Source: an uncultured Myxococcales bacterium (lineage in GTDB: Bacteria > UBA10199 > 2-02-FULL-44-16 > JAAZCA01). Taken from it: a DNA stretch of 64,000 nt. The stretch's first letter is position 1. Each line of letters starts with the position of its first letter. A model generated the notes under the pieces. That model made no database searches. It saw only the letters and a program-made list of their open reading frames with translations, and was not told where the DNA came from. This document shows positions 1 through 64,000 of this stretch, piece by piece. Location of the stretch: the NCBI GenBank assembly GCA_964480565.1, contig CAYZSU010000003.1, positions 1,415 through 65,414 on the forward strand, read 5' to 3'. Both the position numbers and the translations under genes were made by a program.

Positions 1-55
1 TTTTTCATTTGTTTTTCCAATTATTATCAGGTCGGCAAGTAATTAATGGGCGCAT

Positions 56-84
56 AAAAAAAGGGGCTTTAAAAGCCCCTTTTC
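56..84. terminator. Rho-independent terminator hairpin (GGGGC/GCCCC stem flanked by A-run and T-run), downstream of minus-strand gene 124..1395; potentially bidirectional
   Basis: aaaaaaaGGGGCtttaaaaGCCCCtttt read directly in the sequence. Confidence 0.6.
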
Positions 85-123
85 TACTAAAGTAATGCAA
101 TGCTATTCTTCATTTTCGTCCGT

Positions 124-1395
124 TTATTCACCATTTTCGTCAAATACTTCATAGCATGAAATCCAGTCATGGCCTAATGTGTAGTGCGAGCAGGCACTTT
201 CGATTGTTTCTGCATTAATAGCATTTAAATCATAGATACCCACGCTGACATCATCCGAACAGTCCCATATTTCTGTGGATTCATATGATATTGTTAGCGG
301 TGTTGTTTCAATATCAGGCAATGTGGCGCTGCTTACTACAGAATAATACTCACTGTCTTCAGCAGAGCTTAGCATGGCTAAATCATCGCCAGTCCATGCA
401 TCCGTGCCTGTACCTGTGCTTGGTTCGCGGTATTCTTGCCCTTGCCATGTACCAGAAGCAATATAGCTGATGGCACCATCGCCCATGGCGAGATCTGTCA
501 TACTATCCGTATCATCGCCCAGCAATTCACCAGCAGAATAGCATTGCTCACCATGGGTATCAGAACCCTGTAAGCCATAGCGATATCCACTAACTGCAAA
601 TTCACCTGGTGTTTGCGTTAATGTACTTTCCTGCCAACTATCACTGCCATCACCCATTTCGCCTGAATCTTTGACTACAATAGCACGTTCTGTATATTGG
701 CCAGATGAGTTTAATGTACCGGTGACATCTACGGAATGCATGGATTGATCGTGACGACCAATAGCTGTCATGGTCACGGATGTGCTGTCAAATTCCTGTT
801 TCACATATTCGCTTTGAGTCATGTTATCGCCAGTGCCATTACACATAAACATTTCAAAAAATGTAATGGAACCATTGGCATCCTTTTGCAGCTTCATTTT
901 GATTCGACTGGGTGTATTGCCATCATCATTGCTTAGGTTGAGATTAAAAATATGATATTCGCCATCGTAAATATCAATTTCATCGCCATTGCCATCCGTA
1001 ATGCCGGTAAATGCAGCGCCGTCATTCATTGTGCTAACATAGCACATGATTTGATCCGCTTGTGCAGCAGCGCTAATACTTTCGCGCAGCATATTGAGCG
1101 TTTCACATGCGCCACGGCTGGATGTGCCAGCTGTAAAATCATTGGATGTGGATGTTTTTAAATTGGATCCTGTTGTCGCTGCTTTGCTAACATTGGCAAG
1201 AGCATCCGATAAACTGCTGGAACTGCTATCTGCCATGGCGCTTGTGGCTTTTGGTAGGTCTGCGATAGTGGACAGTGTTGGCGCCTCGGTTGAATCAGTA
1301 GATCCCGAGGATGTGCTGGTGGAGCTAGAGCTGCCACAGGCAATGATGCTGGTTAGTGCAATGGTTAGCATGCTTGCTAACAAAAACTGTTTCAT
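124..1395 (-). CDS. Hypothetical secreted Ser/Thr/Gly/Asp-rich lipoprotein (423 aa)
   Basis: N-terminal signal peptide with lipobox-like IIAC followed by a GSSSSTSTSSGS linker; no recognisable catalytic motif. Confidence 0.5.
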   Translation of the reverse strand: MKQFLLASMLTIALTSIIACGSSSSTSTSSGSTDSTEAPTLSTIADLPKATSAMADSSSSSLSDALANVSKAATTGSNLKTSTSNDFTAGTSSRGACETLNMLRESISAAAQADQIMCYVSTMNDGAAFTGITDGNGDEIDIYDGEYHIFNLNLSNDDGNTPSRIKMKLQKDANGSITFFEMFMCNGTGDNMTQSEYVKQEFDSTSVTMTAIGRHDQSMHSVDVTGTLNSSGQYTERAIVVKDSGEMGDGSDSWQESTLTQTPGEFAVSGYRYGLQGSDTHGEQCYSAGELLGDDTDSMTDLAMGDGAISYIASGTWQGQEYREPSTGTGTDAWTGDDLAMLSSAEDSEYYSVVSSATLPDIETTPLTISYESTEIWDCSDDVSVGIYDLNAINAETIESACSHYTLGHDWISCYEVFDENGE

Positions 1396-1497
1396 AATTC
1401 CTCCTTAGATTATTTTTTATCAATTGAAAGTAAGGGGTATTATAGTAATTTTTTTTGAATCTGCAATGGTTTATTAAGATAATTTAAAAGGAGGATT

Positions 1498-1556
1498 GTT
1501 GAAATTGCTGAGCCGAGAATCGGAATTGAACCGACGACCTGCTGATTACGAATCAG
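1498..1556. repeat. attL: 59-bp direct repeat identical to 9349..9407 (duplicated 3' part of tRNA-Thr plus 13 bp downstream)
   Basis: Exact match gttgaaattgctgagccgagaatcggaattgaaccgacgacctgctgattacgaatcag at both sites; divergence starts at the next base (g versus c). Confidence 0.85.
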
Positions 1557-1698
1557 GCGGTCTTATTTATATCGACATAGATTGAGATATATTATCCTTT
1601 ACATATCAACATGTTAAACGTTATTAACTGTTATCGTGATAGCTGGTAAACGATGTTTCGTGCTTGCTATGTGATTGCTGTAAATGATTGGGAGGGGT

Positions 1699-2901
1699 AT
1701 GAAGATTACCAAGAGTAAGGTTGTGGCATTGAAACCATCGGAAAAAGACAAGCTTTATTGGGATGATTCATTGGCAGGCTTTGGGATAAAGGTGACGCCA
1801 AAAGGAAAGAAATCCTATGTGTATCAATACCGATTGGGCGGCCGGCGAGGCCGGACAAAACGAGTGTCATTGGGTGTTCATGGTGCGGTTACTACAGAGC
1901 AAGCACGGCGTGATGCAGTAAAAATTTCTGGCCAAGTTGCGCAAGGGATTGATGTTGCAGAGGATAAACGCAAAAAGAATACTTCACTAAGGCTCTCAGA
2001 AGTGATGGATGTCTTTTTTAGGGAGCATGTTAATATAAAGCTCAAACTCTCAACGCAGCGCGATTATGAGGGGCTTGTTAGGCTTCATATCAAACCAGCT
2101 TTGGGTAATATCAAGATTGATGAGCTCAACCGAAGTGATATTGCTAGATTCCATAATCGAATGAAGAATACACCGTATTATGCCAATCGTGCCTTGGCTC
2201 TGCTCAGTAAGTTGATGTCATGGTCGGAAGGGCACGGTTATCGATCAATCGGATCTAATCCCTGTATTGGCCTTGAAAAATATCATGAGAAGAAGCGTGA
2301 AAGATTTCTAAACGATGCAGAACTTCATAAATTGGGAATGGCAATTACAAAACTTGAAGAGAGTGGGAATATTTCTGAATACGCTGCGGCAGCTATCCAC
2401 ATGCTCCTTTTCACCGGCTGTCGTCTTCAGGAGATTTTAAAACTCAAATGGGATGAGGTGGATGATGCGAGAGGGTTGCTCCGATTAACCGACACAAAAA
2501 CGGGTCAACGCAATGTAATTATAAATGCTTCTGCGCTAGAAGTGCTTCAAGGAGTAAAGCGAATTGAAGGAAATCCATACGTGTTTTGTGGCCATAAGCC
2601 AGGTCAGCCGATCATCGAATTACGCAAATCTTGGAAACGTGTTTGCATGGTCGCAGAAATTGACAATGTACGCCTTCATGACTTGCGTCATACGCATGCG
2701 AGTGTCGCTATTGCAGCTGGTTACTCCCTTCCAGTTATTGGTTCTCTTCTGGGGCATACACAACCTCAAACTACTGCCCGTTATAGTCATCTCAGTGAAA
2801 GTCCAGCCCGCATTGCCTCGGAATCGGTAGGTGAGCACTTAAACCGCGTGATGAGTGGCAAGGGAACGGTGAGGAGTTTAAAGACTGTGGGTAGTAAATA
2901 G
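1699..2901 (+). CDS. int: Tyrosine-type site-specific integrase, P4-like (N-terminal arm-binding DUF4102-type domain)
   Basis: C-terminal catalytic motifs HDLRHTHAS...LLGHTQPQTTARYSHL (R-HxxR-Y); N-terminal LYWDDSLAGFGIKVTPKGKKSYVYQYR; RBS gggagggg upstream of the ATG at 1699 (ORF track begins at 1684). Confidence 0.9.
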   Translation: MKITKSKVVALKPSEKDKLYWDDSLAGFGIKVTPKGKKSYVYQYRLGGRRGRTKRVSLGVHGAVTTEQARRDAVKISGQVAQGIDVAEDKRKKNTSLRLSEVMDVFFREHVNIKLKLSTQRDYEGLVRLHIKPALGNIKIDELNRSDIARFHNRMKNTPYYANRALALLSKLMSWSEGHGYRSIGSNPCIGLEKYHEKKRERFLNDAELHKLGMAITKLEESGNISEYAAAAIHMLLFTGCRLQEILKLKWDEVDDARGLLRLTDTKTGQRNVIINASALEVLQGVKRIEGNPYVFCGHKPGQPIIELRKSWKRVCMVAEIDNVRLHDLRHTHASVAIAAGYSLPVIGSLLGHTQPQTTARYSHLSESPARIASESVGEHLNRVMSGKGTVRSLKTVGSK

Positions 2902-2916
2902 TCAAAGGAGTTAATT

Positions 2917-4023
2917 ATGTCGATGTTAGCCTTTTTCCCATGGTTGAAGATTGCCGAGGATGTTGAATGCGATGATTTTAAGTTGATTCGATATGAAAGA
3001 GGGCGGCTTCCAGGTCCAGTAGGCAGCGAAATGCAAAAGATTTGTGATCGTTTGCTACAGCCTTTTGTTGAGCGTTATTATGATTCTGATGATAATGATT
3101 GTCCAGTTGCCAATGCCACAATCTGCCTACTTAAGAACAAGGATCTATTTGATGATTATGATGAAAGTGATCGGGAGAATTTATTCGAAATAGCTGAAGT
3201 GGTCGCCTTTTGCGGCCTTGCAAAAAGAGAATACTTTCAAGGTTTTTTTGACAATTATCATAATGCGGATAGCTATCATCTTGTTATGCAGGGGTTTGAA
3301 GGTTCTGACGGTGGTTCTTGTATTATAACGCGTCGTCGTGACGGTAGCAATAAGGATCTACGTTCAAAAGATACTTACAAGGTCAGTAGGCCATTTAACG
3401 TGGGTTGCAATAACACAATAAAGCTCGACATATCCCTTATGAATGCCCTTATTAAAGCGCTAGAGGATGAAAAGTTGAGTCTGGCATGTGCCGATGCGAT
3501 TTTTAGTTTCAATAAAGCCAATACAGATAGTTCATTGATGACCGAATACCATGAAATGGTTTTTATGTTGAGTGCGATGCAGCGGCTCTTTAATTGTAAT
3601 TATAAAGAGGATAATACTGCAAAAGCATTTATGAGCTTGATGGATTCATATTCTAAACTAAAAGTTTCCAACAGTGATCGATTAAAAGGGCACCAAAAGC
3701 AAACAAGAACTATTTCAGAAGCATGGCTTCGGGATTTTTTTCAGCTGAGGGGGCATTTTGCTCATGGGAAACGGGTGAGTCAGCAGAAACACTATTGGAC
3801 GCTCAAAGAACATCTGCTATTCGCCTCATATATCATTCCGTTATTGGCCAAACAAAAGCTTTCAAATGAAGGATACTATTCATTGACCGATGATGATTTG
3901 TCCCAGCTACGTACCTTCGAAAAACTGCTGGATGAGGATGTGTTCAAAAAAATATCCAAAGAATGTGAACAACAATGTTTTGAATGGAATCGTGTGGTTG
4001 ATGAAGAAAAAGATAGGTTGTGA
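2917..4023 (+). CDS. Hypothetical protein (368 aa), translationally coupled to the integrase; island cargo
   Basis: Starts 13 nt after the int stop with RBS aaggag; no recognised domain; contains QLRGHFAHG (R-x4-H, HEPN-like spacing, speculative). Confidence 0.6.
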   Translation: MSMLAFFPWLKIAEDVECDDFKLIRYERGRLPGPVGSEMQKICDRLLQPFVERYYDSDDNDCPVANATICLLKNKDLFDDYDESDRENLFEIAEVVAFCGLAKREYFQGFFDNYHNADSYHLVMQGFEGSDGGSCIITRRRDGSNKDLRSKDTYKVSRPFNVGCNNTIKLDISLMNALIKALEDEKLSLACADAIFSFNKANTDSSLMTEYHEMVFMLSAMQRLFNCNYKEDNTAKAFMSLMDSYSKLKVSNSDRLKGHQKQTRTISEAWLRDFFQLRGHFAHGKRVSQQKHYWTLKEHLLFASYIIPLLAKQKLSNEGYYSLTDDDLSQLRTFEKLLDEDVFKKISKECEQQCFEWNRVVDEEKDRL

Positions 4024-4066
4024 TGGGCAAATATCGCAAAAGATCTTGAAGAGTTAGAGGGATAGG

Positions 4067-4735
4067 ATGAAAAAGGAAATCTGTAAAAAATTAAAATCTA
4101 GTCCAAAAAAACGTGATACATCACTTCGAGCTCAAGAGCGAGGAATCTATAACTGCATTAGAAGGGATGCTGATATTAAGGAGCTTGGTTGTGATGCATG
4201 TAGAAGTATTGCGAATAAGCTGGCTCGTGGACTAAGAGACTTTGGCAGGAAGGGATGTGTTGAAGCGTCGAAAGAGATTGTGGCTCTGAATCTGGGATAT
4301 AAAGTTAAGGTTAAAGGAAGAAGTCGGTCGATTACAGATAATGAGGTTGAAAAGTTTTATCAGTACTTTATCCAGGCCTCAGAAATTCAGACTATAGAGT
4401 CCTCTAAAAGAAAGATGCTTGAATATGCCGATGTATTAAAAGACCTGCAGAAAAGAAGAGTTAGATATAAGGACAGTAGAAAACGTGAAGCAAAAATTGA
4501 TAAACAAATGTTAAAGGGAAGCGAAAAATTTGTAATCACTGCTTTGATGAAAGAAATTGTTGATATTGTAGATTTTGAACTGAAGAAAAAGAGGTATTCA
4601 GAACGTCGATATCTTGATCATTCCTTTAAGTTGGTTGCAGTAATATTCCAGTCAATTGCGGATCCTTCCATAGCGAAGTTCAACTGGAAGAGGATTAAAT
4701 CGAGTGTCAATAAGTCGTTACCTCCGATGAAATAG
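4067..4735 (+). CDS. Hypothetical highly basic (Lys/Arg-rich) protein (222 aa); island cargo
   Basis: RBS gaggga upstream; co-directional and 43 nt downstream of orf368; composition suggests nucleic-acid binding. Confidence 0.55.
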   Translation: MKKEICKKLKSSPKKRDTSLRAQERGIYNCIRRDADIKELGCDACRSIANKLARGLRDFGRKGCVEASKEIVALNLGYKVKVKGRSRSITDNEVEKFYQYFIQASEIQTIESSKRKMLEYADVLKDLQKRRVRYKDSRKREAKIDKQMLKGSEKFVITALMKEIVDIVDFELKKKRYSERRYLDHSFKLVAVIFQSIADPSIAKFNWKRIKSSVNKSLPPMK

Positions 4736-4851
4736 TGCTTAAATTTCACTTAGGTATCACTGTCGATATTCTGCAGTGGTTCCCTTTCTCGCAATATTCT
4801 GAATGACTCTGTATTCTCCTGTGTAAATCATAACACATGGGAGGAAATGTC

Positions 4852-5064
4852 ATGAACCAAGATAAGAAGTATTTACGTACCCCAGAAGCGGCGTCCTATA
4901 TTGGATTATCTGAAAGCACTTTGATCAAGGATAGGTGGAGCGGTCATCTTCAAATTCCTCATGTTAAAGTTGGTCGTTCGGTTCTTTACGATATTGGCGA
5001 CCTTGACGCGTGGTTAAATGGGCTAAAGGTAAACACGATTGAGGTCAAACATGAAGGATCGTAA
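4852..5064 (+). CDS. alpA: AlpA-family phage transcriptional regulator / excisionase-like DNA-binding protein
   Basis: YLRTPEAASYIGLSESTLIKDRWSGHLQIPHVKVGRSVLYDIGDLDAWL matches the AlpA/Xis HTH pattern; RBS gggagg 7 nt upstream of ATG 4852. Confidence 0.85.
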   Translation: MNQDKKYLRTPEAASYIGLSESTLIKDRWSGHLQIPHVKVGRSVLYDIGDLDAWLNGLKVNTIEVKHEGS

Positions 5065-5500
5065 GTCTGTAGAAAATGAAGACTTTGGATGTCCAATACT
5101 TGATGCCTTTATGTATGTGCCGGAAGGGATATATGACGTGGCATTTGTTAGATATGACCGTCCTGTAAATGTATTTGGCCCTGATGAACGAAGAATATTT
5201 TTTCACTGGAAAATCGTGACGCCTGGTGAATATTTTGAAGTACAACTATTTCAGTCATTTAAGCACTATGAAAGATGGGGAACACAATCGAAATACTATC
5301 GATGCTGGTGCTTGGCGGCTGGGCAGCGTCCACGCCGTCGAACAAGGATGACGCCAGATGTTTTTAAAGGTAAAATCTTTAAGGCTTCAGTTGAAATCGT
5401 ACAACCAAAATATGAGGATGGACCTTTTAAAGGAAAATCTCGGCCCGAGGCGGAGTGGTATAGTGTAGTCCGAAATTTATTGGAGATTATCGCAGGATGA
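5051..5500 (+). CDS. Hypothetical protein (149 aa), overlaps the alpA stop (translational coupling)
   Basis: ATG at 5051 preceded by gagg; no recognisable motif. Confidence 0.5.
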   Translation: MKDRKSVENEDFGCPILDAFMYVPEGIYDVAFVRYDRPVNVFGPDERRIFFHWKIVTPGEYFEVQLFQSFKHYERWGTQSKYYRCWCLAAGQRPRRRTRMTPDVFKGKIFKASVEIVQPKYEDGPFKGKSRPEAEWYSVVRNLLEIIAG

Positions 5501-5740
5501 AAAATCAGCGAATAGACATTAGTATTCAGTAGCTAGAAACCAGCAGAAAGAAACAAACAACTACCAACTTAGGGTCGATAAAAGTGTTGTCAAATGATCA
5601 TCTGCTGGATGCTTTGGACAAGTAGCACCTTTGGAAGCGGCTAACCAGAAAATATGCCAACAGCTCGGCTCTAACTTAAAGATGAGTCAGAGTCGAGCGC
5701 CAAAGGGTTGTGTTAATAACAGGAAAAACAGGTAATTTTA

Positions 5741-6154
5741 ATGCGAGATAATAAAGGAAAATTTTTGTCAGGATACAGTGGAAATCCGGATGGACGGCCA
5801 TCTGGCTGCCAAAGCAGGCTCTCGAAGGAACTTCAGCATGCAGCGGAGGATATCCTTCCACTCTGGATTGATGCTGCTTGTAAAGGTGATGAGGAGAAAC
5901 AGCGGTTTTTATTGGAGAGGGGACTTCCAAAATTTAAGGCTCAATCACCTGAGGTGAATATCAACCTTGATAGCGAAAGCAATACTGAGCGCATACGGTT
6001 GCTGTTGGTCGCTGTTGCGAAAGGGGAAATCCCTTCATCCGTAGCATCTGAGATCGTATCCATGATTGCAGCGGCAGCGAAGGTGGGGGAGATCGAAAAG
6101 CTGAAAGAAGAACTTGCAGCGGTCAAACTGATCCTGTCGAAGCGAAAGAAATGA
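5741..6154 (+). CDS. DUF5681-like phage/satellite-associated protein (137 aa)
   Basis: N-terminal SGNPDGRPSG resembles the GNP-x-GRPKG signature of DUF5681 proteins found in phages and satellites; coiled-coil C-terminus. Confidence 0.5.
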   Translation: MRDNKGKFLSGYSGNPDGRPSGCQSRLSKELQHAAEDILPLWIDAACKGDEEKQRFLLERGLPKFKAQSPEVNINLDSESNTERIRLLLVAVAKGEIPSSVASEIVSMIAAAAKVGEIEKLKEELAAVKLILSKRKK

Positions 6155-6162
6155 GGTGAAGA

Positions 6163-6687
6163 ATGAATACTTTTCAGTTGAGGGAAAAATATCGATATTT
6201 GACGCCGCAGGAGCGGGCAAAACTGTTTCTGTCTCAAGCGGTTCCCTACCAGGATAATCTCTTGGCCAACACCTTATCTTCTGAGACGCTATACGAGAGC
6301 TATCTGATGAATCTTACCGAATCACGATTGGTGATCTTTGGCATGTATTGGCTAAACAAGCTTACATTTCTTGAAGGAATGAATTCGAAAATCATTATGT
6401 CAGAGGATTTTGATACTGAATTTCAGAAACGATACGGTGATTTTGGCGATCCGGCTGCCGCGCTTGCTTATGTATTGAGCGAATTCGACAAGGAACATGG
6501 GGGCTGGCTGCAAGGTATTGCCGTTATTATGGGTTGTCAGGAATGTTGGGATCGTGCCCTTGCACGTAGCAAACTTATTCAACAATATAATCTCGATCAT
6601 AATTTCCCCGATCGCGTAGATAATATTTATAAAAATGTGCTGTCATTTTGGGAACACGTAGAACATTTGGATAATATTCAAAGTTGA
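6163..6687 (+). CDS. Hypothetical protein (174 aa)
   Basis: ORF with RBS gaggtg; 8 nt after the previous gene; no recognisable motif. Confidence 0.5.
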   Translation: MNTFQLREKYRYLTPQERAKLFLSQAVPYQDNLLANTLSSETLYESYLMNLTESRLVIFGMYWLNKLTFLEGMNSKIIMSEDFDTEFQKRYGDFGDPAAALAYVLSEFDKEHGGWLQGIAVIMGCQECWDRALARSKLIQQYNLDHNFPDRVDNIYKNVLSFWEHVEHLDNIQS

Positions 6688-6893
6688 GTTATATGAGGTT
6701 AATCTATTTATGAACCTTCAGGATTTTTCCGTCTTCGAGGGAGTGGCTCACGCGATGTTGCAGGATATGATTAGATTGTGGCGCGAGTGGTTATTTTTCA
6801 TTAATAATTATGAGACGGTAAGTGTCATGGAATGAGAACAGCTGCAAATTAGAAAATGTAAAGTCAGATGATACTACAATGAGAGCATTGTTG

Positions 6894-7637
6894 TTAGAAT
6901 AATTCAATTTGAAGATATTTCCAACAATTTGGAATGCTGCACGGTAAATTGAAGTTTTTTTCGTAAACCTTTTCAAAAAACATTTTTCTTACATCCTCTT
7001 TTTTTAATTTCAGAATTTCGATTTGATCTATAGTCAATCGAATTGTAGCGGGTGGAATATAAGCTTGTTTCGGATCGAATGGCTTTGCTTCAGCTAACAA
7101 TGAATCTTCCGTGTTTTGTGTGTGAATGTCGCTAGGTCCATTGAGATCTAGATAGCACTTAGAGAGTAGATGACGAAGTGATTCTGTATGTTTTCCTTCA
7201 GCATGCAGGATTTCTGCCATTTCCCAGTGGCAAAAACTATATTTCATCCATTCGTTATTACCGGCGTAAATTGAGAGTTGTTGGTTTAATATTGGCCAAC
7301 GCCTATTTCTTTCTTTTCGGCGCTTGGCTTCCTCTTCTTTTAATAGTATTTTCCCTTCCTCTAGATTAAATACTTTCTTCAGGTTTCTCTCTGTAAAATA
7401 AATGTGAATGTATTCATTTGAACAATGAGGGCAAATCCTCTTTCGTTTTCTACCAGGATTAATGAGTGGAGTCTTGCAATGTGGGCAATCATATTCTTTA
7501 TGAACCGGTGGTAGCTTAATGAATGGTTGTTCTGGTAATTTATGCTCGGTGATTTTGTTCTTCTTCCTTTTTCTTTTAATGTAGTGATTTACACAGAGTG
7601 ATAGTGAAAGTAATATGATAAACACTGTAAACCACAT
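6894..7637 (-). CDS. Membrane-anchored zinc-ribbon protein (247 aa); second gene of a leftward two-gene module
   Basis: N-terminal TM helix MWFTVFIILLSLSLCV, basic stretch, then CPHC-x15-CPHC zinc ribbon; C-terminal domain unknown. Confidence 0.6.
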   Translation of the reverse strand: MWFTVFIILLSLSLCVNHYIKRKRKKNKITEHKLPEQPFIKLPPVHKEYDCPHCKTPLINPGRKRKRICPHCSNEYIHIYFTERNLKKVFNLEEGKILLKEEEAKRRKERNRRWPILNQQLSIYAGNNEWMKYSFCHWEMAEILHAEGKHTESLRHLLSKCYLDLNGPSDIHTQNTEDSLLAEAKPFDPKQAYIPPATIRLTIDQIEILKLKKEDVRKMFFEKVYEKNFNLPCSIPNCWKYLQIELF

Positions 7638-7686
7638 CTATAAGCCTCCAGTTCTTGGGTTTGTTTACATATTCTCTTTTAACACC

Positions 7687-8454
7687 TTACTGCAAAACAT
7701 TGTCATTCTTTTCTTCAAGGAGTTTTGTCTTTCGTTTCTTCTTGTTTGGCAGTGATATCTTGATCGTTTCCATCTCATTATTGGCGGCTTCATTGAGAAG
7801 ACGGCGGATACCGCTGACGATTTCTTCTGGTGTAATCATAATTCCAGTTGTTCGGCGAAGCTCTCGGCGTATTCGTCGAAGATTATCTTCGGATAATATC
7901 GTTTCAAGGAGGTTGCCAGCTGAAAGCACATTGCGCTTTTTCCAAAGGGCATCGAGGCCACCCTTTTTGACGTTTTTGAATCCAATTTCCTCAAATCGCT
8001 CTGCAAGTAATGCAGGGGAGTCATTGAGTATGTTCCATGTATAGATTAGTTTCGTCTGAGGGGGTTGGCCGAATGAAATGTGATACAACTGCCATTCACG
8101 TCCATTGCTGAGCATAACCCATTCACAGCCTTTGTTAATGGCATAAGAGGCAGCCTGCTTGATATGCTTAGTAGCGAGATCAACATTTACTCGTTTGAGT
8201 TCAATGAGAATGATAGGTTCAGCATTATCAAGTTGGACTGCAAAATCGCAATATTCAATTTCCCCAGGGCCTTGGACTGCGTGTTCGCGAGTGACATGCT
8301 TAAAAACATCATATCCCATAAGTGAGTGGATAATTCTTTCAACGCGTCGCCTGGTTTCGGCTTCATTTCCATCTATATGCATGAGTTCCTGGATCATCTT
8401 TTGTGACTCTCGAATTGCTTTACGTGTTTCGGCTGCCATTTTTGCACGTGCCAT
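7687..8454 (-). CDS. PD-(D/E)xK nuclease-fold protein, HsdR-N-terminal-like (255 aa)
   Basis: GEIEYCDFAV...IILIELK gives a D...(E)xK catalytic arrangement typical of restriction-endonuclease-like nucleases; Arg-rich C-terminal extension. Confidence 0.55.
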   Translation of the reverse strand: MARAKMAAETRKAIRESQKMIQELMHIDGNEAETRRRVERIIHSLMGYDVFKHVTREHAVQGPGEIEYCDFAVQLDNAEPIILIELKRVNVDLATKHIKQAASYAINKGCEWVMLSNGREWQLYHISFGQPPQTKLIYTWNILNDSPALLAERFEEIGFKNVKKGGLDALWKKRNVLSAGNLLETILSEDNLRRIRRELRRTTGIMITPEEIVSGIRRLLNEAANNEMETIKISLPNKKKRKTKLLEEKNDNVLQ

Positions 8455-8540
8455 GATTGAATCGCCCTTTCTTTTTCCTTCTGCTGGATATGGTCAATAA
8501 TACCATAGGCAGATATACCTGTGGTCTATATAAGTCAAGC

Positions 8541-8765
8541 ATGACCTATGAAGAAACTTATGCCGCTTTCTCAAAACGTTTTCGTGGAAATTTGAAGAAA
8601 GCTTTGGCGGATGCAGGTTTGACACAAAGAAAGCAGCTTCTTGCTGGTCTAGATCCTCGTTACATTGCACGAATTAAAGCAGGTCAAGGCAATCCTACCC
8701 TTCAAACCATCTGGCGACTTGCTATTGCCGCTGGCATCGACCCTGAGAAGCTGTTTAAGAAGTGA
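8541..8765 (+). CDS. XRE-family helix-turn-helix transcriptional regulator (about 74 aa; start uncertain, ORF track begins at 8457)
   Basis: C-terminal TLQTIWRLAIAAGIDPEKLF is HTH_XRE-like; divergent from the nuclease gene. Confidence 0.5.
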   Translation: MTYEETYAAFSKRFRGNLKKALADAGLTQRKQLLAGLDPRYIARIKAGQGNPTLQTIWRLAIAAGIDPEKLFKK

Positions 8766-8837
8766 TTATTTGATTCGTCTTATGTTTGAAATATAATGAT
8801 GTACAAAAAGCAGGGAACACCGTTCCATAGATCTTAA

Positions 8838-9026
8838 TCTAAGCTTATCAGTAGAGGTCGCAATGCAGGCCTACTAGAAGCAAGGTATCGTCGAAATGTG
8901 TTTCTAGCAGATTGCTTTGCATTAGCGTTTTCCAGAAAAATGGGTGCAAAACTCATCACTTCTGATTTAAAATTAATAGAGGCGATTTCTGGAGATTTCA
9001 ATTATGCAATCTGTTTATTCAGATAA
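8838..9026 (+). pseudogene. PIN-domain (VapC-like) toxin remnant: C-terminal 62 codons only, no start codon, no antitoxin
   Basis: Open frame translating ...NVFLADCFALAFSRKMGAKLITSDLKLIEAI... resembles the VapC C-terminus (AD-x-x-IAA-x-A-x-x-G-x-x-L-x-T-x-D); preceded by an in-frame stop at 8835. Confidence 0.45.
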
Positions 9027-9348
9027 AACTTGAAAAACTTAGGGCGAAGGCTGAGTTAAAACTAAAGCAAGAAAGGCTGTATTAAAAAGGACAATGCTTG
9101 CACTGTAATAAAATATATTTTTCATATCTAGCCTCCTTTGAAGTTCGTCTATAAAAAAGAATATTGAACCCAGCATGATCCGCCACACGGTCATCACCGT
9201 CCTAAATTTTCCAATCACATTTCAAAGAACTACAGGACTATTCATTTTAACATAGCCACGTATAGATTTAACCATTCGTAGAAAATTTTGATGTGCTTAC
9301 TATGTGCTTGCTAGAAAAAAATGGGGCTGCTGCAAAAGACCGTAACCT

Positions 9349-9407
9349 GTTGAAATTGCTGAGCCGAGAATCGGAATTGAACCGACGACCTGCTGATTAC
9401 GAATCAG
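9349..9407. repeat. attR: 59-bp direct repeat, overlaps the 3' 46 nt of tRNA-Thr
   Basis: Identical to 1498..1556. Confidence 0.85.
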
Positions 9408-9434
9408 CTGCTCTACCAACTGAGCTATCTCGGC
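9362..9434 (-). tRNA. tRNA-Thr (anticodon CGT), 73 nt; integration target of the island
   Basis: Cloverleaf folded by eye on the reverse complement: GCCGAGA acceptor, GCTC/GAGC D-stem, GCTGA-TTCGTAA-TCAGC anticodon arm, TTCAATT T-loop. Confidence 0.85.
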
Positions 9435-9444
9435 TAAAATAATG

Positions 9445-9528
9445 TACCGAAGGCCGGATTTGAACCGGCACAAGCTAGTGCTCGGCAGATTTTGAATCTG
9501 CTGCGTCTACCAATTCCGCCACTCCGGC
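9445..9528 (-). tRNA. tRNA-Leu (anticodon CAA), type II with long variable arm, 84 nt
   Basis: Reverse complement GCCGGAG...GCAGA-TTCAAAA-TCTGC...variable arm...CCGG-TTCAAAT-CCGG...CTTCGGT-A. Confidence 0.8.
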
Positions 9529-9533
9529 AATGT

Positions 9534-9743
9534 CTATTCTGATTTGGAGTTATTAGTCGTTTCAGCGGGAATTACAAGGCCATTTGCGATTTCACGCAAT
9601 GCAGTTACTGTTTCCCGGTTTTTGCATTTAACTAATGGGTTTGCACCTTGATGAAGTTGCTTAGTGCGTGCGCTTGCTGTATGTACAAGTGCAAAACGAT
9701 TTTCAACTCTCTCTAAACAATCTTCTACAGTAACTCTGGCCAT
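9534..9743 (-). CDS. rpoZ: DNA-directed RNA polymerase subunit omega
   Basis: [30 protein letters not shown] is the conserved RpoZ N-terminus. Confidence 0.85.
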
Positions 9744-9930
9744 ATAATTTACTCCTAAATAACGTATAAACTAAGTTGCCGATCTATAATGTCTATTCGA
9801 TGTGAAGTCAAGTGTGAAAATACGAATATGGGCTTGTTTAATAAAGTTCTACCAAAATGATAAACTGTCAAATTTATTGCAGTGATTTTATTGAGTTAAG
9901 GAATTTCCCATTGAAGTGTGGGGCGGCTAT

Positions 9931-9970
9931 CAAAATGGACAATTTGTGGGATTGTTTAAAAATGCCGGAT
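9931..9970. repeat. Copy A of a 40-bp motif AAAATGGACAATTTGTGGG-RTTG...AAAAATGCC, also at 48934..48970
   Basis: First 19 bp identical to the second copy and about 35/40 overall; lies about 90 bp upstream of the 897-aa gene. Confidence 0.6.
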
Positions 9971-10056
9971 ATTATGTATGTTTTGATAATAATTTTTTTT
10001 AATGGTATTGTTTTTGCAATGATGGATGCTATTGTCGCTTATAAATAAGGAAACCA

Positions 10057-12750
10057 ATGACTATGAATCTAAAAAAATCGATATATTGCTTATTTATTTT
10101 TGTTTTAGTTAGTTGTCTCAGTCAAACATCGTTTTCGCACCAATTTGACCTAAGTACAGTGGACGAACTCGTGGATGTTGAAAATACATCGGGTCGAATG
10201 ATTGTGGGACAGAATGATCATTTCTATATCTGCTATATTGATCGTCAAGAAAATGATTTAAAATTAGCGGAGTATGATGGGCAGGCATGGAATACGTCAA
10301 CAATTGTGGATGATCCAGCGGGTAATGCAGTTGTTGGTCGATATTGTTCGATTATTGAAGACAATTTGCAAAATTTACATATTCTTTATTTGACAGATTC
10401 CAATAGCAATACGATTCGCCACGTGTATCAGCAAGAACAGGCATGGATTGATGAGCATGTAGCGGATAATGTGCGGGCTGCGTTTTCACCGGTGGGTAGT
10501 AGCCGAATAAGCGTTGCTTTGAATGGAAATAATAAAATTGCTATGGCAGTTTATGATTCATCATTAAAAAATTTGATGTATATCGAGCAATTGGACAATG
10601 ATACTTGGGATGTACAAACTCTTGTTAGTAATGGTGATGTAGGGCGCTATGCATCAATTGCCTTTGATTTACAGGGCAATCCTATCATAATATATTCGGC
10701 GATGGAATTTGATGCGATTGCTCAGCGGAGTTTTGCACGGTTATATAAAATATGGCGAGATGGCGATCAGTGGCAGACATCAGAGCAGATATCAACTTCG
10801 GGCAGTTATAATGATTTTTTAATCGATGCGCAAGGACGAGGCCATTTGATTTATTCTACAGGGTCGGAGTTATATTATCGCCGATGGGTTGATGATCAAT
10901 GGCAAGGTGCCTATTTAATTGATCGCTCGACCTATGTGGGTATGTATTGCAATATGTATATGGATGTGGCGGGTAATTTGTTTATTGTCTATCAGGATAA
11001 ATATCGCAGCGCGCTATTTCCAGATCTCAATCAGTTAAAATTGGCATCGCTTTACTTTCAAACCACGGATTGGTTTTCAAGCGTATCAACGGAAACGATT
11101 ACTTTTTCAGGTATGGGGCAGGGATTGCAAAATCAGTATAGTCCATCCATTGGGATTACTGATGATTATCAAATGAGACTCACATGGTTAGAATCCTATG
11201 ATGCGCCAAATAATGAAACAAATCATAGGCTAAAAATTGCAGCGCTTCGCAATTGGCAATCGCGAATTGCCTTGATTACGCCAAATGCAGATGATCATGA
11301 TGCCACGGAAGAATTTGATTTTGAATGGTATTATTTTGATCCTGAAAATGAATCAACCATTCAGATTCACTATTATCAAGATTTTAATGATCAGCATGTA
11401 TTTCAAACTAATATTCATACTTCAAATCAGAGTTTGCATGAAGTCATCGATGTAGCGGATCTTGTGGCGGGATCCTATACTATTAAAGCGAGTATTACGG
11501 ATGATGCTAATCCGAGTGTAGAGTTTAATGCGGTTCACGCATTGGAGATCAATAATCGAGTACCCAACCAGCCATCACTTGTATCTCCTGAGCATGAAGC
11601 GACAGTGACAAGTGCATTGCCAGATCTAACCGCGAGTACTGTCACTGATTTGGATGGGGATGATGTGGTATATGTGTTTCAAGTATATCGCGATGATGCG
11701 GGACAGGACTTAGTGACAGAGTCTGCAGATATACAGGTTGTGCCAGGGGCGGATGATGTTGTATGGCGTGTGGATATTGCGCTAGATGATGGCAATACCT
11801 ATTATTGGCGTGTCAGGGCAGTCGATGAACACGATAATATGAGTGATTGGACGGACTATCGTTCATTTGATGTGGATATTGCGCATGCACCGACGCAACC
11901 AAAAGATATTCAAATTAATCTTGCGAATCATGCAATGCGTCCTATTATTTCCTGGGATAATAGTGTGGATATAGATGACGATGATATTCATTATAATGCA
12001 GTTATTTGTATAGATCAGCAATGTGCCACTGTTTTTATATCGGATGATGCTGTTATAGAGGACTTTTCAGGTCGATCTTCATGGCAGATAGATCAGGATT
12101 TAGATGCGGGGGATTATTATACTCGTGTGCGCGCCATTGATATTACGAATTCCAGTAGTATTTGGTCGACTACAATTGATTTTCAAATTGATGTGCCAGT
12201 TCAAGAGCCTGAAGAGCCTGAAGAGCCTGAAGAGCCTAACGCCGAACCATCAAATGATTTGCAAAATAATGATGACGATCTTGTACAAGATGAGGAGTCA
12301 ATTGATACTCCAGCAATAGATGAGCAAGATGATACCGCGCAATTGCAAGATGACACTGAAAACGATGATGCGGCGGAACAAGAAGCAACGGAGGATAACT
12401 CTGGTCAAAGTGGAGACGTGAGCGCTTCTGCCAAAGGGGGCTGTCAAATGATTGCCAATGATTATGAGCAAGATATATCATTATATATGGTCATGATTAT
12501 TTGTATGAGTATATGTGGGTATAGGCGAATCACCCTAAAATACGTTTTTCGAAGGCTTGGTCAGTCTGCTTTGCTTCAGATTCGTTCGTCATCGCGAGAG
12601 GCCCGACGGGCAATGTGGCGATCCAGCTTGGGATTGCTTCGTCACTTCGTTCCTCGCAATGACACAGTATTGGTACAACATCTCGTTTTTAGATCGAAGT
12701 TACGAAAGATGTCAGGGAGTGTTCTTATTGAATTTCCTGCCCAATATTAA
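10057..12750 (+). CDS. Large secreted repeat protein (897 aa): signal peptide, Y/W-rich beta-propeller-like repeats, FN3/Ig-like domains with YYWRVRAVD motif, acidic low-complexity region, C-terminal tail overlapping a palindromic repeat element
   Basis: Signal peptide MNLKKSIYCLFIFVLVSCLSQTSFS; repeated x-Y-x-W blocks; GNTYYWRVRAVDEHDNMSDW; EPEEPEEPEEP. Confidence 0.6.
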   Translation: MTMNLKKSIYCLFIFVLVSCLSQTSFSHQFDLSTVDELVDVENTSGRMIVGQNDHFYICYIDRQENDLKLAEYDGQAWNTSTIVDDPAGNAVVGRYCSIIEDNLQNLHILYLTDSNSNTIRHVYQQEQAWIDEHVADNVRAAFSPVGSSRISVALNGNNKIAMAVYDSSLKNLMYIEQLDNDTWDVQTLVSNGDVGRYASIAFDLQGNPIIIYSAMEFDAIAQRSFARLYKIWRDGDQWQTSEQISTSGSYNDFLIDAQGRGHLIYSTGSELYYRRWVDDQWQGAYLIDRSTYVGMYCNMYMDVAGNLFIVYQDKYRSALFPDLNQLKLASLYFQTTDWFSSVSTETITFSGMGQGLQNQYSPSIGITDDYQMRLTWLESYDAPNNETNHRLKIAALRNWQSRIALITPNADDHDATEEFDFEWYYFDPENESTIQIHYYQDFNDQHVFQTNIHTSNQSLHEVIDVADLVAGSYTIKASITDDANPSVEFNAVHALEINNRVPNQPSLVSPEHEATVTSALPDLTASTVTDLDGDDVVYVFQVYRDDAGQDLVTESADIQVVPGADDVVWRVDIALDDGNTYYWRVRAVDEHDNMSDWTDYRSFDVDIAHAPTQPKDIQINLANHAMRPIISWDNSVDIDDDDIHYNAVICIDQQCATVFISDDAVIEDFSGRSSWQIDQDLDAGDYYTRVRAIDITNSSSIWSTTIDFQIDVPVQEPEEPEEPEEPNAEPSNDLQNNDDDLVQDEESIDTPAIDEQDDTAQLQDDTENDDAAEQEATEDNSGQSGDVSASAKGGCQMIANDYEQDISLYMVMIICMSICGYRRITLKYVFRRLGQSALLQIRSSSREARRAMWRSSLGLLRHFVPRNDTVLVQHLVFRSKLRKMSGSVLIEFPAQY
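12205..12237. repeat. Tandem 9-bp repeat (gaagagcct, about 3.7 copies) encoding EPEEPEEPEEP in the 897-aa protein
   Basis: Read directly in the sequence. Confidence 0.8.
12588..12665. repeat. Palindromic REP/MITE-like element (imperfect inverted arms gtcatcgcgagagg / cctcgcaatgac); its right arm is 32/35 identical to 49166..49200 in inverted orientation
   Basis: Reverse complement of 12631-12665 is gtgtcattgcgaggaacgaagtgacgaagcaatcc versus 49166-49200 gcgtcattgcgaggagcgaagtgacgaagcaattc. Confidence 0.65.
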
Positions 12751-12803
12751 TAGCGTCTATTATGTTTTTATAGATGCAAGATGCGCTGAAATATTCATTT
12801 CTT

Positions 12804-13814
12804 CTACCACTCATCTTTTAACAGATCTTGCTTGATCCGCTCCAAAATTGAATTTCCTTTTTTAAACTTCATCTGCAAGAGAAATGCATGCAATGTAGAT
12901 AAAATTGAATTTCCTTCCTGAGGGATAAAGGCCCAACCTTTTATATTAGTGCTACTGGTAATAAGATTTTCTGAAAGAACGATGGCATGTGAAAAAAGTC
13001 TTCCCTGGAAACCGTATCGCCTGCCAAGATCAAAAACAATATTGGAATCAAATTTTCGAGTTGAAGCTAAAAAAGAATTTGATTTAATTAAATCGGATAT
13101 GTCTAGTGATAAAGGTTTTTTAAGAGTAATGTTAAATCGAGCGGTATGCATTAATTGGCTGGGTGTCGTTATGTCAGAAGAATATAGATTACAAGGGACA
13201 TTAATTGTTTTAAACATATCTACAACATCAATTGCATGATGTGTCCCAATTTTTAAATCCTGGTGGCGAGAAACAACATGAGCTGAAACAAGGCGTTCAT
13301 GATTTGCAAGATCATCGGATCTTCTTACAATAACCATGTCTGCATGAGATAGGTTGTCGAGTTTTTTTCCAGTGATTGTTGAGAGAAGTGACGCTATAGC
13401 ATGCGTATTGCAAGATACGACATTGACAAAACGTTTTCCAAAAATAATATTATCATTAATACCTGTCATAAACAAGGTGCCAAATCCTTTTTCACTTCCT
13501 TGAGCAGAGGCTTTGATTGTTTGGATTGATTTATAGTTATTGAGGTTTTGTAAGCCAATCCCATTGGCTGTTGCCTCAAAGATATAATCAATTTTATTAA
13601 TTATTGTATTTAAGGGCAGATATTTTGAATTTGAAGATGTTGTGCAAAGTTTGACGTTCATTGCTTCTAATATATCTCGTTCAATTTTATTCCAAGGATG
13701 AATGGAATGTTTGCAGGCATAAATTTGGTCAATATCAAGGTTGCTTTGATAACGAACCAGCAAATTAATAAGGGTTGTTCCAATGTTTCCTGTGCCATTT
13801 ACTAGAACTCTCAT
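12804..13814 (-). CDS. Type II (archaeal-type) glyceraldehyde-3-phosphate dehydrogenase family protein (336 aa)
   Basis: MRVLVNGTGNIGTTL (Rossmann GxGxxG), VVSCNTHAIA (archaeal GAPDH catalytic SCNTT motif), VIVRRSDDL and GTHHAIDV match the VIVRRGADP / PSHHGPDV blocks of archaeal GAPDH as I recall them. Confidence 0.65.
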   Translation of the reverse strand: MRVLVNGTGNIGTTLINLLVRYQSNLDIDQIYACKHSIHPWNKIERDILEAMNVKLCTTSSNSKYLPLNTIINKIDYIFEATANGIGLQNLNNYKSIQTIKASAQGSEKGFGTLFMTGINDNIIFGKRFVNVVSCNTHAIASLLSTITGKKLDNLSHADMVIVRRSDDLANHERLVSAHVVSRHQDLKIGTHHAIDVVDMFKTINVPCNLYSSDITTPSQLMHTARFNITLKKPLSLDISDLIKSNSFLASTRKFDSNIVFDLGRRYGFQGRLFSHAIVLSENLITSSTNIKGWAFIPQEGNSILSTLHAFLLQMKFKKGNSILERIKQDLLKDEW

Positions 13815-14016
13815 AGTAATTCCAAGTTAAATGATGGATGTATTTTTAGCAACCCCTCAAGATAATTTTATGGACAAGAGCGTTGAGGAGCACTACTTGA
13901 GAAATTCATGGATTATTTTCGAGCATATGAAATCTTTCTGATGAATATTGTTTTTATTCATGGCATGATAAAAAAAATGATTGTTTTATGGGTGCTTTTT
14001 TGACTTAGGAGATATA

Positions 14017-17000
14017 ATGAAATTAAAATTAATTTTATTCGTCTTAATTATGTTATTGGTCCAGTCAGGTGTTGCAGTATTTGCATTGGCGGATTTCAAT
14101 GAACAAAAACAGTTAAAGATAATGCGTGTTACCCCAAGTGGAAAAGATGTGTCAATTGGGCAACAGCTTGTTTTTCAGTATAATCGTCCTGTTGTTCCTA
14201 TCGGTCGCATGGCGCGCAATAATAGTGACATACCCGTTAATATTTCTCCAAAATTAAATTGCCAATGGTATTGGATAAATACCAGTGCGCTTGCGTGCCA
14301 ATTGGATAATAAAAATAAGATGCAGGCAGCAACCAAGTACACTGTCACCATGAATCCCGGTATACGTGCCAAAGATGGTGCAACGATTGATGCGGTTTAC
14401 ACTCATAGTTTTATTACACAACGTCCTCAGATGCGTTATTTTCAGTTTTATGATTGGCAAGGCCCTGGAACACCTATTATTAGGCTTACTTTTAATCAAT
14501 CGGTGAGTAGATCTTCTGTAGAGAAATACATTGCATTTGTTTATCGTAAAAAAGGAGTCGATAATGCATATATTACGCATGGCATAACAGTTGAAAAAGA
14601 TCCAAATGATCGGGAGGATCCCATTTATATTGCTGTTTCAGGCTCAAATAACAGCAATGAATTAATAGGAGAAGAGGCCAGAAGGCGATGGCTTATTTCT
14701 CCGAAAAAAGAGCTATTGCTTGATACCCGTATTGATTTGAAAGTGACACCTGGTCTTGTTTCTGCATTAGGAAAAGAGCCTGGAGTTGAGGATAGAGTTC
14801 TTATAACTTTTCATACATTTCCGGAGTTTGCCTTTTTGGGTGTGATCTGCACAACAAATGATGACAATGATATACTGATTACAAAAGAAAATAATCACAA
14901 AATTGGCAAGTGCAATCCACTTGAACACACCGCACTTTCTTTTTCTACGCCTGTAGTAAATTCACAAATTAAGAATAATATTCTTATTCATCCTAATCTG
15001 GCAGGTAATAGAAACGATTATGACCCATGGGCAAACACTTGGGATTATTCACAGCTAGATCGTGCTCATAAAAAAGGTATGCGCTATAATGTATGGTTGC
15101 CAGAGTATTTAAAGGCAGTACAAACTTATACGCTTGCAACATTGCCTGCAGATTTAGATGCCATTGACAAAATAAAATCACTATTTGTTGATATACGGTC
15201 GTCTGATTTAGAAGATGAATTTGGTCGCGTATTAAAAGAGCCAATAGATATAACATTTTTTACCGATCATCGTAAGCCAAATTTTGAGCTGCTATATCGA
15301 ACTGCAGTATTGGAAAAACAGGTCAACTCTGATCTTCCCCTGTATATGACCAATCTTGATCGCATTATGCTTAATTATAAAAAATTAACCATTAATGGGG
15401 TGAAGGATAGTCAATTATTTACTCTTGATGATATTCCGCAGGTAGAGGATGTGCAATTTGTAGTTCCAATGCATGTGCGAGATATGCTTGAAAATAAAAG
15501 TGGTGCTATCTATGGAACAGTTGAAACGAAACCGCATGTAGAAAAATCGCCAATAGAGCGAGTGTTCTTTGCAAGTGTCAGTCCATATCAGTTACATGTA
15601 AAAGTGGGGCATTATAATACACTCGTATGGGTGACTGATTTAGCGACTGGTGAGCCTGTCAATAATGCTCATGTACAAATATATAAGGATAAGGTCAGCA
15701 ATCTTTCTTCCAGCTTTAATGCCTTGGATAAAGGCTATACAAATGCATCGGGATTGGTATTGCTAAAAGGAATGCATATATTGAATCCGACACTTGATTT
15801 ATTCAGGTACTGGTGCACTGATGAAAGTCAAAATGATTGTGATCGTTTATTTGTACGTGCTGACAATGCCGGTGAAATGGCGGTAATGCCGCTGCAAGAA
15901 GAATTCGAATTAAGCATTTATCGTGCTTCTAATGATACTATTTGGCCAAGGATAAAAAGGAAATACGGCCATATTCATACATGGGGAACAACTGCACAGG
16001 GTGTTTATCGCGCGGGTAAAACTATGCAATACAAGTTCTATGTGCGGGATCAAAATAATGATCACTATGTTCCTGCACCTAATAAGTCTTATACGCTTGA
16101 GATTGTTGACCCTACTGGAAAAACAGTGCATGAAATTACGGATATTACCTTGTCAACATTTGGTAGTTATAGCGGTGAATATACTGTGCCGGAAAATGCA
16201 GCCGTTGGATGGTATCGTTTTAAATTGAGCAGTAGTTTTACCCATTATACATGGCAGCCCATGCGCGTATTGGTCAGTGATTTTTCTCCTGAGTCATTTA
16301 AAGTAAGGACTTCTCTGAATGGTGATTTATTTCATCCTGGAGATAATGTCGAAGTGTCAAGTGCTGCCAAGCTTTATTCCGGTGGTGCCTATACTGATGC
16401 AGAGGCTAGAACTACAGTCATATTAAGGAGTGCTTATTTTTCATCACCACATCCGATAGCCAATGAGTTTACATTCGATAGCTACAAGCATCAATCATTA
16501 AAAAAAGTTTTCCAGAAAATTGATAATGTCGATAATAAGGGTGAAATCAGTCATACATTTCCATTGCCCAGGGAGGATATTATTTATGGGCGTTTAACAG
16601 TAGAGAGTGCCATACGTGATGATCGTGGAAAATATATCGCTGCGAGCGCAACAGCAGATTATATTGCGCTAGATCGATTGGTCGGTTTAAAACATACCAA
16701 ATGGTTTTATGAAGAAGATAAATTAGCGCAAATTAAATATATCGTGGTGGATAAATACGGAGTGCCAATTGCAAATACACAGGTGCTATTGGATATAAAT
16801 CGTTTGCAGACAAAGGTTGCCAAGGTCAAAGGGGCGGGGAATGTCTATCTTACAAATTATATTGATGAATGGATTCCTTCTGGAACCTGTAAAGGTATGT
16901 CTAAGGTTGAACCACTACAGTGTGACTTTATTCCTGAAGAACCAGGCACTTATAAAGTCACTGCAACGATTAAAGATACAAAAGGCAATGCGCATTCTAC

Positions 17001-19911
17001 TGAAATAAGGGCCTGGGTTTCCGGCAAAGGCCATGTGTTGTGGCATACCCCTGATGATAACTCACTGCAAATTATTCCAGAAAAAACGGATTATAATATT
17101 GGTGATAAAGCGCGTTATCTGATTAAGAATCCGTATCCAGGTGCGAAGGCCTTGATAACCATTGAGCGCTATGGCGTAATCAAGTCGTGGGTGCAAACGT
17201 TAAATGAAAGTACTTCGGTGATTGAATTTGAAGTTGAAAAAAACTTTATGCCAGGATTTTACTTATCTGTGATTGTCATGTCGCCGCGTATTGACACATC
17301 ATTACCAAAAATGGGGCAGGTTGACCTTAGTAAGCCAACGTTTAAAGTTGGCTATGTGAAAGTGCCGGTAAAAGATCCTTATAAGCAGATTGATGTATCG
17401 ATCCAAACCGATGCTGCAGTGTATAAACCGCGTGATAAGGTAACTGCGACCATTCATGTACAGCCTAAACATAAGAATAATAATGAAGACGATATTGAGA
17501 TTGCAGTAGTTGTGCTCGATGAAGCTGTATTGGATTTGATAGAGGGAGGGCAATCATATTTTGATCCGTATGAGGGCTTTTACAAACTCGATGAATTGGA
17601 TTTAGTGAATTACAGCTTATTAACGCGCCTGATTGGTCAACAGAAGTTTGCTAAAAAAGGTGCCAATCCGGGCGGTGATGGTGGGGTGAATATCAGTATG
17701 CGATCACTGTTTAAATATGTCAGTTATTGGAATCCGTCCATAAAACCAAATAAAAATGGCAATGCGATGATTAGCTTTAATGCGCCGGATAATTTGACGG
17801 GTTGGCGGGTGCTTGCTTTTGCAGTAACTCCTTCTGACCGTATGGGACTTGGCGCTACCAATTTTAAAGTGAATCGCTCTACTGAAATTCGTCCAGTCAT
17901 GCCCAATCAAATCACGCAAGGGGATGTATTTCAGGCGGGGTTTAGCGTGATGAACCGTACTGATAAACCAAGGGATATAACGGTAACTATTGATGCAAAG
18001 GGGCATATTCAACCCACGAATGTATTTTCAAAAACTATTCACTTGGAACCTTATAAACGTCAAACAGTATATATGCCTGTTTCATCCGCTCATTTGCCAC
18101 AGAGTAGAGATATTAATGCGGGTGCGATTCATTTTTCTGTCAAGGCATTGGATGCTATGGATGGTGATGGAATTGAACACATTATACCCATTCACAAGCA
18201 ACATTTACTGGAATCCGTTGTAAATTATGGCACAACAACAAAGGATAAGGTGTCCGAATCGCTTCATTTTCCAAAAAATATACATACTGATATTGGTGAT
18301 GTATCCATGGTTTTGTCCCCATCGGTGATAGGCAGTGTGGATGGTGCATTTCAATATATTCGTGATTATCCGTATACCTGCTGGGAACAGAAATTGTCCA
18401 AAGGAGTGATGGCCTTGCATTATCAGAATTTAAAGGGATATCTTTCTGATGATTTAAAATGGGAAGAAAGTAAATCTCTGTCAAATGATATCTTAATGCA
18501 AGCGGCTAATTATCAAGCGCCCAATGGTGGAATGGCGTACTTTATTTCGCAGGATCAATATGTCAGTCCGTATTTAAGTGCTTATACAGCGCTTGCATTT
18601 AATTGGCTGCACGAGAGGCATCATGATGTACCCGAAGCTGTTGAGTCCAAATTACACGCCTACCTTGAGCGTTTGCTGAAAAAAGATGTGATGCCAATGT
18701 TTTATTCACGGGGTATATCTTCTACTGTCCGATCCATAGCGCTTTTTGCACTGGCTAAACATGGAAAAGTATCACTAAGTGATTTAGAGCGCTATCGTTC
18801 CCATATTCAATACATGAGCTTGTTCGGTAAATCGCATTATCTCCAAGCTGCATTGGAAGTAAATGGCGCAGAAGTGATTGCCAAAGAAGTTATGGACATG
18901 ATTCTTGCACATTCCAATCAATCAGGTGGTAAATTCAGTTTCAAGGAAGAATTAGACGATAGCTATACACGTATTATTGCGACATCACTTCGAGCAAATT
19001 GTGGAATATTATCCGCTATGACAAGCTATGCTGAAAACAACATTGGTGCATCTGTGGAGCATGATATACCTTTTAAGTTAATGCGTCATATTGTACAAAA
19101 ACGAGGTAATCGAGAGCATTGGAAAAATACACAAGAAAATATTTTTTGCATGAACAGTCTGGTTGACTATGCGCGTATTTATGAAAATATAAAACCGACT
19201 ATGCGCGTGTCAGCGACTCTGAATGGAAGTGAGTTTGGAAAAACTAATTTCAATGATTTGCATGATGATTCGGTGACATTTAGTCGGTCCATTACTGCAG
19301 ATGATCCTGGCACACATCAATCCATCACTTTGTCGCGAAAAGGAAATGGCCGGCTCTACTATGCTGCACGTATGAACTATAGCTTGCTAGAGGAATCTGC
19401 AAATCGTCTGAATGCTGGGATTGATATTCGTAAGGAATATAGTGTTGAACGAAATGGCGAGTGGATTCTATTGGGCAATCCGAATGAGATCAGTCTTGGA
19501 GAATTGGTGCGAGTTGATATTTATGTGTCATTGCCTGTGGCGCGATATTTTGTTGTTGTGGATGATCCAGTGCCAGGTGGATTGGAGCCGATAAATCGTG
19601 ACCTGGCAACCTCTTCATCCATTGATGCAAATAAGGGGGATTTTCAAGTTGCCGGTGGGGCATGGTGGTTTCAATATGATGATTGGCATTACTTCAGTGG
19701 ATCGCGTTGGAGTTTTTATCATAAGGAAATTAGGTATAATGCGGTGCGTTTTTATTCGGACTATCTTCCTGCAGGTAATTATCATCTATCATATGCTGCG
19801 CAAGCGATTGCTAAAGGGAGTTTCACTAAAATACCAGTACATGCAAAAGAAATGTATGATTCAGATGTATTTGGTAAGGGATTGCCTGGAATGTTGATCG
19901 TAGGTGATTAA
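14017..19911 (+). CDS. Bacterial alpha-2-macroglobulin family protein (YfhM-like, 1964 aa from the ATG at 14017) with an intact thioester motif
   Basis: Size; signal peptide MKLKLILFVLIMLLVQSGVAVFALA; thioester-like YPYTCWEQ (CxEQ); adjacent pbpC; RBS aggag before 14017 (ORF track begins at a TTG at 13981). Confidence 0.8.
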   Translation: MKLKLILFVLIMLLVQSGVAVFALADFNEQKQLKIMRVTPSGKDVSIGQQLVFQYNRPVVPIGRMARNNSDIPVNISPKLNCQWYWINTSALACQLDNKNKMQAATKYTVTMNPGIRAKDGATIDAVYTHSFITQRPQMRYFQFYDWQGPGTPIIRLTFNQSVSRSSVEKYIAFVYRKKGVDNAYITHGITVEKDPNDREDPIYIAVSGSNNSNELIGEEARRRWLISPKKELLLDTRIDLKVTPGLVSALGKEPGVEDRVLITFHTFPEFAFLGVICTTNDDNDILITKENNHKIGKCNPLEHTALSFSTPVVNSQIKNNILIHPNLAGNRNDYDPWANTWDYSQLDRAHKKGMRYNVWLPEYLKAVQTYTLATLPADLDAIDKIKSLFVDIRSSDLEDEFGRVLKEPIDITFFTDHRKPNFELLYRTAVLEKQVNSDLPLYMTNLDRIMLNYKKLTINGVKDSQLFTLDDIPQVEDVQFVVPMHVRDMLENKSGAIYGTVETKPHVEKSPIERVFFASVSPYQLHVKVGHYNTLVWVTDLATGEPVNNAHVQIYKDKVSNLSSSFNALDKGYTNASGLVLLKGMHILNPTLDLFRYWCTDESQNDCDRLFVRADNAGEMAVMPLQEEFELSIYRASNDTIWPRIKRKYGHIHTWGTTAQGVYRAGKTMQYKFYVRDQNNDHYVPAPNKSYTLEIVDPTGKTVHEITDITLSTFGSYSGEYTVPENAAVGWYRFKLSSSFTHYTWQPMRVLVSDFSPESFKVRTSLNGDLFHPGDNVEVSSAAKLYSGGAYTDAEARTTVILRSAYFSSPHPIANEFTFDSYKHQSLKKVFQKIDNVDNKGEISHTFPLPREDIIYGRLTVESAIRDDRGKYIAASATADYIALDRLVGLKHTKWFYEEDKLAQIKYIVVDKYGVPIANTQVLLDINRLQTKVAKVKGAGNVYLTNYIDEWIPSGTCKGMSKVEPLQCDFIPEEPGTYKVTATIKDTKGNAHSTEIRAWVSGKGHVLWHTPDDNSLQIIPEKTDYNIGDKARYLIKNPYPGAKALITIERYGVIKSWVQTLNESTSVIEFEVEKNFMPGFYLSVIVMSPRIDTSLPKMGQVDLSKPTFKVGYVKVPVKDPYKQIDVSIQTDAAVYKPRDKVTATIHVQPKHKNNNEDDIEIAVVVLDEAVLDLIEGGQSYFDPYEGFYKLDELDLVNYSLLTRLIGQQKFAKKGANPGGDGGVNISMRSLFKYVSYWNPSIKPNKNGNAMISFNAPDNLTGWRVLAFAVTPSDRMGLGATNFKVNRSTEIRPVMPNQITQGDVFQAGFSVMNRTDKPRDITVTIDAKGHIQPTNVFSKTIHLEPYKRQTVYMPVSSAHLPQSRDINAGAIHFSVKALDAMDGDGIEHIIPIHKQHLLESVVNYGTTTKDKVSESLHFPKNIHTDIGDVSMVLSPSVIGSVDGAFQYIRDYPYTCWEQKLSKGVMALHYQNLKGYLSDDLKWEESKSLSNDILMQAANYQAPNGGMAYFISQDQYVSPYLSAYTALAFNWLHERHHDVPEAVESKLHAYLERLLKKDVMPMFYSRGISSTVRSIALFALAKHGKVSLSDLERYRSHIQYMSLFGKSHYLQAALEVNGAEVIAKEVMDMILAHSNQSGGKFSFKEELDDSYTRIIATSLRANCGILSAMTSYAENNIGASVEHDIPFKLMRHIVQKRGNREHWKNTQENIFCMNSLVDYARIYENIKPTMRVSATLNGSEFGKTNFNDLHDDSVTFSRSITADDPGTHQSITLSRKGNGRLYYAARMNYSLLEESANRLNAGIDIRKEYSVERNGEWILLGNPNEISLGELVRVDIYVSLPVARYFVVVDDPVPGGLEPINRDLATSSSIDANKGDFQVAGGAWWFQYDDWHYFSGSRWSFYHKEIRYNAVRFYSDYLPAGNYHLSYAAQAIAKGSFTKIPVHAKEMYDSDVFGKGLPGMLIVGD

Positions 19912-20002
19912 CGGGCAATTCTGCAAATGAGGGCAAGCCAGTAATGGCAAATACATAAGAGGATGGTGTTGAATTAAACTTTTTGGCAAATATCGACAAT
20001 GG

Positions 20003-22180
20003 ATGTTTTTTAACAGTTTTGTCACAGTGATGGCTGTTGCGATAGTGACGCTTGCGCTGTACACCTTTTTTAGTTTAAAGCCCACGCCAGAGTCTTTTCA
20101 TGCAGTTCTTTCCAATAGTCATAATATTCAAGTGCTTGATCGACATGGTGAGCCGTTAAATACGACATATCAAAATAATTGGAATATTCATGATATAGTG
20201 GCATTGCATCAAGTGCCAGATTTTTTAAAACATGTGTTTATTATATCTGAAGATAAGCGATTTTATCAGCATTCAGGTGTGGATTGGCTGGCAAGAGGGG
20301 CAGCTCTTTTTGCGAATATAAAGGCCATGCGTGCTGTGCGTGGGGCCAGTACGATTACAGAGCAAGTAGTGCGAATGATTCATCCTCGTCCACGTACTGT
20401 TTGGTCGCGTTGGCTAGAAGGTATGGAAGCCATAGTATTAGAGAATTATTTTAGCAAAGAGAGTTTATTGGAATTTTACCTCAATCAAGTGCCGTATGCG
20501 GCCAATCGTAGAGGTATTGTTCAAAGTGCTCGTTATTATTTTAACCGTGATTTAAACACGCTCAGTAAAAAGGAAATGTTGGCATTGGTGGTTTTAGTTC
20601 GCGCGCCAAGCCGATTGGATTTATGGAAGAATACGGAAAAAATTGAAGCCAGTATTTGTCGGCTTATGGATCAGCTCATTGAAAAAAATATGCTAACTGC
20701 GCAGAATAAAGAAATTATTCTTTCAGAAAACTTTGAATTGGAAACACCACATCTTTTTGTTAATGCAAATGAATTTATAAGGTATGTTAAACATCATTCG
20801 CGCATTCATTTTGCAGGTTGGCCGCATGTGAAAACAACGTTGGACTCAATGCTACAAAACCGCACTCAAACTATGCTGGATAATCGATTGCATTATCTTA
20901 AATCTAAGAAAGTACGAAACGGCGCAGTGCTGGCTGTGGATCACACCACTGGGGAGATTCTTGCGTGGGTTGTTGCAGGGAAAGGATCAAAAGGTACTTT
21001 GGGCAGGTTTATTGATGCAGTTACAGTTCCTCGTCAGCCTGGATCTGCATTAAAGCCATTGCTATATTCGCTTGCATTGAAAAAAGGGTGGTCCGCTGCT
21101 ACGATCATTGATGATGCGCCGCTTGTTGAATCCGTAGGGAATGGTTTACACAGTTATCAAAATTATAGTCGTATCTTCTATGGCCCAGTTACACTTAGGC
21201 AAGCTCTTGCTAATTCACTAAATACCCCAGCAGTCAGGACATTGAAATATGTGGGTGCAGAGAACTACCTCAATTACTTGAATGATTTTGGATTTACAGG
21301 GCTTACCAATCATCCTAATTTTTATGGTGATGGCATTGCCTTGGGAAATGGGGAAGTAACTCTTTATGAATTAGTACAAGCGTATGCAGCGATTGCAAAT
21401 CAAGGGATTTTCAAGCCACTGACCCCATTTTTTAATGATTTAAATGCTATGCCTGCGCACTATAGTTTATCACCGGAAATATCTTCTTTGATCGGACTTA
21501 TTTTATCCGATTCAGAGGCGAGGGCTTTGGAGTTTGGTGAGGACAGTGTTTTGAATTTTGCCGTGCAAACAGCGGTTAAAACAGGCACGTCAAGTGACTA
21601 TAGAGACAGCTGGGCCATTGGTTTTAATTATCGCTATACGGTGGGTGTATGGATGGGAAATTTGGATCAACGGCCAACAGATGGCATTAGCGGTTCTACT
21701 GGGCCTGCATTATTGCTTAGAAGTGTATTTTATGAACTGACCAAACATCAGAAAACAAAGCCACTTTCTGTTCATAATGGTTTAATCACGCATGATTTAT
21801 GTGTGGATACTAAACAACTTAAATCCAATGATAAGGATTGCAAAACCTATACAGAATGGTTTGTGCCAGGTACTGAACCTTCATTTTCTGTAACAAATAT
21901 GAAATATACAGTGCCAATACGTTTGCGCCAGCCAGTAAATGATTTGCATATTGCCTATGATCCGCGCATACCCAAAGAAAGTCAGTCATTTGAATTTTAT
22001 ATTCAGGGTGTGTCTGATGAAGAAACAGTTGTGTGGAATATCAATGGCAAACAGATAATAACTAAAGGAGGGCTTTACTCCTGGCCATTGCAAAAGGGAA
22101 GGCATGAAGTGCATGCAACTGTATGGCATGGGAAACAACGCATTGCTACAATTAATAACACAGTGTTTTGGGTCAGATGA
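20003..22180 (+). CDS. pbpC: Penicillin-binding protein 1C (bifunctional GT51 transglycosylase / transpeptidase)
   Basis: EDKRFYQHSGVDW and GASTITEQ (GT51 motifs); SALKP, SLN, KTGTS (transpeptidase motifs); conserved pairing with alpha-2-macroglobulin. Confidence 0.85.
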   Translation: MFFNSFVTVMAVAIVTLALYTFFSLKPTPESFHAVLSNSHNIQVLDRHGEPLNTTYQNNWNIHDIVALHQVPDFLKHVFIISEDKRFYQHSGVDWLARGAALFANIKAMRAVRGASTITEQVVRMIHPRPRTVWSRWLEGMEAIVLENYFSKESLLEFYLNQVPYAANRRGIVQSARYYFNRDLNTLSKKEMLALVVLVRAPSRLDLWKNTEKIEASICRLMDQLIEKNMLTAQNKEIILSENFELETPHLFVNANEFIRYVKHHSRIHFAGWPHVKTTLDSMLQNRTQTMLDNRLHYLKSKKVRNGAVLAVDHTTGEILAWVVAGKGSKGTLGRFIDAVTVPRQPGSALKPLLYSLALKKGWSAATIIDDAPLVESVGNGLHSYQNYSRIFYGPVTLRQALANSLNTPAVRTLKYVGAENYLNYLNDFGFTGLTNHPNFYGDGIALGNGEVTLYELVQAYAAIANQGIFKPLTPFFNDLNAMPAHYSLSPEISSLIGLILSDSEARALEFGEDSVLNFAVQTAVKTGTSSDYRDSWAIGFNYRYTVGVWMGNLDQRPTDGISGSTGPALLLRSVFYELTKHQKTKPLSVHNGLITHDLCVDTKQLKSNDKDCKTYTEWFVPGTEPSFSVTNMKYTVPIRLRQPVNDLHIAYDPRIPKESQSFEFYIQGVSDEETVVWNINGKQIITKGGLYSWPLQKGRHEVHATVWHGKQRIATINNTVFWVR

Positions 22181-22411
22181 TTTTTCAAATTATAAGTATT
22201 CAGATGGTTTTTAGGTGGAATTTGGCTAACTTAAGTATCATTTGGCGGCATGTACTATGCACCAAATTATAATCGAATTAATAATGTAGATAATCTGCTA
22301 AATTCAACACTAGACATTGCCTTTCGTTAAAGTCCAAACTGGCCCTTTTTTGTCGTATAGTGATTTTATCAGGACTTGAATTCAGAGCTAACTACTGTTA
22401 CTCTGCAGTTC

Positions 22412-24367
22412 ATGAGCTGTGAATCCACAATTGTATCGCATATATTTCCAGACTATCATCGTAGGCATTTATTTGCGGCCAAACTTCGAAGTGTTATTTT
22501 TATTATTACTTGCATGTTATTTGGATTTTTCTTTTATAATGTATTGGAGCAAGTATGGTCCTATGCACTTATTCTTGTGACATGCTATGTAATAACGATT
22601 ATTGCGCGTCAATTTATTATAAAAGACTGCTGGGTTTTATTTTGTTTTTCCATGGCTATTACAGCGGATTTAATTGCGATTACAACCGTTGTGTATTTAT
22701 CCGGTGGTCCATTTAGCTCATATTTTACAATTTATTTGTTCTATATTGTGATTACAGGTGTGTTATACCATTACAGTTTGGCGGTCATATTAAGCATATT
22801 AATTAGTATTATTTATGGTGTTTTTTTAGTCCTATGCCATATGGGGATGATTTCACCGTTAATTCTGTATTATGGAAATTCCTTGCCCATTCCAACCTAT
22901 ACGCCGATTGCGCATTTTGCATTTGTGATTATCTTTTCATTGATTTTAGTATATATTGTTAAAGTTGCTACATTTTTTTCACGCGAATATGAACGTAATT
23001 TGGAATTGAAAAATAAAGAGCTCAGTGCATTATATGAAATCAGTTCGACTATTCGCAGTATTCGTTCAGTCAAGAGTGTCATCAATCAAGTTCTTTCAGG
23101 TGTTGTGAAGGGCTTGGATGTAAAATTGAGCATGTTGATTACAATGCAGGAAAAGGATCTTCTATCCATCAATATAAGCTCGTCAAAGCTGGGGCTCAAT
23201 CAAGTGCAAAGCATGTTAGGAAACCATGAGTGGAATGCCTCAGAATCCAACTCCCTGATTTTATCCCATAGATGGACGCAGTTATCAAATCATCAGACTA
23301 TTCACTGTCATCATTTAAATGAATTATTTAAATCCGATTATAAGATGTTAAATGCTACAATGATTGATGAATTTATTGATACTCATGAAATTTCCAATTT
23401 TATTGCGGCGCCATTGGTTGTAGAGGGGCGTCTTATCGGCGTGCTCATTGGATTTATGGCGCATAGTTTTTTATCCGACGATCAGTTGAGCTCATTTGAA
23501 GCTTTTGCAAACCATGCGGCCATTACAATTGATGCTGCCAGTTCATTGGACCAATTGGCGCAATTAAATGATGAATTGCGCCGAGTGAGTGAGGTAAAAT
23601 CAGAGTTTTTAGCCACGATGAGCCATGAGCTTCGTACGCCTTTAACTGCAATTATTGGGTTTTCTGAGTTATTGGTTGAGGGAGTAATGGGGGATATGAG
23701 CTCTGAACAGATGGAAAGCCTGCATGAAGTGCTTCGTAATGCCAATGATTTATTGGAGCTCATTAATGGGCTTTTGGATTTAACTAAAGTGGAGTCCGGT
23801 CGCATGTCTATGGATTTACAATGTGTCAATATTCAATCCATTATTTCTCGTGTGACTCAAAGCATGATGCCATTATTTCAAAAAAAGAAGCAGCAATTAA
23901 ATGTGAAAATAGAGAGTAATGTGCCATATGCCCTGTTAGATGAACGAAAGATTCAACAAGCATTGATCAATTTAATGGGCAATGCCAATAAATTTGCGCC
24001 AAATGAAGGGCAAGTTAATATTATACTGGATTATTTGGATGCGCTAACCAATATGCCTATGCATGTACAGGAATGGTTGAATAAACAGTGCCATAGTAAC
24101 AGTGATTTTGATCTATGGAAAGGGTTTATTTATGTGCGTGTGCAGGATGATGGCATTGGTATTCCAATCGATGCGCTTGACAATGTATTTGAAATGTTTA
24201 GGCAAGCGGATAGCTCTATTACGCGTAGTTATGGCGGTACAGGGCTGGGTTTAGCGCTTGCTAAACGGTTTATTGAAATGCATCATGGCATGATATGGGC
24301 GGAGAATGTATTGGGCTCTGGTGCATGTTTTTCTGTATTACTGCCTGTTCAGTCCTGTAATCCATAA
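22412..24367 (+). CDS. Sensor histidine kinase with multi-pass N-terminal membrane domain and GAF-like region (start uncertain; ORF track begins at a TTG at 22376)
   Basis: About 6-7 hydrophobic helices; H-box SEFLATMSHELRTPL; HATPase_c G-boxes DDGIGIP...GGTGLGLALAK; no adjacent response regulator. Confidence 0.8.
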   Translation: MSCESTIVSHIFPDYHRRHLFAAKLRSVIFIITCMLFGFFFYNVLEQVWSYALILVTCYVITIIARQFIIKDCWVLFCFSMAITADLIAITTVVYLSGGPFSSYFTIYLFYIVITGVLYHYSLAVILSILISIIYGVFLVLCHMGMISPLILYYGNSLPIPTYTPIAHFAFVIIFSLILVYIVKVATFFSREYERNLELKNKELSALYEISSTIRSIRSVKSVINQVLSGVVKGLDVKLSMLITMQEKDLLSINISSSKLGLNQVQSMLGNHEWNASESNSLILSHRWTQLSNHQTIHCHHLNELFKSDYKMLNATMIDEFIDTHEISNFIAAPLVVEGRLIGVLIGFMAHSFLSDDQLSSFEAFANHAAITIDAASSLDQLAQLNDELRRVSEVKSEFLATMSHELRTPLTAIIGFSELLVEGVMGDMSSEQMESLHEVLRNANDLLELINGLLDLTKVESGRMSMDLQCVNIQSIISRVTQSMMPLFQKKKQQLNVKIESNVPYALLDERKIQQALINLMGNANKFAPNEGQVNIILDYLDALTNMPMHVQEWLNKQCHSNSDFDLWKGFIYVRVQDDGIGIPIDALDNVFEMFRQADSSITRSYGGTGLGLALAKRFIEMHHGMIWAENVLGSGACFSVLLPVQSCNP

Positions 24368-24446
24368 GCAGTTGTATGAATAATTTGTTTTTCATTTTTA
24401 TTCATCAGCTAAATGTGTATAATTGGGCCTCAAGGAGAGGTACTGG

Positions 24447-25460
24447 ATGACCGTATCATTTCGTCAATATGGGTGGATTATCGATGCTGCGGTTATTGTG
24501 ATCAGTGCTTTTTTTTTAGCTAAAATAACAAATGTATACTTGGGTCAGTTTTTTGAGGTGAAACGCTCTATTGGTGTGCTTACGAGTGCATCACTAAATA
24601 CATTTAGCAGCAATCATCATGTGGCATCTGATTATATGGATACTGTCAAACGAAATGTATTTGATTCCAGTGTTCAAGAAATTATACCCGAGGCATCCAG
24701 TGATGTAGAAAAAAAAGATACCTCTTCTGTTGTTGAAATAGATCCAATGGATCAAACACCTGTAGAAACATCGTTGAGTCTTAATATCGTATCTGTGCTT
24801 GTGGTTGGAATTGGCAAAGATTCACGCTCATCTGTAACAATTGGCGGTGGTGGTGGCAGTCGTCGTCAATCCAAGAAAAAAAGTCGAGGTAGATCGAAAA
24901 ATAAAGTCTATGCCGTTGGTGTGGAAGGGGATGAGAGCTTTGCGCCAAGCACAAAACTATTGCAGGTTTTGCCTAGACGCATTATCTTCTTAAACAATAA
25001 TCGTTTGGAATATGCGGAATTTGATCCAATAGGCGAGAGTAATATTTTTGGTCCACCCAAATATGATGATAAAGAGAGCACAGCATCAACGCAAACTCCT
25101 TCAAAAAAGAAGGCGGAGGATTCAGCTACTATTTTAGAATCAGGAAATAAGTTTACTGTGGATCGCCGTGAGCTGGATAGTGCATTGGGTGATATGAATA
25201 AGCTGCTTACACAGATCCGTGCTGTTCCGATTTTCAAAAATGGTAAGATGGATGGGTTGAAAGTAATGAGCGTGCAGCGAAGTTCTATTTTTTCACGTTT
25301 GGGTTTAAAGCGCGGAGATATTTTAAAACAAATCAATGGTCAGGAATTAAATATTGCACAGGGAATGCAGATGTTTAACCAATTAAAAAGCAGTGATAGC
25401 ATTTCATTGGATTTAATCAGAAAAGGTCAACCCACAACACTAGATTATGATATACGATAA
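24447..25460 (+). CDS. gspC: Type II secretion system protein C (GspC-like: N-terminal TM, C-terminal PDZ)
   Basis: TM helix WIIDAAVIVISAFFLAKI; C-terminal PDZ-like GLKRGDILKQINGQEL; sits immediately upstream of gspD; RBS aggagagg before ATG 24447. Confidence 0.65.
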   Translation: MTVSFRQYGWIIDAAVIVISAFFLAKITNVYLGQFFEVKRSIGVLTSASLNTFSSNHHVASDYMDTVKRNVFDSSVQEIIPEASSDVEKKDTSSVVEIDPMDQTPVETSLSLNIVSVLVVGIGKDSRSSVTIGGGGGSRRQSKKKSRGRSKNKVYAVGVEGDESFAPSTKLLQVLPRRIIFLNNNRLEYAEFDPIGESNIFGPPKYDDKESTASTQTPSKKKAEDSATILESGNKFTVDRRELDSALGDMNKLLTQIRAVPIFKNGKMDGLKVMSVQRSSIFSRLGLKRGDILKQINGQELNIAQGMQMFNQLKSSDSISLDLIRKGQPTTLDYDIR

Positions 25461-27750
25461 TATGAAAATAAAAATAGGAATAATCCTTTTATGTGCATTA
25501 TATTGTTGGCCAGTTATTTCTTTGGCACAATATACGAATTCTCGTGCATCTTCAATGGCACGGGATAAGTCTGAAGTTGAAATGGAAGAAAAAGAGGAAT
25601 TGGTCTATTTAAATGCCAATAATGCACAAATTGAAGATGTCATTAAACAAATCAGTCAGCAGACCGGTAAGAATTTTATCATTGATAAGGATGTTCGTGG
25701 CTCAATTACTATTTTGTCATCCAGGCCAATGACAAAATCAGAAGCCTATCAGGCATTTTTATCCGCATTAGAAGTGGCTGGTTTTACGACTGCGACCGGT
25801 CCTGGTGGTATTATTAAAATTGTAAAAAAAGGCGATGCCAGCAGTTCTAATATCCCAGTTTATGTGGATACGACGCCGGAAACAGATAGTTATATTACGC
25901 GCTTAATTACACTGCAAAATATCCAAGCAAACACCATTGTCCAAGCCATTACTCAAGGAAAATTATTATCAAAAACAGCATCCATGTTTGCTTATCCTGC
26001 TACTAATACGATTATTGTGACTGACTCGGGTACAAATATTGACCGGCTGATGAAAATCATTAAAGAACTGGATCAGGAAGAACCTCAGCAAGTCCTTGAG
26101 ATTATTCCTATTCAATATGCGGATGCCAAGGATGTGGCTAAGACAGTGATGAATATCTTTGAAATTAAGAATACAGCTGCACGAAGTAGTACGCGCACAA
26201 GCCGGCGGCGCACTAGTCGGTCGCGAAATACAACGAGTACACAAGCGGTTGGCAGTGTGCAGGAAGTATCTAAAATTATTGCAGATGAACGTACAAACTC
26301 AGTGATTGTCTATGCAAGTAAGCGCGCGATTAAGCATGTGCGTGCGATGATTGCAAAATTGGATGTGCCATTAAGTATGGGTGAAAGTGGCAATATTCAT
26401 GTGCATCATTTGAAGTATACCAATGCCAAAGAAATGGCACAGACCTTGTCAGCAGTGACTCAAAAAGCATCGGCATCGAGTAAGAAAAAGGGTTCAAAAA
26501 GTGCTCCTGTTGTAGCTAGATTGGGTGAGGGTATTAATATTGGTGCGGATGAAGTGACCAATGCCTTAATTATTACTGCATCTGCAAAAGATTATAAGCG
26601 TTTGGTAGAGGACTTAATTGACAAATTGGATGTGCCCAGGCGACAAGTTTTTCTTGAATCTGTGGTTATGGAACTGCGTGTGGGCGGCGGCTCTCAAACG
26701 GGTATTACGGGCTATGGTGGTATGGGGACAGGATCACTCATGGGGTTTGGATCAATTGGGCATGATGGATTTAGTCCAGCCAACTTCTTTACACCAGGGG
26801 GCATTTTTTCAACGCCTGGCATGCTGGGCGGTTTATTATCTCAAGATGATATTACAATTACAGTGCCCGGTGATGGTGGGTCTAGTCAGGATTTAACAAT
26901 TCCTGCATTTGCTGCATTTTTAAATTTTTTAAGCAGCAATACACAAGCTAATATTCATTCGACGCCAAATATTTTAACATTGGATAATCAAAAAGCGTCT
27001 ATTGAAGTAAATGATACAATATATGCGGAAAAGCGTACGCAATCGGGTACCACAGGTTTTGAGACTATTGAGCCCACGCCATTGGATGCTGGTCTGACAT
27101 TGGAAATTACACCTCAAATTACATATGGCGATGCTGTACGATTGGAAATTCACCAAAAATTATCGAACTTCACATCCGCGCCAAACCCCAGAACCGGTGC
27201 AGCCAATACATCCAAACGTGAAATTCAAACTACAGTCGTCGCAATGGATGGCCAAACAGTGGTATTGGGTGGATTAATGCAGGATTCAGATCGAGTCAAT
27301 CGTAGTAAAATTCCAATTCTAGGGGATATTCCAGTATTGGGTTGGCTATTTAGTCGAAAAGTACGGTCGCATGAAAAATCCAATTTAATTGTATTTATTA
27401 CACCTTATGTCATTCGTACGCCCGCGGATTTTGCAGATATTACAAAGACAAAAATTGAACAGCGAAATGATTTTATTAAAGATAATTTTAGAAAGCGTCA
27501 ACAACGTCAAATTCGAAAAGTGATTGCAAGGCATCGGGCGGATTTACTTGAATTTACTGAGCCTGTGGTGACGCGGCCACATCCTGATGTGCAAAAAAAT
27601 GATAAAGTAATTAAATCAAAAATGCCCAATGAAAGTTCATCACGACAGTCAAAAATAGGATCAAAAAATCCCATATTGAATAAACGTGAGAAAAAAAATA
27701 TTATCACAGTACCGTCGATCGATTCATCGCGCCGTAGTTCAACCAATTAA
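25447..27750 (+). CDS. gspD: Type II secretion system secretin GspD
   Basis: N0 domain NANNAQIEDVIKQISQQTGKNFIIDKDVRGSITI; secretin domain VVLGGLMQD...IPILGDIPVLGWLFSRK...IVFITPYVIR. Confidence 0.9.
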   Translation: MIYDNMKIKIGIILLCALYCWPVISLAQYTNSRASSMARDKSEVEMEEKEELVYLNANNAQIEDVIKQISQQTGKNFIIDKDVRGSITILSSRPMTKSEAYQAFLSALEVAGFTTATGPGGIIKIVKKGDASSSNIPVYVDTTPETDSYITRLITLQNIQANTIVQAITQGKLLSKTASMFAYPATNTIIVTDSGTNIDRLMKIIKELDQEEPQQVLEIIPIQYADAKDVAKTVMNIFEIKNTAARSSTRTSRRRTSRSRNTTSTQAVGSVQEVSKIIADERTNSVIVYASKRAIKHVRAMIAKLDVPLSMGESGNIHVHHLKYTNAKEMAQTLSAVTQKASASSKKKGSKSAPVVARLGEGINIGADEVTNALIITASAKDYKRLVEDLIDKLDVPRRQVFLESVVMELRVGGGSQTGITGYGGMGTGSLMGFGSIGHDGFSPANFFTPGGIFSTPGMLGGLLSQDDITITVPGDGGSSQDLTIPAFAAFLNFLSSNTQANIHSTPNILTLDNQKASIEVNDTIYAEKRTQSGTTGFETIEPTPLDAGLTLEITPQITYGDAVRLEIHQKLSNFTSAPNPRTGAANTSKREIQTTVVAMDGQTVVLGGLMQDSDRVNRSKIPILGDIPVLGWLFSRKVRSHEKSNLIVFITPYVIRTPADFADITKTKIEQRNDFIKDNFRKRQQRQIRKVIARHRADLLEFTEPVVTRPHPDVQKNDKVIKSKMPNESSSRQSKIGSKNPILNKREKKNIITVPSIDSSRRSSTN

Positions 27751-27772
27751 ACTAGGAAAATATTGATATATT

Positions 27773-29470
27773 ATGGAAGAACGCAGCTTAGGTGCTATAT
27801 TACTGGAAACAAGTTCTCTAACTGAAGAGCAGTTAGAACAGGCCTTGTCAGTGCAGCGTGAGCGTGGAGTAAAGCTGGGCGATGCCTTAGTTCAGTTAAA
27901 GTTTTTACGTTCAGAAGATATTTTAAAGGCTTTATCCGTACAGCTAGGTTTTCCATATGAAAACCGAATCGATGTGGATGCTGTTCCTTCGGAGCTAATT
28001 ACACCTTTACCAATTAACTATGCCAAACAGAATGAAGTAATTCCATTGCGCCAAGATGATAATGACATTGTTGTTGCCATTGCAGATCCCACTAATTTTT
28101 ATGCACTGGATGATCTGCGCATGCTGTTTGGCTGTGATGTAAAACCAGTGATTGCAAGTTCATATGAAATCGTGAATGCGATTAATTCAGTATATAATCG
28201 TGCTACTGGGAGCAGTGATGATGCAATGGGTGATTTGGGCGAGGGTGCTGAAATTTCAGATGATTTTAATGAGCCCGTTGATTTATTGGATGCGGATGAT
28301 GAAGCGCCTATTATTCGCTTGGTCAATTCGCTTTTGTTTAGAGCGGTTAAACAAAAAGCCAGTGATATTCATATTGAGCCATTTGAGCGTGAAATTAAGG
28401 TACGTTTTCGAATTAATGGAATACTCTATGATATTATGAATCCGCCAAAGCGTGCACAAAATGCGATTATATCACGTATTAAAATTATGAGTCAGTTAAA
28501 TATCGCAGAAAAGCGCGTGCCACAGGATGGGCGTATTCGTATTAAAATAGCGGGCAAAGATATTGATATTCGTGTGTCTACCATACCAACTGCGCATGGG
28601 GAAAGCGTGGTTATGCGTTTGTTGGATGCAAGTTCTATTTTATTGGATTTGGATTCATTGGGATTTAGTCGGGTTAATTTAGATGGATTTAAAAATCTGC
28701 TATCTCATCATAATGGTATTGTACTGGTGACCGGACCAACAGGTTCTGGTAAAACAACAACTCTATATTCTGCGCTATCAAAATTAAATACAGGTGATAT
28801 AAAAATTATTACTGTGGAAGATCCTGTGGAATATCAATTGCATGGTGTGAATCAAATGCAGGTAAATCCGAAAATTGATTTAACATTTGCATCGGGCTTG
28901 CGTGCTTTTTTACGGCAAGATCCAGATGTGATTTTGGTGGGTGAGATTCGTGATAAAGAAACAGTTGAAATTGCGATTCAAGCATCGCTGACTGGTCACT
29001 TAGTGTTATCGACATTGCATACCAATGACGCACCAAGCTCAATTACCCGTATGATTGAAATGGGTGTTGAGCCTTTCCTTGTTGCATCATCCGTGTTGGG
29101 TATTGTTGCTCAGCGCTTGATTCGATCTGTATGCCGTGAATGTGCGAGGAAATACACACCTGCACCAGATGAATTAAAGCAAATAGGTTTGACACCAGGG
29201 GATTTAAAAGGGCGTCAAATATTTAAGCCTGTTGGCTGTCCGACATGCATGGAAACTGGATATGCAGGTCGTGCAGGTATTCATGAAGTGCTAATGGTGA
29301 CCGATGATGTGCGTACTGAGCTCATGAAGGGGTCAGATGCGATGACAATTAAACGCATTGCAGTGCAAGCAGGAATGAAAACATTGCGCGATGATGCGGC
29401 TGCAAAAGTGCTTCAAGGGAAAACAACAATTTCAGAAGTGCTGCGTGTGACGCAGGAAGATAGCAATTAA
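27773..29470 (+). CDS. gspE: Type II secretion system ATPase GspE
   Basis: Walker A GPTGSGKTTT; Asp/His boxes; C-terminal CxxC...CxxC zinc motif (CRECARK...GCPTCMETGY); N1E domain present. Confidence 0.9.
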   Translation: MEERSLGAILLETSSLTEEQLEQALSVQRERGVKLGDALVQLKFLRSEDILKALSVQLGFPYENRIDVDAVPSELITPLPINYAKQNEVIPLRQDDNDIVVAIADPTNFYALDDLRMLFGCDVKPVIASSYEIVNAINSVYNRATGSSDDAMGDLGEGAEISDDFNEPVDLLDADDEAPIIRLVNSLLFRAVKQKASDIHIEPFEREIKVRFRINGILYDIMNPPKRAQNAIISRIKIMSQLNIAEKRVPQDGRIRIKIAGKDIDIRVSTIPTAHGESVVMRLLDASSILLDLDSLGFSRVNLDGFKNLLSHHNGIVLVTGPTGSGKTTTLYSALSKLNTGDIKIITVEDPVEYQLHGVNQMQVNPKIDLTFASGLRAFLRQDPDVILVGEIRDKETVEIAIQASLTGHLVLSTLHTNDAPSSITRMIEMGVEPFLVASSVLGIVAQRLIRSVCRECARKYTPAPDELKQIGLTPGDLKGRQIFKPVGCPTCMETGYAGRAGIHEVLMVTDDVRTELMKGSDAMTIKRIAVQAGMKTLRDDAAAKVLQGKTTISEVLRVTQEDSN

Positions 29471-29487
29471 AAAGGGATAATACACTT

Positions 29488-30714
29488 ATGCCAATTTATG
29501 AATATGTGGGCATTGATGCAAAAGGGAAGCGAGCGACAGGCACTGTCGATGCTGAAAGTGATCGTAGTGCACGAGTTAAATTGCGTCGAATGAACATCTT
29601 TCCAACTAGTATTGGCCATGAGGGCAATGTAAAGCAACGCATGAGCTTTGATATGCAAGTTGATTTAAGCAAGTATTTGGAGCGTGTGAAGGTAGAAGAT
29701 ATTTCATTGATGACACGTCAATTTGCAACGTTATTGGGTGCGAATATTCCCTTAGTGGATGCAATAACTGCACTGATTGAGCAGATTGAAAATAAAAAAC
29801 TGCAAAAAGCCATGTCACGAGTCCGTGAAAAAGTGTTGGAAGGTGCGAAATTATCGGATTCACTTAAAATAGAACGCAAATTATTTGGCAATATGTATAT
29901 AAACATGATCAATGCAGGGGAGTCCAGTGGGTCGCTGGATGTCGTGATGAGCCGATTAGCAGATTTTATGGAAGCGCAAGCAGACTTGAAAAGCAAAGTC
30001 ACGGGTGCGATGATTTACCCTGTGATTATGAGTGTTGTGGCGACTGTATTATTAACATTGCTTCTTATCTTAGTTGTGCCGAAAATTACGGATATTTTAT
30101 TGTCGCGAGGCAAAGCCTTGCCTGTGCCTACGCAAATACTTATTTTTATCAGTGATACTCTAAAACATTATTGGTATGTTTGTATCGCCGCAATTATAGC
30201 TATAAGCTATAGCTGGCGACGATTTACAGATACAACTACAGGTAAAAAATGGTGGCATAAAAAACAACTTAACATTGCAGGTATTGGTCGATTAATTAAA
30301 ATGATTGCGATTGCTCGGTTTAGTCGAACGCTGTCAACGTTGCTTTCAAGTGGTGTACCACTGCTTAGCGCTATGGGAATTGTGCAAAACATTATGAGTA
30401 ATGTGATCTTGCAAGGTGTGATCGAAAAAACTCGTAATAGTTTGAGGGAAGGGCAAAGTGTTGCAGAACCACTAAAACGCAGTGGCTATTTCCCAGCGCT
30501 TGTGGTTCATATGATTTCTGTGGGCGAGAAAACAGGTGAAATAGAGCAAATGCTAGAGCGGATTGCCGATACATATGACAATGAAGTGAAAAATGCACTA
30601 AGTGCATTTACAAGTATGCTTGAGCCGCTTATGATTGTCGGTATGGCGATTGTTATTGCCTTTATTGTGATGGCGATTTTATTGCCGATGATGGAAATGA
30701 ATAAACCCGCATAA
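29488..30714 (+). CDS. gspF: Type II secretion system inner-membrane platform protein GspF
   Basis: Two T2SSF repeats and three TM segments; typical length and position after gspE. Confidence 0.85.
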   Translation: MPIYEYVGIDAKGKRATGTVDAESDRSARVKLRRMNIFPTSIGHEGNVKQRMSFDMQVDLSKYLERVKVEDISLMTRQFATLLGANIPLVDAITALIEQIENKKLQKAMSRVREKVLEGAKLSDSLKIERKLFGNMYINMINAGESSGSLDVVMSRLADFMEAQADLKSKVTGAMIYPVIMSVVATVLLTLLLILVVPKITDILLSRGKALPVPTQILIFISDTLKHYWYVCIAAIIAISYSWRRFTDTTTGKKWWHKKQLNIAGIGRLIKMIAIARFSRTLSTLLSSGVPLLSAMGIVQNIMSNVILQGVIEKTRNSLREGQSVAEPLKRSGYFPALVVHMISVGEKTGEIEQMLERIADTYDNEVKNALSAFTSMLEPLMIVGMAIVIAFIVMAILLPMMEMNKPA

Positions 30715-30747
30715 ATGGATAATAGAAAAATAGGAGAGAATGACATT

Positions 30748-31194
30748 ATGAAAAAGAGATTACAGATGAATCAAAAAGGTATGACGTTAATTGAAATTCT
30801 TATTGTGTTAGCGATTATTTCATTGATCGGTACTGTGGTCGTGACCAATGTGGTATCGTCTATGGATCAGGCCAATATTGATGCCACGCGTACAAAGATC
30901 AAAAGTTTGGAAAATGCATTGCTCATGTTTAGAAAAGATGCCAAGTTTTTTCCAAGCACTGAGCAGGGACTGGAAGCCTTGGTTGAAAAACCGTCCGGTG
31001 GTCGTGTGCCAAAGCGCTATCAGCGTGGGGGATATGTGAATAGCAAAAACGATATTTTGGATGCATGGGATATGGAATTTACATATTACTCGCCTGGCCA
31101 AAATTGTCCCAAATACGAAATTATTTCAATAGGTCCTGATAATAGTGAGGGCACAGAGGATGATATTAGTTCCTGTGAAGCAAGTGAGGAATAA
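30748..31194 (+). CDS. gspG: Type II secretion major pseudopilin GspG (prepilin leader MKKRLQMNQKG followed by MTLIEIL)
   Basis: Class III signal KG/MTLIE with Glu at +5; RBS ggagag before ATG 30748 (ORF track starts at 30715, overlapping the gspF stop). Confidence 0.8.
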   Translation: MKKRLQMNQKGMTLIEILIVLAIISLIGTVVVTNVVSSMDQANIDATRTKIKSLENALLMFRKDAKFFPSTEQGLEALVEKPSGGRVPKRYQRGGYVNSKNDILDAWDMEFTYYSPGQNCPKYEIISIGPDNSEGTEDDISSCEASEE

Positions 31195-31222
31195 ATAAAC
31201 TGAGAAAAGGATTAGGAGGGTA

Positions 31223-31858
31223 ATGACTCATTACTCTCCTTTTTTTTGTTATATGAAACAATCGGCTGGGTTTACATTGATTGAGATGCTCATTACTGTG
31301 GCGATTATCGCATTAATTGCGACAACGGTTGTGGTAAGCACAGAAGCAATCTTTGATACGGAAATTCGCGATGAATCCAGTAAATTGGCATCAACGATTC
31401 AATATCTTTATGGCCGTGCGGTGCTTGATGGTTCTACTATTCGATTGTCGATTAATATTGATGAAAAAAAATATTGGGCAGATGGTTCAACAGATCCTAT
31501 ATTTATTGAATTTCAAGATGAAGATGATGATGCGAACGACGACGTAGAAGAATTGGATGATGAACTGGATGATCCAGATATAATCAAACCCATAGTGCCA
31601 TCATTTTCTAAGATTACATCTGATATTATTAAATCACATACATTGCCGGATAGTTTGCATGTGCGCGATATATGGGTCGAGCATATGCGTAGTGCTGTGG
31701 AAAAAGGCATTGTGCATATTTATTTTTCTCCAAGTGGTTATGTGGAAAATTCAGTGATTAATTTGGAAGAGGATTCAGGTGTTGTGTATTCATTAAAGGT
31801 AATGCCATTAACAGGGTTTGTTGATATTATGGATGAGTATCGTGGATTTGATGAATGA
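31223..31858 (+). CDS. gspH: Minor pseudopilin GspH-like carrying an acidic insertion
   Basis: Prepilin motif SAGFTLIEMLITVAII; unusual EFQDEDDDANDDVEELDDELDDPD segment. Confidence 0.7.
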   Translation: MTHYSPFFCYMKQSAGFTLIEMLITVAIIALIATTVVVSTEAIFDTEIRDESSKLASTIQYLYGRAVLDGSTIRLSINIDEKKYWADGSTDPIFIEFQDEDDDANDDVEELDDELDDPDIIKPIVPSFSKITSDIIKSHTLPDSLHVRDIWVEHMRSAVEKGIVHIYFSPSGYVENSVINLEEDSGVVYSLKVMPLTGFVDIMDEYRGFDE

Positions 31859-31894
31859 TAAAATTGTTAAAATCTGATGATGAGCGGATAATCA

Positions 31895-32374
31895 ATGCAG
31901 ATTCAAAATAAAATAAATGGATTTTCATTAATAGAAATTTTAGTGGCTATGGCAATCTTAGCTATTTCAACCTTGGCGCTTAGTAATTGGATGGGTAATG
32001 CCTTGACCTCCAGTTCGCGTGCTGAGGACTTGTCTATTGCAACGATGCTTGCGCGGCAAAAAATGACGCAAGTGGAGATCGACTTAATTGAAATGCAGCA
32101 TAAAAAAGAAATTCCAGATGACCGGGTGGAGCAGGGTAATTTTGAAGAACCCTATGAGGATTATACGTGGGAGTTAAGTATTTTGCGGGTGGAGATCCCT
32201 GCGCCTGTAATGGGTGAAGACGGGGGTATTCAAAATATGATTGCTAAGCGCTTAACCAAGGAAATGGAAAAATCATTGCGTGAGGTAAAGCTTGTTGTGA
32301 AATGGGGCGATGATCAGGAATCAGAGGATTCAATTAATCAGATGCAAGTGGTTACGCATATTAATAAATACTAA
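31895..32374 (+). CDS. gspI: Minor pseudopilin GspI-like
   Basis: NGFSLIEILVAMAILAIS prepilin motif; size. Confidence 0.7.
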   Translation: MQIQNKINGFSLIEILVAMAILAISTLALSNWMGNALTSSSRAEDLSIATMLARQKMTQVEIDLIEMQHKKEIPDDRVEQGNFEEPYEDYTWELSILRVEIPAPVMGEDGGIQNMIAKRLTKEMEKSLREVKLVVKWGDDQESEDSINQMQVVTHINKY

Positions 32375-32376
32375 TT

Positions 32377-33063
32377 ATGACTTATAAACAAAGTGGTTTT
32401 ACATTGATTGAAGTCTTAGTGGCCATTGGCATTTTAGCCTTTATGATGTCCATTATTTTTGTTTATCAATCCCAAACCATTGAAAGTGTAGATCGAACAC
32501 AGTCATTTGATTCGATCTATCATATGGGCCGTGTGGCAATGCGTAAGATTGGCGATGATATTCATCATGCGTTTTTAATATCACCCCACTGGATGGGTAA
32601 AGAAAATGCCAAGTATATGCCTAGTTCTGTGGAGACTTTTTTTATTGGCAAGGATGAGGGAGAACATGACAGTATTTCGTTAACGAGTATGTCGCACAAA
32701 CGTTTGTTTCGAAAAAATAGAGAGTCGGATCAATGTAAAATTCATTATGAAGTCATTTCATCAGAGAAATTGGATGGTTTATATACATTGATTCAAAAAA
32801 AACAACCGTGGTTGGATGCTCGCACAGAGGTAGAGGGTCGATCACTCATTTTAATCGATGGTATAAAAGGGTTTAATTTAGAATATTACGATGTGAGGCG
32901 CAGGGATTGGATTGATGAATGGAATAGTGCCTCTGCGGATATGAATGGAAAATTACCATTTGCTGTGCGTATTGCATTGGAGTTTCCAAACCCAGATGAT
33001 GACGATGATAATATAAAAATGGTATCTGCCATACCATTGGCTTTTGCAGTGCAGGAGAAATAA
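32377..33063 (+). CDS. gspJ: Minor pseudopilin GspJ-like
   Basis: QSGFTLIEVLVAIGILAF prepilin motif; size and order. Confidence 0.7.
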   Translation: MTYKQSGFTLIEVLVAIGILAFMMSIIFVYQSQTIESVDRTQSFDSIYHMGRVAMRKIGDDIHHAFLISPHWMGKENAKYMPSSVETFFIGKDEGEHDSISLTSMSHKRLFRKNRESDQCKIHYEVISSEKLDGLYTLIQKKQPWLDARTEVEGRSLILIDGIKGFNLEYYDVRRRDWIDEWNSASADMNGKLPFAVRIALEFPNPDDDDDNIKMVSAIPLAFAVQEK

Positions 33064-34349
33064 TGGGCATATCTTTTGTAAAAAATTCACGAGGTGTTGC
33101 ATTGATGTTAGTAATTGCCTCTATTTTTTTACTGAGCACAATTATTTCTCAATTTGCATTTGATAGTCAGATTCAATTTGATTTAGCTTCTAATGAACGC
33201 GATCGTTTGCAAGCCTATTATTTAGCAAAATCATCATTAAGCTTCATGAAATTAGAGATTAAGTTTGATCGTATGTTTCGTGAAATTGTGCGTAAGCAAG
33301 GATTGCAAAAATTTATCGGCGATCAAGCCAATCAGCCGCTATGTCAATTATTTCCAATATCAACGGGTATGCTGCGTACTGTATTTACTCCCGGTGGGTT
33401 AGCGGGAATGATGGGTACTAATACTGGTGATGGGGATGACCAAGAAACAGCTGTGGATGAAGGCGTTGAGAAGTTACAAAAACAAGTTAGTTTATCTCAG
33501 GAAAAAGATGCAATGGCTTTCCTGGACTTTGAAGGGGATTTTTCAGGTGAATGCGTGGATATTGCAACGCGCATTAACTTAAATTATTTGGCCGTATTAT
33601 CACATAGTGCGGTGCAAGAAGATGAGATTAGTCCATTTAATGCTTATAAAAAATTTATCACCGAATTTTTAGAGAAAAAACAATACAAGCTATTATTTAA
33701 GAAGTCAGGAACAACGCCATCAGAGGTGGTAGATAATATTGGTGATTGGATTGATGGCAATACATCGATTGAGCGCTTGGCTGGCGGCGGCGGTGGTGCA
33801 GAGCGATCGCTGTACGATCAATTAAATGCAGAATATGTGGTTCGTGATGGATTGTTGTTGAGCATGGACGAACTGTATTTAATCGATGGAGTATCGGATA
33901 TTTGGCTGGAGCCACTTCGGAATCAACTAACGATATATGGTACGGGCAAGATCAATATTTGCACAGCCAGTGATGAAATTATTGAAAGTTTAATTATTCG
34001 ATATGTGTCTTCTAATTCGGATCTACCATCTGTGAGGTTGGATGATAAAGAGCAGGTAGATAAGATTATCGAAAAAGTACTGGAAGCATGTGCGGATGGG
34101 TTGGATAAAGGTTTAGGCCAACGCGCTGAAACTAATTTGATGGATGCTATTGGCGCCAATAAACAGCAAATTACTGCAAAATCGAGCAAAAAAGAATCGT
34201 TTGCATCCTATATTACGCATGAAAGTCAGCTCTTTGGGTTAACATTGATTGGTGAGGTGGGTGATATTCAAGTGCGCATTGAAGTTGTATTGGATGTCAG
34301 TGATAAAAAGCCTGAAAAATGGCGGGCTATTTATTGGAAGGTATTTTGA
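33063..34349 (+). CDS. gspK: Minor pseudopilin GspK-like
   Basis: N-terminal RGVALMLVIASIFLLSTII typical of GspK; size and order; start overlaps the gspJ stop. Confidence 0.7.
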   Translation: MGISFVKNSRGVALMLVIASIFLLSTIISQFAFDSQIQFDLASNERDRLQAYYLAKSSLSFMKLEIKFDRMFREIVRKQGLQKFIGDQANQPLCQLFPISTGMLRTVFTPGGLAGMMGTNTGDGDDQETAVDEGVEKLQKQVSLSQEKDAMAFLDFEGDFSGECVDIATRINLNYLAVLSHSAVQEDEISPFNAYKKFITEFLEKKQYKLLFKKSGTTPSEVVDNIGDWIDGNTSIERLAGGGGGAERSLYDQLNAEYVVRDGLLLSMDELYLIDGVSDIWLEPLRNQLTIYGTGKINICTASDEIIESLIIRYVSSNSDLPSVRLDDKEQVDKIIEKVLEACADGLDKGLGQRAETNLMDAIGANKQQITAKSSKKESFASYITHESQLFGLTLIGEVGDIQVRIEVVLDVSDKKPEKWRAIYWKVF

Positions 34350-34368
34350 TGATATAGGGGGTGTGGAG

Positions 34369-34779
34369 TTAATGTTTGGATTCACAACATCTCTTGTATT
34401 TTTTTCCGCTACCACATGGGCAAGGTGCATTGCGACTGATATATTGATGTTTTTGAATATTTTCATCGCTTATGAGTTCTAATTTTTTCGATGGTTGTTT
34501 TTGCGCCACTTTTATCTCTGCAAGCTGAATACATTGTGGGGCGACATTCCAATGCCCGCCATCTTCAGTAATAACTGTGACAGTTTTTTTATTAAAGCGA
34601 GTTAAGGTTCCTGTTTGAATTGTTTTTCCTGCAGGAGAAAATGTGACTTTGTCTCCGATTTTAAATTTGATCATTTCTTTGTGTGCATATACCTGTTGCA
34701 TTAACCGTAATCGGTGTACTATTTTATGGTTTAGCTCGATAAGTTCTGCTTCTGATAAATTTTCTATATTAATTGCCAC
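34369..34779 (-). CDS. SEC-C motif (SecA C-terminal metal-binding motif) domain protein (136 aa)
   Basis: C-terminal NAPCPCGSGKKYKRCC is a SEC-C zinc-binding motif; N-terminal domain unknown. Confidence 0.7.
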   Translation of the reverse strand: MAINIENLSEAELIELNHKIVHRLRLMQQVYAHKEMIKFKIGDKVTFSPAGKTIQTGTLTRFNKKTVTVITEDGGHWNVAPQCIQLAEIKVAQKQPSKKLELISDENIQKHQYISRNAPCPCGSGKKYKRCCESKH

Positions 34780-34942
34780 TATAGTAATCCTTTTGTTTTT
34801 TTAAATAATTTTCCAGAATATTTATTTCATATGAGATTTCAATATGATTTTCTATATGAGACTGTATGTCAAGATGATCTGTTTTGGGACTGTTCTGTAT
34901 TCATCATTTACGATTGGGATGCATTATGATAAATGCCAATAA

Positions 34943-36088
34943 ATGAATCAAAAAAAATCCGTATTTTTAGATGAATGGCAGGTGAGTAAGTCGCCATTTT
35001 CCATTCCTATTAGTACTACATGCAATGTGAATTGCGTATTTTGTTCCAATCATAACAATCCCTTTGATGTTCATAATAACCTGTTTCGAGATATGGATGA
35101 TATTCGACATAACTTATCATTGCTATCGGAGCATGTGCCGTGGATTAATCTTAGTCAAAGTTTGCCTGGTCGTATTTCAGAGGGGGAAGCGATTATTCAT
35201 CCGCGTTTTTTTGATATTTTAGATCTCATTCGTGAGATGAAGGGCAATGATGTGGAGATTGTTATTTCCACTAATGGGTCTACCTTAACAGAGGATATGG
35301 TGCAGCGATTGAGCAAGTATGCACCGTTTACAATTAAAACTCTGTCGCTCAATTCTGCTAATTCAAAGCATTGGCAATCGCTGCATCGACGTGGGGATGA
35401 TGCGGCAAAACGAGCTATTTACGCGCCTCAATTACTCGATCACTATAAATTACCGTATTGGGCATCTATTGTATGTATGCCCAAGCTTACGGGATGGAAT
35501 GATATAGAATCCACAATTGCCTATTTATTGCCATATAATCCACAGGGTATTGCTTTGTTCTATTATGGCTGGAGTGATCAAACGCCGGAAGAATGGGGTA
35601 AGTTGCAGCATTATCCTATTGAGGAATTGTTTGAATTTGCCGCATCATTGCGAAAAAAATACTGCATTCAATTATCAGTAAGTCCGGATCCTCATGCGGA
35701 TTTGGATTTACCAAAAGGTGTGATGACAATTTTAAATAAAACCATGCACTATCAAAGGAAAAATGTGCTCTGGCTAAGCTCCATGCTATGTTATCAATTT
35801 ATTGCACAAAAAATTACACAATATAGTCAGCATACCTGGAATAATCATTGGGTGGTGGGCACAAAAAGTCATACCTATGGGGGAAATACATGCGTATGCG
35901 GATTATTGACTGTCACGGACTATATGCATGTGGCACGGCAATTTATCGCACAACAGCCGGATGTGGATTTAATTTTATTGCCAAGTATTAGCTTTGATAC
36001 TCAGGGATATGATTTACTGCATCAGCATTATAGCGATATACAGGATGCCTTGGGTGTTCAGGTGGTCATTGAGAGCTTTAGCGGGTAA
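34943..36088 (+). CDS. Radical SAM domain protein of unknown function (381 aa)
   Basis: TCNVNCVFCSN gives a Cx3Cx2C radical-SAM cluster motif near the N-terminus. Confidence 0.65.
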   Translation: MNQKKSVFLDEWQVSKSPFSIPISTTCNVNCVFCSNHNNPFDVHNNLFRDMDDIRHNLSLLSEHVPWINLSQSLPGRISEGEAIIHPRFFDILDLIREMKGNDVEIVISTNGSTLTEDMVQRLSKYAPFTIKTLSLNSANSKHWQSLHRRGDDAAKRAIYAPQLLDHYKLPYWASIVCMPKLTGWNDIESTIAYLLPYNPQGIALFYYGWSDQTPEEWGKLQHYPIEELFEFAASLRKKYCIQLSVSPDPHADLDLPKGVMTILNKTMHYQRKNVLWLSSMLCYQFIAQKITQYSQHTWNNHWVVGTKSHTYGGNTCVCGLLTVTDYMHVARQFIAQQPDVDLILLPSISFDTQGYDLLHQHYSDIQDALGVQVVIESFSG

Positions 36089-36283
36089 AAAAATGTGGTG
36101 AAATTATGTGAATTTTGTATATAAAATTCATTTTCAGTGTTTTTTTAAAAATCCAGTTATAAAATCTAAATATAAATTCAATAGTTAGCTCTATAATGTA
36201 TATGTATGATGATGGTTTATTCGGTTACGTCGAATAATTGATAAATATCGCAACTTTACGTCATATAAAACCGATAATAAGAT

Positions 36284-36838
36284 ATGGCTCATAAAACGGA
36301 TTATTACCATATATTAGGTGTATCTCCAAATGCCAATCAATCAGAAATTAAAAAGGCTTACCGGGATCGTATGTCTCAGGAACGGCTGCATCCAGACCTG
36401 GGTGGGAATGATGAGATGGCGAAGCAATTGGGAGAGGCATATGCGATATTATTGAATCCTTGTATGAGACAAGAGTACGATGCTAAATATCGAGAAATGC
36501 AAAAAAAGATATTTGAAAAGAGTGTTCAGTCATCTTGTTGTCGGCAAAAAGTACGATTGCAGTATGGAAAAACAACAAATGTGCATTATTTATTAAATGA
36601 TGAATGTCATCAAATGAAAATTTTAGATATGTCAGATGCAGGTGCTCGATTTGTAACAGCGAATAAATTGGATAAAAATCAGATTGTTCATATTAGGACA
36701 GATGATTTTAATGCGATTGCGCGTATTGTCTGGATAAAAGAAATAAAAAATTGGTTTGAAAGTGAATTTGAAGTTGGCATTATCTTTGATAAATTTAATC
36801 CAAATGATAAAGGGGTTTTACTGAAGTGTTCTGCCTGA
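36284..36838 (+). CDS. J-domain (DnaJ-like) / PilZ-domain fusion protein (184 aa)
   Basis: DYYHILGVSPNANQSEIKKAYR...LHPD (J-domain with HPD); C-terminal RQKVRL plus DMSDAGARF match the PilZ RxxxR / DxSxxG c-di-GMP-binding motifs. Confidence 0.65.
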   Translation: MAHKTDYYHILGVSPNANQSEIKKAYRDRMSQERLHPDLGGNDEMAKQLGEAYAILLNPCMRQEYDAKYREMQKKIFEKSVQSSCCRQKVRLQYGKTTNVHYLLNDECHQMKILDMSDAGARFVTANKLDKNQIVHIRTDDFNAIARIVWIKEIKNWFESEFEVGIIFDKFNPNDKGVLLKCSA

Positions 36839-36886
36839 TGAGCCTTTAGCAGATTATGGGTGTGCCCATTTCTGCTGAATTGAAAT

Positions 36887-36918
36887 AAAAAAAACCTGGC
36901 ATTTGCCAGGTTTTTTTT
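36887..36918. terminator. Bidirectional rho-independent terminator between convergent genes (A-run, CCTGGCA/TGCCAGG hairpin, T-run)
   Basis: aaaaaaaaCCTGGCatttGCCAGGtttttttt. Confidence 0.8.
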
Positions 36919-36936
36919 ATTAAATGAATTCCAAAA

Positions 36937-37212
36937 TTATTTGGATGCCCATTCGCGTAATTGCTTGCCAGCTTTGAAGCCAGGTACTTTACGTGCTTTA
37001 ATTTTGATTTCAGCGCCAGTCTGTGGGTTACGGCCTTTGCGGCTTTTACGACGTTTTACATAAAATGTGCCGAAATTAGTCAATGTGATTTTGTCATTCT
37101 TACGTAGACATTTTCCAATGTTGTTTGTGACGGAGTTGAGCAATTTTTCGGCTAGTGCTTTGGATACATCACAATCATTCGCGATATAAGTGATGAGTTC
37201 AGCTTTTGTCAT
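36937..37212 (-). CDS. hup: HU/IHF-family nucleoid DNA-binding protein
   Basis: MTKAELITYIA...FGTFYVKRRKSRKGRNPQTGAEIKI...KAGKQL is the HU fold signature. Confidence 0.85.
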   Translation of the reverse strand: MTKAELITYIANDCDVSKALAEKLLNSVTNNIGKCLRKNDKITLTNFGTFYVKRRKSRKGRNPQTGAEIKIKARKVPGFKAGKQLREWASK

Positions 37213-37652
37213 ATTTCCTCCCTTGTTTTATTATGACAGTTAAAAATCCCTATTACGCCTTCTTAATACTGAATTTACGTGAGCTAGCAATCGATGTCAA
37301 ATAAAAAACGCGGATAAGCTTATTTTTAAACGCTTTGCTGGATATGGATTTTATTCATATGGTTGGACTCTCAGGCGTTGTTTTTTTTAATGGCAGTCCC
37401 ATAATTGTCAAGAGGGTCAGTCATTTTCTATGCTGGGATTGTTGATAAATAGAAAATTTTAAACAATTTCACATTGTAGTATTTAAGTTATGATTGACTT
37501 TTATTTATAGCAAAGGCACTCTCTTTCTTCTCTTGCTGGAAATTGGTTTTCTAAAAAAATACCTATTTGATTCCAAGAGTTACCCTAAAAACAATCACTT
37601 TAATAAAAGTGTTTTTTTCAACAGTACTGAATAATAGATGTGTGGAGGCATT

Positions 37653-40094
37653 ATGAATCAAGCTGCAGAAATTGTTGCTGTGAATATTGAAGATGAAATG
37701 AAGAGTTCCTATCTGGATTATTCCATGAGCGTCATTATTGGCCGTGCAATTCCAGATGTAAGAGATGGCTTAAAACCCGTTCATCGCCGTATTTTATATG
37801 CGATGCTGCGCGAAGGATTGCTTGCGAATAAACGATTTTCAAAGTGTGCAGGTGTGGTGGGTGAAGTTTTAAAAAAATATCACCCGCATGGGGATTCGGC
37901 TGTATATGATACTTTGGTGCGCTTGGCTCAGGAATGGAATTTGCGGTATCCGCTCATTAATGGTCAAGGAAATTTTGGATCGATTGATGGTGATAGTGCT
38001 GCGGCTTATCGATATACAGAAGCAAAATTACATGCGATTGCAGAAGATTTGCTTGCAGATATTGACAAGGAAACCGTTGATTTTTCACCTAACTTTGATG
38101 ATACAACTCTTGAACCGTCTGTATTGCCATCGCGTATTCCTAATTTATTGATTAATGGATCGGATGGTATTGCCGTGGGTATGGCCACAAAAATTCCACC
38201 GCATAATTTGGGTGAAATACTGGAAGGATGTCTTAAATTAATCGATGCGCCAGACACCACGGTAGATGAGTTAATTGAAATTATTCCAGGCCCAGACTTT
38301 CCAACCGGTGCATTTATATATGGGAAAGAAGGCATTAAGGATGCCTATTCTACGGGGCGAGGTGGTATTAAATTACGTGCGAAAGCAGTGATTGAGCCTA
38401 TGGCTAGAGGTGATCGAGAAAGTATTGTGGTGACTGAAATTCCATATCAGGTCAATAAGGCACGGCTGATTGAACGTATTGCTGACTTGGTTAAAGATGG
38501 AAAAATAGAAGGAATTTCCGATATTCGCGATGAGTCAGATCGTGATGGTATGCGTATTGTTATGGAATTAAAACGCAATGTAGTGGCAGGTGTTGTATTA
38601 AACCAGCTTTACAAACATACTGCGATGCAAAATAGTTATGGAATTATTTTGTTGGCTATTGTGGGCGGACAGCCAAAAGTTATTAATTTAAAAGAAGCCT
38701 TAAACTTATTTATCGATCATCGCAAAGATGTTGTGACTCGTCGTACAACTTTTGAACTTCGAAAAGCCAAAGCACGCGCACATATTTTAGAGGGTTTGAA
38801 AATTGCTGTTGAAAATATCGACGCTGTGATTGCATTGATTAAACAATCAAAAGAGCCTGCCCAAGCGAAAGCCAGTTTAATTAAGAAGTTTAAGCTCAGT
38901 GATATTCAGGCACAGGCTATTTTAGACTTACGCTTACATCGATTGACAGGTCTTGAACGAAATAAAATTATTGAGGAGTATCAAACTATTTTGGCATTGA
39001 TTCAAAGCTTAGAAGATATTTTAGCAAGTGATATGAAAATATTTAATATCATCAAAGAAGAAATTTATGAGATTAAAGAAAAATATGCGGATAAACGCCG
39101 GACAGAATTAAAGCTGCGCACCAAAGAATTGGCAGTGGAGGATTTAATTCAAGAAGAAGAAATGATTGTTACCATGTCGCACCGTGGGTTTATTAAACGA
39201 AATCCGATTAGTATTTATAGGGCGCAGCGACGAGGTGGTCGTGGAAAACAAGGAACATCGCTTCGTGACGAGGATTTTGTTGTTAATTTATTCGTGGCAT
39301 CTACCCATGATTATGTGCTCGTATTTACAGGGTCTGGCAAGTTGTATTGGTTAAAAGTGCATGAAATTCCACAGGTGGGACGTACTGCAAAAGGACAATC
39401 CATTACGAATTTAATTAATATTACAACCAAAGATACAATTGCTGCAATTTTGCCTGTGCGTGAATTTTCTAAAGGATCTTATATAGTGATGACCACGCAA
39501 AACGGTGTTATTAAAAAAACGGATATTATGGTATTTTCTAAGCCACGGGCGGGCGGTATTATTGCGACGTCTATTGATACGGATGATAAGTTGATTTCCG
39601 TTAAATTAACCGATGGACAGCAGGAGATATTTTTGACTACACGCAATGGTCAAGCGATTCGATTTAATGAATCTGATATTCGCTCGATGGGGCGTACAGC
39701 ACGCGGTGTTCGTGCGATTACATTGAAAAATAATGACCGTGTCGTTGGCATGGAAGCTATATCCGGCGATGCGTCTATTCTAACTGTGACAGAAAAAGGT
39801 TATGGCAAACGTAGTCCTGTTGCGGGTTATCGCAGCCAATCCAGAGGTGGTTCAGGTCTTATTACAATAAAAGTTTCTGACCGAAATGGTCCTGTTGTCA
39901 ATGGTCTTCAGGTAACGGATCAGGATGATATTATGATTGTGACGGATCAGGGTAAAGTGATTCGTTCAAGTGCAAAAGGGGTATCAACGATCGGTCGCAA
40001 TACACAAGGTGTGCGATTAATTACGCTTGGTAATTCAGAGCGCGTTGCTAGTGTTGCCAAACTCGCAGAAAATGATACTGACGATGTTAAATAG
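37653..40094 (+). CDS. gyrA: DNA gyrase subunit A
   Basis: AAMRYTEAK-like AAAYRYTEAKL with the active-site Tyr; QRDR HPHGDSAVYDT; GyrA box QRRGGRGKQG; RBS ggagg before ATG 37653. Confidence 0.9.
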   Translation: MNQAAEIVAVNIEDEMKSSYLDYSMSVIIGRAIPDVRDGLKPVHRRILYAMLREGLLANKRFSKCAGVVGEVLKKYHPHGDSAVYDTLVRLAQEWNLRYPLINGQGNFGSIDGDSAAAYRYTEAKLHAIAEDLLADIDKETVDFSPNFDDTTLEPSVLPSRIPNLLINGSDGIAVGMATKIPPHNLGEILEGCLKLIDAPDTTVDELIEIIPGPDFPTGAFIYGKEGIKDAYSTGRGGIKLRAKAVIEPMARGDRESIVVTEIPYQVNKARLIERIADLVKDGKIEGISDIRDESDRDGMRIVMELKRNVVAGVVLNQLYKHTAMQNSYGIILLAIVGGQPKVINLKEALNLFIDHRKDVVTRRTTFELRKAKARAHILEGLKIAVENIDAVIALIKQSKEPAQAKASLIKKFKLSDIQAQAILDLRLHRLTGLERNKIIEEYQTILALIQSLEDILASDMKIFNIIKEEIYEIKEKYADKRRTELKLRTKELAVEDLIQEEEMIVTMSHRGFIKRNPISIYRAQRRGGRGKQGTSLRDEDFVVNLFVASTHDYVLVFTGSGKLYWLKVHEIPQVGRTAKGQSITNLINITTKDTIAAILPVREFSKGSYIVMTTQNGVIKKTDIMVFSKPRAGGIIATSIDTDDKLISVKLTDGQQEIFLTTRNGQAIRFNESDIRSMGRTARGVRAITLKNNDRVVGMEAISGDASILTVTEKGYGKRSPVAGYRSQSRGGSGLITIKVSDRNGPVVNGLQVTDQDDIMIVTDQGKVIRSSAKGVSTIGRNTQGVRLITLGNSERVASVAKLAENDTDDVK

Positions 40095-40887
40095 GTTATA
40101 TCTATTATATTGTATTGGAATTTTATTTTTTTTTATTGGAGGGATGTCCTGTTTGAGTAGTTTTGATGATGTATACTCGCGTGCTCAGTCGCTTGAAGGT
40201 GAGGGTAAGTATGCGGCATCTTTGAAGCAATATCAGAAATTAATGACAACATATCCCGCGCATAAAAAATTACCAGGGGTTGAGTACCGCATTGCTGTAC
40301 TTAGTGAACAGTTAATGAATGATGATCAATATGCCATATTATCCCATCAACGCATAATCGATAAATACCCATTAACACGTGCCAGTATTTTATCAAGGGA
40401 GCGCCTGGTAGAATATGCGGTGCAGTATAAGCAATGGGATAAAGCAGCTACGATACTTCAGAATTTAATGCATTTGGATGTGAAAAATGTCAGATATAAA
40501 GCCAAACAAGCGCAATTATATTGCTATGAAGGCAAGTTTGACCAATGTAGTTTAGAATTCATGGCATTGCTTGCCAATAAGGAACTCTCTGTTCGCATGA
40601 ATGAATGGCTGCATTTTCATTATGCATTGGCTGTTTTTTATAGCCAAAAAGAGCAGTTGCCATTGATTATTTCTACATTTAAAGAGTTTAATGATAAATT
40701 TCCATCTTCCACTTACCGCCTGGAAACGATGTTTTTTCTGGCATTGTGTTACGAGAATATGGGGCAGTTGGGAAAATCTAAACAAATTTTAGAAGATATT
40801 CAGACTGAGTACCCGAACCCAGATATGATTCAAAAACGACTGGATATTATTTCTCATTATGATCGGTATATGCAGAAGAGAAAATGA
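40084..40887 (+). CDS. TPR-repeat protein with N-terminal hydrophobic anchor (start uncertain; overlaps the gyrA stop)
   Basis: TPR-like helical repeats (YAASLKQYQKLMTTYP...); hydrophobic N-terminus LYLLYCIGILFFFIGG. Confidence 0.5.
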   Translation: MLNRLYLLYCIGILFFFIGGMSCLSSFDDVYSRAQSLEGEGKYAASLKQYQKLMTTYPAHKKLPGVEYRIAVLSEQLMNDDQYAILSHQRIIDKYPLTRASILSRERLVEYAVQYKQWDKAATILQNLMHLDVKNVRYKAKQAQLYCYEGKFDQCSLEFMALLANKELSVRMNEWLHFHYALAVFYSQKEQLPLIISTFKEFNDKFPSSTYRLETMFFLALCYENMGQLGKSKQILEDIQTEYPNPDMIQKRLDIISHYDRYMQKRK

Positions 40888-41060
40888 TGATCCAATTGAA
40901 AAAACGAGTATGTTGAACGATAAATATCTCGGGTATTTTTTAGATAATCCTAAAAATGAAATTTCTTTACACCGTGACAGATGACGTATATATGACGTTT
41001 CAATGAAATTATAATAATTCCTATTAAGAACGAACGGGTAAAAATAAAGGAGATTAAGCT

Positions 41061-41495
41061 ATGGCAATCGAACAAACATTTGGTATTATTAAACCAGATT
41101 CCTTAGAAAAGGGAGTTGTTGGGGATATTGTTAAATGTATTGATGAAGCAAATTTAAAAATTGTAGGCATGAAAATGATGCATATGGATGCGGAAAAAGC
41201 ACAAGGATTTTATGCAGTGCATAAGGAAAAGCCTTTTTTCGACAGCTTAATTGCATTTATGACATCCGGTCCTTGTGTGGTCATGGCTTTGGAAGGAAAT
41301 GAAGCCATTGTAACCTGGCGTAAAACAATGGGTGCGACCAATCCTGAGGAAGCAGAAGAAGGTACAATTCGTCGTGATTTTGGTACTAATATTGAGCGCA
41401 ATGCAGTGCATGGATCTGATGCTCCTGAAACTGCAAAAGTAGAATTGGCTTATTTTTTTGAAAATCATGAAATCGTTCAATATGAATGGATATGA
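41061..41495 (+). CDS. ndk: Nucleoside diphosphate kinase
   Basis: MAIEQTFGIIKPD...NAVHGSD (active-site His). Confidence 0.9.
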   Translation: MAIEQTFGIIKPDSLEKGVVGDIVKCIDEANLKIVGMKMMHMDAEKAQGFYAVHKEKPFFDSLIAFMTSGPCVVMALEGNEAIVTWRKTMGATNPEEAEEGTIRRDFGTNIERNAVHGSDAPETAKVELAYFFENHEIVQYEWI

Positions 41496-41607
41496 TTTAT
41501 AGATACTAAGTGTGATGATAGTTAAGACTCTGCATGTCTGCGGGGTCTTTCAATAATATCACTGCTAATAGTTTGAATATAAATTCGTATGTGTGGAAGA
41601 GGTTTTT

Positions 41608-42900
41608 ATGGTTCAAATGGATACATTGGTATCGCTATGTAAACGCCGAGGCATTATATTTCAATCCAGTGAGATATATGGCGGTATTAATGGGTTTTGG
41701 GATTTTGGCCCTGTGGGTGTGGAGCTTAAACGCCGCATCAAGGAATCCTGGTGGCGATATATGGTGACATCGCGCGATAATGTCGTTGGAGTGGATACAT
41801 CGATTATCTGTCATCCGCGTGTATGGGAAGCCTCAGGACATGTGAATAGCTTTAGCGATCCTATGGTGGATTGTAAATCATGTAAAAAACGTTTTCGTGC
41901 GGATGAGCCGGATTTACAACAAGGAGTTTGCCCCGCATGTAGTGGTGAGTTAACAGATCCAAAAGAATTTAACCTCATGTTTCATACTCAGGTGGGCGCG
42001 CGCAGTGACTCTGCATCCACCGCTTATTTGCGACCAGAAACATGTCAGCCAATTTTTGTACAATTCAAACAAATACAAGTGGCTAGTCGAAAAAAAGTCC
42101 CTTTTGGTATTGCTCAAATTGGAAAAGCCTTTCGTAATGAAATTACACCGCGTAATTTTATCTTTAGATCGCGTGAATTCGAGCAGATGGAGATGGAGTT
42201 TTTTACGCATGCAGATGAGTCGGAAAAATGGTTTGAGTTTTGGGTGAATGAACGATTTAGCTGGTTTTCATCCATTGGTATAAATGAATCACGTCTTCGA
42301 AGACGACCACATGATGCAAATGAACTGGCTCATTATGCAAAGGGATGCACGGATGTCGAGTATGAAATGCCATTTGGCTGGTCTGAGATGGAAGGTATTG
42401 CCAATCGATCAAACTATGATTTGCAGCAACATATGGATGCATCGGGTAAGGATATGATGTTCTTTGATGATGCGCGCAAAGAAAAATATCTGCCCTATGT
42501 AATTGAGACATCAATTGGTGTGGATCGTACAGCACTTGCTATACTTTGCGATGCGTATCGAGAAGAAACAGTCAATGATGGCAAGCGTGTTGTGCTAGGC
42601 CTTCACCCCAGCATTGCACCGATTCAAGTGGCGATGCTTCCTTTGTCAAATAAACTGAAAGATGCGGCCAAAAATATAGAAAAAGAATTGCGCAAAGAAT
42701 TTGTTAGCGAATATGACGATGCGGGATCTATTGGTAAGCGTTATCGCCGTCATGATGAAATTGGCACTCCCTTTTGTGTGACATTTGATTTTGATAGTTT
42801 AGATGATAATGCTGTAACAATACGCCATCGCGATACTATGGCACAGGAACGCATAGCGATGTCACAGCTTGCTGACTATTTACGAAAAAAATTAGTATAA
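41608..42900 (+). CDS. glyQS: Glycine-tRNA ligase, homodimeric alpha2 type
   Basis: N-terminus RRGIIFQSSEIYGGINGFWDFGPVGVELKRRIKESWW; class II motifs; single-gene form; RBS ggaaga before ATG 41608 (ORF track begins at GTG 41593). Confidence 0.85.
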   Translation: MVQMDTLVSLCKRRGIIFQSSEIYGGINGFWDFGPVGVELKRRIKESWWRYMVTSRDNVVGVDTSIICHPRVWEASGHVNSFSDPMVDCKSCKKRFRADEPDLQQGVCPACSGELTDPKEFNLMFHTQVGARSDSASTAYLRPETCQPIFVQFKQIQVASRKKVPFGIAQIGKAFRNEITPRNFIFRSREFEQMEMEFFTHADESEKWFEFWVNERFSWFSSIGINESRLRRRPHDANELAHYAKGCTDVEYEMPFGWSEMEGIANRSNYDLQQHMDASGKDMMFFDDARKEKYLPYVIETSIGVDRTALAILCDAYREETVNDGKRVVLGLHPSIAPIQVAMLPLSNKLKDAAKNIEKELRKEFVSEYDDAGSIGKRYRRHDEIGTPFCVTFDFDSLDDNAVTIRHRDTMAQERIAMSQLADYLRKKLV

Positions 42901-42960
42901 TTGTATGTCAATTCACTATATAACAACTGAAAGAAAAACATAATCAGGAAGGAGATTCAA

Positions 42961-45630
42961 ATGAATCAAAAGTATGTATACACATTTGGTGCAGGAACGG
43001 CTGAAGGAAATGCTAGCATGAAAAACTTGCTAGGTGGTAAAGGTGCTAATTTAGCGGAAATGAGTGGATTAGGAGTTCCTGTTCCTGCTGGGTTAACAGT
43101 AACAACTGAAGTATGTACACATTATTATGATAATAATAATAGCTATCCTTCGGAGTTGGAAACTCAAGTAAATAATGGTGTTAAAGCAATTGAAGAGGCC
43201 ATGGGTGCGACATTTGGTGATTCAAAAAATCCATTATTACTTTCAGTGCGCTCTGGTGCACGAGTGAGTATGCCGGGGATGATGGATACAGTGTTAAACT
43301 TGGGTTTAACCACGGAGACATTGCAAGGTTTGATTGAAAAAACAGATAATCCTCGCTTTGGTTACGATAGCTACCGTCGTTTTATTCAAATGTATTCGGG
43401 TGTGGTGATGGGAGTGAATTCTCATTTATTTGAAGAATCAATCGATGCATTAAAGGCAGATCGCGGCGTATCATTGGATACAGATTTAACTGCGGATGAT
43501 TTAAAAGTATTATGTGATAATTTTAAAGATATCGTGCGTAAAGAAACCAATACTGATTTCCCCAATAATGTGAACGATCAGCTATGGGGTGGTATTGGCG
43601 CTGTATTTAAATCATGGAATACAGAACGTGCTATAGAATATCGTCGTTTAAATAGCTACTCCGATGATTGGGGTACTGCTGTTAATATCCAATCCATGGT
43701 CTTTGGCAATATGGGCGATGATTGTGCAACAGGTGTGGCGTTTACGCGTGATCCATCCACAGGTGAAAATCAATTTTACGGTGAGTTTTTAATTAATGCA
43801 CAAGGTGAAGATGTGGTTGCCGGTGTGCGTACACCTCAACCAATTAATGTGCAGGCAAAAAAAGATGATGCAGAAGTATCACTCGAAGAAGCCATGCCAA
43901 CGCTTTATAATGAATTGGTGGCTATTTATCATAAGCTAGAAGATCATTATAAGGATATGCAGGATATTGAATTTACCATTCAGCAAAATAAATTATGGAT
44001 GCTGCAAACTCGTAGTGGTAAACGTACTGCTAAGTCTGCAGTTCGAATTGCAGTGGACATGGTTGCTGAAGGAATGATCGATAAGAACACAGCTATTATG
44101 CGCGTAGAACCTACGCAACTCGATCAATTGCTTCACCCAACCATTGATCCAACGATTAAGCGTGAAGTGGTAGGTAAAGGTCTTCCTGCATCACCAGGTG
44201 CGGCAGTTGGTAAGGTTGTCTTTACTGCAGAGGATGCGGAAAAATGGCATAATGATGGCAGTAAAGTCATTTTGGTTCGATTGGAAACATCCCCAGATGA
44301 TATTAAAGGCATGATTGTTGCTCAAGGTATTTTAACTGCTCGTGGCGGCATGACATCACATGCAGCAGTGGTTGCGCGTGGTATGGGTACATGCTGTGTG
44401 GCAGGATGCTCAGAGTTGTCAGTGGATTCGAAAGAAAAGAAAGCAACATTGGCGGGTATTAATTTAAATGAAGGTGATGTTATTACGCTGGATGGTTCTA
44501 CAGGTGAGATTATGCTGGGTGAATTAAAAACAGTGCAACCAGAAATGACAGGTCAATTCGGTGAATATATGGAATGGGTGGATGAGGTCCGGCAATTAAA
44601 AGTACGTACCAATGCAGATACACCACATGATTCAGAAGTGGCTTTGAAATTTGGTGCCGAAGGTATTGGCCTTTGTCGTACAGAACATATGTTCTTTGAA
44701 GGCGATCGAATTGCTGCAGTGCGCGAGATGATTTTAGCTGGTAACTTAGAAGGTCGTAAACATGCATTGGCAAAGATTCTACCTATGCAAAAAACAGATT
44801 TTAAAGGGATTTTCAAAGTGATGGATGGTCTACCAGTGACAGTGCGTTTATTGGATCCACCATTACATGAATTCTTGCCTCATACGGATGAGGATATGCA
44901 GGCATTGGCTAAGGTAATGGATGTATCCGTGGATACGCTCAAAGCCAAAGCTGAAGAGCTTCATGAATTCAATCCTATGCTCGGCCATCGCGGCTGTCGC
45001 TTGGGTGTGACATATCCTGAAATTTATGCCATGCAAACGCAAGCTATTATGGAAGCCGCATGTGAACTCGTTAAAGAGGGTAATGTAACGGTAATTCCTG
45101 AAATTGAAATTCCTTTAGTGGGTCATGTGAATGAGCTTAAGGAAATGCGTGCGGTATGCGAAACAGTATGTAATGAAGTCATGGCAAGTTATGGTGTTAA
45201 AGTGAACTATACCATTGGTACAATGATTGAATTACCGCGTGCATGCATGACGGCAGATGAAATTGCCAAACATGCGGATTTCTTTAGTTTTGGCACCAAT
45301 GATTTAACTCAAACCACATTTGGTTATTCACGTGATGATGCAGGGCGATTTATCAGTGAGTATACAGAGAATAAAGTCTTAGAATCAGATCCATTTGTAA
45401 CCATTGATCAAAACGGTGTTGGCAAACTCATGAAAATTGGCGTGGAAATGGGCCGCAAAGTAAACCCAAATATGGAAATTGGTATTTGTGGGGAACATGG
45501 TGGTGAAGCAGAATCCGTTGAATTCTGTCATCGCATTGGGCTTGATTTTGTGAGCTGCTCACCTTATCGCGTACCAATTGCACGATTGGCCGCAGCACAA
45601 GCAGTGCTTCGCGAAAAGCTAAATAGCTAA
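42961..45630 (+). CDS. ppdK: Pyruvate, phosphate dikinase
   Basis: GGKGANLAEM; phospho-His loop GGMTSHAAVVARGMG; CRTEHMFF; 889 aa. Confidence 0.9.
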   Translation: MNQKYVYTFGAGTAEGNASMKNLLGGKGANLAEMSGLGVPVPAGLTVTTEVCTHYYDNNNSYPSELETQVNNGVKAIEEAMGATFGDSKNPLLLSVRSGARVSMPGMMDTVLNLGLTTETLQGLIEKTDNPRFGYDSYRRFIQMYSGVVMGVNSHLFEESIDALKADRGVSLDTDLTADDLKVLCDNFKDIVRKETNTDFPNNVNDQLWGGIGAVFKSWNTERAIEYRRLNSYSDDWGTAVNIQSMVFGNMGDDCATGVAFTRDPSTGENQFYGEFLINAQGEDVVAGVRTPQPINVQAKKDDAEVSLEEAMPTLYNELVAIYHKLEDHYKDMQDIEFTIQQNKLWMLQTRSGKRTAKSAVRIAVDMVAEGMIDKNTAIMRVEPTQLDQLLHPTIDPTIKREVVGKGLPASPGAAVGKVVFTAEDAEKWHNDGSKVILVRLETSPDDIKGMIVAQGILTARGGMTSHAAVVARGMGTCCVAGCSELSVDSKEKKATLAGINLNEGDVITLDGSTGEIMLGELKTVQPEMTGQFGEYMEWVDEVRQLKVRTNADTPHDSEVALKFGAEGIGLCRTEHMFFEGDRIAAVREMILAGNLEGRKHALAKILPMQKTDFKGIFKVMDGLPVTVRLLDPPLHEFLPHTDEDMQALAKVMDVSVDTLKAKAEELHEFNPMLGHRGCRLGVTYPEIYAMQTQAIMEAACELVKEGNVTVIPEIEIPLVGHVNELKEMRAVCETVCNEVMASYGVKVNYTIGTMIELPRACMTADEIAKHADFFSFGTNDLTQTTFGYSRDDAGRFISEYTENKVLESDPFVTIDQNGVGKLMKIGVEMGRKVNPNMEIGICGEHGGEAESVEFCHRIGLDFVSCSPYRVPIARLAAAQAVLREKLNS

Positions 45631-45656
45631 TCATTTAGTAACATATTTAATAACAA

Positions 45657-45694
45657 CCCCCACTTCATTATGCATGGAGTGGGGGTTTTGTTTT
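45657..45694 (+). terminator. Rho-independent terminator downstream of ppdK
   Basis: CCCCCACTtcattatgcatggAGTGGGGGttttgtttt. Confidence 0.8.
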
Positions 45695-45845
45695 AAAAAA
45701 ATAACATTGCTAGCAGTAATACTGTGGGTAATGCTTTACACTGCTCATTATTTAATGATATTTAAGTATAAACTTTTTATTCACCCAAGGGATTAGTCAA
45801 GAATAATTTATTTTTGATCATTATTCCAAAAAAGGAGGTTGTTTC

Positions 45846-47102
45846 ATGTCAGATAGTAAGCACAATCCATTTAAAATTGCACAGCAGCAATTGGATGATG
45901 CGGCAAAAATATTAGGGTTGGATGCAGGAACTCATAATGCACTTCGTGAACCGCTTCGCGAACTTCATGTGTCATTGCCTGTAAAAATGGATAATGGGGA
46001 AGTGCGCGTATTTAAAGGGTTTCGCGTGCAATACAATGATGCAAGAGGGCCAACAAAAGGCGGTATTCGTTTTCATCAGGATGAAACAGTCGATACAGTA
46101 CGTGCTCTTGCAGCATGGATGACATGGAAAACTGCAGTTGTGGATATTCCTTTGGGTGGTGGTAAGGGTGGTATTATTTGTAATCCAAAGGAAATGAGTC
46201 CTGGCGAATTGGAGCGATTATCCCGCCAATATATTCGCCAAGTAGGTCGTATGATTGGCTTAGAAAAGGATGTCCCTGCGCCAGATGTTTACACAACACC
46301 ACAAATTATGGCATGGATGATGGATGAATATTCTTGGCAAAAAGGATACAATGTACCGGGTATGATTACTGGAAAGCCTTTGTCCATTGGTGGGTCAAAG
46401 GGCCGCAATGATGCAACAGCTCGCGGCGGTGTGTACTGTGTGCGTGAAGCGGCAAATGTATTAAATATGGATGTGAAAAATGCATCCTATGCGGTGCAAG
46501 GCTTTGGGAATGCAGGTCAATATGCGGCATTGTTGATGGATGAAATTTTGCAGTGTAAAAAATTGGTTGCTGTATCTGATTCTAGAGGTGGCATTTATAA
46601 TCCAGATGGCATCGATGCCAAAGACATTGTGAATCATAAATTACAAACCGGTAAAGTCAGCGGTTTCCCAGGCGCTAAATCAATTACAAATGAAGAACTG
46701 TTGGAATTGGATGTGGATGTCTTATTTCCATCCGCACTTGAAAATTGTATTACTGAAGTAAATGTAGATAATATTAAAGCCAAGATCATTGCAGAGCTTG
46801 CCAATGGTCCGACCACGCCTGAAGCAGACGATGTCTTGCATCGAAAAGGTATTTATGTGATTCCGGATTTCTTGTGTAATGCGGGTGGTGTTACCGTGTC
46901 ATATTTTGAAATGGTGCAAAATACATATAATTTTTATTGGGAACTTCCTGAAGTCCACCGCCGTTTGGATGAAAAAATGACCGCTGCATTTCATGCGGTG
47001 CATGACATGCGTGAAAAACAAAACGTACATAATCGCTTGGCAGCCTATTTGGTATCTGTGCAGCGAGTGGCAGAAGCCATGCATTTGCGCGGATGGGTAT
47101 AG
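45846..47102 (+). CDS. gdhA: Glu/Leu/Phe/Val-family dehydrogenase, probable glutamate dehydrogenase
   Basis: Catalytic lysine region KGGIRFH; dinucleotide-binding GFGNAG; PLGGGKGG. Confidence 0.8.
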
Positions 47103-47108
47103 CAATCA

Positions 47109-48278
47109 ATGGGCAAAAAAAAAGAATTATCCATCTATATCCATTGCCCATTTTGTGTCCGTAAATGTGATTATTGTGATTTTTATTCGATTACTCAAAC
47201 GGCCTGTACAATTCCTGTGCAGGCCGTTCTTGCTGCGATAAAACGTCAATGGATATATTATCAAAATTCGATTCCGGATCTAATGCAATGTCAGGTAAAG
47301 AGTATTTATTTTGGTGGGGGGACGCCCTCATTATTTCCATCCTATTTTTTTAAAACTATCATTGAGATGATTTCAAATGAATTGGGTCTATCAAAAACAT
47401 GTGAAATTTCATGTGAAATTAACCCAGGTACAATTCGAGATAATTGGTTAAATGAAATCAGAATGCATGGCATTAATCGCATTAGTATTGGGGTGCAGAG
47501 TTTTAATGACCGTTTATTGCAATTGCTAAATAGAGTGCATACATCAGATCAGGCAATGCAAGCAATTGCTCAGTGCCAGGGTGTGGGGTTTGATTCGATT
47601 AGCTTGGATCTTATGTTTGGCCTGCCAACTCAAACAATACCAATGCTTGAAGATGATATGCGCAAGGCCATGACATGTCAGTTGGATCATATATCCGCAT
47701 ATATGCTAATGCTTGAGAAAAATACAGTATTGCACGATCGCATATTATCTGGCGAATTAGACATGTTAAGTGAGGATGCAAGTCTTAATCAATTGCGTAC
47801 ATGTGTGCGAATGATCGAATGCATGGAGCTTAAGCGTTATGAAATTTCCAATTATGCTAAACCTGGATATGAATCGATTCATAATCAGCACTATTGGAAC
47901 TCAGGTGATTATTTGGGATTAGGACCTGCAGCCACATCGTGTATTAGCGGTATCTCAGATCGAAAACGCTGGACACAAGTTGCGGATGTGGATCACTTTT
48001 TAACCCAGAATGAATTTATGCATGATGTGGAAATGTTGAGCCGCAATCAGATAATATCAGAATATTGTTTCTTAAAGTTTCGGCAAATGCAGGGTATTTT
48101 TATTGATGACTTTGAAGAACGATTCCAAGTGTCATTGCTATCATTATTTAGTGCACAAATTGAGCAATTGGAAACACATGCATTGATTGTAAATGACCAG
48201 AAATCTATTGCACTAACTCCAAAAGGCATTGAGCTATCCAATATCGTCTTTGAACAATTTATTTTAGAGTGCTTATGA
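47109..48278 (+). CDS. hemW: Radical SAM heme chaperone HemW (HemN-like, coproporphyrinogen-III-oxidase-like)
   Basis: LSIYIHCPFCVRKCDYCDFYS matches the HemW/HemN Cx3Cx2C motif context; HemN C-terminal domain length. Confidence 0.8.
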   Translation: MGKKKELSIYIHCPFCVRKCDYCDFYSITQTACTIPVQAVLAAIKRQWIYYQNSIPDLMQCQVKSIYFGGGTPSLFPSYFFKTIIEMISNELGLSKTCEISCEINPGTIRDNWLNEIRMHGINRISIGVQSFNDRLLQLLNRVHTSDQAMQAIAQCQGVGFDSISLDLMFGLPTQTIPMLEDDMRKAMTCQLDHISAYMLMLEKNTVLHDRILSGELDMLSEDASLNQLRTCVRMIECMELKRYEISNYAKPGYESIHNQHYWNSGDYLGLGPAATSCISGISDRKRWTQVADVDHFLTQNEFMHDVEMLSRNQIISEYCFLKFRQMQGIFIDDFEERFQVSLLSLFSAQIEQLETHALIVNDQKSIALTPKGIELSNIVFEQFILECL

Positions 48279-48904
48279 ATAGTTCTGTAATTACTGGGTC
48301 GATTGTTTGTATTTTATTGATTGTTCTTTCATCTGCATGCATTAAACCGATCCAAAAAAATCATCTCTTGCTCGAGCGCACATGTGAGCTATATTCAGAA
48401 AATTGGCAAGGTCTTTTCATCAACTACTCAAAGGGAAAAGATGATTTTCTTAAAAAATGTATGCGCAATATAGATGGGCAAAATCTTCTATCCGGCCTTT
48501 GGTCGATTCGCGCCATGTTGCCAGATGGCCATGCGGGTTTTAGTATGGATCAAAAACAATCTGCACAGATATATCCTCTTGTATTTGTATATGATTCCAT
48601 TGGTGAATATATTAAAGTGGGGGCAGTTTTTCAAAAAGCGCTTCAGCCCTATATTGGAAAACGTGTAAGGTCTATTAATGGCCAACTAGCCTTAACTGTA
48701 GTTCAAAAAAGGGCGGCATTGGAGCCTCAATCAACAATACTCAGCAGTATTGAAATTGCAGCTCGAACATTGACTATATCATACAATGGGAAGCCATATA
48801 TAGATTTTTCATCGCATTTGGGTATTGATTTCGATGATGATCAACAATTATTCCTATTGCCATTGAGTTTAGTGGAAATGCGTCATAACAATTACGTAAA
48901 ATAA
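48269..48904 (+). CDS. Hypothetical exported protein (211 aa)
   Basis: N-terminal signal-like hydrophobic segment ITGSIVCILLIVLSSAC; no recognisable motif. Confidence 0.45.
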   Translation: MLMNSSVITGSIVCILLIVLSSACIKPIQKNHLLLERTCELYSENWQGLFINYSKGKDDFLKKCMRNIDGQNLLSGLWSIRAMLPDGHAGFSMDQKQSAQIYPLVFVYDSIGEYIKVGAVFQKALQPYIGKRVRSINGQLALTVVQKRAALEPQSTILSSIEIAARTLTISYNGKPYIDFSSHLGIDFDDDQQLFLLPLSLVEMRHNNYVK

Positions 48905-48926
48905 ACGTGTTTTTTTATAATGGGCC

Positions 48927-49070
48927 TGTTGAAAAATGGACAATTTGTGGGGTTGGTCAAAAATGCCCAGATTCAAGGCGCCCGCAAATCCGCAACCGGA
49001 GCGTACACGAAAGTACGTGAGGATTGCGGGTGCAGCGGGAAACACCGAAGATGGGCGTTTTTCAACAACC
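48927..49070. repeat. Structured about 140-bp intergenic element with partial terminal inverted repeats (tgttgaaaaa...tttttcaaca; ggggttg...caacccc) and nested internal hairpins; its 5' 40 bp is copy B of the motif at 9931..9970
   Basis: Inverted terminal matches and internal stems gcccgcaaatcc/ggattgcgggtgc and gcgtac-acgaaa-gtacgt read directly in the sequence. Confidence 0.5.
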
Positions 49071-49165
49071 CCATAATTGAATTTATGGTTTATTAACATT
49101 TAGATAATATCCTAAAACCCACCATTCGACTCATTTAAAAGTTATCAGACTATAGTACAAATACT

Positions 49166-49200
49166 GCGTCATTGCGAGGAGCGAAGTGACGAAGCAATTC
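49166..49200. repeat. Second copy of the palindromic-repeat arm (gcgtcattgcgaggagcgaagtgacgaagcaattc)
   Basis: 32/35 identity with the reverse complement of 12631..12665. Confidence 0.65.
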
Positions 49201-49360
49201 AGCCCGTTTTTTCTGGACCCACTTTGCTGAGCTAAAGGCCGTTTCGCTATATTTTACTTTTGTGGGGTTACCCTGGTATTATTCCTTCAACTGCCGTACA
49301 TTTAGAAATCGATAGTTTCTTCTTTGAACAAATCGCTTCTATACGCACAGTGGGAATCTA

Positions 49361-49381
49361 TTTTGAGGGCAGTTCCATAAA
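49361..49381. repeat. 21-bp perfect direct repeat ttttgagggcagttccataaa (left copy) flanking tRNA-Met
   Basis: Identical to 49546..49566. Confidence 0.8.
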
Positions 49382-49426
49382 GGCCTTGCATGATTTTAAG
49401 AAATATGCGATATGCGCGTGGCGATT

Positions 49427-49500
49427 GGCTGGGTAGCTCAGGCGGTTAGAGCGGAGGATTCATAACCCTCAGGTCGGCGGTTCGATCCCGCCCTCAGCCA
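49427..49500 (+). tRNA. tRNA with CAT anticodon (elongator Met or Ile2/lysidine type), 74 nt
   Basis: GGCTGGG acceptor paired with CTCAGCC; GCTC/GAGC D-stem; anticodon loop TTCATAA; T-arm GGCGG-TTCGATC-CCGCC; G1-C72 paired (not initiator-like). Confidence 0.8.
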
Positions 49501-49503
49501 CAA

Positions 49504-49535
49504 AGCGCTTAAGGGTGACTTAAGCGCTTTTTTTA
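49504..49535 (+). terminator. Rho-independent terminator downstream of tRNA-Met
   Basis: AGCGCTTAAGggtgaCTTAAGCGCTttttttt. Confidence 0.8.
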
Positions 49536-49545
49536 ATCATGGGCG

Positions 49546-49566
49546 TTTTGAGGGCAGTTCCATAAA
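49546..49566. repeat. 21-bp perfect direct repeat ttttgagggcagttccataaa (right copy)
   Basis: Identical to 49361..49381. Confidence 0.8.
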
Positions 49567-49589
49567 TGAAATTTCAATAGAGCTGATTT

Positions 49590-50201
49590 ATGACTACAAA
49601 TATATATATGAACCCCAAATCTCCTCATTTGCCCGACAGTCATATGCCACAGATACCGAGCAATGCGTGTATTCACAGCCATGCAATTGTGATCGGCAAT
49701 GTGATCATTGGTGAATCTGTGATGGTGGCTCCATTTGCATCAATACGCGCGGATGAAGGGGCGCCATTTTATATTGGTGATCGAAGCAATGTGCAAGATG
49801 GTGTGGAGATTCATGCATTGGAAGTGTGCGGGGATCATTATGATGGCAATACTATGGTAGTAGGTGATAGCCATTATGCCGTCTATATTGGTTCAGATGT
49901 ATCCTTGGCGCATCAAAGCCAGGACCATGGCCCAGCGGTTGTGCATGATAACTGCTTTATTGGCATGCAATGCTTGGTGTTTCGTTCGCAGGTGAATTCA
50001 GGATGCGTGTTAGAGCCCGGTGCCAAGGCTATTGGTGTGACTATTCCTAAAGGACGTTATATCCCTGCAGGTCAAGTGATTACAATGCAAGATCATGCCG
50101 ATGCATTGCCTGTGATTGATGAAAGTTATGCGCTTCGTAAGTTGAATCAGGGTGTTGTGACTGTTAATTGTGCATTGGCAAATGCATATCAAGATGTTTA
50201 G
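49590..50201 (+). CDS. Gamma-class carbonic anhydrase / hexapeptide-repeat (left-handed beta-helix) family protein
   Basis: IHSHAIVIGNVIIGESVMVAPFASIRADEGAPFYIGDRSNVQDGVEIHA matches the gamma-CA/YrdA-like family. Confidence 0.7.
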   Translation: MTTNIYMNPKSPHLPDSHMPQIPSNACIHSHAIVIGNVIIGESVMVAPFASIRADEGAPFYIGDRSNVQDGVEIHALEVCGDHYDGNTMVVGDSHYAVYIGSDVSLAHQSQDHGPAVVHDNCFIGMQCLVFRSQVNSGCVLEPGAKAIGVTIPKGRYIPAGQVITMQDHADALPVIDESYALRKLNQGVVTVNCALANAYQDV

Positions 50202-50231
50202 GGCTAATCCCCATATGGATTGAGGTGTATA

Positions 50232-51533
50232 GTGCAACCTATACTTGCTATTGTTGGTCGACCCAATGTAGGAAAATCACGGCTGTTTAATCGTATTGTC
50301 GGAAAAAATAAAGCGATTGTTGCGGATGAAGCAGGCGTTACCAGGGATCGTCACTATGGGCATGCGCAGTGGAATGGGCATGATTTTAGGGTGATTGATA
50401 CGGGTGGTTTGGACATGGATACGGAAGTACGCTTGGACAAGCATATTTCAGACCAAAGTATCAAAGCCATTCATGAAGCCGATGTGATTGTTGCTCTTTT
50501 TGATGGTCAAGTTGATCCCAGTGCGGCAGATTTAGATATCGTGAGAGAATTGCGAAAAGTGCCTACACCTATTTTTTTTACAGTGAATAAAGTAGATACG
50601 GTTACTCATCTTGGACGCGAGAATTCGTATTATGAGCTGGGAGTTGACAAACTTTACCCAGTGTCAGCCGAACATGGCCTTGGCTTGGCAGATTTGTTGG
50701 ATGAAATTGTTCAGGTGTTTTCAAAGCCAGAGGATGTGACTGACTCCACGGATCAGCCCTGTACCATTTCGATTATTGGCAAACCCAATGTGGGTAAGTC
50801 CACATTGCTTAATCGCTTTGCAGGTGAGGATCGTGTGATTACTGATAATCAAGCAGGAACCACACGGGATGCCATTGATATTGAATTGGAATTTGCTGGG
50901 AAAAAATATATCTTTATCGACACCGCAGGTGTGAATCGTCGATTTCAAGTGCGTGAGCGTTTGGAAAAATGTACGGCTATTCGCAGTTTAAAAGTGATCG
51001 ATCGATCTCAGATTGTCATACAATTAATTGATGCGATGGAGGGTTTGACAAAGCAGGACTTGCACTTAGCGGGTTATATTCGTGAGCAAGGGCGTGGGTC
51101 ATTATTTTTAATTAATAAATGGGATCAAATTAATATGCCCTGGGATGAATGCGAGCGTGAGCTTCGAAAAGGCATGGGCGAATTATACGATTTACCCATG
51201 ATGCCAATATCAGCAAAAACAGGATATAATTGTCTTCAAATTTTTAAAGAATTGGGTAAGCTGTATAAGGCATTGTCTACACGATTATCCACATCACAAC
51301 TTAATGAAATTATAGATAATGCATTGACTGCGCATCATTTGCCTGTTCATCGTGGTCGATCGGTGCAGATTAAATATGCAACACAAGTGAATATTCTGCC
51401 ACCCACAGTATGTGTGTTTTCTAATTTTCCAAAAGCAATTCCCGAACATTATAAGCGATATTTAAAAAAACATATTATTGAGGCCATTGGCTTACCTGGA
51501 ATTCCAGTACGTTTAATTTGTAAACGGAAATAA
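50232..51533 (+). CDS. der: Ribosome-biogenesis GTPase Der (EngA), two GTPase domains plus KH-like C-terminus
   Basis: LAIVGRPNVGKS and ISIIGKPNVGKS P-loops; DTGG/DTAG; NKWD; probable GTG start at 50232 with RBS gaggtg. Confidence 0.9.
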   Translation: MQPILAIVGRPNVGKSRLFNRIVGKNKAIVADEAGVTRDRHYGHAQWNGHDFRVIDTGGLDMDTEVRLDKHISDQSIKAIHEADVIVALFDGQVDPSAADLDIVRELRKVPTPIFFTVNKVDTVTHLGRENSYYELGVDKLYPVSAEHGLGLADLLDEIVQVFSKPEDVTDSTDQPCTISIIGKPNVGKSTLLNRFAGEDRVITDNQAGTTRDAIDIELEFAGKKYIFIDTAGVNRRFQVRERLEKCTAIRSLKVIDRSQIVIQLIDAMEGLTKQDLHLAGYIREQGRGSLFLINKWDQINMPWDECERELRKGMGELYDLPMMPISAKTGYNCLQIFKELGKLYKALSTRLSTSQLNEIIDNALTAHHLPVHRGRSVQIKYATQVNILPPTVCVFSNFPKAIPEHYKRYLKKHIIEAIGLPGIPVRLICKRK

Positions 51534-51535
51534 TT

Positions 51536-52351
51536 ATGATGATTTTAACAGGTATTATAACAAATTTTTTTAAACATCAGTGCTTGAGCAAAGCAGAAAA
51601 TATCGCATTTTGCGCACTTTTGGCCATGATTCCCATTGCAATGTTGGTGGTATCTATTGCAGGTTATTTTTTAGGTATATCCAATGATGCACTGGTACTT
51701 ATTGCTAATATGGCCACGGATTTTTTTCCAGTAGGCCGGGAATTTTTTATTGCCAACTTGCAATCCATTGTGGATCAGCGATCATCGCTCAGTATTTTTA
51801 GCGTTATTTTTTTGATTTTTGTTGCCATGATTTTAATGGCAACGATTGAGCGAATGTTGGATGATATTTTCGACACGGTATCTCGCAGAAATTTCTTTCA
51901 TTCACGCCTTCTAGGAATTGCTATTATTTTTTGGGTAACGCTGTTATTTTCATTGCCACCCATGGTCAGTATTTTGGAAACACTATTTCATAATTATGGT
52001 TTTGGCATTCCATTGTCAGCTTGGATGACAGGAAAAGTTTATTTCTTTTTAGTGGCCCTTTTTTCATACACTATGATGATTTTGATTATACCCAATCGAA
52101 AGATTTATTTTCGGTATGCATTTGCGGGCGGAATTTTCTTTGCAATTGGTATTGTCTGTGCGCGTCTTATCTATCAGTGGTATATGGCCTTTGCGATTGA
52201 CCGGTATAATATTATTTATGGATCATTATCTGCGGTCATTTTATTTCTTATTTGGATTTATTATATGTCGGTAGTTATTTTATTAGCTGCAGAAGTCGTT
52301 GCACAGCTTCAATTTAGTTTATGCTTTCATAAACGATTGAAGTCATCATAG
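51536..52351 (+). CDS. YihY/BrkB-family inner membrane protein (putative)
   Basis: About 6 TM helices; 270 aa; N-terminal pattern AENIAFCALLAMIPIAMLVVSI resembles the YihY family. Confidence 0.5.
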   Translation: MMILTGIITNFFKHQCLSKAENIAFCALLAMIPIAMLVVSIAGYFLGISNDALVLIANMATDFFPVGREFFIANLQSIVDQRSSLSIFSVIFLIFVAMILMATIERMLDDIFDTVSRRNFFHSRLLGIAIIFWVTLLFSLPPMVSILETLFHNYGFGIPLSAWMTGKVYFFLVALFSYTMMILIIPNRKIYFRYAFAGGIFFAIGIVCARLIYQWYMAFAIDRYNIIYGSLSAVILFLIWIYYMSVVILLAAEVVAQLQFSLCFHKRLKSS

Positions 52352-52359
52352 GAGATATT

Positions 52360-53880
52360 ATGGAGCGAGTACAGCGTGCCAAGTGGGGCAGTCGAACGGG
52401 TTTTTTATTGGCAGCTATTGGATCTGCTGTTGGTCTTGGAAATATCTGGCGATTTCCATATATTGCATATAAAAATGGCGGTGGCGCATTTTTAATTCCA
52501 TATATTGTGGCATTGATTTTAGTTGGTGTACCGCTGTTGATTGCTGAGCAAGGCTTAGGTCATTATTTTAACGCCTCTGCGCCGCTTTCTTTTTACCGTA
52601 TTCGACGATCTTTAGAGTGGATTGGCTGGTGGCCAGTATTGCTAATTATGTTTGGTATTATGTTATACTATACGGTGGTCATGGGCTGGTGTATCAATTA
52701 TTTATTTTATTCGATTGATTTGTCATGGGGAAATAATGTGGAGAGTTTTTTTCTCAATGATTTTCTAGGCATTTCATCAAATCCCTTTGAGCTGGGTTCT
52801 ATTCGATGGGATATCTTAGGTTCAACTTTTTGCGTGTGGGCAATATTGGCATTTGTGGGTATTAAGGGTGTTAACAAAGGGCTTGAGCGCATTAATAAAA
52901 TCTGTGTGCCATTGTTATTAGTGCTCATGTTGACTATGATGGTGTGGATTTTATTTTTACCTGGATCCACTCAAGGTATGATATCGCTGTTAACACCAGA
53001 TACCAGCCGACTAACGGATCTTACCGTTTGGACCGATGCCTTTTCACAGGTGTTTTTTAGCTTATCTTTGGCGTTTGGTATTATGATCGCATATGCGAGC
53101 TATTTGGGCAAAAATCCACAGATTGTAGAAAATTCATGGATTACAGCTATAGCAGATAGTGGATTTGCTATTTTTGCAGGTCTTGTAGTGTTTGGAACAT
53201 TGGGTGTGATGGCTTCCACACAAGGTGTTAATATGTCAGATGTTGTTAAAGGTGGCCCTGGTTTGGCATTTATTATTTATCCTCAAGCGATTAGCTTATT
53301 ACCGTTTGGGTCCTCATTCTTTGGAATATTGTTTTTTTCTGCATTACTATTTGCTGGAATAACCTCTGCAGTATCCATTGTGGAGGCATTTGTCAGTGCA
53401 GTTACAGATAATTTTAAGCTATCGCGTAACTCCGTTGTATTGGTATTATGCGGGCTTGGTTTTTTGGGAAGCACTATATTTACAATGAGTTCTGGATTGT
53501 ATTGGTTGGATATTGTCGATCATTTTTTGAATAATTTTGGATTATTGGCGATTGGGTTATTAGAAGCCATTGCCATCGCATGGTTTTTAGGAACAAAGCG
53601 TATTTGCAATCATGTAAATATGGGAGGTACGTTTCATATTGGCCGTTATTGGTCGATTTGTTTGCGATTTATTATACCTATTGTATTGATAGCTATGTTG
53701 GTGTTGGCTGTGATTAAGGATGTGTCTACACCATATGAAGGGTATAGTTGGACTGCATTGATTGGCATTGGCATTGTGTGGTTTGGATTAATCGTAATTG
53801 CAGCGATTGCGATGAGTGTGATTGCGCAAAAACGTCGTCACGATCATCATATAAGGGTATCTAATGTACACAGTGAGTAA
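52360..53880 (+). CDS. Sodium-dependent transporter, NSS (neurotransmitter:sodium symporter) family
   Basis: WGSRTGFLLAAIGSAVGLGNIWRFPYIAYKNGGGAFLIPY is the NSS TM1 signature; 12 TM segments. Confidence 0.85.
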   Translation: MERVQRAKWGSRTGFLLAAIGSAVGLGNIWRFPYIAYKNGGGAFLIPYIVALILVGVPLLIAEQGLGHYFNASAPLSFYRIRRSLEWIGWWPVLLIMFGIMLYYTVVMGWCINYLFYSIDLSWGNNVESFFLNDFLGISSNPFELGSIRWDILGSTFCVWAILAFVGIKGVNKGLERINKICVPLLLVLMLTMMVWILFLPGSTQGMISLLTPDTSRLTDLTVWTDAFSQVFFSLSLAFGIMIAYASYLGKNPQIVENSWITAIADSGFAIFAGLVVFGTLGVMASTQGVNMSDVVKGGPGLAFIIYPQAISLLPFGSSFFGILFFSALLFAGITSAVSIVEAFVSAVTDNFKLSRNSVVLVLCGLGFLGSTIFTMSSGLYWLDIVDHFLNNFGLLAIGLLEAIAIAWFLGTKRICNHVNMGGTFHIGRYWSICLRFIIPIVLIAMLVLAVIKDVSTPYEGYSWTALIGIGIVWFGLIVIAAIAMSVIAQKRRHDHHIRVSNVHSE

Positions 53881-54015
53881 TTGACACTACTATAGGCCTC
53901 TGTTAGGAATCGGGACAATGTACATAGCAATGGAATTGGATTGTCCATAAAATAGGCTTTTTTGTTATTCCAAAGGGCAACTCCAAAATAGAAATTAATC
54001 GTTGAAGGGAATATT

Positions 54016-54714
54016 ATGGCAACATACAAGCGACAACCGCGTACAAAAAAACACATTACTCAGCAAGATGAGTTTATTAATTGGTCAGTCAGATCCTATC
54101 AATGGATGCAAAGTCATTGGAAAACTGTATTGGAGGTTGTTGGCCTCATTGTATTTATATTTATTGTATCAGTAGGTGCGAATAGTTATTCGGAGTGGAA
54201 GCAAAATAAAGCCGCAAAAATATTTTTTGACATCAACCAAGTGGATTATTCGGATGATGAAAAAATAGCACAATTAAATACTTTTTTAAAAAACTATGCC
54301 CAGACATTTGCAGGGCGACAGGCATTAATGACATTGGGAAATCTGTATTTTAAATTGGAAAAATATGACGATGCAGCAAAATCGTTTACGCGTTTGGCAG
54401 ATGCGGCTCATAATCAACCCATTCTTTATATTGCATCATTACATCGCCAAGCAGAGAGTTTAATAAAGCAAACGCAATACAAAAAAGCAGCGGATACATA
54501 TTTAATCGCTGCTGCAAGTCCACATAATCAGATTGCTTTGAATAGTCGTTATTTAGCCGCAACATGCTATGAGCGTGATGGTGCATTTAAAGATGCTCAT
54601 AAATTGTATGAAAAAATTATTAGCAATGCATCAGATGATGATCAAGATATAAAAAATAAAAGCGAGGATCGTATTCTATGGCTTATGGCTCACAACAAAT
54701 TGTCAGACAAGTAG
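54016..54714 (+). CDS. YfgM-like membrane-anchored TPR-like protein (putative)
   Basis: Basic N-terminus; single TM WKTVLEVVGLIVFIFIVSVG; helical-repeat periplasmic domain; followed by a BamB-like gene, as in the yfgM-bamB arrangement. Confidence 0.5.
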   Translation: MATYKRQPRTKKHITQQDEFINWSVRSYQWMQSHWKTVLEVVGLIVFIFIVSVGANSYSEWKQNKAAKIFFDINQVDYSDDEKIAQLNTFLKNYAQTFAGRQALMTLGNLYFKLEKYDDAAKSFTRLADAAHNQPILYIASLHRQAESLIKQTQYKKAADTYLIAAASPHNQIALNSRYLAATCYERDGAFKDAHKLYEKIISNASDDDQDIKNKSEDRILWLMAHNKLSDK

Positions 54715-55910
54715 TCGGAATTGCTGTTACAGCATTGTTTTTACTTTCTCCGCAGATACTTTATGCCGCGAAAAAATATGTGCCACCACCTAAAACTCAT
54801 TTTTTAAGTTGGGAATCCTTGCGGCGACCATATGAATATCGTCGATATAAAAAGCAAGTGCAGTCCAAACGGAAATTTGAATTTAAGCGTTTTCGAGTGA
54901 TAAAATTTAAAAATAATGGGTTTATTAATTTTAATCCTATTGAAATGGCGACGCCTGTATTTTCATCCGATAATGCAATTGCATATGTGGGTGCGAGTAT
55001 GGGTCGATTTTATGCATTGGATATGAAGCAATCAAAAAAGAAATGGGCCACAGCGCTTAATGGATCTGTTCATTCAAGTGCAGTATTAGGATCAACATAT
55101 ATCTATGTCGGTGATGCAAAAGGGTATGTGTACTCATTAAATCAAAATAATGGGCAGCGCCAGTGGCACACTCAGTTGGACACAAGCGTATTATCCACTC
55201 CCCTATTATATAAAGATAATTTATATGTCATGTCGTCCTCTGGTCGATTGTATGCATTAAATAAGGATACCGGCATTCGGCAATGGCATACAGATGCTAT
55301 GGAAAAGGCCATCGGACTTTCTATCCATGGTAATGCCTCGCCGATTCGATATTTGGATAGTATCATTATTGGGACGCCAATAGGGACCTTGATTGCATAT
55401 GATTATAAAAATGGTCAGGTAAAATGGGTGCGTCAATTATCATCCCGACAAAATGAGTTTCACGATATTCACAGTACGCCAACATTATTCAATGACATGC
55501 TCTATGTGACTACAGCTGAAGGGAAATTGTTTAATATTAATCCAAAAAATGGGCATATTGCTTGGGACATGTTTGTGGGTGGATCCAATCAACCGATCAT
55601 CCATGATGATCGGATATATGTGAGTGGAGAAAATAGATTAACAGCGCTGAATCGTTTAACTGGTAAAATAGTATGGCAACAGGAATTTGATAACCATGGA
55701 TTGTCTGTTCCTGTGATCGGTAATGATTATTTGGCCATTTCATCCTCCATGGATCGTTTATATATCATTGATCCAAGTACAGGTGCAATTGCAGGGTATC
55801 GATATATTCGAAAAGGAAGTCTTGGCAATCCTGTGATCGTAAATGAAAAATTGTATGTGCTATCCAATAGTGGGCATTTCTTTGCATTTGGTATCCATGA
55901 AGTAAAGTAA
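54678..55910 (+). CDS. PQQ-like beta-propeller repeat protein, BamB-like outer-membrane assembly factor (putative)
   Basis: Repeated PQQ-like blocks (W-x-x-x-L/V...G-x-L-Y-A-L/F...G-x-x-x-W); signal peptide; 5' overlap with the previous gene. Confidence 0.6.
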   Translation: MAYGSQQIVRQVVGIAVTALFLLSPQILYAAKKYVPPPKTHFLSWESLRRPYEYRRYKKQVQSKRKFEFKRFRVIKFKNNGFINFNPIEMATPVFSSDNAIAYVGASMGRFYALDMKQSKKKWATALNGSVHSSAVLGSTYIYVGDAKGYVYSLNQNNGQRQWHTQLDTSVLSTPLLYKDNLYVMSSSGRLYALNKDTGIRQWHTDAMEKAIGLSIHGNASPIRYLDSIIIGTPIGTLIAYDYKNGQVKWVRQLSSRQNEFHDIHSTPTLFNDMLYVTTAEGKLFNINPKNGHIAWDMFVGGSNQPIIHDDRIYVSGENRLTALNRLTGKIVWQQEFDNHGLSVPVIGNDYLAISSSMDRLYIIDPSTGAIAGYRYIRKGSLGNPVIVNEKLYVLSNSGHFFAFGIHEVK

Positions 55911-55992
55911 TACCTAGTGGATCAGCGTTTTGTAGTCACTTCCATCATAAAACCATTTACATGATGGTATTCACTATATATTCCTGTTTATC

Positions 55993-56631
55993 ATGTATAT
56001 ATTTTCACGATATTCCTGGGTGTTGATTGCCATATTAATTGCTTTTACTGCCTGTGTGAAATCCATGCCAAAATCCAGTATGGCTCATCCGCCTATTGTG
56101 AAAGGGTTGTGGCAGATGCATGTGCAAGGATTTCCATCGTCTATGCAAATGGCCGGAGTGATTGCTGCTGATGGCACTTATCAGTTGGAGCTAATGGATG
56201 CCATGTTTCATCCATATATGCGATTGATATGGAATGGGTCGCATACAATTGTGACGGACATGCGGAAAAATCGCCGAGTTAAGCGCCTAGATGGAACTGC
56301 TCTGTTCCGACGATTGTTTCACATGCCCTTAAATCCAGCGTACTTAGGGTATTTATTGATGGGGCAGGTGCCGTCCACATTGTCTGATAAACCGCATCGC
56401 ATTATTCGCTCCGATGCTGGGCAGTGGCGTTATATTTATTTAAACGATGAAAAGAGTTCTTCCCAAGTACTGACCATATCCAATAGACAGGGGCCTATGG
56501 CCAATGATATCCCCAAACAGATTTCTATTCACTATGCAGATCGTGCACATTGGACAATCACTGCAAAATCCGTTGATTTTATAGGTAAAATCCATCAAAA
56601 TTCCAATTCAAGTGGGAGTGTGTGGAAATGA
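55993..56631 (+). CDS. Hypothetical lipoprotein (212 aa), possibly LolB-like
   Basis: Lipobox LIAFTAC; size and architecture reminiscent of LolB (weak). Confidence 0.4.
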   Translation: MYIFSRYSWVLIAILIAFTACVKSMPKSSMAHPPIVKGLWQMHVQGFPSSMQMAGVIAADGTYQLELMDAMFHPYMRLIWNGSHTIVTDMRKNRRVKRLDGTALFRRLFHMPLNPAYLGYLLMGQVPSTLSDKPHRIIRSDAGQWRYIYLNDEKSSSQVLTISNRQGPMANDIPKQISIHYADRAHWTITAKSVDFIGKIHQNSNSSGSVWK

Positions 56632-58244
56632 TTAATTGGCGGGTTATAACTGAATGCATATATTACCCAGTCATCTTTATTTTTGCGCTTAATTTTTTGA
56701 TCGGCTGCCAGTATGCCTCTCCTAGAAATCCCAATCATTTTGTTAAGGGTATTTCTGTCAATCCATCCATATTAAATCCAGTGTTAGCCAGGGATGCAGA
56801 TGCATTTTATGTGTGCCATCATATCTATGAAGCCTTAGTAACTATGGATAATGAGACGCTCGCCTATAAGCCGCTTTTGGCTACGCATTGGGAGGTGTCC
56901 AAGGACCATACCGTATATACCTTTCATATAAAGAAGGATGTGTATTGGCATGATGGCTATCCCATGACCATGGCGGATATTTTATTTTCCTATCAGGTCT
57001 ATATGGATAAGCGTTTGGATAATGCGCATCTACGCGGCTATGTGAGTAATATTACGGATTTGCGCGCGCTGGGTTCCCATATGCTTCAAATTACAGTTGA
57101 AAATCCAAATTTTAAAACATTTGAAGCGCTTTCAGGGATTGTGCATATTTTGCCCAAGCATATTTTTGAAGATATTGAGACATTTAATACCAATCCATAC
57201 AATCGCCGGCCAGTGGGCACTGGGCCGTATGCATTTTCGCATTGGAAAAACAATCAGCGCATTGTATTGAATCGCTTTGATCACTATCATGGTCAACAGC
57301 CGGTATTTGAGAAATGGATATATAAAATTATTCCCAATGCAAATACGGCCTTTCAAATGTTAAAAAAGGAATCCATTGATTTAGCGGATATCAGTACATT
57401 ACAATGGGTGTTTCAAAGCGATTCGGATTATTTTAAAGAGCGTTTTTCAAAATATAAATTTTTTTCGCCAAACTTTACATCATTTGTCTGGAATCTTCAA
57501 AAAGATATTTTTAAGGATAAACGCGTGCGTCAGGCCATGGCCATGCTCATTGATCGTCACACATTATTGAAAAATATTCTATTTGATTTGGGCGAAACCA
57601 TTGAGTCACCCATATATAAATTTTCAAAAAATTATAATCATGACATGGCGTCGACGGACTATCACCCAGAAAAAGCAGCGGCCTTATTGCGCAAAGCAGG
57701 TTGGGGCGATCATAATCAGGATGGTATTTTGGATAAGGCTGGCAAGGATTTTGAATTTACATTTATCATGCCTTCCGGAGGATCTCTTTTTCAGAGCATA
57801 ATGATTTACATGCAGCAACAATTTTTAAAGGTGGGCATACGCATGCATGTTGAGCGCTTGGAATGGGCAAGCTATTTGCGAGCTGTGATGAGCCGTGAAT
57901 TTGACGCCATTATTCGAATGATAGTAATGCCTGTTCTGTCAGATCCATATATGCTATGGCATTCATCGCAGGCAAAACACGGGCATAATGTTTCGGGTTT
58001 TTCACATCCGCGAGTGGATGCACTTTTGGAAGAAGCGCGTATTACATTTGATGCGAATAAGCGAAGTGTGTTATATTATGAGTTTGCGCAAATTTTACGC
58101 GATGAAATGGCCGCATTCTTTTTATTTACCCTACCAACGCGTTATGCCTATTCCAAACGATTTGAAAATGTGACTCGGTACCCCTTGGGTGTCGACCCAT
58201 ATGAATGGCAAATAAAACCGTGGCATCCCATGATGGAGTGGTAA
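56622..58244 (+). CDS. ABC transporter substrate-binding lipoprotein, family 5 (oligopeptide/dipeptide/nickel type)
   Basis: Lipobox FLIGC; about 540 aa; SBP_bac_5-like pattern; followed by two permeases and two ATPases. Confidence 0.75.
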   Translation: MEMINWRVITECIYYPVIFIFALNFLIGCQYASPRNPNHFVKGISVNPSILNPVLARDADAFYVCHHIYEALVTMDNETLAYKPLLATHWEVSKDHTVYTFHIKKDVYWHDGYPMTMADILFSYQVYMDKRLDNAHLRGYVSNITDLRALGSHMLQITVENPNFKTFEALSGIVHILPKHIFEDIETFNTNPYNRRPVGTGPYAFSHWKNNQRIVLNRFDHYHGQQPVFEKWIYKIIPNANTAFQMLKKESIDLADISTLQWVFQSDSDYFKERFSKYKFFSPNFTSFVWNLQKDIFKDKRVRQAMAMLIDRHTLLKNILFDLGETIESPIYKFSKNYNHDMASTDYHPEKAAALLRKAGWGDHNQDGILDKAGKDFEFTFIMPSGGSLFQSIMIYMQQQFLKVGIRMHVERLEWASYLRAVMSREFDAIIRMIVMPVLSDPYMLWHSSQAKHGHNVSGFSHPRVDALLEEARITFDANKRSVLYYEFAQILRDEMAAFFLFTLPTRYAYSKRFENVTRYPLGVDPYEWQIKPWHPMMEW

Positions 58245-58246
58245 TT

Positions 58247-59254
58247 ATGTTGGGTTATATTGTTAAACGAAGTGTATTGATGGTCATTACCCTTTTAGGG
58301 ATTATTACCATGACATTTGCGATTATTCATTTAGCGCCTGGTGATCCCGCAGAGTTGCGTCAGCAATCATCATCGCATTTGCAAAGTGAAACAGCTGCAT
58401 CAAAAATCATTGCAGATACTCGCAAGCTATATGGTTTGGATAAGCCCATCTATATGCAATATGGCATTTGGCTCATGCGCGTTTTTTCACTTGATTTTGG
58501 GCATTCCTATCATGACCATCGGCCGGTATGGGATAAGATAAAAGAGGCATTGCCCATCACGATTGCCTTAAACATTATTGTCCTATGCATCATCTATATT
58601 GTGTCCATTCCGGTAGGCATATATGCGGCCATAAAACCGCGCACACTCATGGATCGCTTGTCATCCATTATCATGCTGATTTTATATTCATTGCCCAGTT
58701 TTTGGGTGGCCATGATGTTAATTGTACTGCTTAGCGGCGGTGATTATGCGAATGTATTTCCAATCATTGGTATTGTTTCGGATAATTGGCATGAGTTAAG
58801 CCTGTTTGGCAAAATTGGAAATGTGATCTGGCATTTGATTTTACCCATTATTTGCTTAAGCTATGGCGGTTTTGCTTTTTTATCGCGTTTTTCCAGAGCA
58901 ACAATGCTCGATATATTGCAGCAGGACTATATTCGAACCGCACGTGCCAAGGGACTTAGCGAATGGGCGGTTATTCTTAAGCATGGCTTGCGCAATGCAG
59001 GGATACCATTGATTACGCTGATGGGAACTCTATTGCCATCGCTGATTGGTGGCAGTGTGATTATTGAACAAATATTTTCCATTCCTGGCATGGGGCGCTT
59101 GGGGTTTGAGTCCGTGCTATCGCGTGATTATCCGGTGATCATGGCAATCAGTGTGTTATCCGCTACATTGACACTGATCAGCATGTTTATATCGGATTTA
59201 TTGTATATGTGGGTGGATCCGCGCATTGATCTAAGCGCAAGTAAACGAATATAG
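58247..59254 (+). CDS. ABC transporter permease (OppB/DppB-like)
   Basis: Six TM segments; EAA-like loop RTARAKGLSEWAVILKHGLRNA; start at 58247 follows the SBP stop. Confidence 0.8.
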   Translation: MLGYIVKRSVLMVITLLGIITMTFAIIHLAPGDPAELRQQSSSHLQSETAASKIIADTRKLYGLDKPIYMQYGIWLMRVFSLDFGHSYHDHRPVWDKIKEALPITIALNIIVLCIIYIVSIPVGIYAAIKPRTLMDRLSSIIMLILYSLPSFWVAMMLIVLLSGGDYANVFPIIGIVSDNWHELSLFGKIGNVIWHLILPIICLSYGGFAFLSRFSRATMLDILQQDYIRTARAKGLSEWAVILKHGLRNAGIPLITLMGTLLPSLIGGSVIIEQIFSIPGMGRLGFESVLSRDYPVIMAISVLSATLTLISMFISDLLYMWVDPRIDLSASKRI

Positions 59255-59275
59255 TGAGTAGATGAGGATTGTATT

Positions 59276-60265
59276 GTGTCTCAGCATACATATTATCAAT
59301 TATTGAAGCGGTCATTTTTTAAGAGCAACTTGGCATTATGCAGCCTTATTATCGCTATTTTCCTGGGTCTAATCGCTGTATTTGCGCCTTTTCTGGCCAA
59401 TGATCGTCCTATTTTACTGTATCATGAGGGTGTATTATCCATGCCGATATTCAATCGGAGTATTGATTGGGAGTCGATTCAAATGCAATGTCAGGCAAGT
59501 CATAATTGTGATGAACAAATTGCGATTATGCCGTTCATTTCCTATCATCCCAATACATTTGATTTAAATGCAATTCTTGCATTGCCAAGCCAGTCGCATT
59601 TGCTCGGTACAACCCGTGATGGTCGCGATGTGGCGGCAAATTTAATTTGGGGTGCGCGTATTTCCATGTCCGTAGGATTTGTATCCATCGGTATTGCATC
59701 ATTTATCGGTATTATTTTGGGTATGCTTGCTGGGTATTATGGGGGATGGGTGGATTTGAGTATATCGCGGTTTATTGAGATTATGATCTGTTTTCCAACA
59801 TTCTTTTTGATCATTACGATTTTGGCTTTTGTGGGACCATCGATTTATAATATTATGATAGTGATTGGTTTAACTGGTTGGACAGGCATTGCGAGGCTTG
59901 TGCGAGGAGAGGTCTTAAAAGTAAAGTGCCGCGAGTTTATACTGGCTTCCATTGTGTCAGGCGCACGCGATACGCGCATTATGTGGCGGCATATATTGCC
60001 ACATGCTATTTCGCCATTATGGGTGCCCATGTCATTTGGGATTGCATCTGCTATTTTGGCAGAATCTGGTTTGTCGTTTCTGGGGTTTGGCGTATCGCCA
60101 TCCACGCCCAGCTGGGGCAATATGTTGTCACAGGCCATGGAGACCATGGATATTGCCTGGTGGTTGACTTTAGCGCCTGGCTCTGCGATTTTTATTACTG
60201 TGATAGCCTATAATTTAATTGGCGAGCATTTACGGGATGTGATTGATCCCAATATCAAGGAGTAA
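59276..60265 (+). CDS. ABC transporter permease (OppC/DppC-like)
   Basis: TM profile; conserved ARDTRIMWRHILPHA EAA-like region; GTG start with RBS gagga. Confidence 0.8.
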   Translation: MSQHTYYQLLKRSFFKSNLALCSLIIAIFLGLIAVFAPFLANDRPILLYHEGVLSMPIFNRSIDWESIQMQCQASHNCDEQIAIMPFISYHPNTFDLNAILALPSQSHLLGTTRDGRDVAANLIWGARISMSVGFVSIGIASFIGIILGMLAGYYGGWVDLSISRFIEIMICFPTFFLIITILAFVGPSIYNIMIVIGLTGWTGIARLVRGEVLKVKCREFILASIVSGARDTRIMWRHILPHAISPLWVPMSFGIASAILAESGLSFLGFGVSPSTPSWGNMLSQAMETMDIAWWLTLAPGSAIFITVIAYNLIGEHLRDVIDPNIKE

Positions 60266-60267
60266 GC

Positions 60268-61260
60268 GTGACATTATTAGCTGTAGATGGCTTGACCACA
60301 CAGTTTGCAATTAATGGACAGTATGCAAATGCAGTGTCCAATGCATCGTTTCAGTTAAATAAAGGTGAAACAGTGTGCATTGTCGGTGAAAGTGGTTGTG
60401 GTAAAAGTGTGATGGCATTGTCCATTATGCAGCTAATTAGTTCACCTGGGCGTATTGCCAGTGGGCAGGTGCATTATCAAAACAATACCATGACTATGTC
60501 AGAAGATTTACTCACTTACTCGCCCAAACAAATGCAGCGTATTCGTGGCAACCGTATCGCCATGATCTTTCAAGAACCCATGACATCGCTCAATCCGGTG
60601 TTTAGTATTGGTAATCAAATTTGTGAAAGTCTTTTATTGCATCAAAAATTGAATAAATCAGAGGCCAATGAAAAGGCCATGGACATGCTAAATAAAGTGG
60701 GTATTGCAGAACCCAAAAAACGATTGAATGAATATCCGCATCAGCTTTCCGGTGGTATGCGTCAACGCGTGATGATTGCCATGGCATTATGTTGTGAGCC
60801 GGATATTTTAATCGCTGATGAGCCGACAACAGCGCTGGATGTGACGATTCAAGCGCAGATTTTGGATTTGATGCAAGAATTACAGGATGAACTGGGTATG
60901 GGAATTGTATTGGTGACTCATGACCTGGGTGTGGTTGCTCAAATGGCAACGACTATTATTGTGATGTATGCGGGGCAATTTGTGGAAATGGGCACGCCCG
61001 AAGAGATATTTTTTAATGCGAAACATCCATATACGCAAGGCTTGCTCCGAGCGATTATTTTCGGGAAGGAAAAAGGCAATGCTGCACCATTGCCGACTAT
61101 ACCGGGACTCGTGCCCAGCTTATTGGATTTACCAAAGGGCTGTGCCTTTGCGGATCGCTGTTTGCATATGTCGGATGACTGTCAGCAAAGTGCTATTTCT
61201 GATGATCCATGTAATATGGGTCGTATGGTTAGATGCATACATGTAAATAATGGGGGTTGA
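60268..61260 (+). CDS. ABC transporter ATP-binding protein (OppD/DppD-like)
   Basis: Walker A GESGCGKS; signature LSGGMRQRV; Walker B ILIADEPTTALD; C-terminal oligopeptide-ATPase extension. Confidence 0.85.
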   Translation: MTLLAVDGLTTQFAINGQYANAVSNASFQLNKGETVCIVGESGCGKSVMALSIMQLISSPGRIASGQVHYQNNTMTMSEDLLTYSPKQMQRIRGNRIAMIFQEPMTSLNPVFSIGNQICESLLLHQKLNKSEANEKAMDMLNKVGIAEPKKRLNEYPHQLSGGMRQRVMIAMALCCEPDILIADEPTTALDVTIQAQILDLMQELQDELGMGIVLVTHDLGVVAQMATTIIVMYAGQFVEMGTPEEIFFNAKHPYTQGLLRAIIFGKEKGNAAPLPTIPGLVPSLLDLPKGCAFADRCLHMSDDCQQSAISDDPCNMGRMVRCIHVNNGG

Positions 61261-61320
61261 GCTGTACTCTTCAAGGAATGTCATTTCCTTATGGTGGAAT
61301 ATAAATAATTGAGAGTGAAA

Positions 61321-62295
61321 ATGTCAGAGCCGATATTATCGATACAACATATTGTGAAACGCTTTCCATCTCAACGCAGCTTTTTTGGCCGTGAAAAGGA
61401 AAGTGTGCATGCGATTCGAGATGTATCATTGGACATTGCTAGTGGTGAAACCATTGGCCTGGTTGGTGAAAGCGGTTGTGGTAAATCCACGCTAGGTATG
61501 TTGTGCTTGGGCCTGCTTTTGCCGGATAATGGGCAAGTGGTATTTCAGGGGCAAAATATTTTTTCACTGTCTAGTGCGCAGTTACGTGAATTGCGGCAAT
61601 ATATGCAGGTGGTATTTCAGGATCCATATGCCAGTTTAAATCCACGCATGATTGTAGGGGATATTATTGGCGAGCCATTGCTTATTCATGGTTGTAAAGA
61701 TCGCAAAAATCGTGACGCACAGGTGCTGCAAATAATGCAGCGTGTGGGGTTAAAACCCGATGATTATATCAAATATCCGCATGAATTTTCCGGTGGTCAA
61801 CGTCAGCGCATTGGTATTGCACGTGCGATTGCGCTCAAACCAAAGTTGATCATTGCGGATGAGCCGGTGTCTGCATTGGATGTGTCCATTCGCGGTGAAA
61901 TATTGAATTTATTTTCAGACTTGCGCGATGAATTTGGATTAACCTATATATTTATTTCACATGATTTAAATGTAGTGGAACATATTAGTCATCGTATTGC
62001 TGTGATGTACTTGGGACGTATTGTGGAGATAATATCCGCGAATCATATTGAGCATGCCTGTCATCCATATACCAAGGCATTATTATCAGCTATTCCAACG
62101 CCCAATCCGCATAAGAAAACAAGGCGCGTATTATTAAAAGGTGATGTGCCCTCGCCAATTTCACCACCGTGTGGATGTGCCTTTCATCCACGATGTCAAT
62201 ATGCTACGGATGAATGCCAGGCCAAAATGCCTGAATTAAGTGAGCTGGACGATGGTCATTGTGTTGCCTGTCATCATTATCAAACATTAATGTAG
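61321..62295 (+). CDS. ABC transporter ATP-binding protein (OppF/DppF-like)
   Basis: Walker A GESGCGKST; FSGGQRQRI; LIIADEPVSALD; start at 61321 with RBS gagagtg (ORF track begins at TTG 61309). Confidence 0.85.
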   Translation: MSEPILSIQHIVKRFPSQRSFFGREKESVHAIRDVSLDIASGETIGLVGESGCGKSTLGMLCLGLLLPDNGQVVFQGQNIFSLSSAQLRELRQYMQVVFQDPYASLNPRMIVGDIIGEPLLIHGCKDRKNRDAQVLQIMQRVGLKPDDYIKYPHEFSGGQRQRIGIARAIALKPKLIIADEPVSALDVSIRGEILNLFSDLRDEFGLTYIFISHDLNVVEHISHRIAVMYLGRIVEIISANHIEHACHPYTKALLSAIPTPNPHKKTRRVLLKGDVPSPISPPCGCAFHPRCQYATDECQAKMPELSELDDGHCVACHHYQTLM

Positions 62296-62369
62296 GGTGA
62301 AAAATCGTTTGCCAAAATAAGTAAAAAAGTTTCACAGTACGATTATATTGTGAGAAATAAGGAGTAACG

Positions 62370-62873
62370 ATGAGATATATTGCATTCATATTATTCATAG
62401 TAATCAGTATGGGAATGTTTTCCGATAATGCCTTTGCGCGGAAAAAAGTCAAAAAAATTGAAGGCGCCAATGGGGTGATGTTATCGCCCACAGGATTAAC
62501 ATTTGATGCCAGCTATGATCCCAGGCTGGATACATTGGTGCCAGGATATAAGGTAATTAATGTCGCATTGTTTAATAAATCGTTTAATATCATTTCATTG
62601 GATCCTAAAAAGGATAAATGGGAAGTTAAGCTCGTCAGCCAGCGTAAACCTGTGCGCGGGTTTTATAACTTGCGGCGGCAAGATCCAAAAGCCTGGAATC
62701 ATTTGCCGGATAAATTACATTTATTAATTACCTATCCCTTAGCGCTCGCCATTGGTGCGGAACAAGTGGTGAATATATTTATCCCAAGCGAAATGGATTT
62801 GAGTGAATTTTCTGAGTTACATATCTATCTTCATTCATTGCGAACACAGTTTACAATTATTATGCGCGATTAA
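62370..62873 (+). CDS. Hypothetical secreted protein (167 aa)
   Basis: Signal peptide MRYIAFILFIVISMGMFSDNAFA. Confidence 0.45.
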   Translation: MRYIAFILFIVISMGMFSDNAFARKKVKKIEGANGVMLSPTGLTFDASYDPRLDTLVPGYKVINVALFNKSFNIISLDPKKDKWEVKLVSQRKPVRGFYNLRRQDPKAWNHLPDKLHLLITYPLALAIGAEQVVNIFIPSEMDLSEFSELHIYLHSLRTQFTIIMRD

Positions 62874-62904
62874 TCATTTAATATCATCATTAGGTAAATT
62901 ATTT

Positions 62905-64000
62905 ATGGGAATTACAATTGTTCAATCCAAGCAAACAACAATAAAAAAATCAGTTAAAGCCTTGATTCTTGCAGGGGGTGCCATTAGTGGTGGATCCTTT
63001 ATGGCAGGTGGTGTAAAAGCACTAAATGATCATTTTAAAGATTATGATATCCGGCAATGTGATATGTTTATTGGTTTGAGTTCGGGAAGTCTATTGGCAG
63101 CAGCGTTGATGGCTGGTATTCGACCAGAGTCAATTCTTCGTAGTTTAGATGGCAACTCATCTCATTTTACAGCGCTTAAAACAGAGCATTTTTATCGATT
63201 AAATATTAGTGAATTTATACAAAAACCCATTGATTTTTTTATGCGCACCGCATCATTGCTGCCTGATATAGCATCTGCATTTTTACAGTTTGAAAAAAAT
63301 ACGACCCATAGTTTTATTGGTAGATTATGGCAATTTTTATCGCATCCCACGTATGATCATTATGATGAATTGATAGGACCTTTTAAAGAGGTTATAACTA
63401 ATCAATCATTGCCTGGTTTAATGGAATTATTGCCGTCTGGATTATTTGATAATCGATATATGGAAGCTTATATACGCAGTAATATAGATGCCAATCATCT
63501 GACCAACTCATTTCAAGAGGCATATGAGATGACAGGAAAGCGCTTGTATATTAGTGCCATGCAATTGGATCAGGCCAAACGCGTATTATTTGGCATGGAT
63601 GAAAGGAATGATTTTACAATTTCAGAAGCTATTTGGGCATCTACTGCTATTCCAGGTTTTTATAAACCTGCGCATATCAATGGTGTGGACTATGTGGATG
63701 GTGGTGTGCAGGAAACAGCGGATATCGATACTGCTATTGCAAAAGGCGCTAATTTAATTGTTTGCTATAATCCATTTAGGCCCTATGAATCCAAACGGTT
63801 TGTAGATGATATATCGGGTTTAAGTCCATCTGAACGTCAGCTGTCTTCATCCGGTATGGTGGCTGTATTAAACCAAATTTTTAGAGCATTATTTCATAGT
63901 CGATTGCGCATTACTTTGGAGCAAGTGCGTGCGACACATGGAAATAAAAGTGATATTGTGCTGATTGAACCAGAGTCCGATGATAAAGATTTTTTTGCAT
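62905..64000 (+). CDS. Patatin-like phospholipase family protein (3' end beyond the window)
   Basis: Oxyanion/Gly-rich LILAGGAISGGSFMAGG; GxSxG nucleophile elbow GLSSGS; catalytic DGG in VDYVDGGV; ORF runs to the window end. Confidence 0.8.
   Translation, partial: MGITIVQSKQTTIKKSVKALILAGGAISGGSFMAGGVKALNDHFKDYDIRQCDMFIGLSSGSLLAAALMAGIRPESILRSLDGNSSHFTALKTEHFYRLNISEFIQKPIDFFMRTASLLPDIASAFLQFEKNTTHSFIGRLWQFLSHPTYDHYDELIGPFKEVITNQSLPGLMELLPSGLFDNRYMEAYIRSNIDANHLTNSFQEAYEMTGKRLYISAMQLDQAKRVLFGMDERNDFTISEAIWASTAIPGFYKPAHINGVDYVDGGVQETADIDTAIAKGANLIVCYNPFRPYESKRFVDDISGLSPSERQLSSSGMVAVLNQIFRALFHSRLRITLEQVRATHGNKSDIVLIEPESDDKDFFA

Follow-up and report, generated by a model that had tools for sequence, protein, structure and literature searches.

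A site-specific integrative element with a conserved backbone and exchangeable cargo in tRNA-Thr(CGT) of an uncultured marine bacterium

What kind of mobile element lies in the tRNA-Thr(CGT) gene within the 64,000-nt stretch of DNA analysed here (the window), and does it deserve to be called a phage satellite? As read from its sequence, the DNA from 1497 to 9407 is an integrative mobile element with a specific target site. About 7.85 kb long, it is seated in the 3′ half of tRNA-Thr(CGT) of an uncultured marine bacterium. Its ends and target are as follows.

1497..1556, no strand: attL, a displaced 3′ copy of tRNA-Thr(CGT) plus 13 nt, 60-nt perfect direct repeat (repeat search, Rfam)
9348..9407, no strand: attR, the other copy of the 60-nt repeat, which supplies the 3′ portion of the intact tRNA-Thr (repeat search, ARAGORN)
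9361..9434, reverse strand: intact tRNA-Thr(CGT), the integration target (ARAGORN; Rfam 73.3 bits)

The original prediction of an integrative island bounded by attL and attR at this tRNA is borne out by the repeat and the intact gene. The two copies start 7851 nt apart, bracket the segment, and are followed by 7 nt that differ. Given the placement of tRNA-Thr by ARAGORN and Rfam, the right copy runs over tRNA positions 28-74 and continues for 13 nt beyond the gene. The predicted perfect repeat of 59 bp is thus one base longer, and its tRNA share is the 3′ 47 nt rather than 46. The left repeat region gives a marginal Rfam tRNA match (29.8 bits, 1511-1576). Within the 12 kb examined, the next longest direct repeat family reaches 30 nt at 70% identity, and a perfect 60-nt repeat in 12 kb excludes chance. 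Next to tRNA-Thr lie tRNA-Leu(caa) (9444-9528) and then an rpoZ-like gene (9534-9743). The oligonucleotide composition of the island is foreign: its tetranucleotide signature stands apart from the rest of the window as an outlier (z = 6.8). The proposed comparison of GC content with the flanks gave no difference. No empty site, attP junction or circular form of the island was recovered in the available collections.

The island belongs to a previously undescribed family, of which two diverged members have been found so far, both seated in tRNA-Thr, along with near-identical copies of our island. The other member, L087, comes from a different organism, and its proteins are 39 to 84% identical. 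Besides tRNA-Thr-derived ends, the two share the order of seven backbone genes (int, orf222, HTH_17/AlpA-like, OB-fold DUF669/PrgE-like, DUF5681, orf174 and XRE), and this backbone is conserved while the cargo has been replaced. In L087, identity between attL and attR is confined to the 22-nt segment of the anticodon stem-loop. The T-arms differ, the pattern one would expect had L087 arrived from another host. Backbone GC is 0.55 in L087 versus 0.42 in the island. Between the two, synonymous sites are saturated and dN is 0.11-0.54, which indicates purifying selection on all seven genes. The backbone and its associated sites are listed below.

1660..1682, forward strand: candidate arm-type integrase site GTGCTTGCTATGTGATTGCTG, two tandem units of about 11 nt just 5′ of int (motif search; L087 conservation)
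1699..2901, forward strand: P4-type tyrosine integrase with arm-binding, SAM-like and catalytic domains (Pfam; 69% identity to the L087 integrase)
4067..4735, forward strand: orf222, basic and helical (39% identity to L087 orf215)
4758..4778, no strand: candidate operator 5′ of the alpA-like gene, palindrome CACTG-N11-CAGTG (conserved although the rest of the spacer has diverged)
4837..5064, forward strand: HTH_17/AlpA-like excisionase-regulator (Pfam, PHROG; 66-70% identity to the L087 protein)
5051..5500, forward strand: orf153, DUF669/PrgE-like protein with a DNA-binding OB fold, its gene overlapping alpA-like (fold and weak family matches)
5549..5740, forward strand: conserved non-coding region with nested stem structure 5′ of the DUF5681 gene; candidate pac site, origin or leader RNA (consensus fold)
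5741..6154, forward strand: DUF5681 protein (137 aa), candidate small-terminase-like packaging protein (PF18932; phage and element context)
6163..6687, forward strand: orf174, tightly linked to DUF5681 (48% identity to L087 orf179)
8541..8765, forward strand: HTH_3 regulator of the XRE family, read divergently to the nuclease operon (Pfam; 81-84% identity in L087)
9293..9316, forward strand: GTGCTTACTATGTGCTTGCTAG, the other candidate arm-type site of the integrase, 32 nt inward of attR (motif search; L087 conservation)

A P4-type integrase just inside attL had been predicted, and it is indeed full length, with matches to Phage_integrase, Arm-DNA-bind_3 (formerly DUF4102) and Phage_int_SAM_3, each over the Pfam cut-off, and a complete catalytic set (R247, K272, H332, R335, H358 and Y367) that the L087 integrase keeps; an upstream ATG at 1684 offers an alternative start. 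Exact copies of GTGCTTRCTATGTG stand at 1660 and 9293, one in each arm (the observed count was reached in 0 of 100 shuffles), and the motif is kept in both arms of L087; these copies probably act as arm-type sites. The AlpA-family assignment stands in part: the protein matches HTH_17 (PF12728; 34.6 bits, cut-off 27) and phrog_66 ('excisionase and transcriptional regulator'), but not the Phage_AlpA model itself. The palindrome in front of its gene may serve as an operator. The XRE gene, the most conserved of the backbone, has an ORF of 74-102 aa (74 aa in one gene call) and its protein has 'control protein' as best PADLOC match (1.6e-6); it is a candidate master repressor.

By its fold and weak family matches, orf153 is an OB-fold, SSB-like protein. 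Compared with PrgE (pCF10) and the phage DUF669 SSB-like OB proteins, it is itself matched by no Pfam or PHROG model, and only 3 of 62 relatives are, weakly. Its fixed partnership with an HTH_17 gene beside recombinases is a trait for which we found no description; the pair recurs beside tyrosine or serine recombinases in other islands, without DUF5681. For orf222, none of the profile libraries searched, including Pfam, PADLOC and PHROG, returned a match; its L087 counterpart begins one base past the int stop codon. The phage search gave no match for orf174, and weak odd matches were obtained elsewhere.

The absence of capsid, tail and primase genes had been predicted correctly, as profile searches matched no such model to any ORF of the island. 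Furthermore, the island holds no psu, delta, sid, epsilon or alpha gene, no replicase, no replication initiator or recognisable origin, and no relaxase or oriT-type gene. The wider statement that replication genes are missing is right for primase and replicase but needs qualifying, since an SSB-like OB-fold protein is present. The predicted likeness to P4-like satellites or PICIs is no more than plausible: for want of a primase, the island falls outside the definitions of P4, PICI and PICMI alike, and psu, delta, sid, epsilon and alpha are missing as well. The term 'satellite-like' is plausible, at about even odds in our judgement.

The DUF5681 gene, which the original prediction missed, is the single feature that does argue for a satellite nature, since in phages its homologues take the place of the small terminase, and those from 'plasmids' adjoin capsid genes. 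The protein matches PF18932 at 28.7 bits (cut-off 27.5) and phrog_9747. The siphophage homologues lie directly 5′ of (HNH-)TerL, in genomes whose annotation names no other TerS. The 'plasmid' homologues adjoin major capsid genes in satellite-sized circular elements of 7-13 kb (8.6-8.7 kb, plus one of 13.3 kb). Tyrosine recombinases are encoded there too, and some of these elements have a DUF5906, VirE or toprim primase. Set beside this, no sequence match to solved small terminases was found, the PHROG families are labelled 'unknown function', and a DUF5681 protein is present in one virion proteome, which is unusual for a small terminase. The non-coding region upstream has a consensus fold in which 4 pairs are kept through changes on both sides (z = -1.85, from two sequences), and could be a pac site, an origin or a leader RNA.

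Three slots between backbone genes hold cargo that differs between the island and L087.

2917..4023, forward strand: orf368, slot A, N-terminal alpha/beta domain and C-terminal HEPN domain with invariant Rx4H (R278, H283)
6894..7637, reverse strand: orf247, slot B, N-terminal TM helix, CxxC...CxxC zinc ribbon and helical domain (weak zinc-ribbon matches)
7687..8454, reverse strand: slot B, protein of 255 aa with an HSDR_N_2 PD-(D/E)xK nuclease domain, without counterpart in L087 (Pfam 46.1 bits, cut-off 25)
8838..9026, forward strand: slot C, C-terminal remnant of a PIN-domain toxin gene, decayed and lacking a start (PF01850, weak)

The description of every cargo gene as unannotatable was partly wrong: orf368 and the nuclease can be assigned, as can the OB-fold, DUF5681 and XRE proteins. 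The predicted integrase-proximal cargo hotspot is confirmed by orf368, which occupies that position here and is absent from L087. A candidate abortive-infection RNase, orf368 shares the HEPN fold with Abi proteins and toxins (the AbiA C-terminal domain, AbiV, HEPN-MNT toxins and Csm6), including the invariant Rx4H and the defence-island contexts of its homologues, which occur amid AbiEii, SIR2 and NACHT-like genes. It differs in having no sequence-level match in Pfam, NCBIfam, PADLOC or PDB, a distinct N-terminal alpha/beta domain of about 170 residues and no adjacent MNT-type antitoxin gene. The nuclease matches phrog_17239 (6e-39) and, weakly, Shedu SduA (E 0.0099); its homologues are annotated as restriction endonuclease or HsdR N-terminal domain proteins. 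Its downstream partner, orf247, has one distant homologue, in Photobacterium, and is not homologous to the L087 gene at that position. The slot C fragment matches PF01850 weakly (E 0.019, profile positions 81-115 of 120); L087 carries Thoeris, a KAP NTPase and a 644-aa gene there. PADLOC flags none of the known defence systems anywhere in the window, so a defence role of the island cargo is suggested by domains and context.

Among known systems, PICMIs, the phage-inducible chromosomal minimalist islands of Vibrionaceae (PMC10803314), resemble the island by description: very small and marine, with a tyrosine integrase, defence cargo, no capsid-remodelling genes, a small uncharacterised gene after an AlpA-type HTH gene, and a gene contiguous to int (iolg/icg in PICMI, the orf222 counterpart in L087). 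However, the DUF3987/DUF5906 primase, mandatory in the PICMI model, is missing from the island, and PICMIs without primase show reduced replication and transfer below detection (PMC10803314). PICMIs sit next to fis in Vibrio, whereas the island occupies tRNA-Thr in a non-Vibrio host and adds DUF5681, orf174, the OB-fold protein and the XRE regulator. Recovery from virus particles defines the VEIMEs (virion-encapsidated integrative mobile elements) of marine plankton; some modules carry small terminase homologues and Abi-like genes, and some have no known replication gene (PMC9618062). The island is likewise marine and small, with integrase and AlpA-like regulator/excisionase genes; neither a copy nor a relative of it was found in the IMG/VR viral contigs searched. 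With P4-like satellites and PICIs it shares the P4-type integrase architecture, the AlpA-like gene, tRNA integration and integrase-near defence hotspots, in contrast to P4 lacking psu/delta/sid, epsilon and the alpha primase, and in contrast to PICIs lacking a primase-replicase or capsid-morphogenesis gene. Under SatelliteFinder models it would at best be a low-completeness 'type C or lower' match, a class its authors regard as unreliable (PMC10085698). Phage defence elements and helper-transduced tmRNA/tRNA int+alpA islands (PMC12595487) have direct repeats at a tRNA-type gene, a tyrosine integrase with alpA, defence cargo and no autonomous transfer genes, as here; those three elements, which have an ~18-kb region in common and about 20-39 numbered ORFs, are much larger and have a RadC, YqaJ and inovirus Gp2-like core, unlike the backbone of our 7.85-kb island. 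Small marine int+alpA satellites and phage-transduced tRNA/tmRNA defence islands are on record (PMC10803314, PMC9618062, PMC12595487).

The explanation that we favour, with modest confidence, is a primase-less phage satellite or 'hitcher' of an undescribed family with exchangeable anti-phage cargo. A clearly weaker contender is a defence island that integrates but is no dedicated satellite of phages, in which int, AlpA-like and OB genes form an excision module. Transfer would then possibly occur by generalised transduction, by transformation or with the aid of some conjugative element, and DUF5681 and orf174 might, tentatively, be regulatory or otherwise DNA-binding proteins unrelated to packaging. 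Recurrence of the HTH_17+OB cassette apart from DUF5681, the lack of primase/replicase, the silence of IMG/VR and of the solved small terminases, and the 'unknown function' label agree with such an island, and similar islands without recognisable transfer genes are common (PMC12595487). On the other side, DUF5681 is consistently linked to terminase or capsid genes in phages and satellite-sized elements, purifying selection keeps it and orf174 in both family members, and the searches turned up no relaxase or oriT-type gene.

Far less probable is that the element is what remains of a prophage or island, immobile and in decay, with integrase and repeats as leftovers and genes adrift. The PIN fragment is local decay, structural, lysis and replication genes are absent and no empty site was found; but the repeats are perfect across 60 nt, the integrase is complete, both members keep arm-type sites on either side of the core, cargo has been swapped at three positions, and the compact backbone persists in L087 despite very different GC, with saturated dS and low dN. 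An assembly chimera arising from the repeated tRNA sequence has a negligible chance: short-k Logan assemblies stop exactly at the repeat (the 7851-bp Logan contig is simply a k=31 unitig bounded by it), but an artefact is ruled out by two independent JGI assemblies from different samples (3300009008 and 3300007511), which pass through both junctions identically to the window with one mismatch in 14 kb, and L087, from another organism, has the same architecture.

Under the favoured reading of a primase-less satellite, the P4-type integrase would bind arm-type sites on either side of the core and recombine within the anticodon stem-loop, the AlpA-like protein would provide directionality or activation, and the XRE protein would hold the element quiescent. 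After presumed excision, the OB-fold protein would coat or organise the element DNA, and DUF5681, acting like a small terminase subunit, would let the large terminase of a helper phage, on which the island would probably depend, package it. The element would thus be a minimal phage satellite or 'hitcher' whose three exchangeable slots carry anti-phage cargo: here an RNase-type HEPN protein, a PD-(D/E)xK nuclease paired with a zinc-ribbon membrane protein and the remains of a PIN gene, and in L087, within the same scheme, Thoeris and a KAP NTPase. In this way, the island may spread via hijacked phage packaging.

The island occupies 7.85 kb at tRNA-Thr(CGT) and is bracketed by a perfect 60-nt direct repeat (1497-1556 and 9348-9407), to the right of which the sequence diverges at once. 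The right copy comprises positions 28-74 of an intact tRNA-Thr(cgt) gene plus 13 nt downstream; this gene, found by both ARAGORN and Rfam, lies on the minus strand at 9361-9434 and is followed by tRNA-Leu(caa) and then by an rpoZ-like gene. The left copy is a displaced 3′ fragment of the tRNA, which still scores as a marginal tRNA in Rfam. The repeat pair is a classical attL/attR arrangement. By Islander-type criteria the segment is a tRNA island, since an intact tRNA and its displaced 3′ fragment bracket a stretch that holds an integrase gene. The original prediction had given the repeat coordinates correctly to within one base, and its reading of the region as an integrative island is borne out by the 60-nt att repeat, the intact tRNA-Thr and the integrase inside. 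Independent JGI assemblies of two samples show both junctions and have 1 mismatch over 14 kb, which rules out an assembly chimera. The features of the island are as follows.

1497-1556, attL, left copy of the 60-nt repeat (displaced tRNA-Thr 3′ fragment)
1699-2901, plus strand, int, tyrosine integrase with Arm-DNA-bind_3, SAM-like and catalytic domains; R247, K272, H332, R335, H358 and Y367 present
between int and orf222, plus strand, orf368, cargo slot A
between orf368 and the HTH_17 gene, plus strand, orf222
4837-5064, plus strand, HTH_17/AlpA-like gene
overlapping the HTH_17 gene, plus strand, orf153, OB-fold protein
190-240 nt, spacer from orf153 to the DUF5681 gene
5741-6154, plus strand, DUF5681 gene
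6163-6687, plus strand, following the DUF5681 gene, orf174
6894-7637, minus strand, orf247, 3′ of the nuclease gene; transmembrane helix and zinc ribbon
7687-8454, minus strand, HSDR_N_2 PD-(D/E)xK nuclease-domain gene, cargo slot B
8541-8765, plus strand, XRE gene, divergent from the nuclease gene
8838-9026, plus strand, start-less PIN fragment resembling the C-terminal third of a PIN toxin (PF01850, E 0.019)
9348-9407, attR, right copy of the repeat

The integration system at the tRNA is intact. The integrase gene adjoins the displaced fragment (1497-1556), at the end farther from attR and the intact tRNA (9348-9434), and the diverged relative L087 is arranged alike. A Logan contig, L101 (SRR8062320_40324, 7851 bp), corresponds to window positions 1527-9377, and its length equals the repeat spacing. 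We rejected it as a circular form of the island; this k=31 unitig extends 30 nt into either copy of the 60-nt repeat and ends there, and other contig breaks at the repeat are likewise graph forks. Such repeat-bounded unitigs are easily mistaken for circles when assemblies use a short k.

The contig L087 (11.3 kb) carries the sole close orf153 homologue in 5.8 billion proteins. It begins and ends in the same tRNA-Thr-derived sequence as the island, and its gene order is identical. Seven backbone genes are shared, with protein identities of 81 to 84% for XRE, 69% for int, 67 to 69% for orf153, 66 to 70% for HTH_17, 62% for DUF5681, 46 to 48% for orf174, and 38 to 39% for orf222. Synonymous sites between the two backbones are saturated, yet dN is just 0.11 to 0.54; therefore, all seven genes are under purifying selection. 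The backbone GC content is 0.55 in L087 (1-5100) versus 0.42 in the window, at protein identities of 39 to 84%, indicating a history in different hosts for the two copies. To judge from the two sequences, the tRNA-Thr target has stayed the same as the family adapted to hosts that differ widely in base composition. The two elements differ in three cargo slots.

Cargo slots in the window island and in L087
Slot A (int to orf222): window, orf368; L087, nothing
Slot B (orf174 to XRE): window, nuclease gene and orf247; L087, an unrelated zinc-ribbon gene
Slot C (XRE to attR): window, PIN fragment; L087, ThsA_Macro and ThsB_TIR (Thoeris), a KAP NTPase and a 644-aa gene

Cargo is therefore replaceable, and the three-slot difference is the hallmark of a mobile backbone whose cargo can be swapped. 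The integrase-proximal hotspot that the original prediction had guessed at is confirmed in slot A, which holds orf368 here and is empty in L087. The PIN fragment is a decayed cargo gene in the slot where L087 carries Thoeris.

The L087 att sites also narrow down the site of recombination. Identity between its attL and attR is confined to CGACCTGCTGATTACGAATCAG (anticodon stem-loop and variable region), which places the crossover within that segment; the T-arm differs, so the tRNA 3′ end that arrived with the L087 element was slightly different. The motif GTGCTTRCTATGTG, extended as two tandem units of ~11 nt, occurs in the same orientation at 1660 (104 nt inside attL) and 9293 (42 nt inside attR). 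Its count exceeds that in every one of 100 shuffles, and it is kept at both L087 arms against a diverged background. From this we infer that these are candidate arm-type sites for the Arm-DNA-bind_3 domain.

Only the tetranucleotide signature sets the island apart from its flanks. Its tetranucleotide L1 distance is 0.265, compared with 0.131 ± 0.020 for leave-one-out host windows (z = 6.8), so that its oligonucleotide composition is foreign. The GC comparison proposed earlier as a check showed no contrast (0.404 in the island and 0.393 in the flanks, inside the spread of host windows), and a promoter/terminator scan gave no enrichment over shuffles. We hold it almost certain that this is a mobile, or recently mobile, integrative element.

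The window comes from a metagenome. Across 185,579 species representatives, no protein exceeds 74% identity to the rpoZ product encoded beside the island, and its best matches are MAGs of ‘Deltaproteobacteria’, Myxococcota, Desulfobacterota, and Bdellovibrionota. Island genes and flank genes were absent from all 80 rpoZ-matched loci, which belong to distant taxa (≤74% identity). Hence, none of the genomes in that collection is a close relative of the host. The exact 59-nt att core had 0 matches in the metagenome and viral contig collections, and neither attB or attP sequences nor a viral-contig copy of the island were recovered in the collections searched. A metagenome scan with the integrase alignment returned relatives at 27 to 44% identity only; scans of viral contigs (IMG/VR) with orf153, DUF5681 and orf174, singly or as alignments, gave no matches, and a word-indexed search with DUF5681 returned the query itself alone. 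In the surrounding chromosome, a 150-nt segment upstream of tRNA-Met (49427-49501) at 48934-49083 is repeated at 85% identity at 2501-2651 of contig L100, ~1.4 kb left of the window start. The flank at 10057-12750 and beyond (contig L001, 1-5727) encodes a secreted protein of 863 to 897 aa with an acidic PEEPEE repeat tail and a giant (>1,900 aa) alpha-2-macroglobulin-like protein, neither of which belongs to the island.

The cargo is probably anti-phage. The orf368 family comprises about 49 proteins, all unnamed and devoid of a Pfam domain. R278 and H283 are invariant across 48 aligned sequences, and the RGxxAHG motif is the HEPN Rx4H signature. In the AlphaFold model (pLDDT 92.7, pTM 0.92), residues 1-170 form an alpha/beta domain, and the protein has both the four-helix fold and the Rx4-6H catalytic motif by which HEPN domains are recognized. 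Homologues adjoin AbiEii, SIR2_2, and NACHT/AAA_22 genes by tRNAs, or sit in transposase/integrase-rich regions. Thus, orf368 is by fold and motif a single-protein HEPN effector, and most likely an abortive-infection RNase. The neighboring orf222 is not a dedicated HEPN antitoxin, as it is present in L087, which has no HEPN gene, and does not accompany the HEPN homologues elsewhere.

In slot B, the 255-aa nuclease-domain protein exceeds the HSDR_N_2 cut-off, and its match to phrog_17239 extends along the entire protein. Relatives carry the annotation restriction endonuclease or HsdR N-terminal domain protein; in a sequence search of the PDB, the top match was the Shedu nuclease SduA (E 0.0099). 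Together with the membrane zinc-ribbon protein encoded by orf247, and with the divergent XRE gene alongside, it may constitute a two-gene defence module; of our assignments, this is the weakest. A homologue of orf247 in Photobacterium sits in an unannotated region. The XRE regulator is ‘control-protein-like’ by its PADLOC match. That XRE and the PIN fragment were originally a toxin-antitoxin pair is unlikely, as XRE is kept in L087 and is followed there by Thoeris, a system found in this relative only and not in the window island. PADLOC-DB 2.0 gave no significant system match for the island proteins, the weak ones being to regulators and a methyltransferase N-terminus.

The cargo had previously been called unannotatable throughout. 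This no longer applies to orf368 (HEPN) and the nuclease (HSDR_N_2). Searches with orf222, orf174, and orf247 gave no convincing homology, and weak MIOS/WDR24 and bS18 matches were taken as noise. Both orf174 (6163-6687) and its homologue (L087 3481-4020) weakly and consistently match the WD40 region of eukaryotic GATOR2 MIOS/WDR24 (Pfam E 1.6e-4, PDB profile E 1.7e-6), and we treat these matches as probable noise.

An exhaustive phmmer search found 280 relatives of orf153. The predicted model of the window protein (pLDDT 93.2) is a classical OB fold. Weak matches to DUF669 (best E 1e-4) and to ‘single strand DNA binding protein’ PHROGs occur in 3 of 62 aligned relatives; the window protein itself matches neither. 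Homologues lie beside an HTH_17 gene in three other contigs (L093 9771-12027, L104 4376-6916, and L095 7880-8852) and beside an unannotated 75-aa gene in a fourth (L103 649-1352). A recombinase is found by or close to such pairs, namely a tyrosine integrase in L093, a large serine recombinase in L104, and a resolvase in L095, and islands with the pair carry a Type I restriction-modification system or other cargo. Since it recurs by recombinases, the HTH_17+OB pair looks like a portable, previously undescribed accessory cassette of site-specific recombinases.

The DUF5681 protein matches its Pfam model barely above threshold. Full-length homologues at 29 to 30% identity occur in Skatevirus and Deseoctovirus-type siphophages, where the gene immediately precedes that of the large terminase or, in some, is separated from it by a homing HNH gene; in one such phage genome with full annotation, nothing else qualifies as a small terminase. 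No TerL is encoded by the island. Closer homologues (≤35% identity, E 7e-14) are found in circular ‘non-mobilizable plasmids’ of 7 to 13 kb, represented by L105 (NZ_CP055032.1), L106 (NZ_CP146235.1), L107 (NZ_CP093253.1), and L108 (NZ_CP056897.1). Two of them, from Moellerella (8.7 kb) and Citrobacter (8.6 kb), have a major capsid protein gene next to the DUF5681 gene. Tyrosine recombinases and Arc repressors are also encoded by these plasmids, and those of Moellerella and Shigella encode DUF5906 or VirE and toprim primases. The four circular elements look like unrecognized extrachromosomal phage satellites. Thus, the positional evidence suggests a role for DUF5681 in DNA packaging. Two results count against a small-terminase role: no terminase was among the PDB sequences matched in a profile search with DUF5681, and the virion proteome in one paper included a DUF5681 protein. 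The PHROGs of DUF5681 have no functional label.

Two noncoding stretches are conserved in L087. The spacer upstream of the DUF5681 gene (5549-5740) has a mean column identity of 76%, and in its consensus fold two hairpins are enclosed by CCUUUGG...CCAAAGG, with 4 pairs maintained although both partners have changed; the single-sequence z is -1.85, and two sequences were compared. Possible functions are a pac site, an origin, or a leader RNA. In front of the alpA-like gene, the palindrome CACTG-N11-CAGTG (4758-4778), followed by GTTCCCTT, is retained in an otherwise diverged spacer and is a candidate operator for XRE or the AlpA-like protein.

We consider the chances evenly balanced that the island is a phage satellite, a reading whose one concrete lead is DUF5681. 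As a satellite, it would be kept quiescent by XRE, the AlpA-like protein would assist its excision, the OB-fold protein would act on the excised DNA, DUF5681 would direct packaging by a helper phage’s large terminase, and the cargo genes would protect the host against other phages. By analogy, the island would work like PICMI (PMC10803314), VEIME (PMC9618062), and the helper-dependent tRNA/tmRNA defence islands (PMC12595487), yet it is not a P4-like satellite, PICI or PICMI as defined. The P4-like and PICI resemblance proposed originally stands for the integrase and the AlpA-like gene, the latter found by HTH_17 rather than by the Phage_AlpA model. It fails elsewhere. The P4-like model of SatelliteFinder (PMC10085698) comprises int, psu, delta, sid, alpA, epsilon, and alpha, whereas the island lacks the psu-delta-sid operon, epsilon, and the alpha primase-helicase by Pfam, PHROG, and NCBIfam models. 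Unlike a PICI, it has no primase or replicase, and its sole packaging candidate is DUF5681. In PICMI, a primase (DUF3987 or DUF5906) is mandatory and integration is by fis; the island has no such primase and sits at tRNA-Thr. VEIMEs are defined by recovery from virus particles, often as concatemers; scans of IMG/VR, which bear on this indirectly, gave no match to the island. Furthermore, no island ORF matched capsid, tail, lysis, primase, or relaxase models (Pfam, PHROG, NCBIfam).

A bolder and rather doubtful extension is that the island and L087 represent a new family of primase-less minimal satellites in uncultured marine ‘deltaproteobacteria-like’ hosts. Such a family would have its own small-terminase analogue (DUF5681), an HTH_17-coupled OB protein, an XRE switch, and three slots shuffling anti-phage genes, including a new single-protein HEPN family. 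If this were true, DUF5681 would be the missing small terminase of Skatevirus/Deseoctovirus-type siphophages and of the 7 to 13 kb ‘plasmids’, in reality extrachromosomal satellites on this view. Should the island not be a satellite, it is still a clean tRNA-borne defence island, which is an ordinary finding.

Small islands with an integrase and AlpA are emerging at sea as major carriers of anti-phage genes and as phage parasites. Most of the described families come from cultured Vibrio or enterobacteria; the compact seven-gene backbone described here comes from an uncultured lineage. Its delimited cargo slots guide the search for new defence genes, as with the HEPN family of about 49 members, for which there is no existing model. 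Besides, the island offers functional hypotheses for two widespread domains, namely that DUF5681 may serve in small-terminase-like packaging and that the HTH_17+OB pair may act as a recombinase accessory.

Follow-up and report, generated by a model that had tools for sequence, protein, structure and literature searches.

HEPN domains have a recognizable layout, in which the catalytic motif ends helix 3, an acidic residue lies in helix 2 and an insert stands between helices 2 and 3 (Anantharaman et al., 2013). ApeA, a single-protein HEPN abortive-infection system, is encoded among restriction-modification and defence genes (PMC3710099). Once a ligand has bound to a pocket remote from its active site, ApeA cuts the anticodon loops of tRNAs. 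DARNA is a single-protein HEPN defence with an N-terminal HEPN domain and a Pds5-like helical C-terminal domain, and its tRNA cleavage leads to abortive infection. Stand-alone HEPN RNases also serve as auxiliary or backup effectors of DUF499 systems (PMC12839542). A different kind of comparison is offered by the PICMI satellites, in which int, alpA and a primase gene (DUF3987 or DUF5906) are co-localized, typically beside fis, and a gene overlapping or contiguous with int is common; in PICMI115 excision requires this gene, iolg, and as a whole the iolg/icg genes form 13 unrelated families (PMC10803314).

Here, we report a computational analysis of orf368 and orf222, two genes that follow the integrase gene int in a 64,000-nucleotide stretch of DNA from an uncultured Myxococcales bacterium (contig CAYZSU010000003.1; hereafter the window). 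The initial annotation, made from the sequence by itself, had read the two genes as one anti-phage or abortive-infection cassette. We observed the gene positions, the family size, the residue conservation, the topology of a predicted model, the genomic contexts and the presence or absence of each gene in a sibling island. The best explanation of these observations, which on balance we consider probable, is that orf368 is an inserted cargo gene for a stand-alone HEPN abortive-infection effector and that orf222 is an unrelated backbone gene.

Results

Both genes are contained in an island of 7.85 kb, the ends of which are 60-nt direct repeats of tRNA-Thr(CGT) (Table 1). The intact tRNA-Thr(CGT) gene lies at 9361-9434 on the minus strand, and Rfam detects a degenerate tRNA remnant at 1511-1576, also on the minus strand, in the region of the left repeat (29.8 bits). 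The integrase matches PF00589 (1.8e-21), PF13356 (1.2e-16) and PF14659 (1e-10) in Pfam, has P0193 as its closest homologue (69% identity), with the integrases P0194 and P0195 as further relatives (65-69% identity), and ends with a TAG codon at 2899-2901. The int-proximal interval is bounded downstream by the AlpA-type HTH_17 protein, a likely excisionase or regulator. Phage records hold no near match for the island DNA, a phage search gave no matches for the island proteins orf153 and orf174, and IMG/VR holds no relatives of the island int or DUF5681 proteins. The element had been called a P4-like satellite; int and the HTH_17/AlpA gene are indeed present, but a primase (alpha), psu, delta and sid were not detected with Pfam, PHROGs or NCBIfam, and we have dropped the label.

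The three open reading frames int, orf368 and orf222 were confirmed in the raw sequence. The spacer between orf368 and orf222 is 43 nt, as first annotated, whereas that between int and orf368 is 15 nt (2902-2916) and not 13 nt. As had also been noted, orf368 has its own ribosome-binding site, and GAGGGA precedes the ATG of orf222. The JGI gene call for orf368 (P0001) begins two codons later and gives 366 aa; we favour the start at 2917 because the family N-terminus MSMLAFFPW is conserved. A scan for promoters and terminators returned background levels only, with no terminator-like site between int, orf368 and orf222. Since such intervening sites are absent, co-transcription of the three genes is plausible; the translational coupling of orf368 to int proposed earlier would be a further possibility. 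Nothing in the cassette fitted an RNA antitoxin, either as an Rfam family or as a tandem array.

Table 1. Features of the island in window coordinates (strand in brackets; a point denotes no strand).
Feature	Position	Remarks
Left direct repeat, 60 nt	1497..1556 (.)	Contains the displaced tRNA-Thr 3' part and 13 nt of downstream sequence; identical to 9348-9407
int, tyrosine integrase, P4-type architecture	1684..2901 (+)	Arm-DNA-bind_3, SAM-like and catalytic domains
AAGGAG ribosome-binding site of orf368	2905..2910 (+)	Within the int-orf368 spacer, 6 nt before the ATG; read from the sequence
orf368, accessory (cargo) gene, 368 aa	2917..4023 (+)	C-terminal HEPN-like domain and new N-terminal domain; large unannotated family
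orf368 N-terminal alpha/beta domain, residues 1-165	2917..3411 (+)	Secondary structure from the AF2 model
orf368 C-terminal helical HEPN-like domain, residues 172-367	3430..4020 (+)	AF2 model
R278-G-H-F-A-H283 codons, invariant R-x4-H	3748..3765 (+)	Predicted RNase active site; R278 at 3748-3750, H283 at 3763-3765
orf222, basic all-helical island backbone gene, 222 aa	4067..4735 (+)	int-contiguous in sibling island L214
AlpA-type HTH_17 protein	4837..5064 (+)	Pfam PF12728, 2.2e-08; 70% identity to the L214 counterpart
Right direct repeat, 60 nt	9348..9407 (.)	Overlaps the intact tRNA-Thr(CGT) gene in its 3' part

Single-sequence scans of orf368 against Pfam, PADLOC, PHROG and NCBIfam gave nothing usable, and orf222 had no match to models of these four collections, in agreement with the earlier statement that neither protein has a placeable motif. 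Nevertheless, orf368 belongs to a large family. It comprises 1,676 cluster representatives at 50% identity from many phyla (more than ten, with a patchy distribution), and there are 49 close homologues. Pfam, NCBIfam, PADLOC and PHROG hold models of other families only, none of this one; a PADLOC scan of the 49 members returned scattered single matches only, and the homologue on plasmid pMOL28, WP_011239922.1, is labelled 'hypothetical protein' in RefSeq. A degenerate DNA pattern, designed by hand and 100% specific, was used to gather related loci.

The initial annotation had pointed to QLRGHFAHG as an R-x4-H arrangement compatible with a HEPN RNase and had called it weak evidence on its own. 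The peptide is present at residues 276-284, and the caution was sound, as 0.45 R-x4-H arrangements are expected by chance from the composition of orf368. However, the motif is conserved across the family: in 178 homologues picked independently of the motif, R278 and H283 are both invariant (178/178), D204 and H299 are each kept in 177 and E213 in 175. Neither residue varies in the 49 close homologues. Position 279 is glycine in 129 of the 178 (72%), as in the window protein, and otherwise mainly N (33), H (9) or S (4), so that most members lack the polar N, D or H that usually follows the conserved arginine directly in HEPN proteins; a polar residue (D, N, E or S) comes one place later, at position 280.

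The confident AF2 model of orf368 (pLDDT 92.7) shows a new alpha/beta domain at the N-terminus, followed by a helical domain at the C-terminus. The former carries conserved residues of its own (FFPW 6-9, R104, Y114, N116 and RRRDG 139-143; 178-227 homologues), has no fold or family match in Pfam or by Foldseek against PDB and BFVD, and is presumed to be a sensor or regulatory domain. In the latter, the proposed helices are H1 (185-201), H2 (210-224, with E213), H3 (266-282) and H4 (296-317), with an insert at 225-265. In this predicted model, the last turn of helix 266-282 contains R278, and the loop that follows begins with H283. Two features of the HEPN superfamily are thus found, a conserved R-x4-6-H and the topological position of the motif. 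E213 stands at the start of helix 210-224, the helix in which HEPN domains typically have E-x3-[KR], and its +4 position is not K or R. The further invariant residues N202, D204, W270 and H299 lie outside the canonical HEPN site.

Matches to HEPN families were found at low scores. Across the 49 members, Pfam gave weak matches to HEPN_Apea (4), HEPN_RiboL-PSP (2) and Csx1_HEPN (1), and only the first two families matched more than one member; five of the seven matches could be mapped, and all five cover the R-x4-H. None reaches a curated threshold, the best Pfam match being 18.6 bits against a cutoff of 24.4. Foldseek of the model against PDB and BFVD found nothing significant, and a profile of the family alignment had 0 matches to PDB sequences at E <= 10. 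Nevertheless, the earlier HEPN guess has gained from the analysis: the motif is invariant, is predicted to end helix 3 and coincides with the weak HEPN matches. From the conserved residues and the model, the C-terminal domain would be a metal-independent endoRNase.

The defence and mobile contexts of the orf368 homologues were recorded as raw neighbour counts. HmaB lies directly downstream in 19 of the 156 loci with an assessable downstream gene (~12%), often with a 4-nt overlap, and an HmaA-like helicase lies upstream in eight. Other neighbours are AbiEii/SIR2/NACHT-like genes, HEPN-MNT, REase-ARP, a DruE-like helicase, NUDIX plus SRA-HNH, PDC-S34, PDC-M54A, DrmMI, AbiEi and LmuA. Integrases and transposases likewise occur near homologues, one of which is carried by plasmid pMOL28 and stands 613 nt after an integrase-domain gene. 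For ~95% of the homologues, no integrase was detected in the DNA around the locus, and only in the window is the gene contiguous with int. Outside the Hma subclade, no neighbour is conserved.

The product of orf222 is as basic as first described (25% K+R, pI 10.0), and its AF2 model from a single sequence (pLDDT 44) is too poor for a fold search. A k-mer-filtered search, IMG/VR, phages, plasmids and PDB yielded no matches. The view of orf222 as an ORFan was overturned by a sibling island, L214, in which positions 1396-2043 encode a homologue (38% identity over 212 aa, E = 1e-53). This homologue begins 1 nt after the int stop codon, and L214 lacks orf368. The other shared proteins are 69% (int), 70% (alpA), 67% (orf153), 62% (DUF5681), 46% (orf174) and 81% (HTH_3) identical. 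L214 bears Thoeris (ThsA_Macro and ThsB_TIR) in a different slot, and hence the island family carries defence cargo.

This comparison separates the two genes. Because the L214 homologue follows int directly without orf368, and because no orf222 relative occurs at the other loci with orf368 homologues (0/211), orf222 is part of the island backbone. The two genes never occur together outside the window in these 211 loci, and the proposed two-gene cassette with orf222 as partner is not borne out. For the orf222 half, what was found is a homologue placed like an integrase accessory gene, the outcome that the initial annotation had itself named as speaking against its proposal. Its view of the int-proximal position as a variable cargo site agrees with the comparison of the two islands. 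The split between cargo (orf368) and backbone (orf222) is observed with one sibling island. Its position and the analogy with PICMI make a role beside Int and AlpA, in recombination or regulation, the most plausible one for orf222.

Discussion

We infer an RNase activity and an anti-phage role for orf368 along the following lines. The gene would have been inserted at the junction of int and the gene normally next to int. Expressed from the int transcript, its product would be held inactive until infection, with the family-specific N-terminal alpha/beta domain as a putative sensor or autoinhibitory module. R278-x4-H283, E213 and H299 would together make up the active site of a metal-independent endoribonuclease, with dimerization probably completing it as in other HEPN enzymes. 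Once activated, the enzyme may cleave cellular or phage RNA, for which tRNA anticodon loops are the precedent (ApeA, DARNA), and this cleavage would stop phage production. In the sister subclade, which fills the gap between helicase and methylase in Hma (DUF499/DUF1156 'BREX-related') operons, the protein would presumably be an auxiliary RNase effector. orf222 would be a conserved basic helical backbone protein and not a partner of orf368. An adjacent immunity or antitoxin gene is absent from most orf368 homologues; self-control of a toxic RNase is therefore an assumption of this scheme.

The alternatives differ in whether orf368 is an RNase at all and, if so, what it is for. The C-terminal domain could be HEPN-like in shape only, its R, H, D and E residues serving ligand binding or other chemistry in a non-RNase sensor, regulator or other enzyme. 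The sub-threshold scores, the glycine after the arginine and the invariant residues away from the canonical site would suit this idea, and hhalign of the family profile against two neighbouring HEPN-T proteins found nothing (probability 0.1, from a profile too small to weigh against HEPN); however, three independent weak HEPN signals converge on the invariant motif, and the AF2 model places that motif at the canonical topological position. We regard this alternative as unlikely. A true HEPN-type RNase with no anti-phage role is quite unlikely. As a mobile-element addiction or stabilization toxin, or as an RNA-processing or stress enzyme, it would share the catalytic-motif evidence of our preferred explanation, and it would fit both the frequent location of homologues on mobile DNA (integrases, transposases, pMOL28) and the constitutive placement of orf368 behind int. 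Against it stand the absence of a conserved antitoxin partner, the members inside Hma operons and beside many different defence genes, and the Thoeris genes that fill the cargo slots of L214.

HEPN toxins are often paired with protein antitoxins. A single two-component module, either an effector with a nucleic-acid-binding partner or a HEPN toxin with its cognate antitoxin, would therefore account for two adjacent genes on the same strand, so closely spaced and with no terminator-like site between them, and for the opposite charges of their products (pI 5.4 for orf368). Such a module is nevertheless very improbable, given the lack of co-occurrence at the 211 loci, the lack of a conserved neighbour outside the Hma subclade, the int-next position of the sole known orf222 homologue in an island free of orf368, and a gene order and gene sizes atypical for type II toxin-antitoxin systems. 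The position of orf368 shortly after int, with its own ribosome-binding site, recalls PICMI iolg and could suggest an integrase accessory or recombination-directionality factor, as could the integrase-domain gene that precedes the homologue on pMOL28. We rejected the recombination-directionality reading and consider any such role extremely unlikely: most homologues have no detected integrase, many are within Hma operons, and L214 excises or integrates without orf368, with its orf222 homologue holding the position next to int. By contrast, a stand-alone HEPN effector encoded by orf368 agrees with an invariant motif and with defence-rich contexts, and as the initial annotation had anticipated, orf368 is a good candidate for an anti-phage or abortive-infection gene, as judged from conservation and the predicted model.

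Should orf368 prove to be an active HEPN RNase, the defence catalogue would gain a large and phylogenetically broad family that is currently missed by Pfam, NCBIfam and PADLOC v2, and the N-terminal domain would add a new module for sensing infection, to be set beside ApeA and DARNA. The fixed placement between hmaA and hmaB would offer a concrete way into the question of how RNase effectors are recruited as backup by Hma/BREX-related systems. The comparison of the window with L214 defines a small island family in which backbone and cargo slots are separable, and makes orf222 a candidate for the poorly understood 'integrase-contiguous gene' function of PICMI satellites. Taken together, these strands allow a wider proposal, which we put forward tentatively and hold to be somewhat short of an even chance: a never-annotated family (more than 1,600 clusters at 50% identity, more than ten phyla) of single-gene HEPN immune effectors with a new N-terminal sensor would occur both as free-standing island cargo and, in Hma/BREX-related systems, as an integral fourth gene; the island would be one of a so far undescribed family of minimal int-icg-alpA-TerS-like elements, located at tRNA-Thr, by which defence cargo (for example Thoeris) is shuttled; and orf222, the conserved int-contiguous gene of that family, would represent a new accessory factor of recombination.

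Comparison with known systems

Between int and alpA, orf222 takes the place of a PICMI iolg/icg gene, with a spacer of 1 nt in L214. Unlike the PICMI gene, the window copy is separated from int by orf368, and the island itself is not a PICMI, as it lacks a primase and is integrated at tRNA-Thr rather than beside fis. A HEPN-MNT type II/VII toxin-antitoxin system was also set aside, the island having no NTP_transf_2 gene; the HEPN-MNT pairs beside two orf368 homologues are separate modules.

In Hma/DUF499 systems, genes of one orf368-family subclade lie between those for the HmaA helicase and the HmaB (DUF1156) methylase and often overlap a neighbour by 4 nt. The window protein belongs to another subclade, 27-32% identical to the Hma-linked one, and is not a component of an Hma operon (HmaA helicase, HmaB DUF1156 methylase and HmaC DUF499 ATPase), the genes of which are absent from the island. 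The HEPN domains described as fused to DUF499 are of the Abi2/Swt1 family and not of the orf368 family.

Comparable in design are DARNA/PD-T7-3, AbiD/F, PD-T4-2 and HepS. As proposed here for orf368 by analogy, each is a single protein with an R-x4-H HEPN domain and a non-catalytic, infection-sensing domain. No sequence similarity was detected between orf368 and DARNA or the other single-gene HEPN defences; in DARNA the domain order is the reverse of that in orf368, and the second domain is helical rather than alpha/beta. ApeA, in the arrangement also predicted for orf368, joins a non-catalytic domain at the N-terminus and an R-x4-H HEPN domain at the C-terminus in one polypeptide, and its restriction-modification and defence neighbourhoods (PMC3710099) are a further likeness. 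Membership of the ApeA family was rejected: orf368 has no Pfam and no PADLOC match, its relatives score at most 18.6 bits, and PADLOC found no ApeA among the 49 members. The N-terminal domains also differ, ApeA-NTD1 being ~300 aa and mostly beta whereas that of orf368 is ~165 aa and alpha/beta with its own motifs, FFPW and RRRDG. Nevertheless, HEPN_Apea is the Pfam family that relatives of orf368 weakly match most often, the located matches cover the motif, and by analogy the ligand-triggered tRNA cleavage of ApeA offers a workable model for orf368.

Gene organization and the integrated island

The genes orf368 and orf222 follow the integrase gene int, and the layout obtained from the ORF listing and the raw sequence agrees with the initial annotation in its reading frames, in the 43-nt spacer between orf368 and orf222, in the ribosome-binding site of orf368 itself (AAGGAG, six bases 5' of the ATG) and in the peptide QLRGHFAHG (residues 276–284); the int–orf368 distance, reported as 13 nt, is 15 nt. 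A promoter/terminator scan found no terminator-like site between the three genes, and an int–orf368–orf222 operon is therefore plausible. The lack of a recognizable motif in either protein was confirmed, as neither matches Pfam, PADLOC, PHROGs or NCBIfam, and orf222 is indeed Lys/Arg-rich (25% Lys+Arg, pI 10.0).

Both genes sit in an integrated island of 7.85 kb, which is delimited by direct repeats of tRNA-Thr(CGT). The tRNA-Thr used as the attachment site has a tRNA-Leu(CAA) gene 10 nt away; thus, the island occupies the end of a small cluster of tRNA genes. The gene order is int, orf368, orf222, AlpA-type HTH_17, orf153, DUF5681, orf174, two minus-strand genes and HTH_3. The product of the last gene is C-protein-like (PADLOC Control_protein, 1.6e-06), and the gene is divergent to the minus-strand pair, which encodes orf247, with zinc-ribbon motifs, and a 255-aa PD-(D/E)XK-like protein matching phrog_17239 (6e-39). 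This pair may form another defence or restriction-like module.

The pair orf368/orf222 had been placed in a P4-like satellite. However, the island proteins gave no match to a primase or to psu, sid or delta in Pfam, PHROGs and NCBIfam, and the island is therefore neither P4-like nor a member of the PICMI satellite class as defined (PMC10803314). The Skatevirus relative of the DUF5681 gene is located just upstream of the large terminase, which is only a hint of a small-terminase-like packaging role and of a satellite-like lifestyle.

Features of the island and of related loci (int, orf368 and orf222 from the ORF listing and raw sequence)
Feature	Sequence	Position	Strand	Remark
Left direct repeat	Window	1497–1556		60 nt; 3' part of tRNA-Thr(CGT)
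int	Window	1684–2901	+	Stop TAG at 2899–2901
orf368	Window	2917–4023	+	
orf222	Window	4067–4735	+	
DUF5681 gene	Window	5741–6154		~30% identical to first gene of Skatevirus phages, e.g. VSt472 gp01
orf247 and HSDR_N_2 genes	Window	6894–8765	-	Zinc-ribbon protein and nuclease-like protein; second cargo slot
Right direct repeat	Window	9348–9407		60 nt; 3' part of tRNA-Thr(CGT)
Intact tRNA-Thr(CGT)	Window	9361–9434	-	
tRNA-Leu(CAA)	Window	9444–9528		
ThsA_Macro, ThsB_TIR, KAP_NTPase	L214	5173–8956		Thoeris-type pair and NTPase gene; downstream of HTH_3
orf368 homologue P0005 and helicase	L088	664–7081		
Integrase-domain gene and orf368 homologue	L093 (pMOL28, NC_007972.2)	5221–8125		Homologue 613 nt downstream of the integrase-domain gene, same strand

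Backbone and cargo in a sibling island

The closest int homologue, P0193 (69% identical), is encoded on L214, an 11.3-kb contig with the same tRNA-Thr repeat at its end; window 1497–9407 and L214 1–11257 make up a small family of tRNA-Thr(CGT) islands. Besides int, the two share alpA (70% identity), orf153 (67%), DUF5681 (62%), orf174 (46%) and HTH_3 (81%). Directly after int, with its ATG 1 nt past the stop (TGA-T-ATG), L214 carries a 215-aa protein that is 38% identical to orf222 across 212 residues (E = 1e-53), and L214 lacks orf368. This comparison argues that orf222 is the integrase-contiguous gene of the common backbone and that orf368 is an accessory gene inserted at the int–orf222 junction. 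The position next to int, proposed as a variable cargo slot, thus behaves as one in the window and L214, the single available comparison.

In this family, three or more slots are variable. At the position of the orf247/HSDR_N_2 pair, L214 has an unrelated gene, and where L214 bears its Thoeris-type genes, in another slot, the window island has only ~580 nt of non-coding DNA. With no primase and no P4 or PICI hallmark genes, the two islands may represent an undescribed family of satellite-like or 'hitcher' elements.

The proposal that orf368 and orf222 form a two-gene cassette was not sustained: relatives of orf222 were found at none of 211 loci bearing orf368 homologues, and L214 has the orf222 homologue without orf368. 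Hence, orf222 is not the partner of orf368. Nor did any relative turn up in IMG/VR or in the phage and plasmid collections searched. A word-indexed protein search returned the query alone, suggesting an ORFan, but the L214 homologue, present in the same data source (Logan), overturned this; ORFan calls from such searches need checking through synteny. An AF2 model of orf222 from its sequence alone predicts an all-helical protein but is unreliable (pLDDT 44). In PICMI, the gene overlapping or contiguous with int, before alpA, is essential for excision and belongs to any of 13 unrelated families (PMC10803314), which offers the best available analogy for what orf222 might do.

A probable HEPN-type domain in the orf368 family

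The word-indexed search returned 49 homologues of orf368, all unnamed and without Pfam domains; an AF2 model built from their alignment is confident (pLDDT 92.7, pTM 0.92) and comprises an N-terminal alpha/beta domain (1–165) and a helical C-terminal domain (172–367). A HEPN RNase motif (R-x4-H) had been suspected in QLRGHFAHG. By chance, 0.45 R-x4-H occurrences are expected in a protein of this composition, and the motif is meaningful because it is conserved across the family rather than merely present. Among 178 homologues not chosen through the motif, W270, R278 and H283 are invariant, followed by D204 and H299 (177 each), E213 (175) and N202 (173). The model places R278 in the final turn of helix 266–282 and H283 at the start of the next loop; E213 opens helix 210–224, and a 40-residue insert separates the two helices. 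Anantharaman et al. (2013) describe HEPN domains with the motif closing helix 3, the acidic residue in helix 2 and an insert separating helices 2 and 3. The near-invariant set of the N-terminal domain is FFPW 6–9, R104, Y114, N116, RRRDG 139–143 and P159.

When the 49 members were scanned singly against Pfam, the only families matched more than once were HEPN_Apea (four members, best E = 0.0027) and HEPN_RiboL-PSP (two), with one further match to Csx1_HEPN; all five of these seven matches that were located span the R-x4-H. Against this assignment, every HEPN score is under the curated threshold, and the residue after R278 is Gly in 72% of members rather than the usual N, D or H. On balance, a HEPN-type fold of the C-terminal domain is likely, the motif assignment has gained support, and we infer that orf368 may act as an RNase.

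Distribution and genomic context

In an exhaustive profile search, 1676 cluster representatives matched at E <= 1e-3, of which 690 remained at E <= 1e-30. The conserved W270...R-G-x-x-A-H-G...W294...H299 block was turned into a degenerate DNA pattern, which matched 74 loci in species-representative genomes. By hmmsearch, all are true members; their hosts include Nitrospirota, Gamma- and Betaproteobacteria, Myxococcota, Gemmatimonadota, Planctomycetota, Acidobacteriota, Actinomycetota and Cyanobacteria. The pattern also retrieved at least 120 metagenome loci, and only two among 2.9 million viral contigs. The homologue on plasmid pMOL28 of Cupriavidus metallidurans CH34 (WP_011239922.1, 'hypothetical protein' in RefSeq) makes the family testable in a culturable, well-studied strain.

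At 189 non-redundant loci, the only recurrent neighbour was the BREX-related DUF499/DUF1156 system Hma. Its DUF1156 methylase HmaB is directly downstream at 19 of the 156 loci with an assessable downstream gene, typically with a 4-nt overlap, and an HmaA-like helicase is directly upstream at eight, seven of which have both (L062, L172, L017, L074, L123, L127 and L002; 12 more have HmaB only). These homologues form one subclade, ~52% identical to each other, that seems to be a regular fourth component of certain Hma/BREX-related operons; the window orf368, 27–32% identical to them, belongs to a different, solitary subclade. Elsewhere, neighbours vary by locus and, as raw occurrences over the examined loci, are often defence or mobility genes: AbiEii, SIR2, NACHT-like ATPase, HEPN-MNT pairs, REase-ARP, NUDIX with SRA-HNH, PDC-S34, PDC-M54A, DrmMI, AbiEi, LmuA, integrases and transposases. 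On L088, the gene for P0005, which is among the closest relatives of the window orf368 (40% identical), stops 7 nt short of one for a giant helicase (>1761 aa; DEAD, Helicase_C and MZB domains) with an architecture reminiscent of Druantia DruE. Six loci (L034, L053, L070, L083, L124 and L129) have in common a related opposite-strand protein of 210–620 aa (450–620 aa in five), located 47–135 nt from the orf368 homologue.

Comparison with known defence systems

Of the anti-phage or abortive-infection module first envisaged, orf368 is retained as a credible new HEPN-type defence candidate, now better supported, and orf222 is dropped as its partner. Single-protein HEPN abortive-infection effectors are already known: ApeA and DARNA cleave tRNA once infection is sensed. 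In DUF499-centred (Hma) systems, HEPN RNases have also been described as effectors in an auxiliary or backup role (PMC12839542). New are the large unannotated orf368 family, the N-terminal domain of its members and the two ways in which they are used, as free-standing cargo and as a gene embedded in Hma systems.

What the first reader, a model, noticed from the sequence alone, without database searches (positions are those of the whole stretch)
6894..8765. Leftward module of a PD-(D/E)xK nuclease plus a membrane-anchored zinc-ribbon protein, with a divergent XRE regulator
What the sequence shows: the 255-aa protein carries D (CDFAV) and ExK (IELK) residues spaced as in HsdR-N-type PD-(D/E)xK nucleases, plus an Arg-rich tail. 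A 247-aa protein lies 50 bp downstream on the same strand, with one N-terminal TM helix and a CPHC-x15-CPHC zinc ribbon. A small HTH_XRE gene is divergent from the pair. The inference: a nuclease effector with a membrane zinc-ribbon partner and an adjacent XRE repressor is a recurrent layout of anti-phage defence loci, but this particular combination does not match any named system I know.
Basis: inference. Interest (0 to 1): 0.7.

Follow-up and report, generated by a model that had tools for sequence, protein, structure and literature searches.

The report
Solo restriction-type nuclease on a mobile island
The three genes are real, but the nuclease and the zinc-ribbon protein come from two separate, widespread, uncharacterised families that never occur together elsewhere, so this is cargo on a small mobile island and not a new two-gene defence system.

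Summary

The "system" inference fails its own refutation test. The nuclease belongs to a large solo family (at least 932 relatives, about 60% identical) with no conserved neighbour. The zinc-ribbon protein belongs to a different uncharacterised family (312 cluster representatives). Across 142 fetched loci (1.09 Mb), 46 carry the first family, 92 the second and none carries both. The closest relative of each protein also lacks the other. The XRE gene recurs only beside the 77%-identical nuclease.

All three genes sit at the integrase-distal end of a 7.85-kb island in tRNA-Thr, bounded by 60-nt exact repeats. No methyltransferase is present and nothing matches a named defence system.

My best reading is an XRE-controlled, stand-alone restriction-type endonuclease next to an unrelated accessory gene. 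This is a new member of a known kind, of modest interest.

The parts
7687..8454 (-). 255-aa stand-alone HsdR-N-type (HSDR_N_2) PD-(D/E)xK nuclease. Core is residues 28-141, followed by a helical C-domain (147-230) and a disordered Lys/Arg tail.
6894..7637 (-). 247-aa protein with an N-terminal TM helix, a CPHC-x14-CPHC zinc ribbon and a TPR-like all-helical C-domain (about residues 92-246). It belongs to a separate, uncharacterised family absent from Pfam.
   Evidence: No Pfam, NCBIfam, PHROG or PADLOC family. 312 cluster representatives by exhaustive phmmer. Alignment A2. AF2 pLDDT 84.7. Only weak TPR-like fold matches, best E 0.24. Own GGAGG RBS.
8541..8765 (+). 74-aa XRE-family (HTH_3) regulator, divergent from the nuclease gene.
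   Evidence: HTH_3 E 2.2e-7. PADLOC 'Control_protein' E 1.6e-6. 81% identical homologue in the same divergent position in L006. Public gene call of 74 aa.
8455..8540 (.). 86-nt divergent intergenic region, the presumed promoter/operator region. It contains the 6-7-6 inverted repeat TATGGTCAATAATACCATA at 8489-8507.
   Evidence: Sequence read directly. The region is only partly conserved against L006 and the inverted repeat is not conserved. No consensus sigma-70 match was called here. The regulatory role is inferred.
1497..1556 (.). Island boundary repeat next to the integrase gene: a duplicated 3' part of tRNA-Thr plus 13 nt.
   Evidence: 67-nt direct repeat at 96%, of which 60 nt are exact. 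Rfam finds a weak tRNA match at 1511-1576 (-).
9348..9434 (-). Intact tRNA-Thr(CGT) at 9361-9434, containing the other boundary repeat (9348-9407).
   Evidence: ARAGORN, Rfam 73.3 bits, repeat.
1684..2901 (+). 405-aa tyrosine integrase of the island (Arm-DNA-bind_3 / Phage_int_SAM_3 / Phage_integrase).
   Evidence: phrog_1 E 2e-75. Pfam domains on the public gene call.
2917..6687 (+). Rightward island genes: 368-aa and 222-aa unknowns, AlpA-like HTH_17 (4837-5064), 153-aa unknown, DUF5681 protein (5741-6154) and a 174-aa unknown.
   Evidence: Pfam HTH_17 E 2.2e-8 and DUF5681 E 2.1e-6, no family for the others. No relatives in viral contigs.

Best explanation
The locus is the cargo end of a 7.85-kb island integrated in tRNA-Thr. 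It carries two functionally independent accessory genes that happen to lie side by side.

(1) An XRE-regulated, stand-alone restriction-type DNA endonuclease. It is a full-length member of a large, tightly conserved family of about 255-290 aa. Each member consists of the nuclease 'head' of type I HsdR / type IIG enzymes, a helical extension and a basic tail. Databases label the family 'HsdR N-terminal domain-containing protein' or 'predicted type IV restriction endonuclease' (COG2810-like).

(2) Downstream and probably co-transcribed, a membrane-anchored zinc-ribbon / TPR-like protein from a different uncharacterised family.

Shown here: domain identities, intact catalytic residues, the solo distribution of both families, the island boundaries, and the absence of any methyltransferase or helicase partner.

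Inferred: the XRE protein represses the divergent promoter region. The nuclease cleaves DNA through D70/E85/K87, with the Q100xxxY104 motif. Because it has no cognate methylase, it either attacks only modified or otherwise foreign DNA (type-IV-like) or is held silent by XRE until induced. The zinc-ribbon protein has no enzymatic domain and acts separately, most likely as a membrane-tethered protein-binding factor of the kind carried as a moron by mobile elements.
For: Nuclease identity:
- Pfam HSDR_N_2 above threshold.
- Invariant D70, E85, K87, Q100 and Y104 across 27 relatives.
- AF2 model with pLDDT 81.6.
- Foldseek best hit is the DrdV nuclease domain, then HsdR 3h1t, Cas4 and BpuSI.

Solo family:
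- 932 hits, the top 120 all 250-317 aa and 58-77% identical.
- 42 genome loci in Dehalococcoidia, Planctomycetota, Desulfobacterota, Zixibacteria, Auribacterota and others.
- No conserved neighbour at positions +-4 in the 41 loci analysed.
- 140 neighbours hit 120 different Pfam families.
- Only one of those 140 neighbours matches a methyltransferase model.

Independence of the two families:
- 0 of 142 loci carry both.
- The nearest relatives of each protein break the pair.

XRE link:
- The same divergent XRE gene (81% identical) sits next to the 77% nuclease relative, although the downstream gene differs.
- The XRE protein matches the R-M control-protein profile.

Island:
- 60-nt exact repeats spaced 7851 nt apart, one of them inside tRNA-Thr.
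- Integrase and an AlpA-like gene.

Zinc-ribbon family:
- 312 cluster representatives.
- Neighbours include Ltp, SHOCT, integrases, TIR, DndB and IS110.
- TPR-like fold only.
Against: No experiment bears on activity or target.

Against a defence reading of the nuclease family:
- Its usual neighbourhoods are dominated by housekeeping genes, not defence islands.
- It is unusually well conserved for a defence nuclease (median pairwise identity 51% across phyla).
- No modified-base-reading domain was detected, so 'type IV-like' rests only on the lack of a methylase and on database labels.

Against full independence of the two genes:
- Here they are on one strand, 49 nt apart, with no predicted terminator between them. 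A lineage-specific functional link cannot be excluded.
- Only about 46 of at least 932 family contexts were examined.
Confidence: 0.55

Rival explanations
1. XRE, nuclease and the membrane zinc-ribbon protein form one new anti-phage system, in which the membrane protein senses infection or tethers and activates the nuclease effector.
For: Same strand, a 49-nt gap and no predicted terminator between the two genes. The genes sit at the cargo end of a mobile island. The TM-bearing sub-branch of the zinc-ribbon family has at least one other member (P0122). A distant relative (P0123) sits between a DUF3320/AAA_12 helicase, an HNH protein and a 1566-aa MmeI-like methyltransferase.
Against: No co-conservation: 0 of 41 analysed nuclease loci, 0 of 80 zinc-ribbon loci and 0 of 142 pooled. 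The closest relative of each gene lacks the other. No PADLOC system matches.
Confidence: 0.12
2. The 255-aa family is a cellular DNA repair or recombination nuclease (a housekeeping accessory factor). The island merely captured a copy, so its presence here says nothing about defence.
For: Neighbours are mainly housekeeping genes such as FTHFS, ThiC, QueA, RNase E/G and aminoacyl-tRNA synthetase. Conservation is strong. In several Dehalococcoidales loci the gene lies between NurA and HerA, and in others it follows a UvrD helicase. The fold also resembles Hjc, Cas4 and Dna2.
Against: There is no fixed genomic position or partner. Nearest neighbours cross phyla (Desulfobacteraceae-Pirellulaceae 76%, Auribacterota-Planctomycetota 74%). 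The gene occurs on a mobile island here, in a PHROG family and in 3 IMG/VR contigs. In two lineages it is paired with an XRE/C-protein-like regulator. The best structural matches are restriction-enzyme heads, not repair nucleases.
Confidence: 0.2
3. XRE and the nuclease form a toxin-antitoxin-like addiction pair that stabilises the island. The nuclease is a self-DNA toxin held off by the XRE repressor/antitoxin.
For: The XRE-nuclease pair is retained in the two closest lineages while the flanks differ. There is no methylase to protect host DNA. A possible PIN-toxin remnant lies nearby.
Against: The genes are divergent, not an overlapping co-directional operon. About 40 other family members lack any XRE-type neighbour (HTH_3 in only 2 of 140 neighbours), so the nuclease is tolerated without it.
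Confidence: 0.12

Closest known systems
N-terminal endonuclease domain of type I HsdR subunits (EcoR124I 2w00; V. vulnificus 3h1t) and of type IIG/IIL enzymes (BpuSI 3s1s, DrdV 7lo5, MmeI class)
   Different: It is a free-standing 255-aa protein. There is no SF2 translocase, methyltransferase or target-recognition domain, and no hsdM/hsdS genes on the island. It has its own conserved helical C-domain and basic tail.
COG2810 / 'predicted type IV restriction endonuclease' and other solo 'HsdR N-terminal domain-containing proteins'
   Same: JGI gives exactly this name to several close relatives. Steczkiewicz et al. 2012 (PMC3424549) group HSDR_N, HSDR_N_2, COG4748 and COG2810 together. These are solitary nucleases without a methylase.
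   Different: The label is a prediction. No member of this subfamily has been characterised as far as I could find. No modified-base-reading domain is detectable.
C-protein (controller) regulated restriction genes
   Same: A small HTH_3 protein matches the PADLOC 'Control_protein' profile (E 1.6e-6) and lies next to a restriction-type nuclease gene.
   Different: There is no methyltransferase. The orientation is divergent. No conserved C-box was found.
Small tRNA-integrated islands and phage-satellite-like elements that carry defence or moron cargo (P4-type integrase plus AlpA)
   Same: Arm-DNA-bind_3 tyrosine integrase, AlpA-like HTH_17 gene, tRNA 3'-end duplication, 7.85 kb in size, accessory genes near one end. 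That satellites carry defence hotspots is from my own knowledge (Rousset et al. 2022), not tested here.
   Different: No primase/replicase, capsid-redirection or packaging genes could be recognised. Its other genes have no relatives in viral contigs. Satellite status is therefore unproven.

Membership tests
PD-(D/E)xK nuclease, HSDR_N_2 / HsdR-N type | Profile match above the curated threshold | tested here: met
   PF13588 scores 46.1 bits against a cut-off of 25, E 5.9e-12.
PD-(D/E)xK nuclease, HSDR_N_2 / HsdR-N type | Catalytic D...(D/E)xK triad present and conserved, plus the RecB-type QxxxY motif (motif definition from my own knowledge of EcoR124I/RecB-family work) | tested here: met
   D70, E85, K87, Q100 and Y104 are invariant in 27 family members.
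PD-(D/E)xK nuclease, HSDR_N_2 / HsdR-N type | Restriction-endonuclease-like alpha-beta-beta-beta-alpha-beta core fold | tested here: met
PD-(D/E)xK nuclease, HSDR_N_2 / HsdR-N type | Metal-dependent DNA cleavage | not testable with these tools
   Needs biochemistry.
Type I restriction-modification (HsdR subunit) | Nuclease fused to an SF2 translocase, with hsdM/hsdS genes adjacent | tested here: not met
   The protein is 255 aa with no helicase domain. No N6_Mtase or HsdS match on the island.
Type IV (modification-dependent) restriction enzyme | Solitary nuclease without a cognate methyltransferase | tested here: met
   No methylase on the island. One methyltransferase-model match among 140 neighbours in 41 loci.
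Type IV (modification-dependent) restriction enzyme | Recognisable modified-base-sensing domain (SRA, EVE/YTH, McrB-N, DUF3578 and similar) | tested here: not met
   Nothing but HSDR_N(_2) is detected. The C-domain is helical and matches only linker regions of HsdR and type IIG enzymes.
Type IV (modification-dependent) restriction enzyme | Cleavage dependent on DNA modification | not testable with these tools
   Needs assays on modified and unmodified DNA or phages.
Multi-gene anti-phage defence system (named or candidate) | Component profiles match a catalogued system | tested here: not met
   PADLOC gives only sub-domain or weak hits: MTase_II head E 5e-4 and a spurious Cas13a hit E 3e-3.
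Multi-gene anti-phage defence system (named or candidate) | The genes are co-conserved as a unit across genomes | tested here: not met
   0 of 142 loci hold both families. No conserved neighbour cluster.
Multi-gene anti-phage defence system (named or candidate) | Enrichment next to known defence genes | tested here: inconclusive
   Nuclease-family neighbours are mostly housekeeping, with a few defence-type genes. Zinc-ribbon-family neighbours include Ltp, TIR, DndB and integrases. No statistical background was computed.
tRNA-integrated genomic island | Tyrosine integrase plus direct repeats that duplicate the tRNA 3' end | tested here: met
   60-nt exact repeats at 1497-1556 and 9348-9407, the latter inside tRNA-Thr. 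Integrase.
Type II toxin-antitoxin pair (XRE antitoxin) | Co-directional, tightly coupled two-gene operon conserved with the toxin family | tested here: not met
   The genes are divergent with an 86-nt spacer. XRE is present only in the window and L006. HTH_3 is found in 2 of 140 other neighbours.

The most novel reading that the evidence does not exclude
The roughly 255-aa 'HsdR head plus helical domain plus basic tail' family could be a self-sufficient single-gene anti-mobile-element nuclease, widespread in Chloroflexota and Planctomycetota and so far uncharacterised. The Zn-ribbon/TPR-like family, which is absent from Pfam, could be a second, independent single-gene exclusion or defence factor. 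The island's cargo end would then be a two-gene mini defence island. A smaller possibility, about 0.1, is that in this one lineage the two have been recruited into a real membrane-tethered nuclease pair.
Probability: 0.3. Interest if true: 0.5.

Novelty: new member of a known kind. Interest (0 to 1): 0.3.

Why it matters
The result removes a false lead: gene adjacency on a mobile island is not evidence of a system.

It also flags two large protein families with no known function. One is a very well conserved solo restriction-type nuclease with at least 932 relatives. The other is a Zn-ribbon/TPR-like family with more than 300 clusters at 50% identity and no Pfam model. If either proves to be a single-gene defence or exclusion factor, that would add to the catalogue. 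Nothing here challenges current understanding.

Tried and rejected
1. Contig L050 is exactly 7851 nt, the same as the repeat spacing, which looked like an excised circle. It maps to window 1527-9377. That is what a k=31 unitig between two 60-nt identical repeats gives (7791 + 2x30), so it is not evidence of a circular form.

2. The 19-nt inverted repeat in the XRE-nuclease spacer was considered as an operator. It is not conserved in L006, so it remains only a candidate.

I repeated it with the 8-sequence alignment A3.

4. PDB sequence searches found nothing significant for the nuclease family, the zinc-ribbon family (generic ribbons only), the 368-aa protein or the 153-aa protein.

5. NCBIfam has no family for any island protein except a weak XRE hit.

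7. Phage and plasmid collections gave only distant relatives, at most 37% identity, with generic names.

8. The 174-aa, DUF5681 and 153-aa island genes have no relatives in viral contigs, so the island could not be classified as a satellite.

9. Literature searches for PF13588, HSDR_N_2 and COG2810 found only the 2012 superfamily survey. The enterococcal type IV enzyme paper contained none of the domain terms I searched for, so it was not used.

Full report
**Observation**

The ORF list shows a 255-aa ORF at 7687-8454 (-), a 247-aa ORF at 6894-7637 (-) and an HTH ORF at 8457-8765 (+).

- The 255-aa protein matches Pfam HSDR_N_2 (PF13588) at E 5.9e-12, 46.1 bits against a cut-off of 25.
- The 247-aa protein has an N-terminal hydrophobic helix and CPHC (51-54) and CPHC (69-72). 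The spacing is x14, not x15. It has no significant family in Pfam, NCBIfam, PHROGs or PADLOC.
- The gap between the two genes is 49 nt. The second gene has its own GGAGG ribosome-binding site, and no terminator is predicted between them.
- The XRE gene matches HTH_3 at E 2.2e-7. A close homologue and the public gene call put its start at ATG 8541, giving 74 aa.

A direct repeat of 67 nt at 96%, of which 60 nt are exact (1497-1556 and 9348-9407), brackets the region.

- The right copy lies inside an intact tRNA-Thr(CGT) at 9361-9434.
- The left copy is a tRNA remnant lying 128 nt upstream of a P4-type tyrosine integrase gene at 1684-2901.

Between the repeats are the integrase, two unknown proteins (368 and 222 aa), an AlpA-like HTH_17 gene, a 153-aa unknown, a DUF5681 protein and a 174-aa unknown. 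Then come the leftward nuclease / zinc-ribbon pair, the XRE gene and a possible PIN-domain remnant.

The finding is therefore the integrase-distal cargo end of a 7.85-kb integrated island. A 7851-nt public contig (L050) is a de Bruijn unitig artefact of the 60-nt repeats, not evidence of a circle.

**The nuclease**

A word-seeded search found 932 relatives. The best 120 are all 242-317 aa, cover the full length at 58-77% identity and carry PF13588. JGI names several of them "predicted type IV restriction endonuclease".

In an alignment of 27 members, D70, E85, K87, Q100, Y104 and about 50 other positions are invariant. Conservation extends through a C-terminal region to residue 236.

The AF2 model (pLDDT 81.6) shows three parts:
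- the alpha-beta-beta-beta-alpha-beta core;
- a helical C-domain (147-230);
- a disordered basic tail.

Structure searches agree on the fold:
- Foldseek's best PDB hits are the DrdV nuclease domain, an HsdR fragment (3h1t), Cas4, DUF820 and BpuSI.

The nuclease fold is well supported. The protein looks like a detached "head" of type I / type IIG restriction enzymes. The 2012 superfamily survey groups HSDR_N, HSDR_N_2, COG4748 and COG2810 together (PMC3424549).

**Co-conservation test, nuclease side**

The 77%-identical relative (P0002, locus L006) keeps the divergent XRE gene at 81% identity. It is followed by an unrelated lipoprotein-like gene and an SNase gene.

A scan of one genome per species returned 42 loci from Dehalococcoidia, Planctomycetota, Desulfobacterota, Zixibacteria, Auribacterota, Actinomycetes and others.

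- tblastn found no relative of the 247-aa protein or of the XRE protein in any of them.
- Clustering of the four genes on either side, possible in 41 of the loci, found no conserved neighbour.
- 140 flanking proteins hit 120 different Pfam families, mostly housekeeping. HTH_3 appeared in 2 of them.
- PADLOC hits among these neighbours were sporadic, and only one was to a methyltransferase model.
- A subset of Dehalococcoidales has the gene between NurA and HerA/patatin genes. Another lineage has it after a UvrD helicase.
- Median pairwise identity is 51%, and some nearest neighbours cross phyla, which indicates some horizontal transfer.

**Co-conservation test, zinc-ribbon side**

The word-seeded search found only two relatives.

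- The 48% relative, which also has a TM helix, follows an unrelated 144-aa membrane protein.
- The 28% relative sits between a DUF3320/AAA_12 helicase, an HNH protein and a large MmeI-like methyltransferase.

An exhaustive phmmer search then found 312 cluster representatives, 80 of them at E <= 1e-10. These define a family with this consensus: CPxC-x(about 15)-CPxC, IYVRTRP...RVLVTE, then a helical domain with W..LN, WGLYRN, YLEVCYLDLNGP.N, PPFDP and LP.SP..AW. A few members are fused to HEAT repeats or TerB_N.

The AF2 model (pLDDT 84.7) gives only weak TPR-like fold matches (best E 0.24). A profile search of the PDB finds only generic zinc ribbons.

A metagenome scan confirmed 371 relatives. 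In the 80 loci kept (397 kb), no gene matched the nuclease-family profile. Thirteen loci share an XRE - Ltp lipoprotein - SHOCT/DUF4429 - zinc-ribbon array. Other neighbours include integrases, FRG, DndB, a TIR protein, IS110 and HerA.

**Pooled result**

Over all 142 fetched loci (1.09 Mb), 46 carry the nuclease family, 92 carry the zinc-ribbon family and none carries both. Both families are rare in viral contigs: 3 and 12 hits among 2.9 million.

**Interpretation**

The best-supported reading is a stand-alone restriction-type endonuclease whose only recurrent companion is the XRE regulator. That companion is seen in the two closest lineages and also matches the R-M "control protein" profile. 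Next to it lies an unrelated accessory gene. Both are cargo of a small mobile island.

How the nuclease spares host DNA without a methylase is unknown. Modification-dependent (type-IV-like) targeting or tight XRE repression are the obvious options. Neither is shown, and no modified-base-reading domain is detectable.

A housekeeping repair role for the family (probability about 0.2), an XRE-nuclease addiction pair (about 0.12) and the original three-gene system (about 0.12) remain as rivals.

**Novelty and score**

The nuclease is a new member of a known kind: a solo HsdR-N / "predicted type IV" nuclease. The zinc-ribbon/TPR-like protein belongs to a sizeable family with no Pfam model and no known function, which is mildly interesting in itself. 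Nothing here is very surprising to a specialist, and no long-standing question becomes testable. Interest is 0.3.

Noticed in passing
window 1497-9407: A complete 7.85-kb integrated island in tRNA-Thr(CGT). It has 60-nt exact boundary repeats, a P4-type integrase and an AlpA-like gene, but no recognisable replication, packaging or transfer genes. Most of its proteins have no family and no relatives in viral contigs.
   Followed up: partly
window 8838-9023 (+): A stop-bounded 62-codon frame between the XRE gene and the tRNA reads like the C-terminal third of a PIN-domain (VapC-type) toxin (...ADCFALAFSRKMGAKLITSD...). Pfam PIN scores E 0.019 on model positions 81-115 of 120, below threshold. 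It is probably a decayed toxin gene.
   Followed up: partly
window 2917-4023 (+): The 368-aa protein just after the integrase gene has no family hit. It contains an RGHFAH (Rx4H) motif reminiscent of HEPN/Abi-type RNases. This is a motif-level impression only.
   Followed up: no
L134 5615-11114 (also L013, L015, L033, L044): In several Dehalococcoidales genomes the nuclease-family gene sits inside a NurA - nuclease - 199-aa - HerA (HAS-barrel/DUF87) - patatin cluster. This is the only recurrent context seen for the family. It may reflect shared ancestry or a NurA/HerA-type module.
   Followed up: partly
L083 about 2000-4300 (and 12 similar metagenome loci, e.g. L084, L085, L096, L099, L126): The zinc-ribbon/TPR-like family recurs at the end of a co-directional array: XRE (68 aa) - Ltp-family lipoprotein (PF07553, E 6.5e-49) - SHOCT/DUF4429 protein - zinc-ribbon protein. 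This suggests a prophage or mobile-element moron cassette.
   Followed up: partly
L002 173-8373: A 28%-identical relative of the 247-aa protein lies between a DUF3320/AAA_12/MTES_1575 helicase-nuclease, an HNH protein and a 1566-aa N6_Mtase/MmeI-like enzyme. This is a defence-island-like setting without any HSDR_N_2 gene.
   Followed up: no
window 5039-5064: The AlpA-like gene (4837-5064) and the mechanical 153-aa ORF (5039-5500) overlap by 26 nt. The public gene call, 149 aa, overlaps by about 14 nt. This suggests translational coupling of the excision regulator with an unknown island protein.
   Followed up: no
L135 4524-8375: In one lineage (also L007) the nuclease-family gene follows a UvrD-type helicase on the same strand and is followed by an IS200-type Y1 transposase.
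   Followed up: no

Follow-up and report, generated by a model that had tools for sequence, protein, structure and literature searches.

A bacterial type II GAPDH-like dehydrogenase gene found without the phosphoglycosyl transferase partner usual in its family

The dehydrogenase gene and its surroundings

We analysed a 64-kb stretch of DNA, referred to here as the window, which encodes T2SS, BamB, GyrA and Der, with the GyrA being 72–77% identical to those of MAGs named 'Deltaproteobacteria bacterium', and this agrees with the bacterial host assumed in the initial annotation. A complete minus strand ORF (Table 1) with an ATG start, in the position typical of its family, encodes a 336 amino acid protein that contains the sequences VNVVSCNTH (residues 130–138), VIVRRSDDL (residues 161–169) and GTHHAIDV (residues 190–197). 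Both the coordinates and these motifs are as first annotated, and reading of the protein sequence likewise bore out that the type I motif SCTTN is absent. The gene runs against its neighbours, as had also been claimed, because both flanking genes (10057–12750 and 13981–19911) are on the plus strand, and the one upstream of the dehydrogenase gene is a divergent alpha-2-macroglobulin gene. An identical protein is encoded on 8 contigs from several metagenomes.

There is no canonical gap gene within the 64-kb window, and an Rfam search of the whole window detected only tRNAs, with no riboswitch or leader. Scanning for promoters and terminators around the dehydrogenase gene gave matches that were not above those in shuffled sequences.

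Table 1. Positions of the dehydrogenase gene, its predicted functional codons and the adjoining intergenic region within the window.
Feature	Position	Strand	Basis
Complete GAPDH-II-like dehydrogenase gene, 336 aa, without PGT partner	12804..13814	-	ORF, NF003251, AF2, Foldseek
Rossmann dinucleotide-binding loop, codons N6-G12 (NGTGNIG)	13779..13799	-	Invariance and archaeal alignment
Catalytic Cys and flanking residues, codons S134-C135-N136-T137	13404..13415	-	Alignment to 1CF2
Codons R164-R165, predicted Ps and Pi ligands	13320..13325	-	Alignment to 1CF2 R167/R168
Codons H192-H193, predicted Pi-site histidines	13236..13241	-	Alignment to 1CF2 H193/H194
Codon H223, predicted general base activating C135	13146..13148	-	Alignment to 1CF2 H219
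166-bp divergent intergenic region between the dehydrogenase and alpha-2-macroglobulin genes	13815..13980	.	No Bac_transf, no Rfam element

Homology, fold and active site of the encoded protein

Archaeal type II GAPDH is a class II, anabolic, NADP-linked enzyme and is represented by the models NF003251, TIGR01546 and cd18127. In NCBIfam the window protein matched NF003251 with E=4.6e-25 and 88.4 bits against a curated cut-off of 185, and TIGR01546 with 72.3 bits against a cut-off of 232.9, and is thus below both, while the only other match was a weak one to acetaldehyde dehydrogenase (19 bits) and Pfam gave none at E<=1. A family member of the more usual, partner-bearing kind (locus L082; see below) also fell short of both cut-offs, with 96.0 bits for NF003251 and 75.5 bits for TIGR01546. 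Sequence searches against archaeal GAPDH structures returned E values of 1e-10 to 3e-15, with the family profile reaching E=1e-19 against 1b7g. Using AF2 we obtained a model with a pLDDT of 92.2 and a pTM of 0.91, which displays a Rossmann and a catalytic domain in the type II topology, and in Foldseek its top six matches were all archaeal GAPDHs (TM 0.78–0.80; E 4e-21 to 5e-19), followed by a second tier of type I GAPDH/E4PDH structures with TM of about 0.65.

Type I enzymes belong to the same superfamily and share the covalent thiohemiacetal and phosphorolysis chemistry, but we rejected a type I GAPDH/E4PDH identity, as there was no match to any type I model in NCBIfam at E<=1 (including TIGR01534 and TIGR01532), the best type I GAPDH in PDB searches was insignificant (E=0.24–0.59), and SCTTN is missing. 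The type II rather than type I affiliation given initially is therefore upheld. The same annotation had named Asd and ArgC as families to be checked, and by profile and PDB searches neither matched (none at E<=1 in NCBIfam or Pfam, none at E<=10 in PDB sequence searches), so that these identities were also discarded.

When compared with the archaeal type II structures of M. fervidus (1CF2), S. solfataricus (1B7G), P. horikoshii (2CZC) and M. jannaschii (2YYY), the window protein resembles them in fold, length, the SCNT sequence, the His base, the Arg-Arg and His-His pairs and a QE-containing C-terminal motif. It differs, however, in having only about 20% identity to the archaeal enzymes, in scoring less than half of the curated cut-offs with no Pfam match, in the lack of an aligned Lys33, and, together with its relatives, in being found in bacterial hosts where the gene mostly forms an operon with a phosphoglycosyl transferase (PGT) gene and does not belong to gluconeogenesis. 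The protein is nearest to archaeal type II GAPDH yet is not an orthologue of it, given its score of 88 bits where 185 are required and the lack of any Pfam match. Of the initial 'type II GAPDH' assignment, homology, fold and active site therefore stand but orthology does not, and annotating such bacterial proteins as 'GAPDH type II' is probably an over-call.

We next consider the active site, with residue roles taken from M. fervidus GAPDH, mapped by sequence alignment to 1CF2, and conservation assessed over 43 family members. In the M. fervidus enzyme, catalysis depends on Cys140 with Ser139, Asn141 and Thr142, and on His219 as the base, with a Pi site formed of Ser139, Asn141, Arg167, His193 and His194, and a Ps site of Arg167 and Arg168, whereas the catalytic His and phosphate ligands of type I GAPDH are different (PMC12041015). 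Residues S139/C140/N141/T142 align to S134/C135/N136/T137, of which the first three are invariant in the family and the last reaches at least 90% conservation, and H219 aligns to the invariant H223 within a conserved TT(P)xxLMH motif. Likewise, R164/R165 and H192/H193, which align to R167/R168 and H193/H194, are all invariant. As judged by this alignment, the window protein has kept all of the residues that serve catalysis and phosphate binding in M. fervidus GAPDH.

In the cofactor site, N6, G7, G9, N10 and G12 are invariant over the same 43 members and the NGTGNIG loop corresponds in the alignment to NGYGTIG/NGYGTVG in the archaeal enzymes. A lysine at the position of type I Asn32 (Lys33 in 1CF2) confers NADP preference on the archaeal enzymes. 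This residue aligns to Ala33 of the window protein, while a family-invariant Lys35, located where strand beta2 of the AF2 model ends, aligns to 1CF2 Arg35 and is followed by His36 here and by Arg in most members.

A bona fide GAPDH isozyme, that is an archaeal-type, anabolic, NADP-linked enzyme of central carbon metabolism for which association with a PGT would be incidental or supply-related, fits the retained catalytic, Ps- and Pi-site residues equally well, and GAPDHs make up all the top matches by sequence and by structure, but against this both curated GAPDH-II cut-offs are missed widely. Further evidence on this reading comes from the family itself.

A bacterial family coupled to a phosphoglycosyl transferase

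We collected a family of 580 proteins, and the window protein is 52–62% identical to 119 members over 99–100% of its length. Relatives are rare and patchily distributed, with 118 among 185,579 species representatives, as expected from the initial remark that bacterial homologues are uncommon, and their hosts are Bacteroidota, Verrucomicrobiota and others, in lineages of 29–70% GC. Family members share the motifs AQGSEK, VSCN(T)H, VRRS, GTHH, SDxTTPSQLxH, KxDSN, GR..G..GR and GWA..QEGN, and the window protein has every column that is invariant in A1 and A2. We place it in a strongly conserved bacterial family of its own, distinct from archaeal GAPDH, because there are no Pfam matches, scores are below both cut-offs, and identity is 52–62% within the family against about 20% to archaeal enzymes. 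Some sources label members GAPDH type II.

There is also a second tier of GAPDH-II-like proteins, with 31–37% identity and 345–380 amino acids, including P0138, P0140 and P0150 from Patescibacteria, which share AQGSE, SCNTH, RR, GTHH, GRxxGxxGR and PQDGNS and are again below the GAPDH-II cut-offs. These are stand-alone genes, with neither a PGT neighbour nor glycolytic linkage in the four loci examined.

At 72 of 81 family loci the dehydrogenase gene is immediately preceded by a Bac_transf (PGT) gene on the same strand, while the next commonest neighbour occurs at 16 of 81. Among the 72 PGT–dehydrogenase junctions, 41 overlap, usually by 4 nt, and 27 have a gap of 0–30 nt, and the pairing was reproduced in a search that started from the PGT side. 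The usual state of the family is thus a translationally coupled two-gene cassette, with the PGT first and the dehydrogenase second. A 505-residue protein (P0137) was evaluated as a PGT–dehydrogenase fusion and rejected, because its linker and C-terminus resemble out-of-frame translation of high-GC DNA.

No third conserved gene was detected by ORF clustering within +/-6 kb, where only lineage synteny recurs, and in 53 dereplicated loci, whose 137 flanking genes were scanned with Pfam, there was likewise nothing recurrent beyond lineage synteny; within this set there were no recurrent glycosyltransferase, flippase or sugar-nucleotide genes near the cassette, and no linkage to pgk, tpi or fba. 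The lineage-synteny neighbours include a GalE-like epimerase, TerB/DnaJ and T9SS proteins, and a PA3715-family gene was observed near the cassette in L082 only. Rfam analysis of seven cassette loci found no riboswitch or leader, and PADLOC gave no defence-system match for the dehydrogenase or for its usual PGT partner. No PGT is known to require a dehydrogenase partner. Neither Pfam, NCBIfam nor PADLOC describes this pairing, and nor does the searchable literature, where nothing relevant to bacterial type II GAPDH or PGT–dehydrogenase pairs was retrieved beyond reviews. At family level the pairing therefore appears to be new.

The partner PGT is a monotopic protein of about 177 amino acids, which matches PF02397 over its full length with 138–164 bits and the PglC structures 8E37/8G1N with E of about 1e-29, and it shares the Asp-Glu dyad and PRP motif with PglC-type small monotopic PGTs. 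Unlike PglC, it is about 25 residues shorter, with the GLLLP mobile loop deleted and the C-terminal aromatic-box tail missing, and it is encoded outside any glycan gene cluster. Because the loop and tail are missing, it is not a PglC of the diNAcBac type.

These same absences bear on whether the dehydrogenase could be a non-catalytic subunit that senses a nucleotide or metabolite and regulates the PGT, in the manner of the cytosolic Rossmann-like domain of large PGTs or of response-regulator activation. The mobile lid loop and C-terminal tail that are lacking in the partner cover the active site in PglC, such variation has been speculated to mediate protein interactions (PMC10186338), and regulation of PGTs by protein partners is documented (PMC12802240). 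However, invariance of Cys135, His223, Arg164/165 and His192/193 is hard to explain without catalysis, and orphan copies persist without any PGT, and we consider a purely regulatory role highly improbable.

With regard to a plain GAPDH isozyme, some neighbourhoods and labels do favour central metabolism, as an orphan verrucomicrobial gene (L071) overlaps a phosphoglucomutase gene, an alpha-amylase gene lies convergently downstream in L064, and members carry the GAPDH type II annotation mentioned above. This is set against the very tight translational coupling seen with a dedicated PGT clade at about 90% of loci across 29–70% GC, the rare and patchy distribution, the lack of pgk, tpi or fba among the 137 flanking genes and, in the L082 carrier, a true type I GAPDH encoded 1.4 kb from the cassette. 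We therefore regard an ordinary GAPDH isozyme as rather unlikely, and with the family being rare and coexisting with type I GAPDH in L082, it is presumed not to be part of central glycolysis.

A dedicated, non-glycolytic second GAPDH has a precedent in the ArsJ-associated GAPDH (NF033735), a type I paralogue paired with an MFS transporter gene in a small mobile cassette, where the membrane protein handles the acyl-anhydride product. Our family differs from the ArsJ cassette in that the enzyme is type II-like and its partner is a monotopic PGT, and NF033735 gave no NCBIfam match to the window protein.

Absence of the partner, putative chemistry and meaning

In the window the PGT is missing, with the divergent alpha-2-macroglobulin gene in its usual place and no Bac_transf-like sequence anywhere in the 64 kb, even at E<=10. 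Five other loci are also orphans without a PGT (L064, L065, L069, L071 and L086), and L019 has a decayed PGT remnant. The closest relatives of the window protein are paired genes from Crocinitomix (Crocinitomicaceae) with 62% identity, there are none above 62% among 5.8 billion protein clusters, and in a neighbour-joining tree, calculated without support values, the window copy nests inside a paired clade. By contrast, the GyrA encoded in the window is delta-like, which marks the host as an uncultured deltaproteobacteria-like organism. The dehydrogenase gene also has the lowest GC and GC3 of the 31 window genes. Horizontal acquisition, as raised in the initial annotation, is therefore plausible, since the nearest relatives are from Bacteroidota at 62% identity and GC and GC3 are the lowest in the window, although the direction of transfer is something we infer. 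The most likely history is lateral transfer from a donor of Bacteroidota type, by which half of a module would have been acquired across phyla. A metagenome scan using the alpha-2-macroglobulin N-terminus, to look for the gene insertion in relatives, returned only one distant, truncated contig.

Of 96 near-invariant positions, the window copy differs from the consensus at 6 (G53N, L100I, E167D, G170A, N179H and E262D, in columns at least 90% conserved), compared with a family median of 1, and this could reflect altered or relaxed function. True orphan copies are all among the most deviant in the family. Together with the missing PGT, the lack of any closer relative, and the remnant in L019, which shows that cassette breakdown does occur, this would fit a functionless relic, in which a cassette fragment transferred or retained without its partner is drifting. 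None-the-less, the ORF is full length with a family-typical start and intact catalytic and phosphate-site residues, its substitutions are mostly conservative, and the identical protein recurs on contigs from several metagenomes. The gene is also intact in other orphan lineages, such as the Haloferula/Luteolibacter clade, which points to a possible function on its own, and we assign the relic a low probability.

We lean instead towards the window protein being a member, obtained by lateral transfer and lacking its partner, of a so far undescribed family of PGT-coupled, acyl-phosphate-forming dehydrogenases with the archaeal type II GAPDH fold. The specialised role suggested at the outset had taken account of neither the PGT coupling at 72 of 81 loci nor the absence of the partner in the window. 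The enzymatic activity, substrate and cofactor that we infer are those of a cytosolic NAD(P)-dependent Cys/His phosphorylating aldehyde dehydrogenase or, equivalently, an acyl-phosphate reductase, and the window protein is predicted to be catalytically competent. Cys135, activated by His223, would attack a short phospho-aldehyde to form a thiohemiacetal, with Arg164/Arg165 holding the phosphate of this substrate, which is most likely glyceraldehyde-3-phosphate or a near analogue. Hydride would then pass to NAD(P)+, and the thioester would be cleaved by phosphate bound at Ser134/Asn136/Arg164/His192/His193 to yield an acyl phosphate, although the reaction may also run in reverse. Across the family the dehydrogenase presumably works for the partner PGT at the membrane, providing or processing something for it, and would therefore serve a specialised lipid-linked pathway rather than bulk glycolysis, with the window copy acting alone or with an unlinked partner.

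A bolder version of this coupling is a hitherto unrecognised two-enzyme system, in which a reactive compound of phospho-acyl or phospho-aldehyde type, such as an acyl phosphate resembling 1,3-bisphosphoglycerate, is made or consumed by the GAPDH-like enzyme and is itself the direct donor or acceptor of the PGT. The product would be a polyprenyl-phosphate-linked non-sugar intermediate of a new class, of glyceroyl or phosphoglyceroyl type, but we consider this improbable. Were it true, orphan copies such as the one in the window would be snapshots of a module being dismantled and re-used.

GAPDHs are usually divided into type I in bacteria and eukaryotes and type II in archaea. The locus described here falls into a third group, comprising type II-like enzymes of bacteria that have a full GAPDH active site and are almost always translationally coupled to a stripped-down PGT and to nothing else. 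This pairing across the family is the most interesting result of our analysis, and offers a concrete lead, either to a novel lipid-linked intermediate or to a novel control of the first membrane step in glycoconjugate synthesis.

Relationship to archaeal GAPDHs

ORF calling and reading of the DNA reproduced exactly the 336-residue minus-strand gene described in the initial annotation, with its three quoted motifs (VNVVSCNTH, VIVRRSDDL and GTHHAIDV) and no SCTTN motif in the protein, and its orientation against both plus-strand neighbours was also confirmed. The protein gave no Pfam match at E≤1. In NCBIfam, the type II GAPDH models NF003251 (E=4.6e-25, 88.4 bits; cut-off 185) and TIGR01546 (72.3 bits; cut-off 232.9) were followed by acetaldehyde dehydrogenase at 19 bits, with no match to type I GAPDH, Asd or ArgC models, so that the Asd or ArgC placement named beforehand as a refutation did not occur in profile searches. 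A PDB sequence search with the protein and two family profiles matched only 1B7G, 2CZC, 2YYY and 1CF2, all archaeal GAPDHs (the profile of 43 sequences gave E=1e-19 to 7e-13), with type I GAPDH at E=0.59. AlphaFold2, supplied with 43 family sequences, gave a confident model (pLDDT 92.2, pTM 0.91), whose best six Foldseek matches were archaeal GAPDHs (TM 0.78–0.80), with type I GAPDH and E4PDH in second rank (TM about 0.65). Profile, PDB and Foldseek searches thus agree on a type II GAPDH homologue, as first proposed, but since both curated cut-offs were missed more than two-fold it is a relative and not an orthologue.

According to a recent review, catalysis in M. fervidus GAPDH (1CF2) involves Cys140 with Ser139, Asn141 and Thr142 and the base His219, while Ser139, Asn141, Arg167, His193 and His194 form the Pi site and Arg167 and Arg168 the Ps site (PMC12041015). 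When the family profile was aligned to 1CF2 with HMMER, these residues mapped in the window protein to S134/C135/N136/T137, H223, R164/R165 and H192/H193. Across 43 family members none of them varies apart from T137, whose conservation is at least 90%. NADP-associated Lys33 aligns with Ala33, and an invariant Lys35 lies two residues on, where strand beta2 ends. From this alignment, the predicted chemistry is covalent thiohemiacetal/thioester catalysis with phosphorolysis, on a substrate whose phosphate would be spaced about as in G3P. The window protein is very probably an active phosphorylating aldehyde dehydrogenase or acyl-phosphate reductase descended from the type II GAPDH line, and a non-catalytic regulator is highly improbable.

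A rare family paired with a phosphoglycosyl transferase

Among 5.8 billion clustered proteins there were 580 relatives at E≤1e-3, the top 119 being 52–62% identical over their full length (324–356 aa), without a precomputed Pfam domain and named, where at all, 'hypothetical' or 'GAPDH type II'. Exhaustive phmmer against 1.84 billion representatives gave just 278 clusters at E≤1e-3, of which 48 reached E≤1e-30, and a pattern scan of 185,579 species representatives, with each species represented by one genome, yielded 118 relatives, which together show the family to be rare and bear out the view that bacterial homologues are uncommon. The window species has no entry among these representatives (best protein match 62%). 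Reviews draw a clean line between archaeal and bacterial GAPDHs (PMC12525153), but one of them places the GapDH_II subfamily 'in bacteria and archaea' (PMC12041015).

Crocinitomicaceae and other Flavobacteriales, Bacteroidales and Marinilabiliales were the commonest labels, followed by Verrucomicrobiales/Akkermansiaceae, with Haloferula sp. BvORR071 (an isolate) and a Rubritalea MAG among them; Burkholderiales, Ignavibacteria, Chlorobi, Gemmatimonadales, Leptotrichiaceae and Alphaproteobacteria each label single loci. Part of these labels are probably binning errors. Loci in a 'Henriciella pelagia' MAG (L028, GC 0.38, on a 535-kb contig with PorP/SprF T9SS genes) and an 'Arenicella sp.' MAG (L025, GC 0.37) are syntenic with loci of Crocinitomicaceae, which suggests mis-binned Bacteroidota sequence. 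Nevertheless, locus GC spans 0.29 to 0.70, so that the spread over several lineages is real.

Directly upstream of the dehydrogenase gene and on the same strand, 72 of 81 non-redundant loci carry a small monotopic phosphoglycosyl transferase (PGT) gene (Bac_transf, PF02397; about 177 aa), while the next commonest neighbour, at only 16, reflects lineage synteny. Of the nine loci that seem to lack it, two (L041 and L060) are truncated contigs with a partial PGT match. The 72 junctions have a median of -2.5 nt, with 41 overlaps, mostly of 4 nt, and 27 gaps of 0–30 nt. Searching from the PGT side recovered a clade of 177–186-aa proteins on the same contigs, and in both members checked a 337–338-aa gene without a Pfam match followed. 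One predicted protein of 505 aa from a high-GC source (P0137) joins both sequences, but its linker and C-terminus resemble frameshifted translation, so that an artefact of sequencing or gene calling is more probable than a natural fusion.

The partner covers the whole PF02397 model (138–164 bits), matches PglC structures (E about 1e-29) and retains the DELPQL Asp-Glu dyad and PRP motif, and is by sequence a complete small monotopic PGT. Missing from it are the GLLLP mobile loop, through a deletion of 12 residues, and the C-terminal tail that in diNAcBac-specific PglC bears part of the aromatic box. We found no recurrent glycosyltransferase, flippase, polymerase or sugar-nucleotide gene near the cassette, no Rfam element at its loci and no PADLOC match, which argues for an autonomous two-gene module. 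Beyond the observed linkage, the dehydrogenase is probably coupled in function to this dedicated minimal PGT. The Akkermansiaceae/Rubritalea clade has a gene for a group II PLP-dependent decarboxylase directly upstream of the PGT, at L096 with a gap of 14 nt, a possible three-gene operon; the arrangement may point to a product containing an amine, or may reflect lineage synteny.

At family level, a housekeeping glycolytic role is disfavoured by the rare and patchy distribution, by the PGT coupling and by L082, a Flavobacterium-labelled MAG and the sole locus seen with both GAPDH classes, where a genuine type I GAPDH (TIGR01534, 391 bits; cut-off 367) lies 1.4 kb upstream of the cassette. No gap gene was found within the 64-kb window, and a plain GAPDH isozyme is an unlikely reading. 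The overlap by a few nt with a phosphoglucomutase gene at L071, a copy without a PGT, favours a sugar-phosphate substrate. The carbohydrate-metabolism context of L071 and L064, both verrucomicrobial orphans, was not seen for PGT-paired copies. Second-tier relatives (31–37% identity, some from Patescibacteria) have no PGT at the four loci inspected.

The unpaired copy and its surroundings

No Bac_transf-like sequence was present in the whole window, even at E≤10, nor in sibling contigs from other samples. True orphans elsewhere are L064, L069 and L071 (a basal verrucomicrobial clade), L086 (Gemmatimonadales), L065 (Leptotrichiaceae) and L019, where a PGT appears caught mid-decay; the L019 contig is labelled Cryomorphaceae and groups with Verrucomicrobiales loci. 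A rough NJ tree nests it within a clade of paired Crocinitomix and Verrucomicrobiales genes for the window protein, whose two nearest relatives (61–62%) are Crocinitomicaceae-type loci with a PGT. Its gene has the lowest GC (0.344; mean 0.402±0.025) and GC3 (0.273; mean 0.350±0.037) of 31 window genes measured. The window is a fragment of bacterial chromosome encoding a type II secretion system, GyrA, dimeric GlyRS, PPDK, Der, BamB and an Opp transporter; its GspC matches the 'delta' model, and its GyrA is 72–77% identical to MAG proteins labelled 'Deltaproteobacteria bacterium' or 'Myxococcales bacterium'. Tree position, nearest relatives, base composition and the delta-like GyrA together support the horizontal acquisition suggested initially, from a low-GC Bacteroidota-type donor, the partner having been lost or never transferred, and a laterally acquired, partner-less copy is the reading we consider fairly likely.

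The window protein departs from the family at six of 96 columns conserved in at least 90% (G53N, L100I, E167D, G170A, N179H and E262D; family median 1), none of them catalytic. Six full-length orphans are all among the most deviant members (5–10 deviations), which some paired members equal. These changes could reflect changed or relaxed constraint or plain lineage divergence, and a decaying relic is improbable.

A probable integrated element ends about 3.3 kb from the gene, which is not within it. On the other side the gene for a classic bacterial alpha-2-macroglobulin is followed by a PBP1C-type gene; in sibling contig L002 the alpha-2-macroglobulin gene is called as two ORFs (1239 and 714 aa), suggesting either a frameshift or an assembly difference. 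Several GyrA homologues close to the window lineage (among P0420, P0434, P0437, P0450 and P0496) are ~1290–1300 aa with an intein (PF14890). The glutamate dehydrogenase is the second window enzyme whose nearest curated model is archaeal (GdhA, NF040817; 618.8 bits, under the cut-off of 750 and well above bacterial NADP-GDH models).

Features of the window and of family loci on other contigs (L-numbers)
Sequence	Feature	Position	Strand	Remarks
Window	Probable integrated element	1511-9528		
Window	tRNA at island edge	1511-1576	-	adjoins integrase
Window	Phage-type integrase	1684-2901	+	then small HTH_17, DUF5681, HSDR_N_2 genes
Window	HTH_3 gene of putative island	about 8457-8765		
Window	Two tRNAs closing putative island	9362-9434 and 9445-9528	-	
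Window	Secreted protein, 897 aa	10057-12750	+	neighbour of GAPDH-II-like gene
Window	GAPDH-II-like gene	12804-13814	-	ATG start, 336 aa
Window	Alpha-2-macroglobulin, 1976 aa	13981-19911	+	other neighbour
Window	Alpha-2-macroglobulin and PBP1C-type genes	13981-22180		MG2, A2M_BRD, A2M, bMG10; Transgly/Transpeptidase; divergent from GAPDH-II-like gene
Window	GyrA, 818 aa	37638-40094		no intein domain
Window	Glutamate dehydrogenase	45846-47102		
L005	PLP decarboxylase	6081-7448		PF00282 confirmed
L096	PLP decarboxylase	3622-4986		PF00282 confirmed
L019	PLP decarboxylase	540-1982		by clustering with L005, L096
L084	PLP decarboxylase	8084-9442		by clustering with L005, L096
L019	PGT remnant	2001-2114		38 aa of C-terminus, between decarboxylase and intact GAPDH-II-like genes
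L064	Alpha-amylase	11036-12700		faces GAPDH-II-like gene
L071	Phosphoglucomutase, 666 aa	11011-13011		
L082	Type I GAPDH, PA3715-family protein, PGT, GAPDH-II-like gene	7632-11008		one strand, in a row

Precedent and significance

Searches of Pfam, NCBIfam, PADLOC and the searchable literature turned up no account of the family or of its pairing with a PGT. The nearest functional precedent may be the ArsJ-associated GAPDH (NCBIfam model NF033735), a second GAPDH travelling with a membrane protein that handles its acyl-anhydride product; the window protein gives no match to this model. By itself the window locus is moderately interesting, and the cassette at the level of the family is the part worth pursuing.
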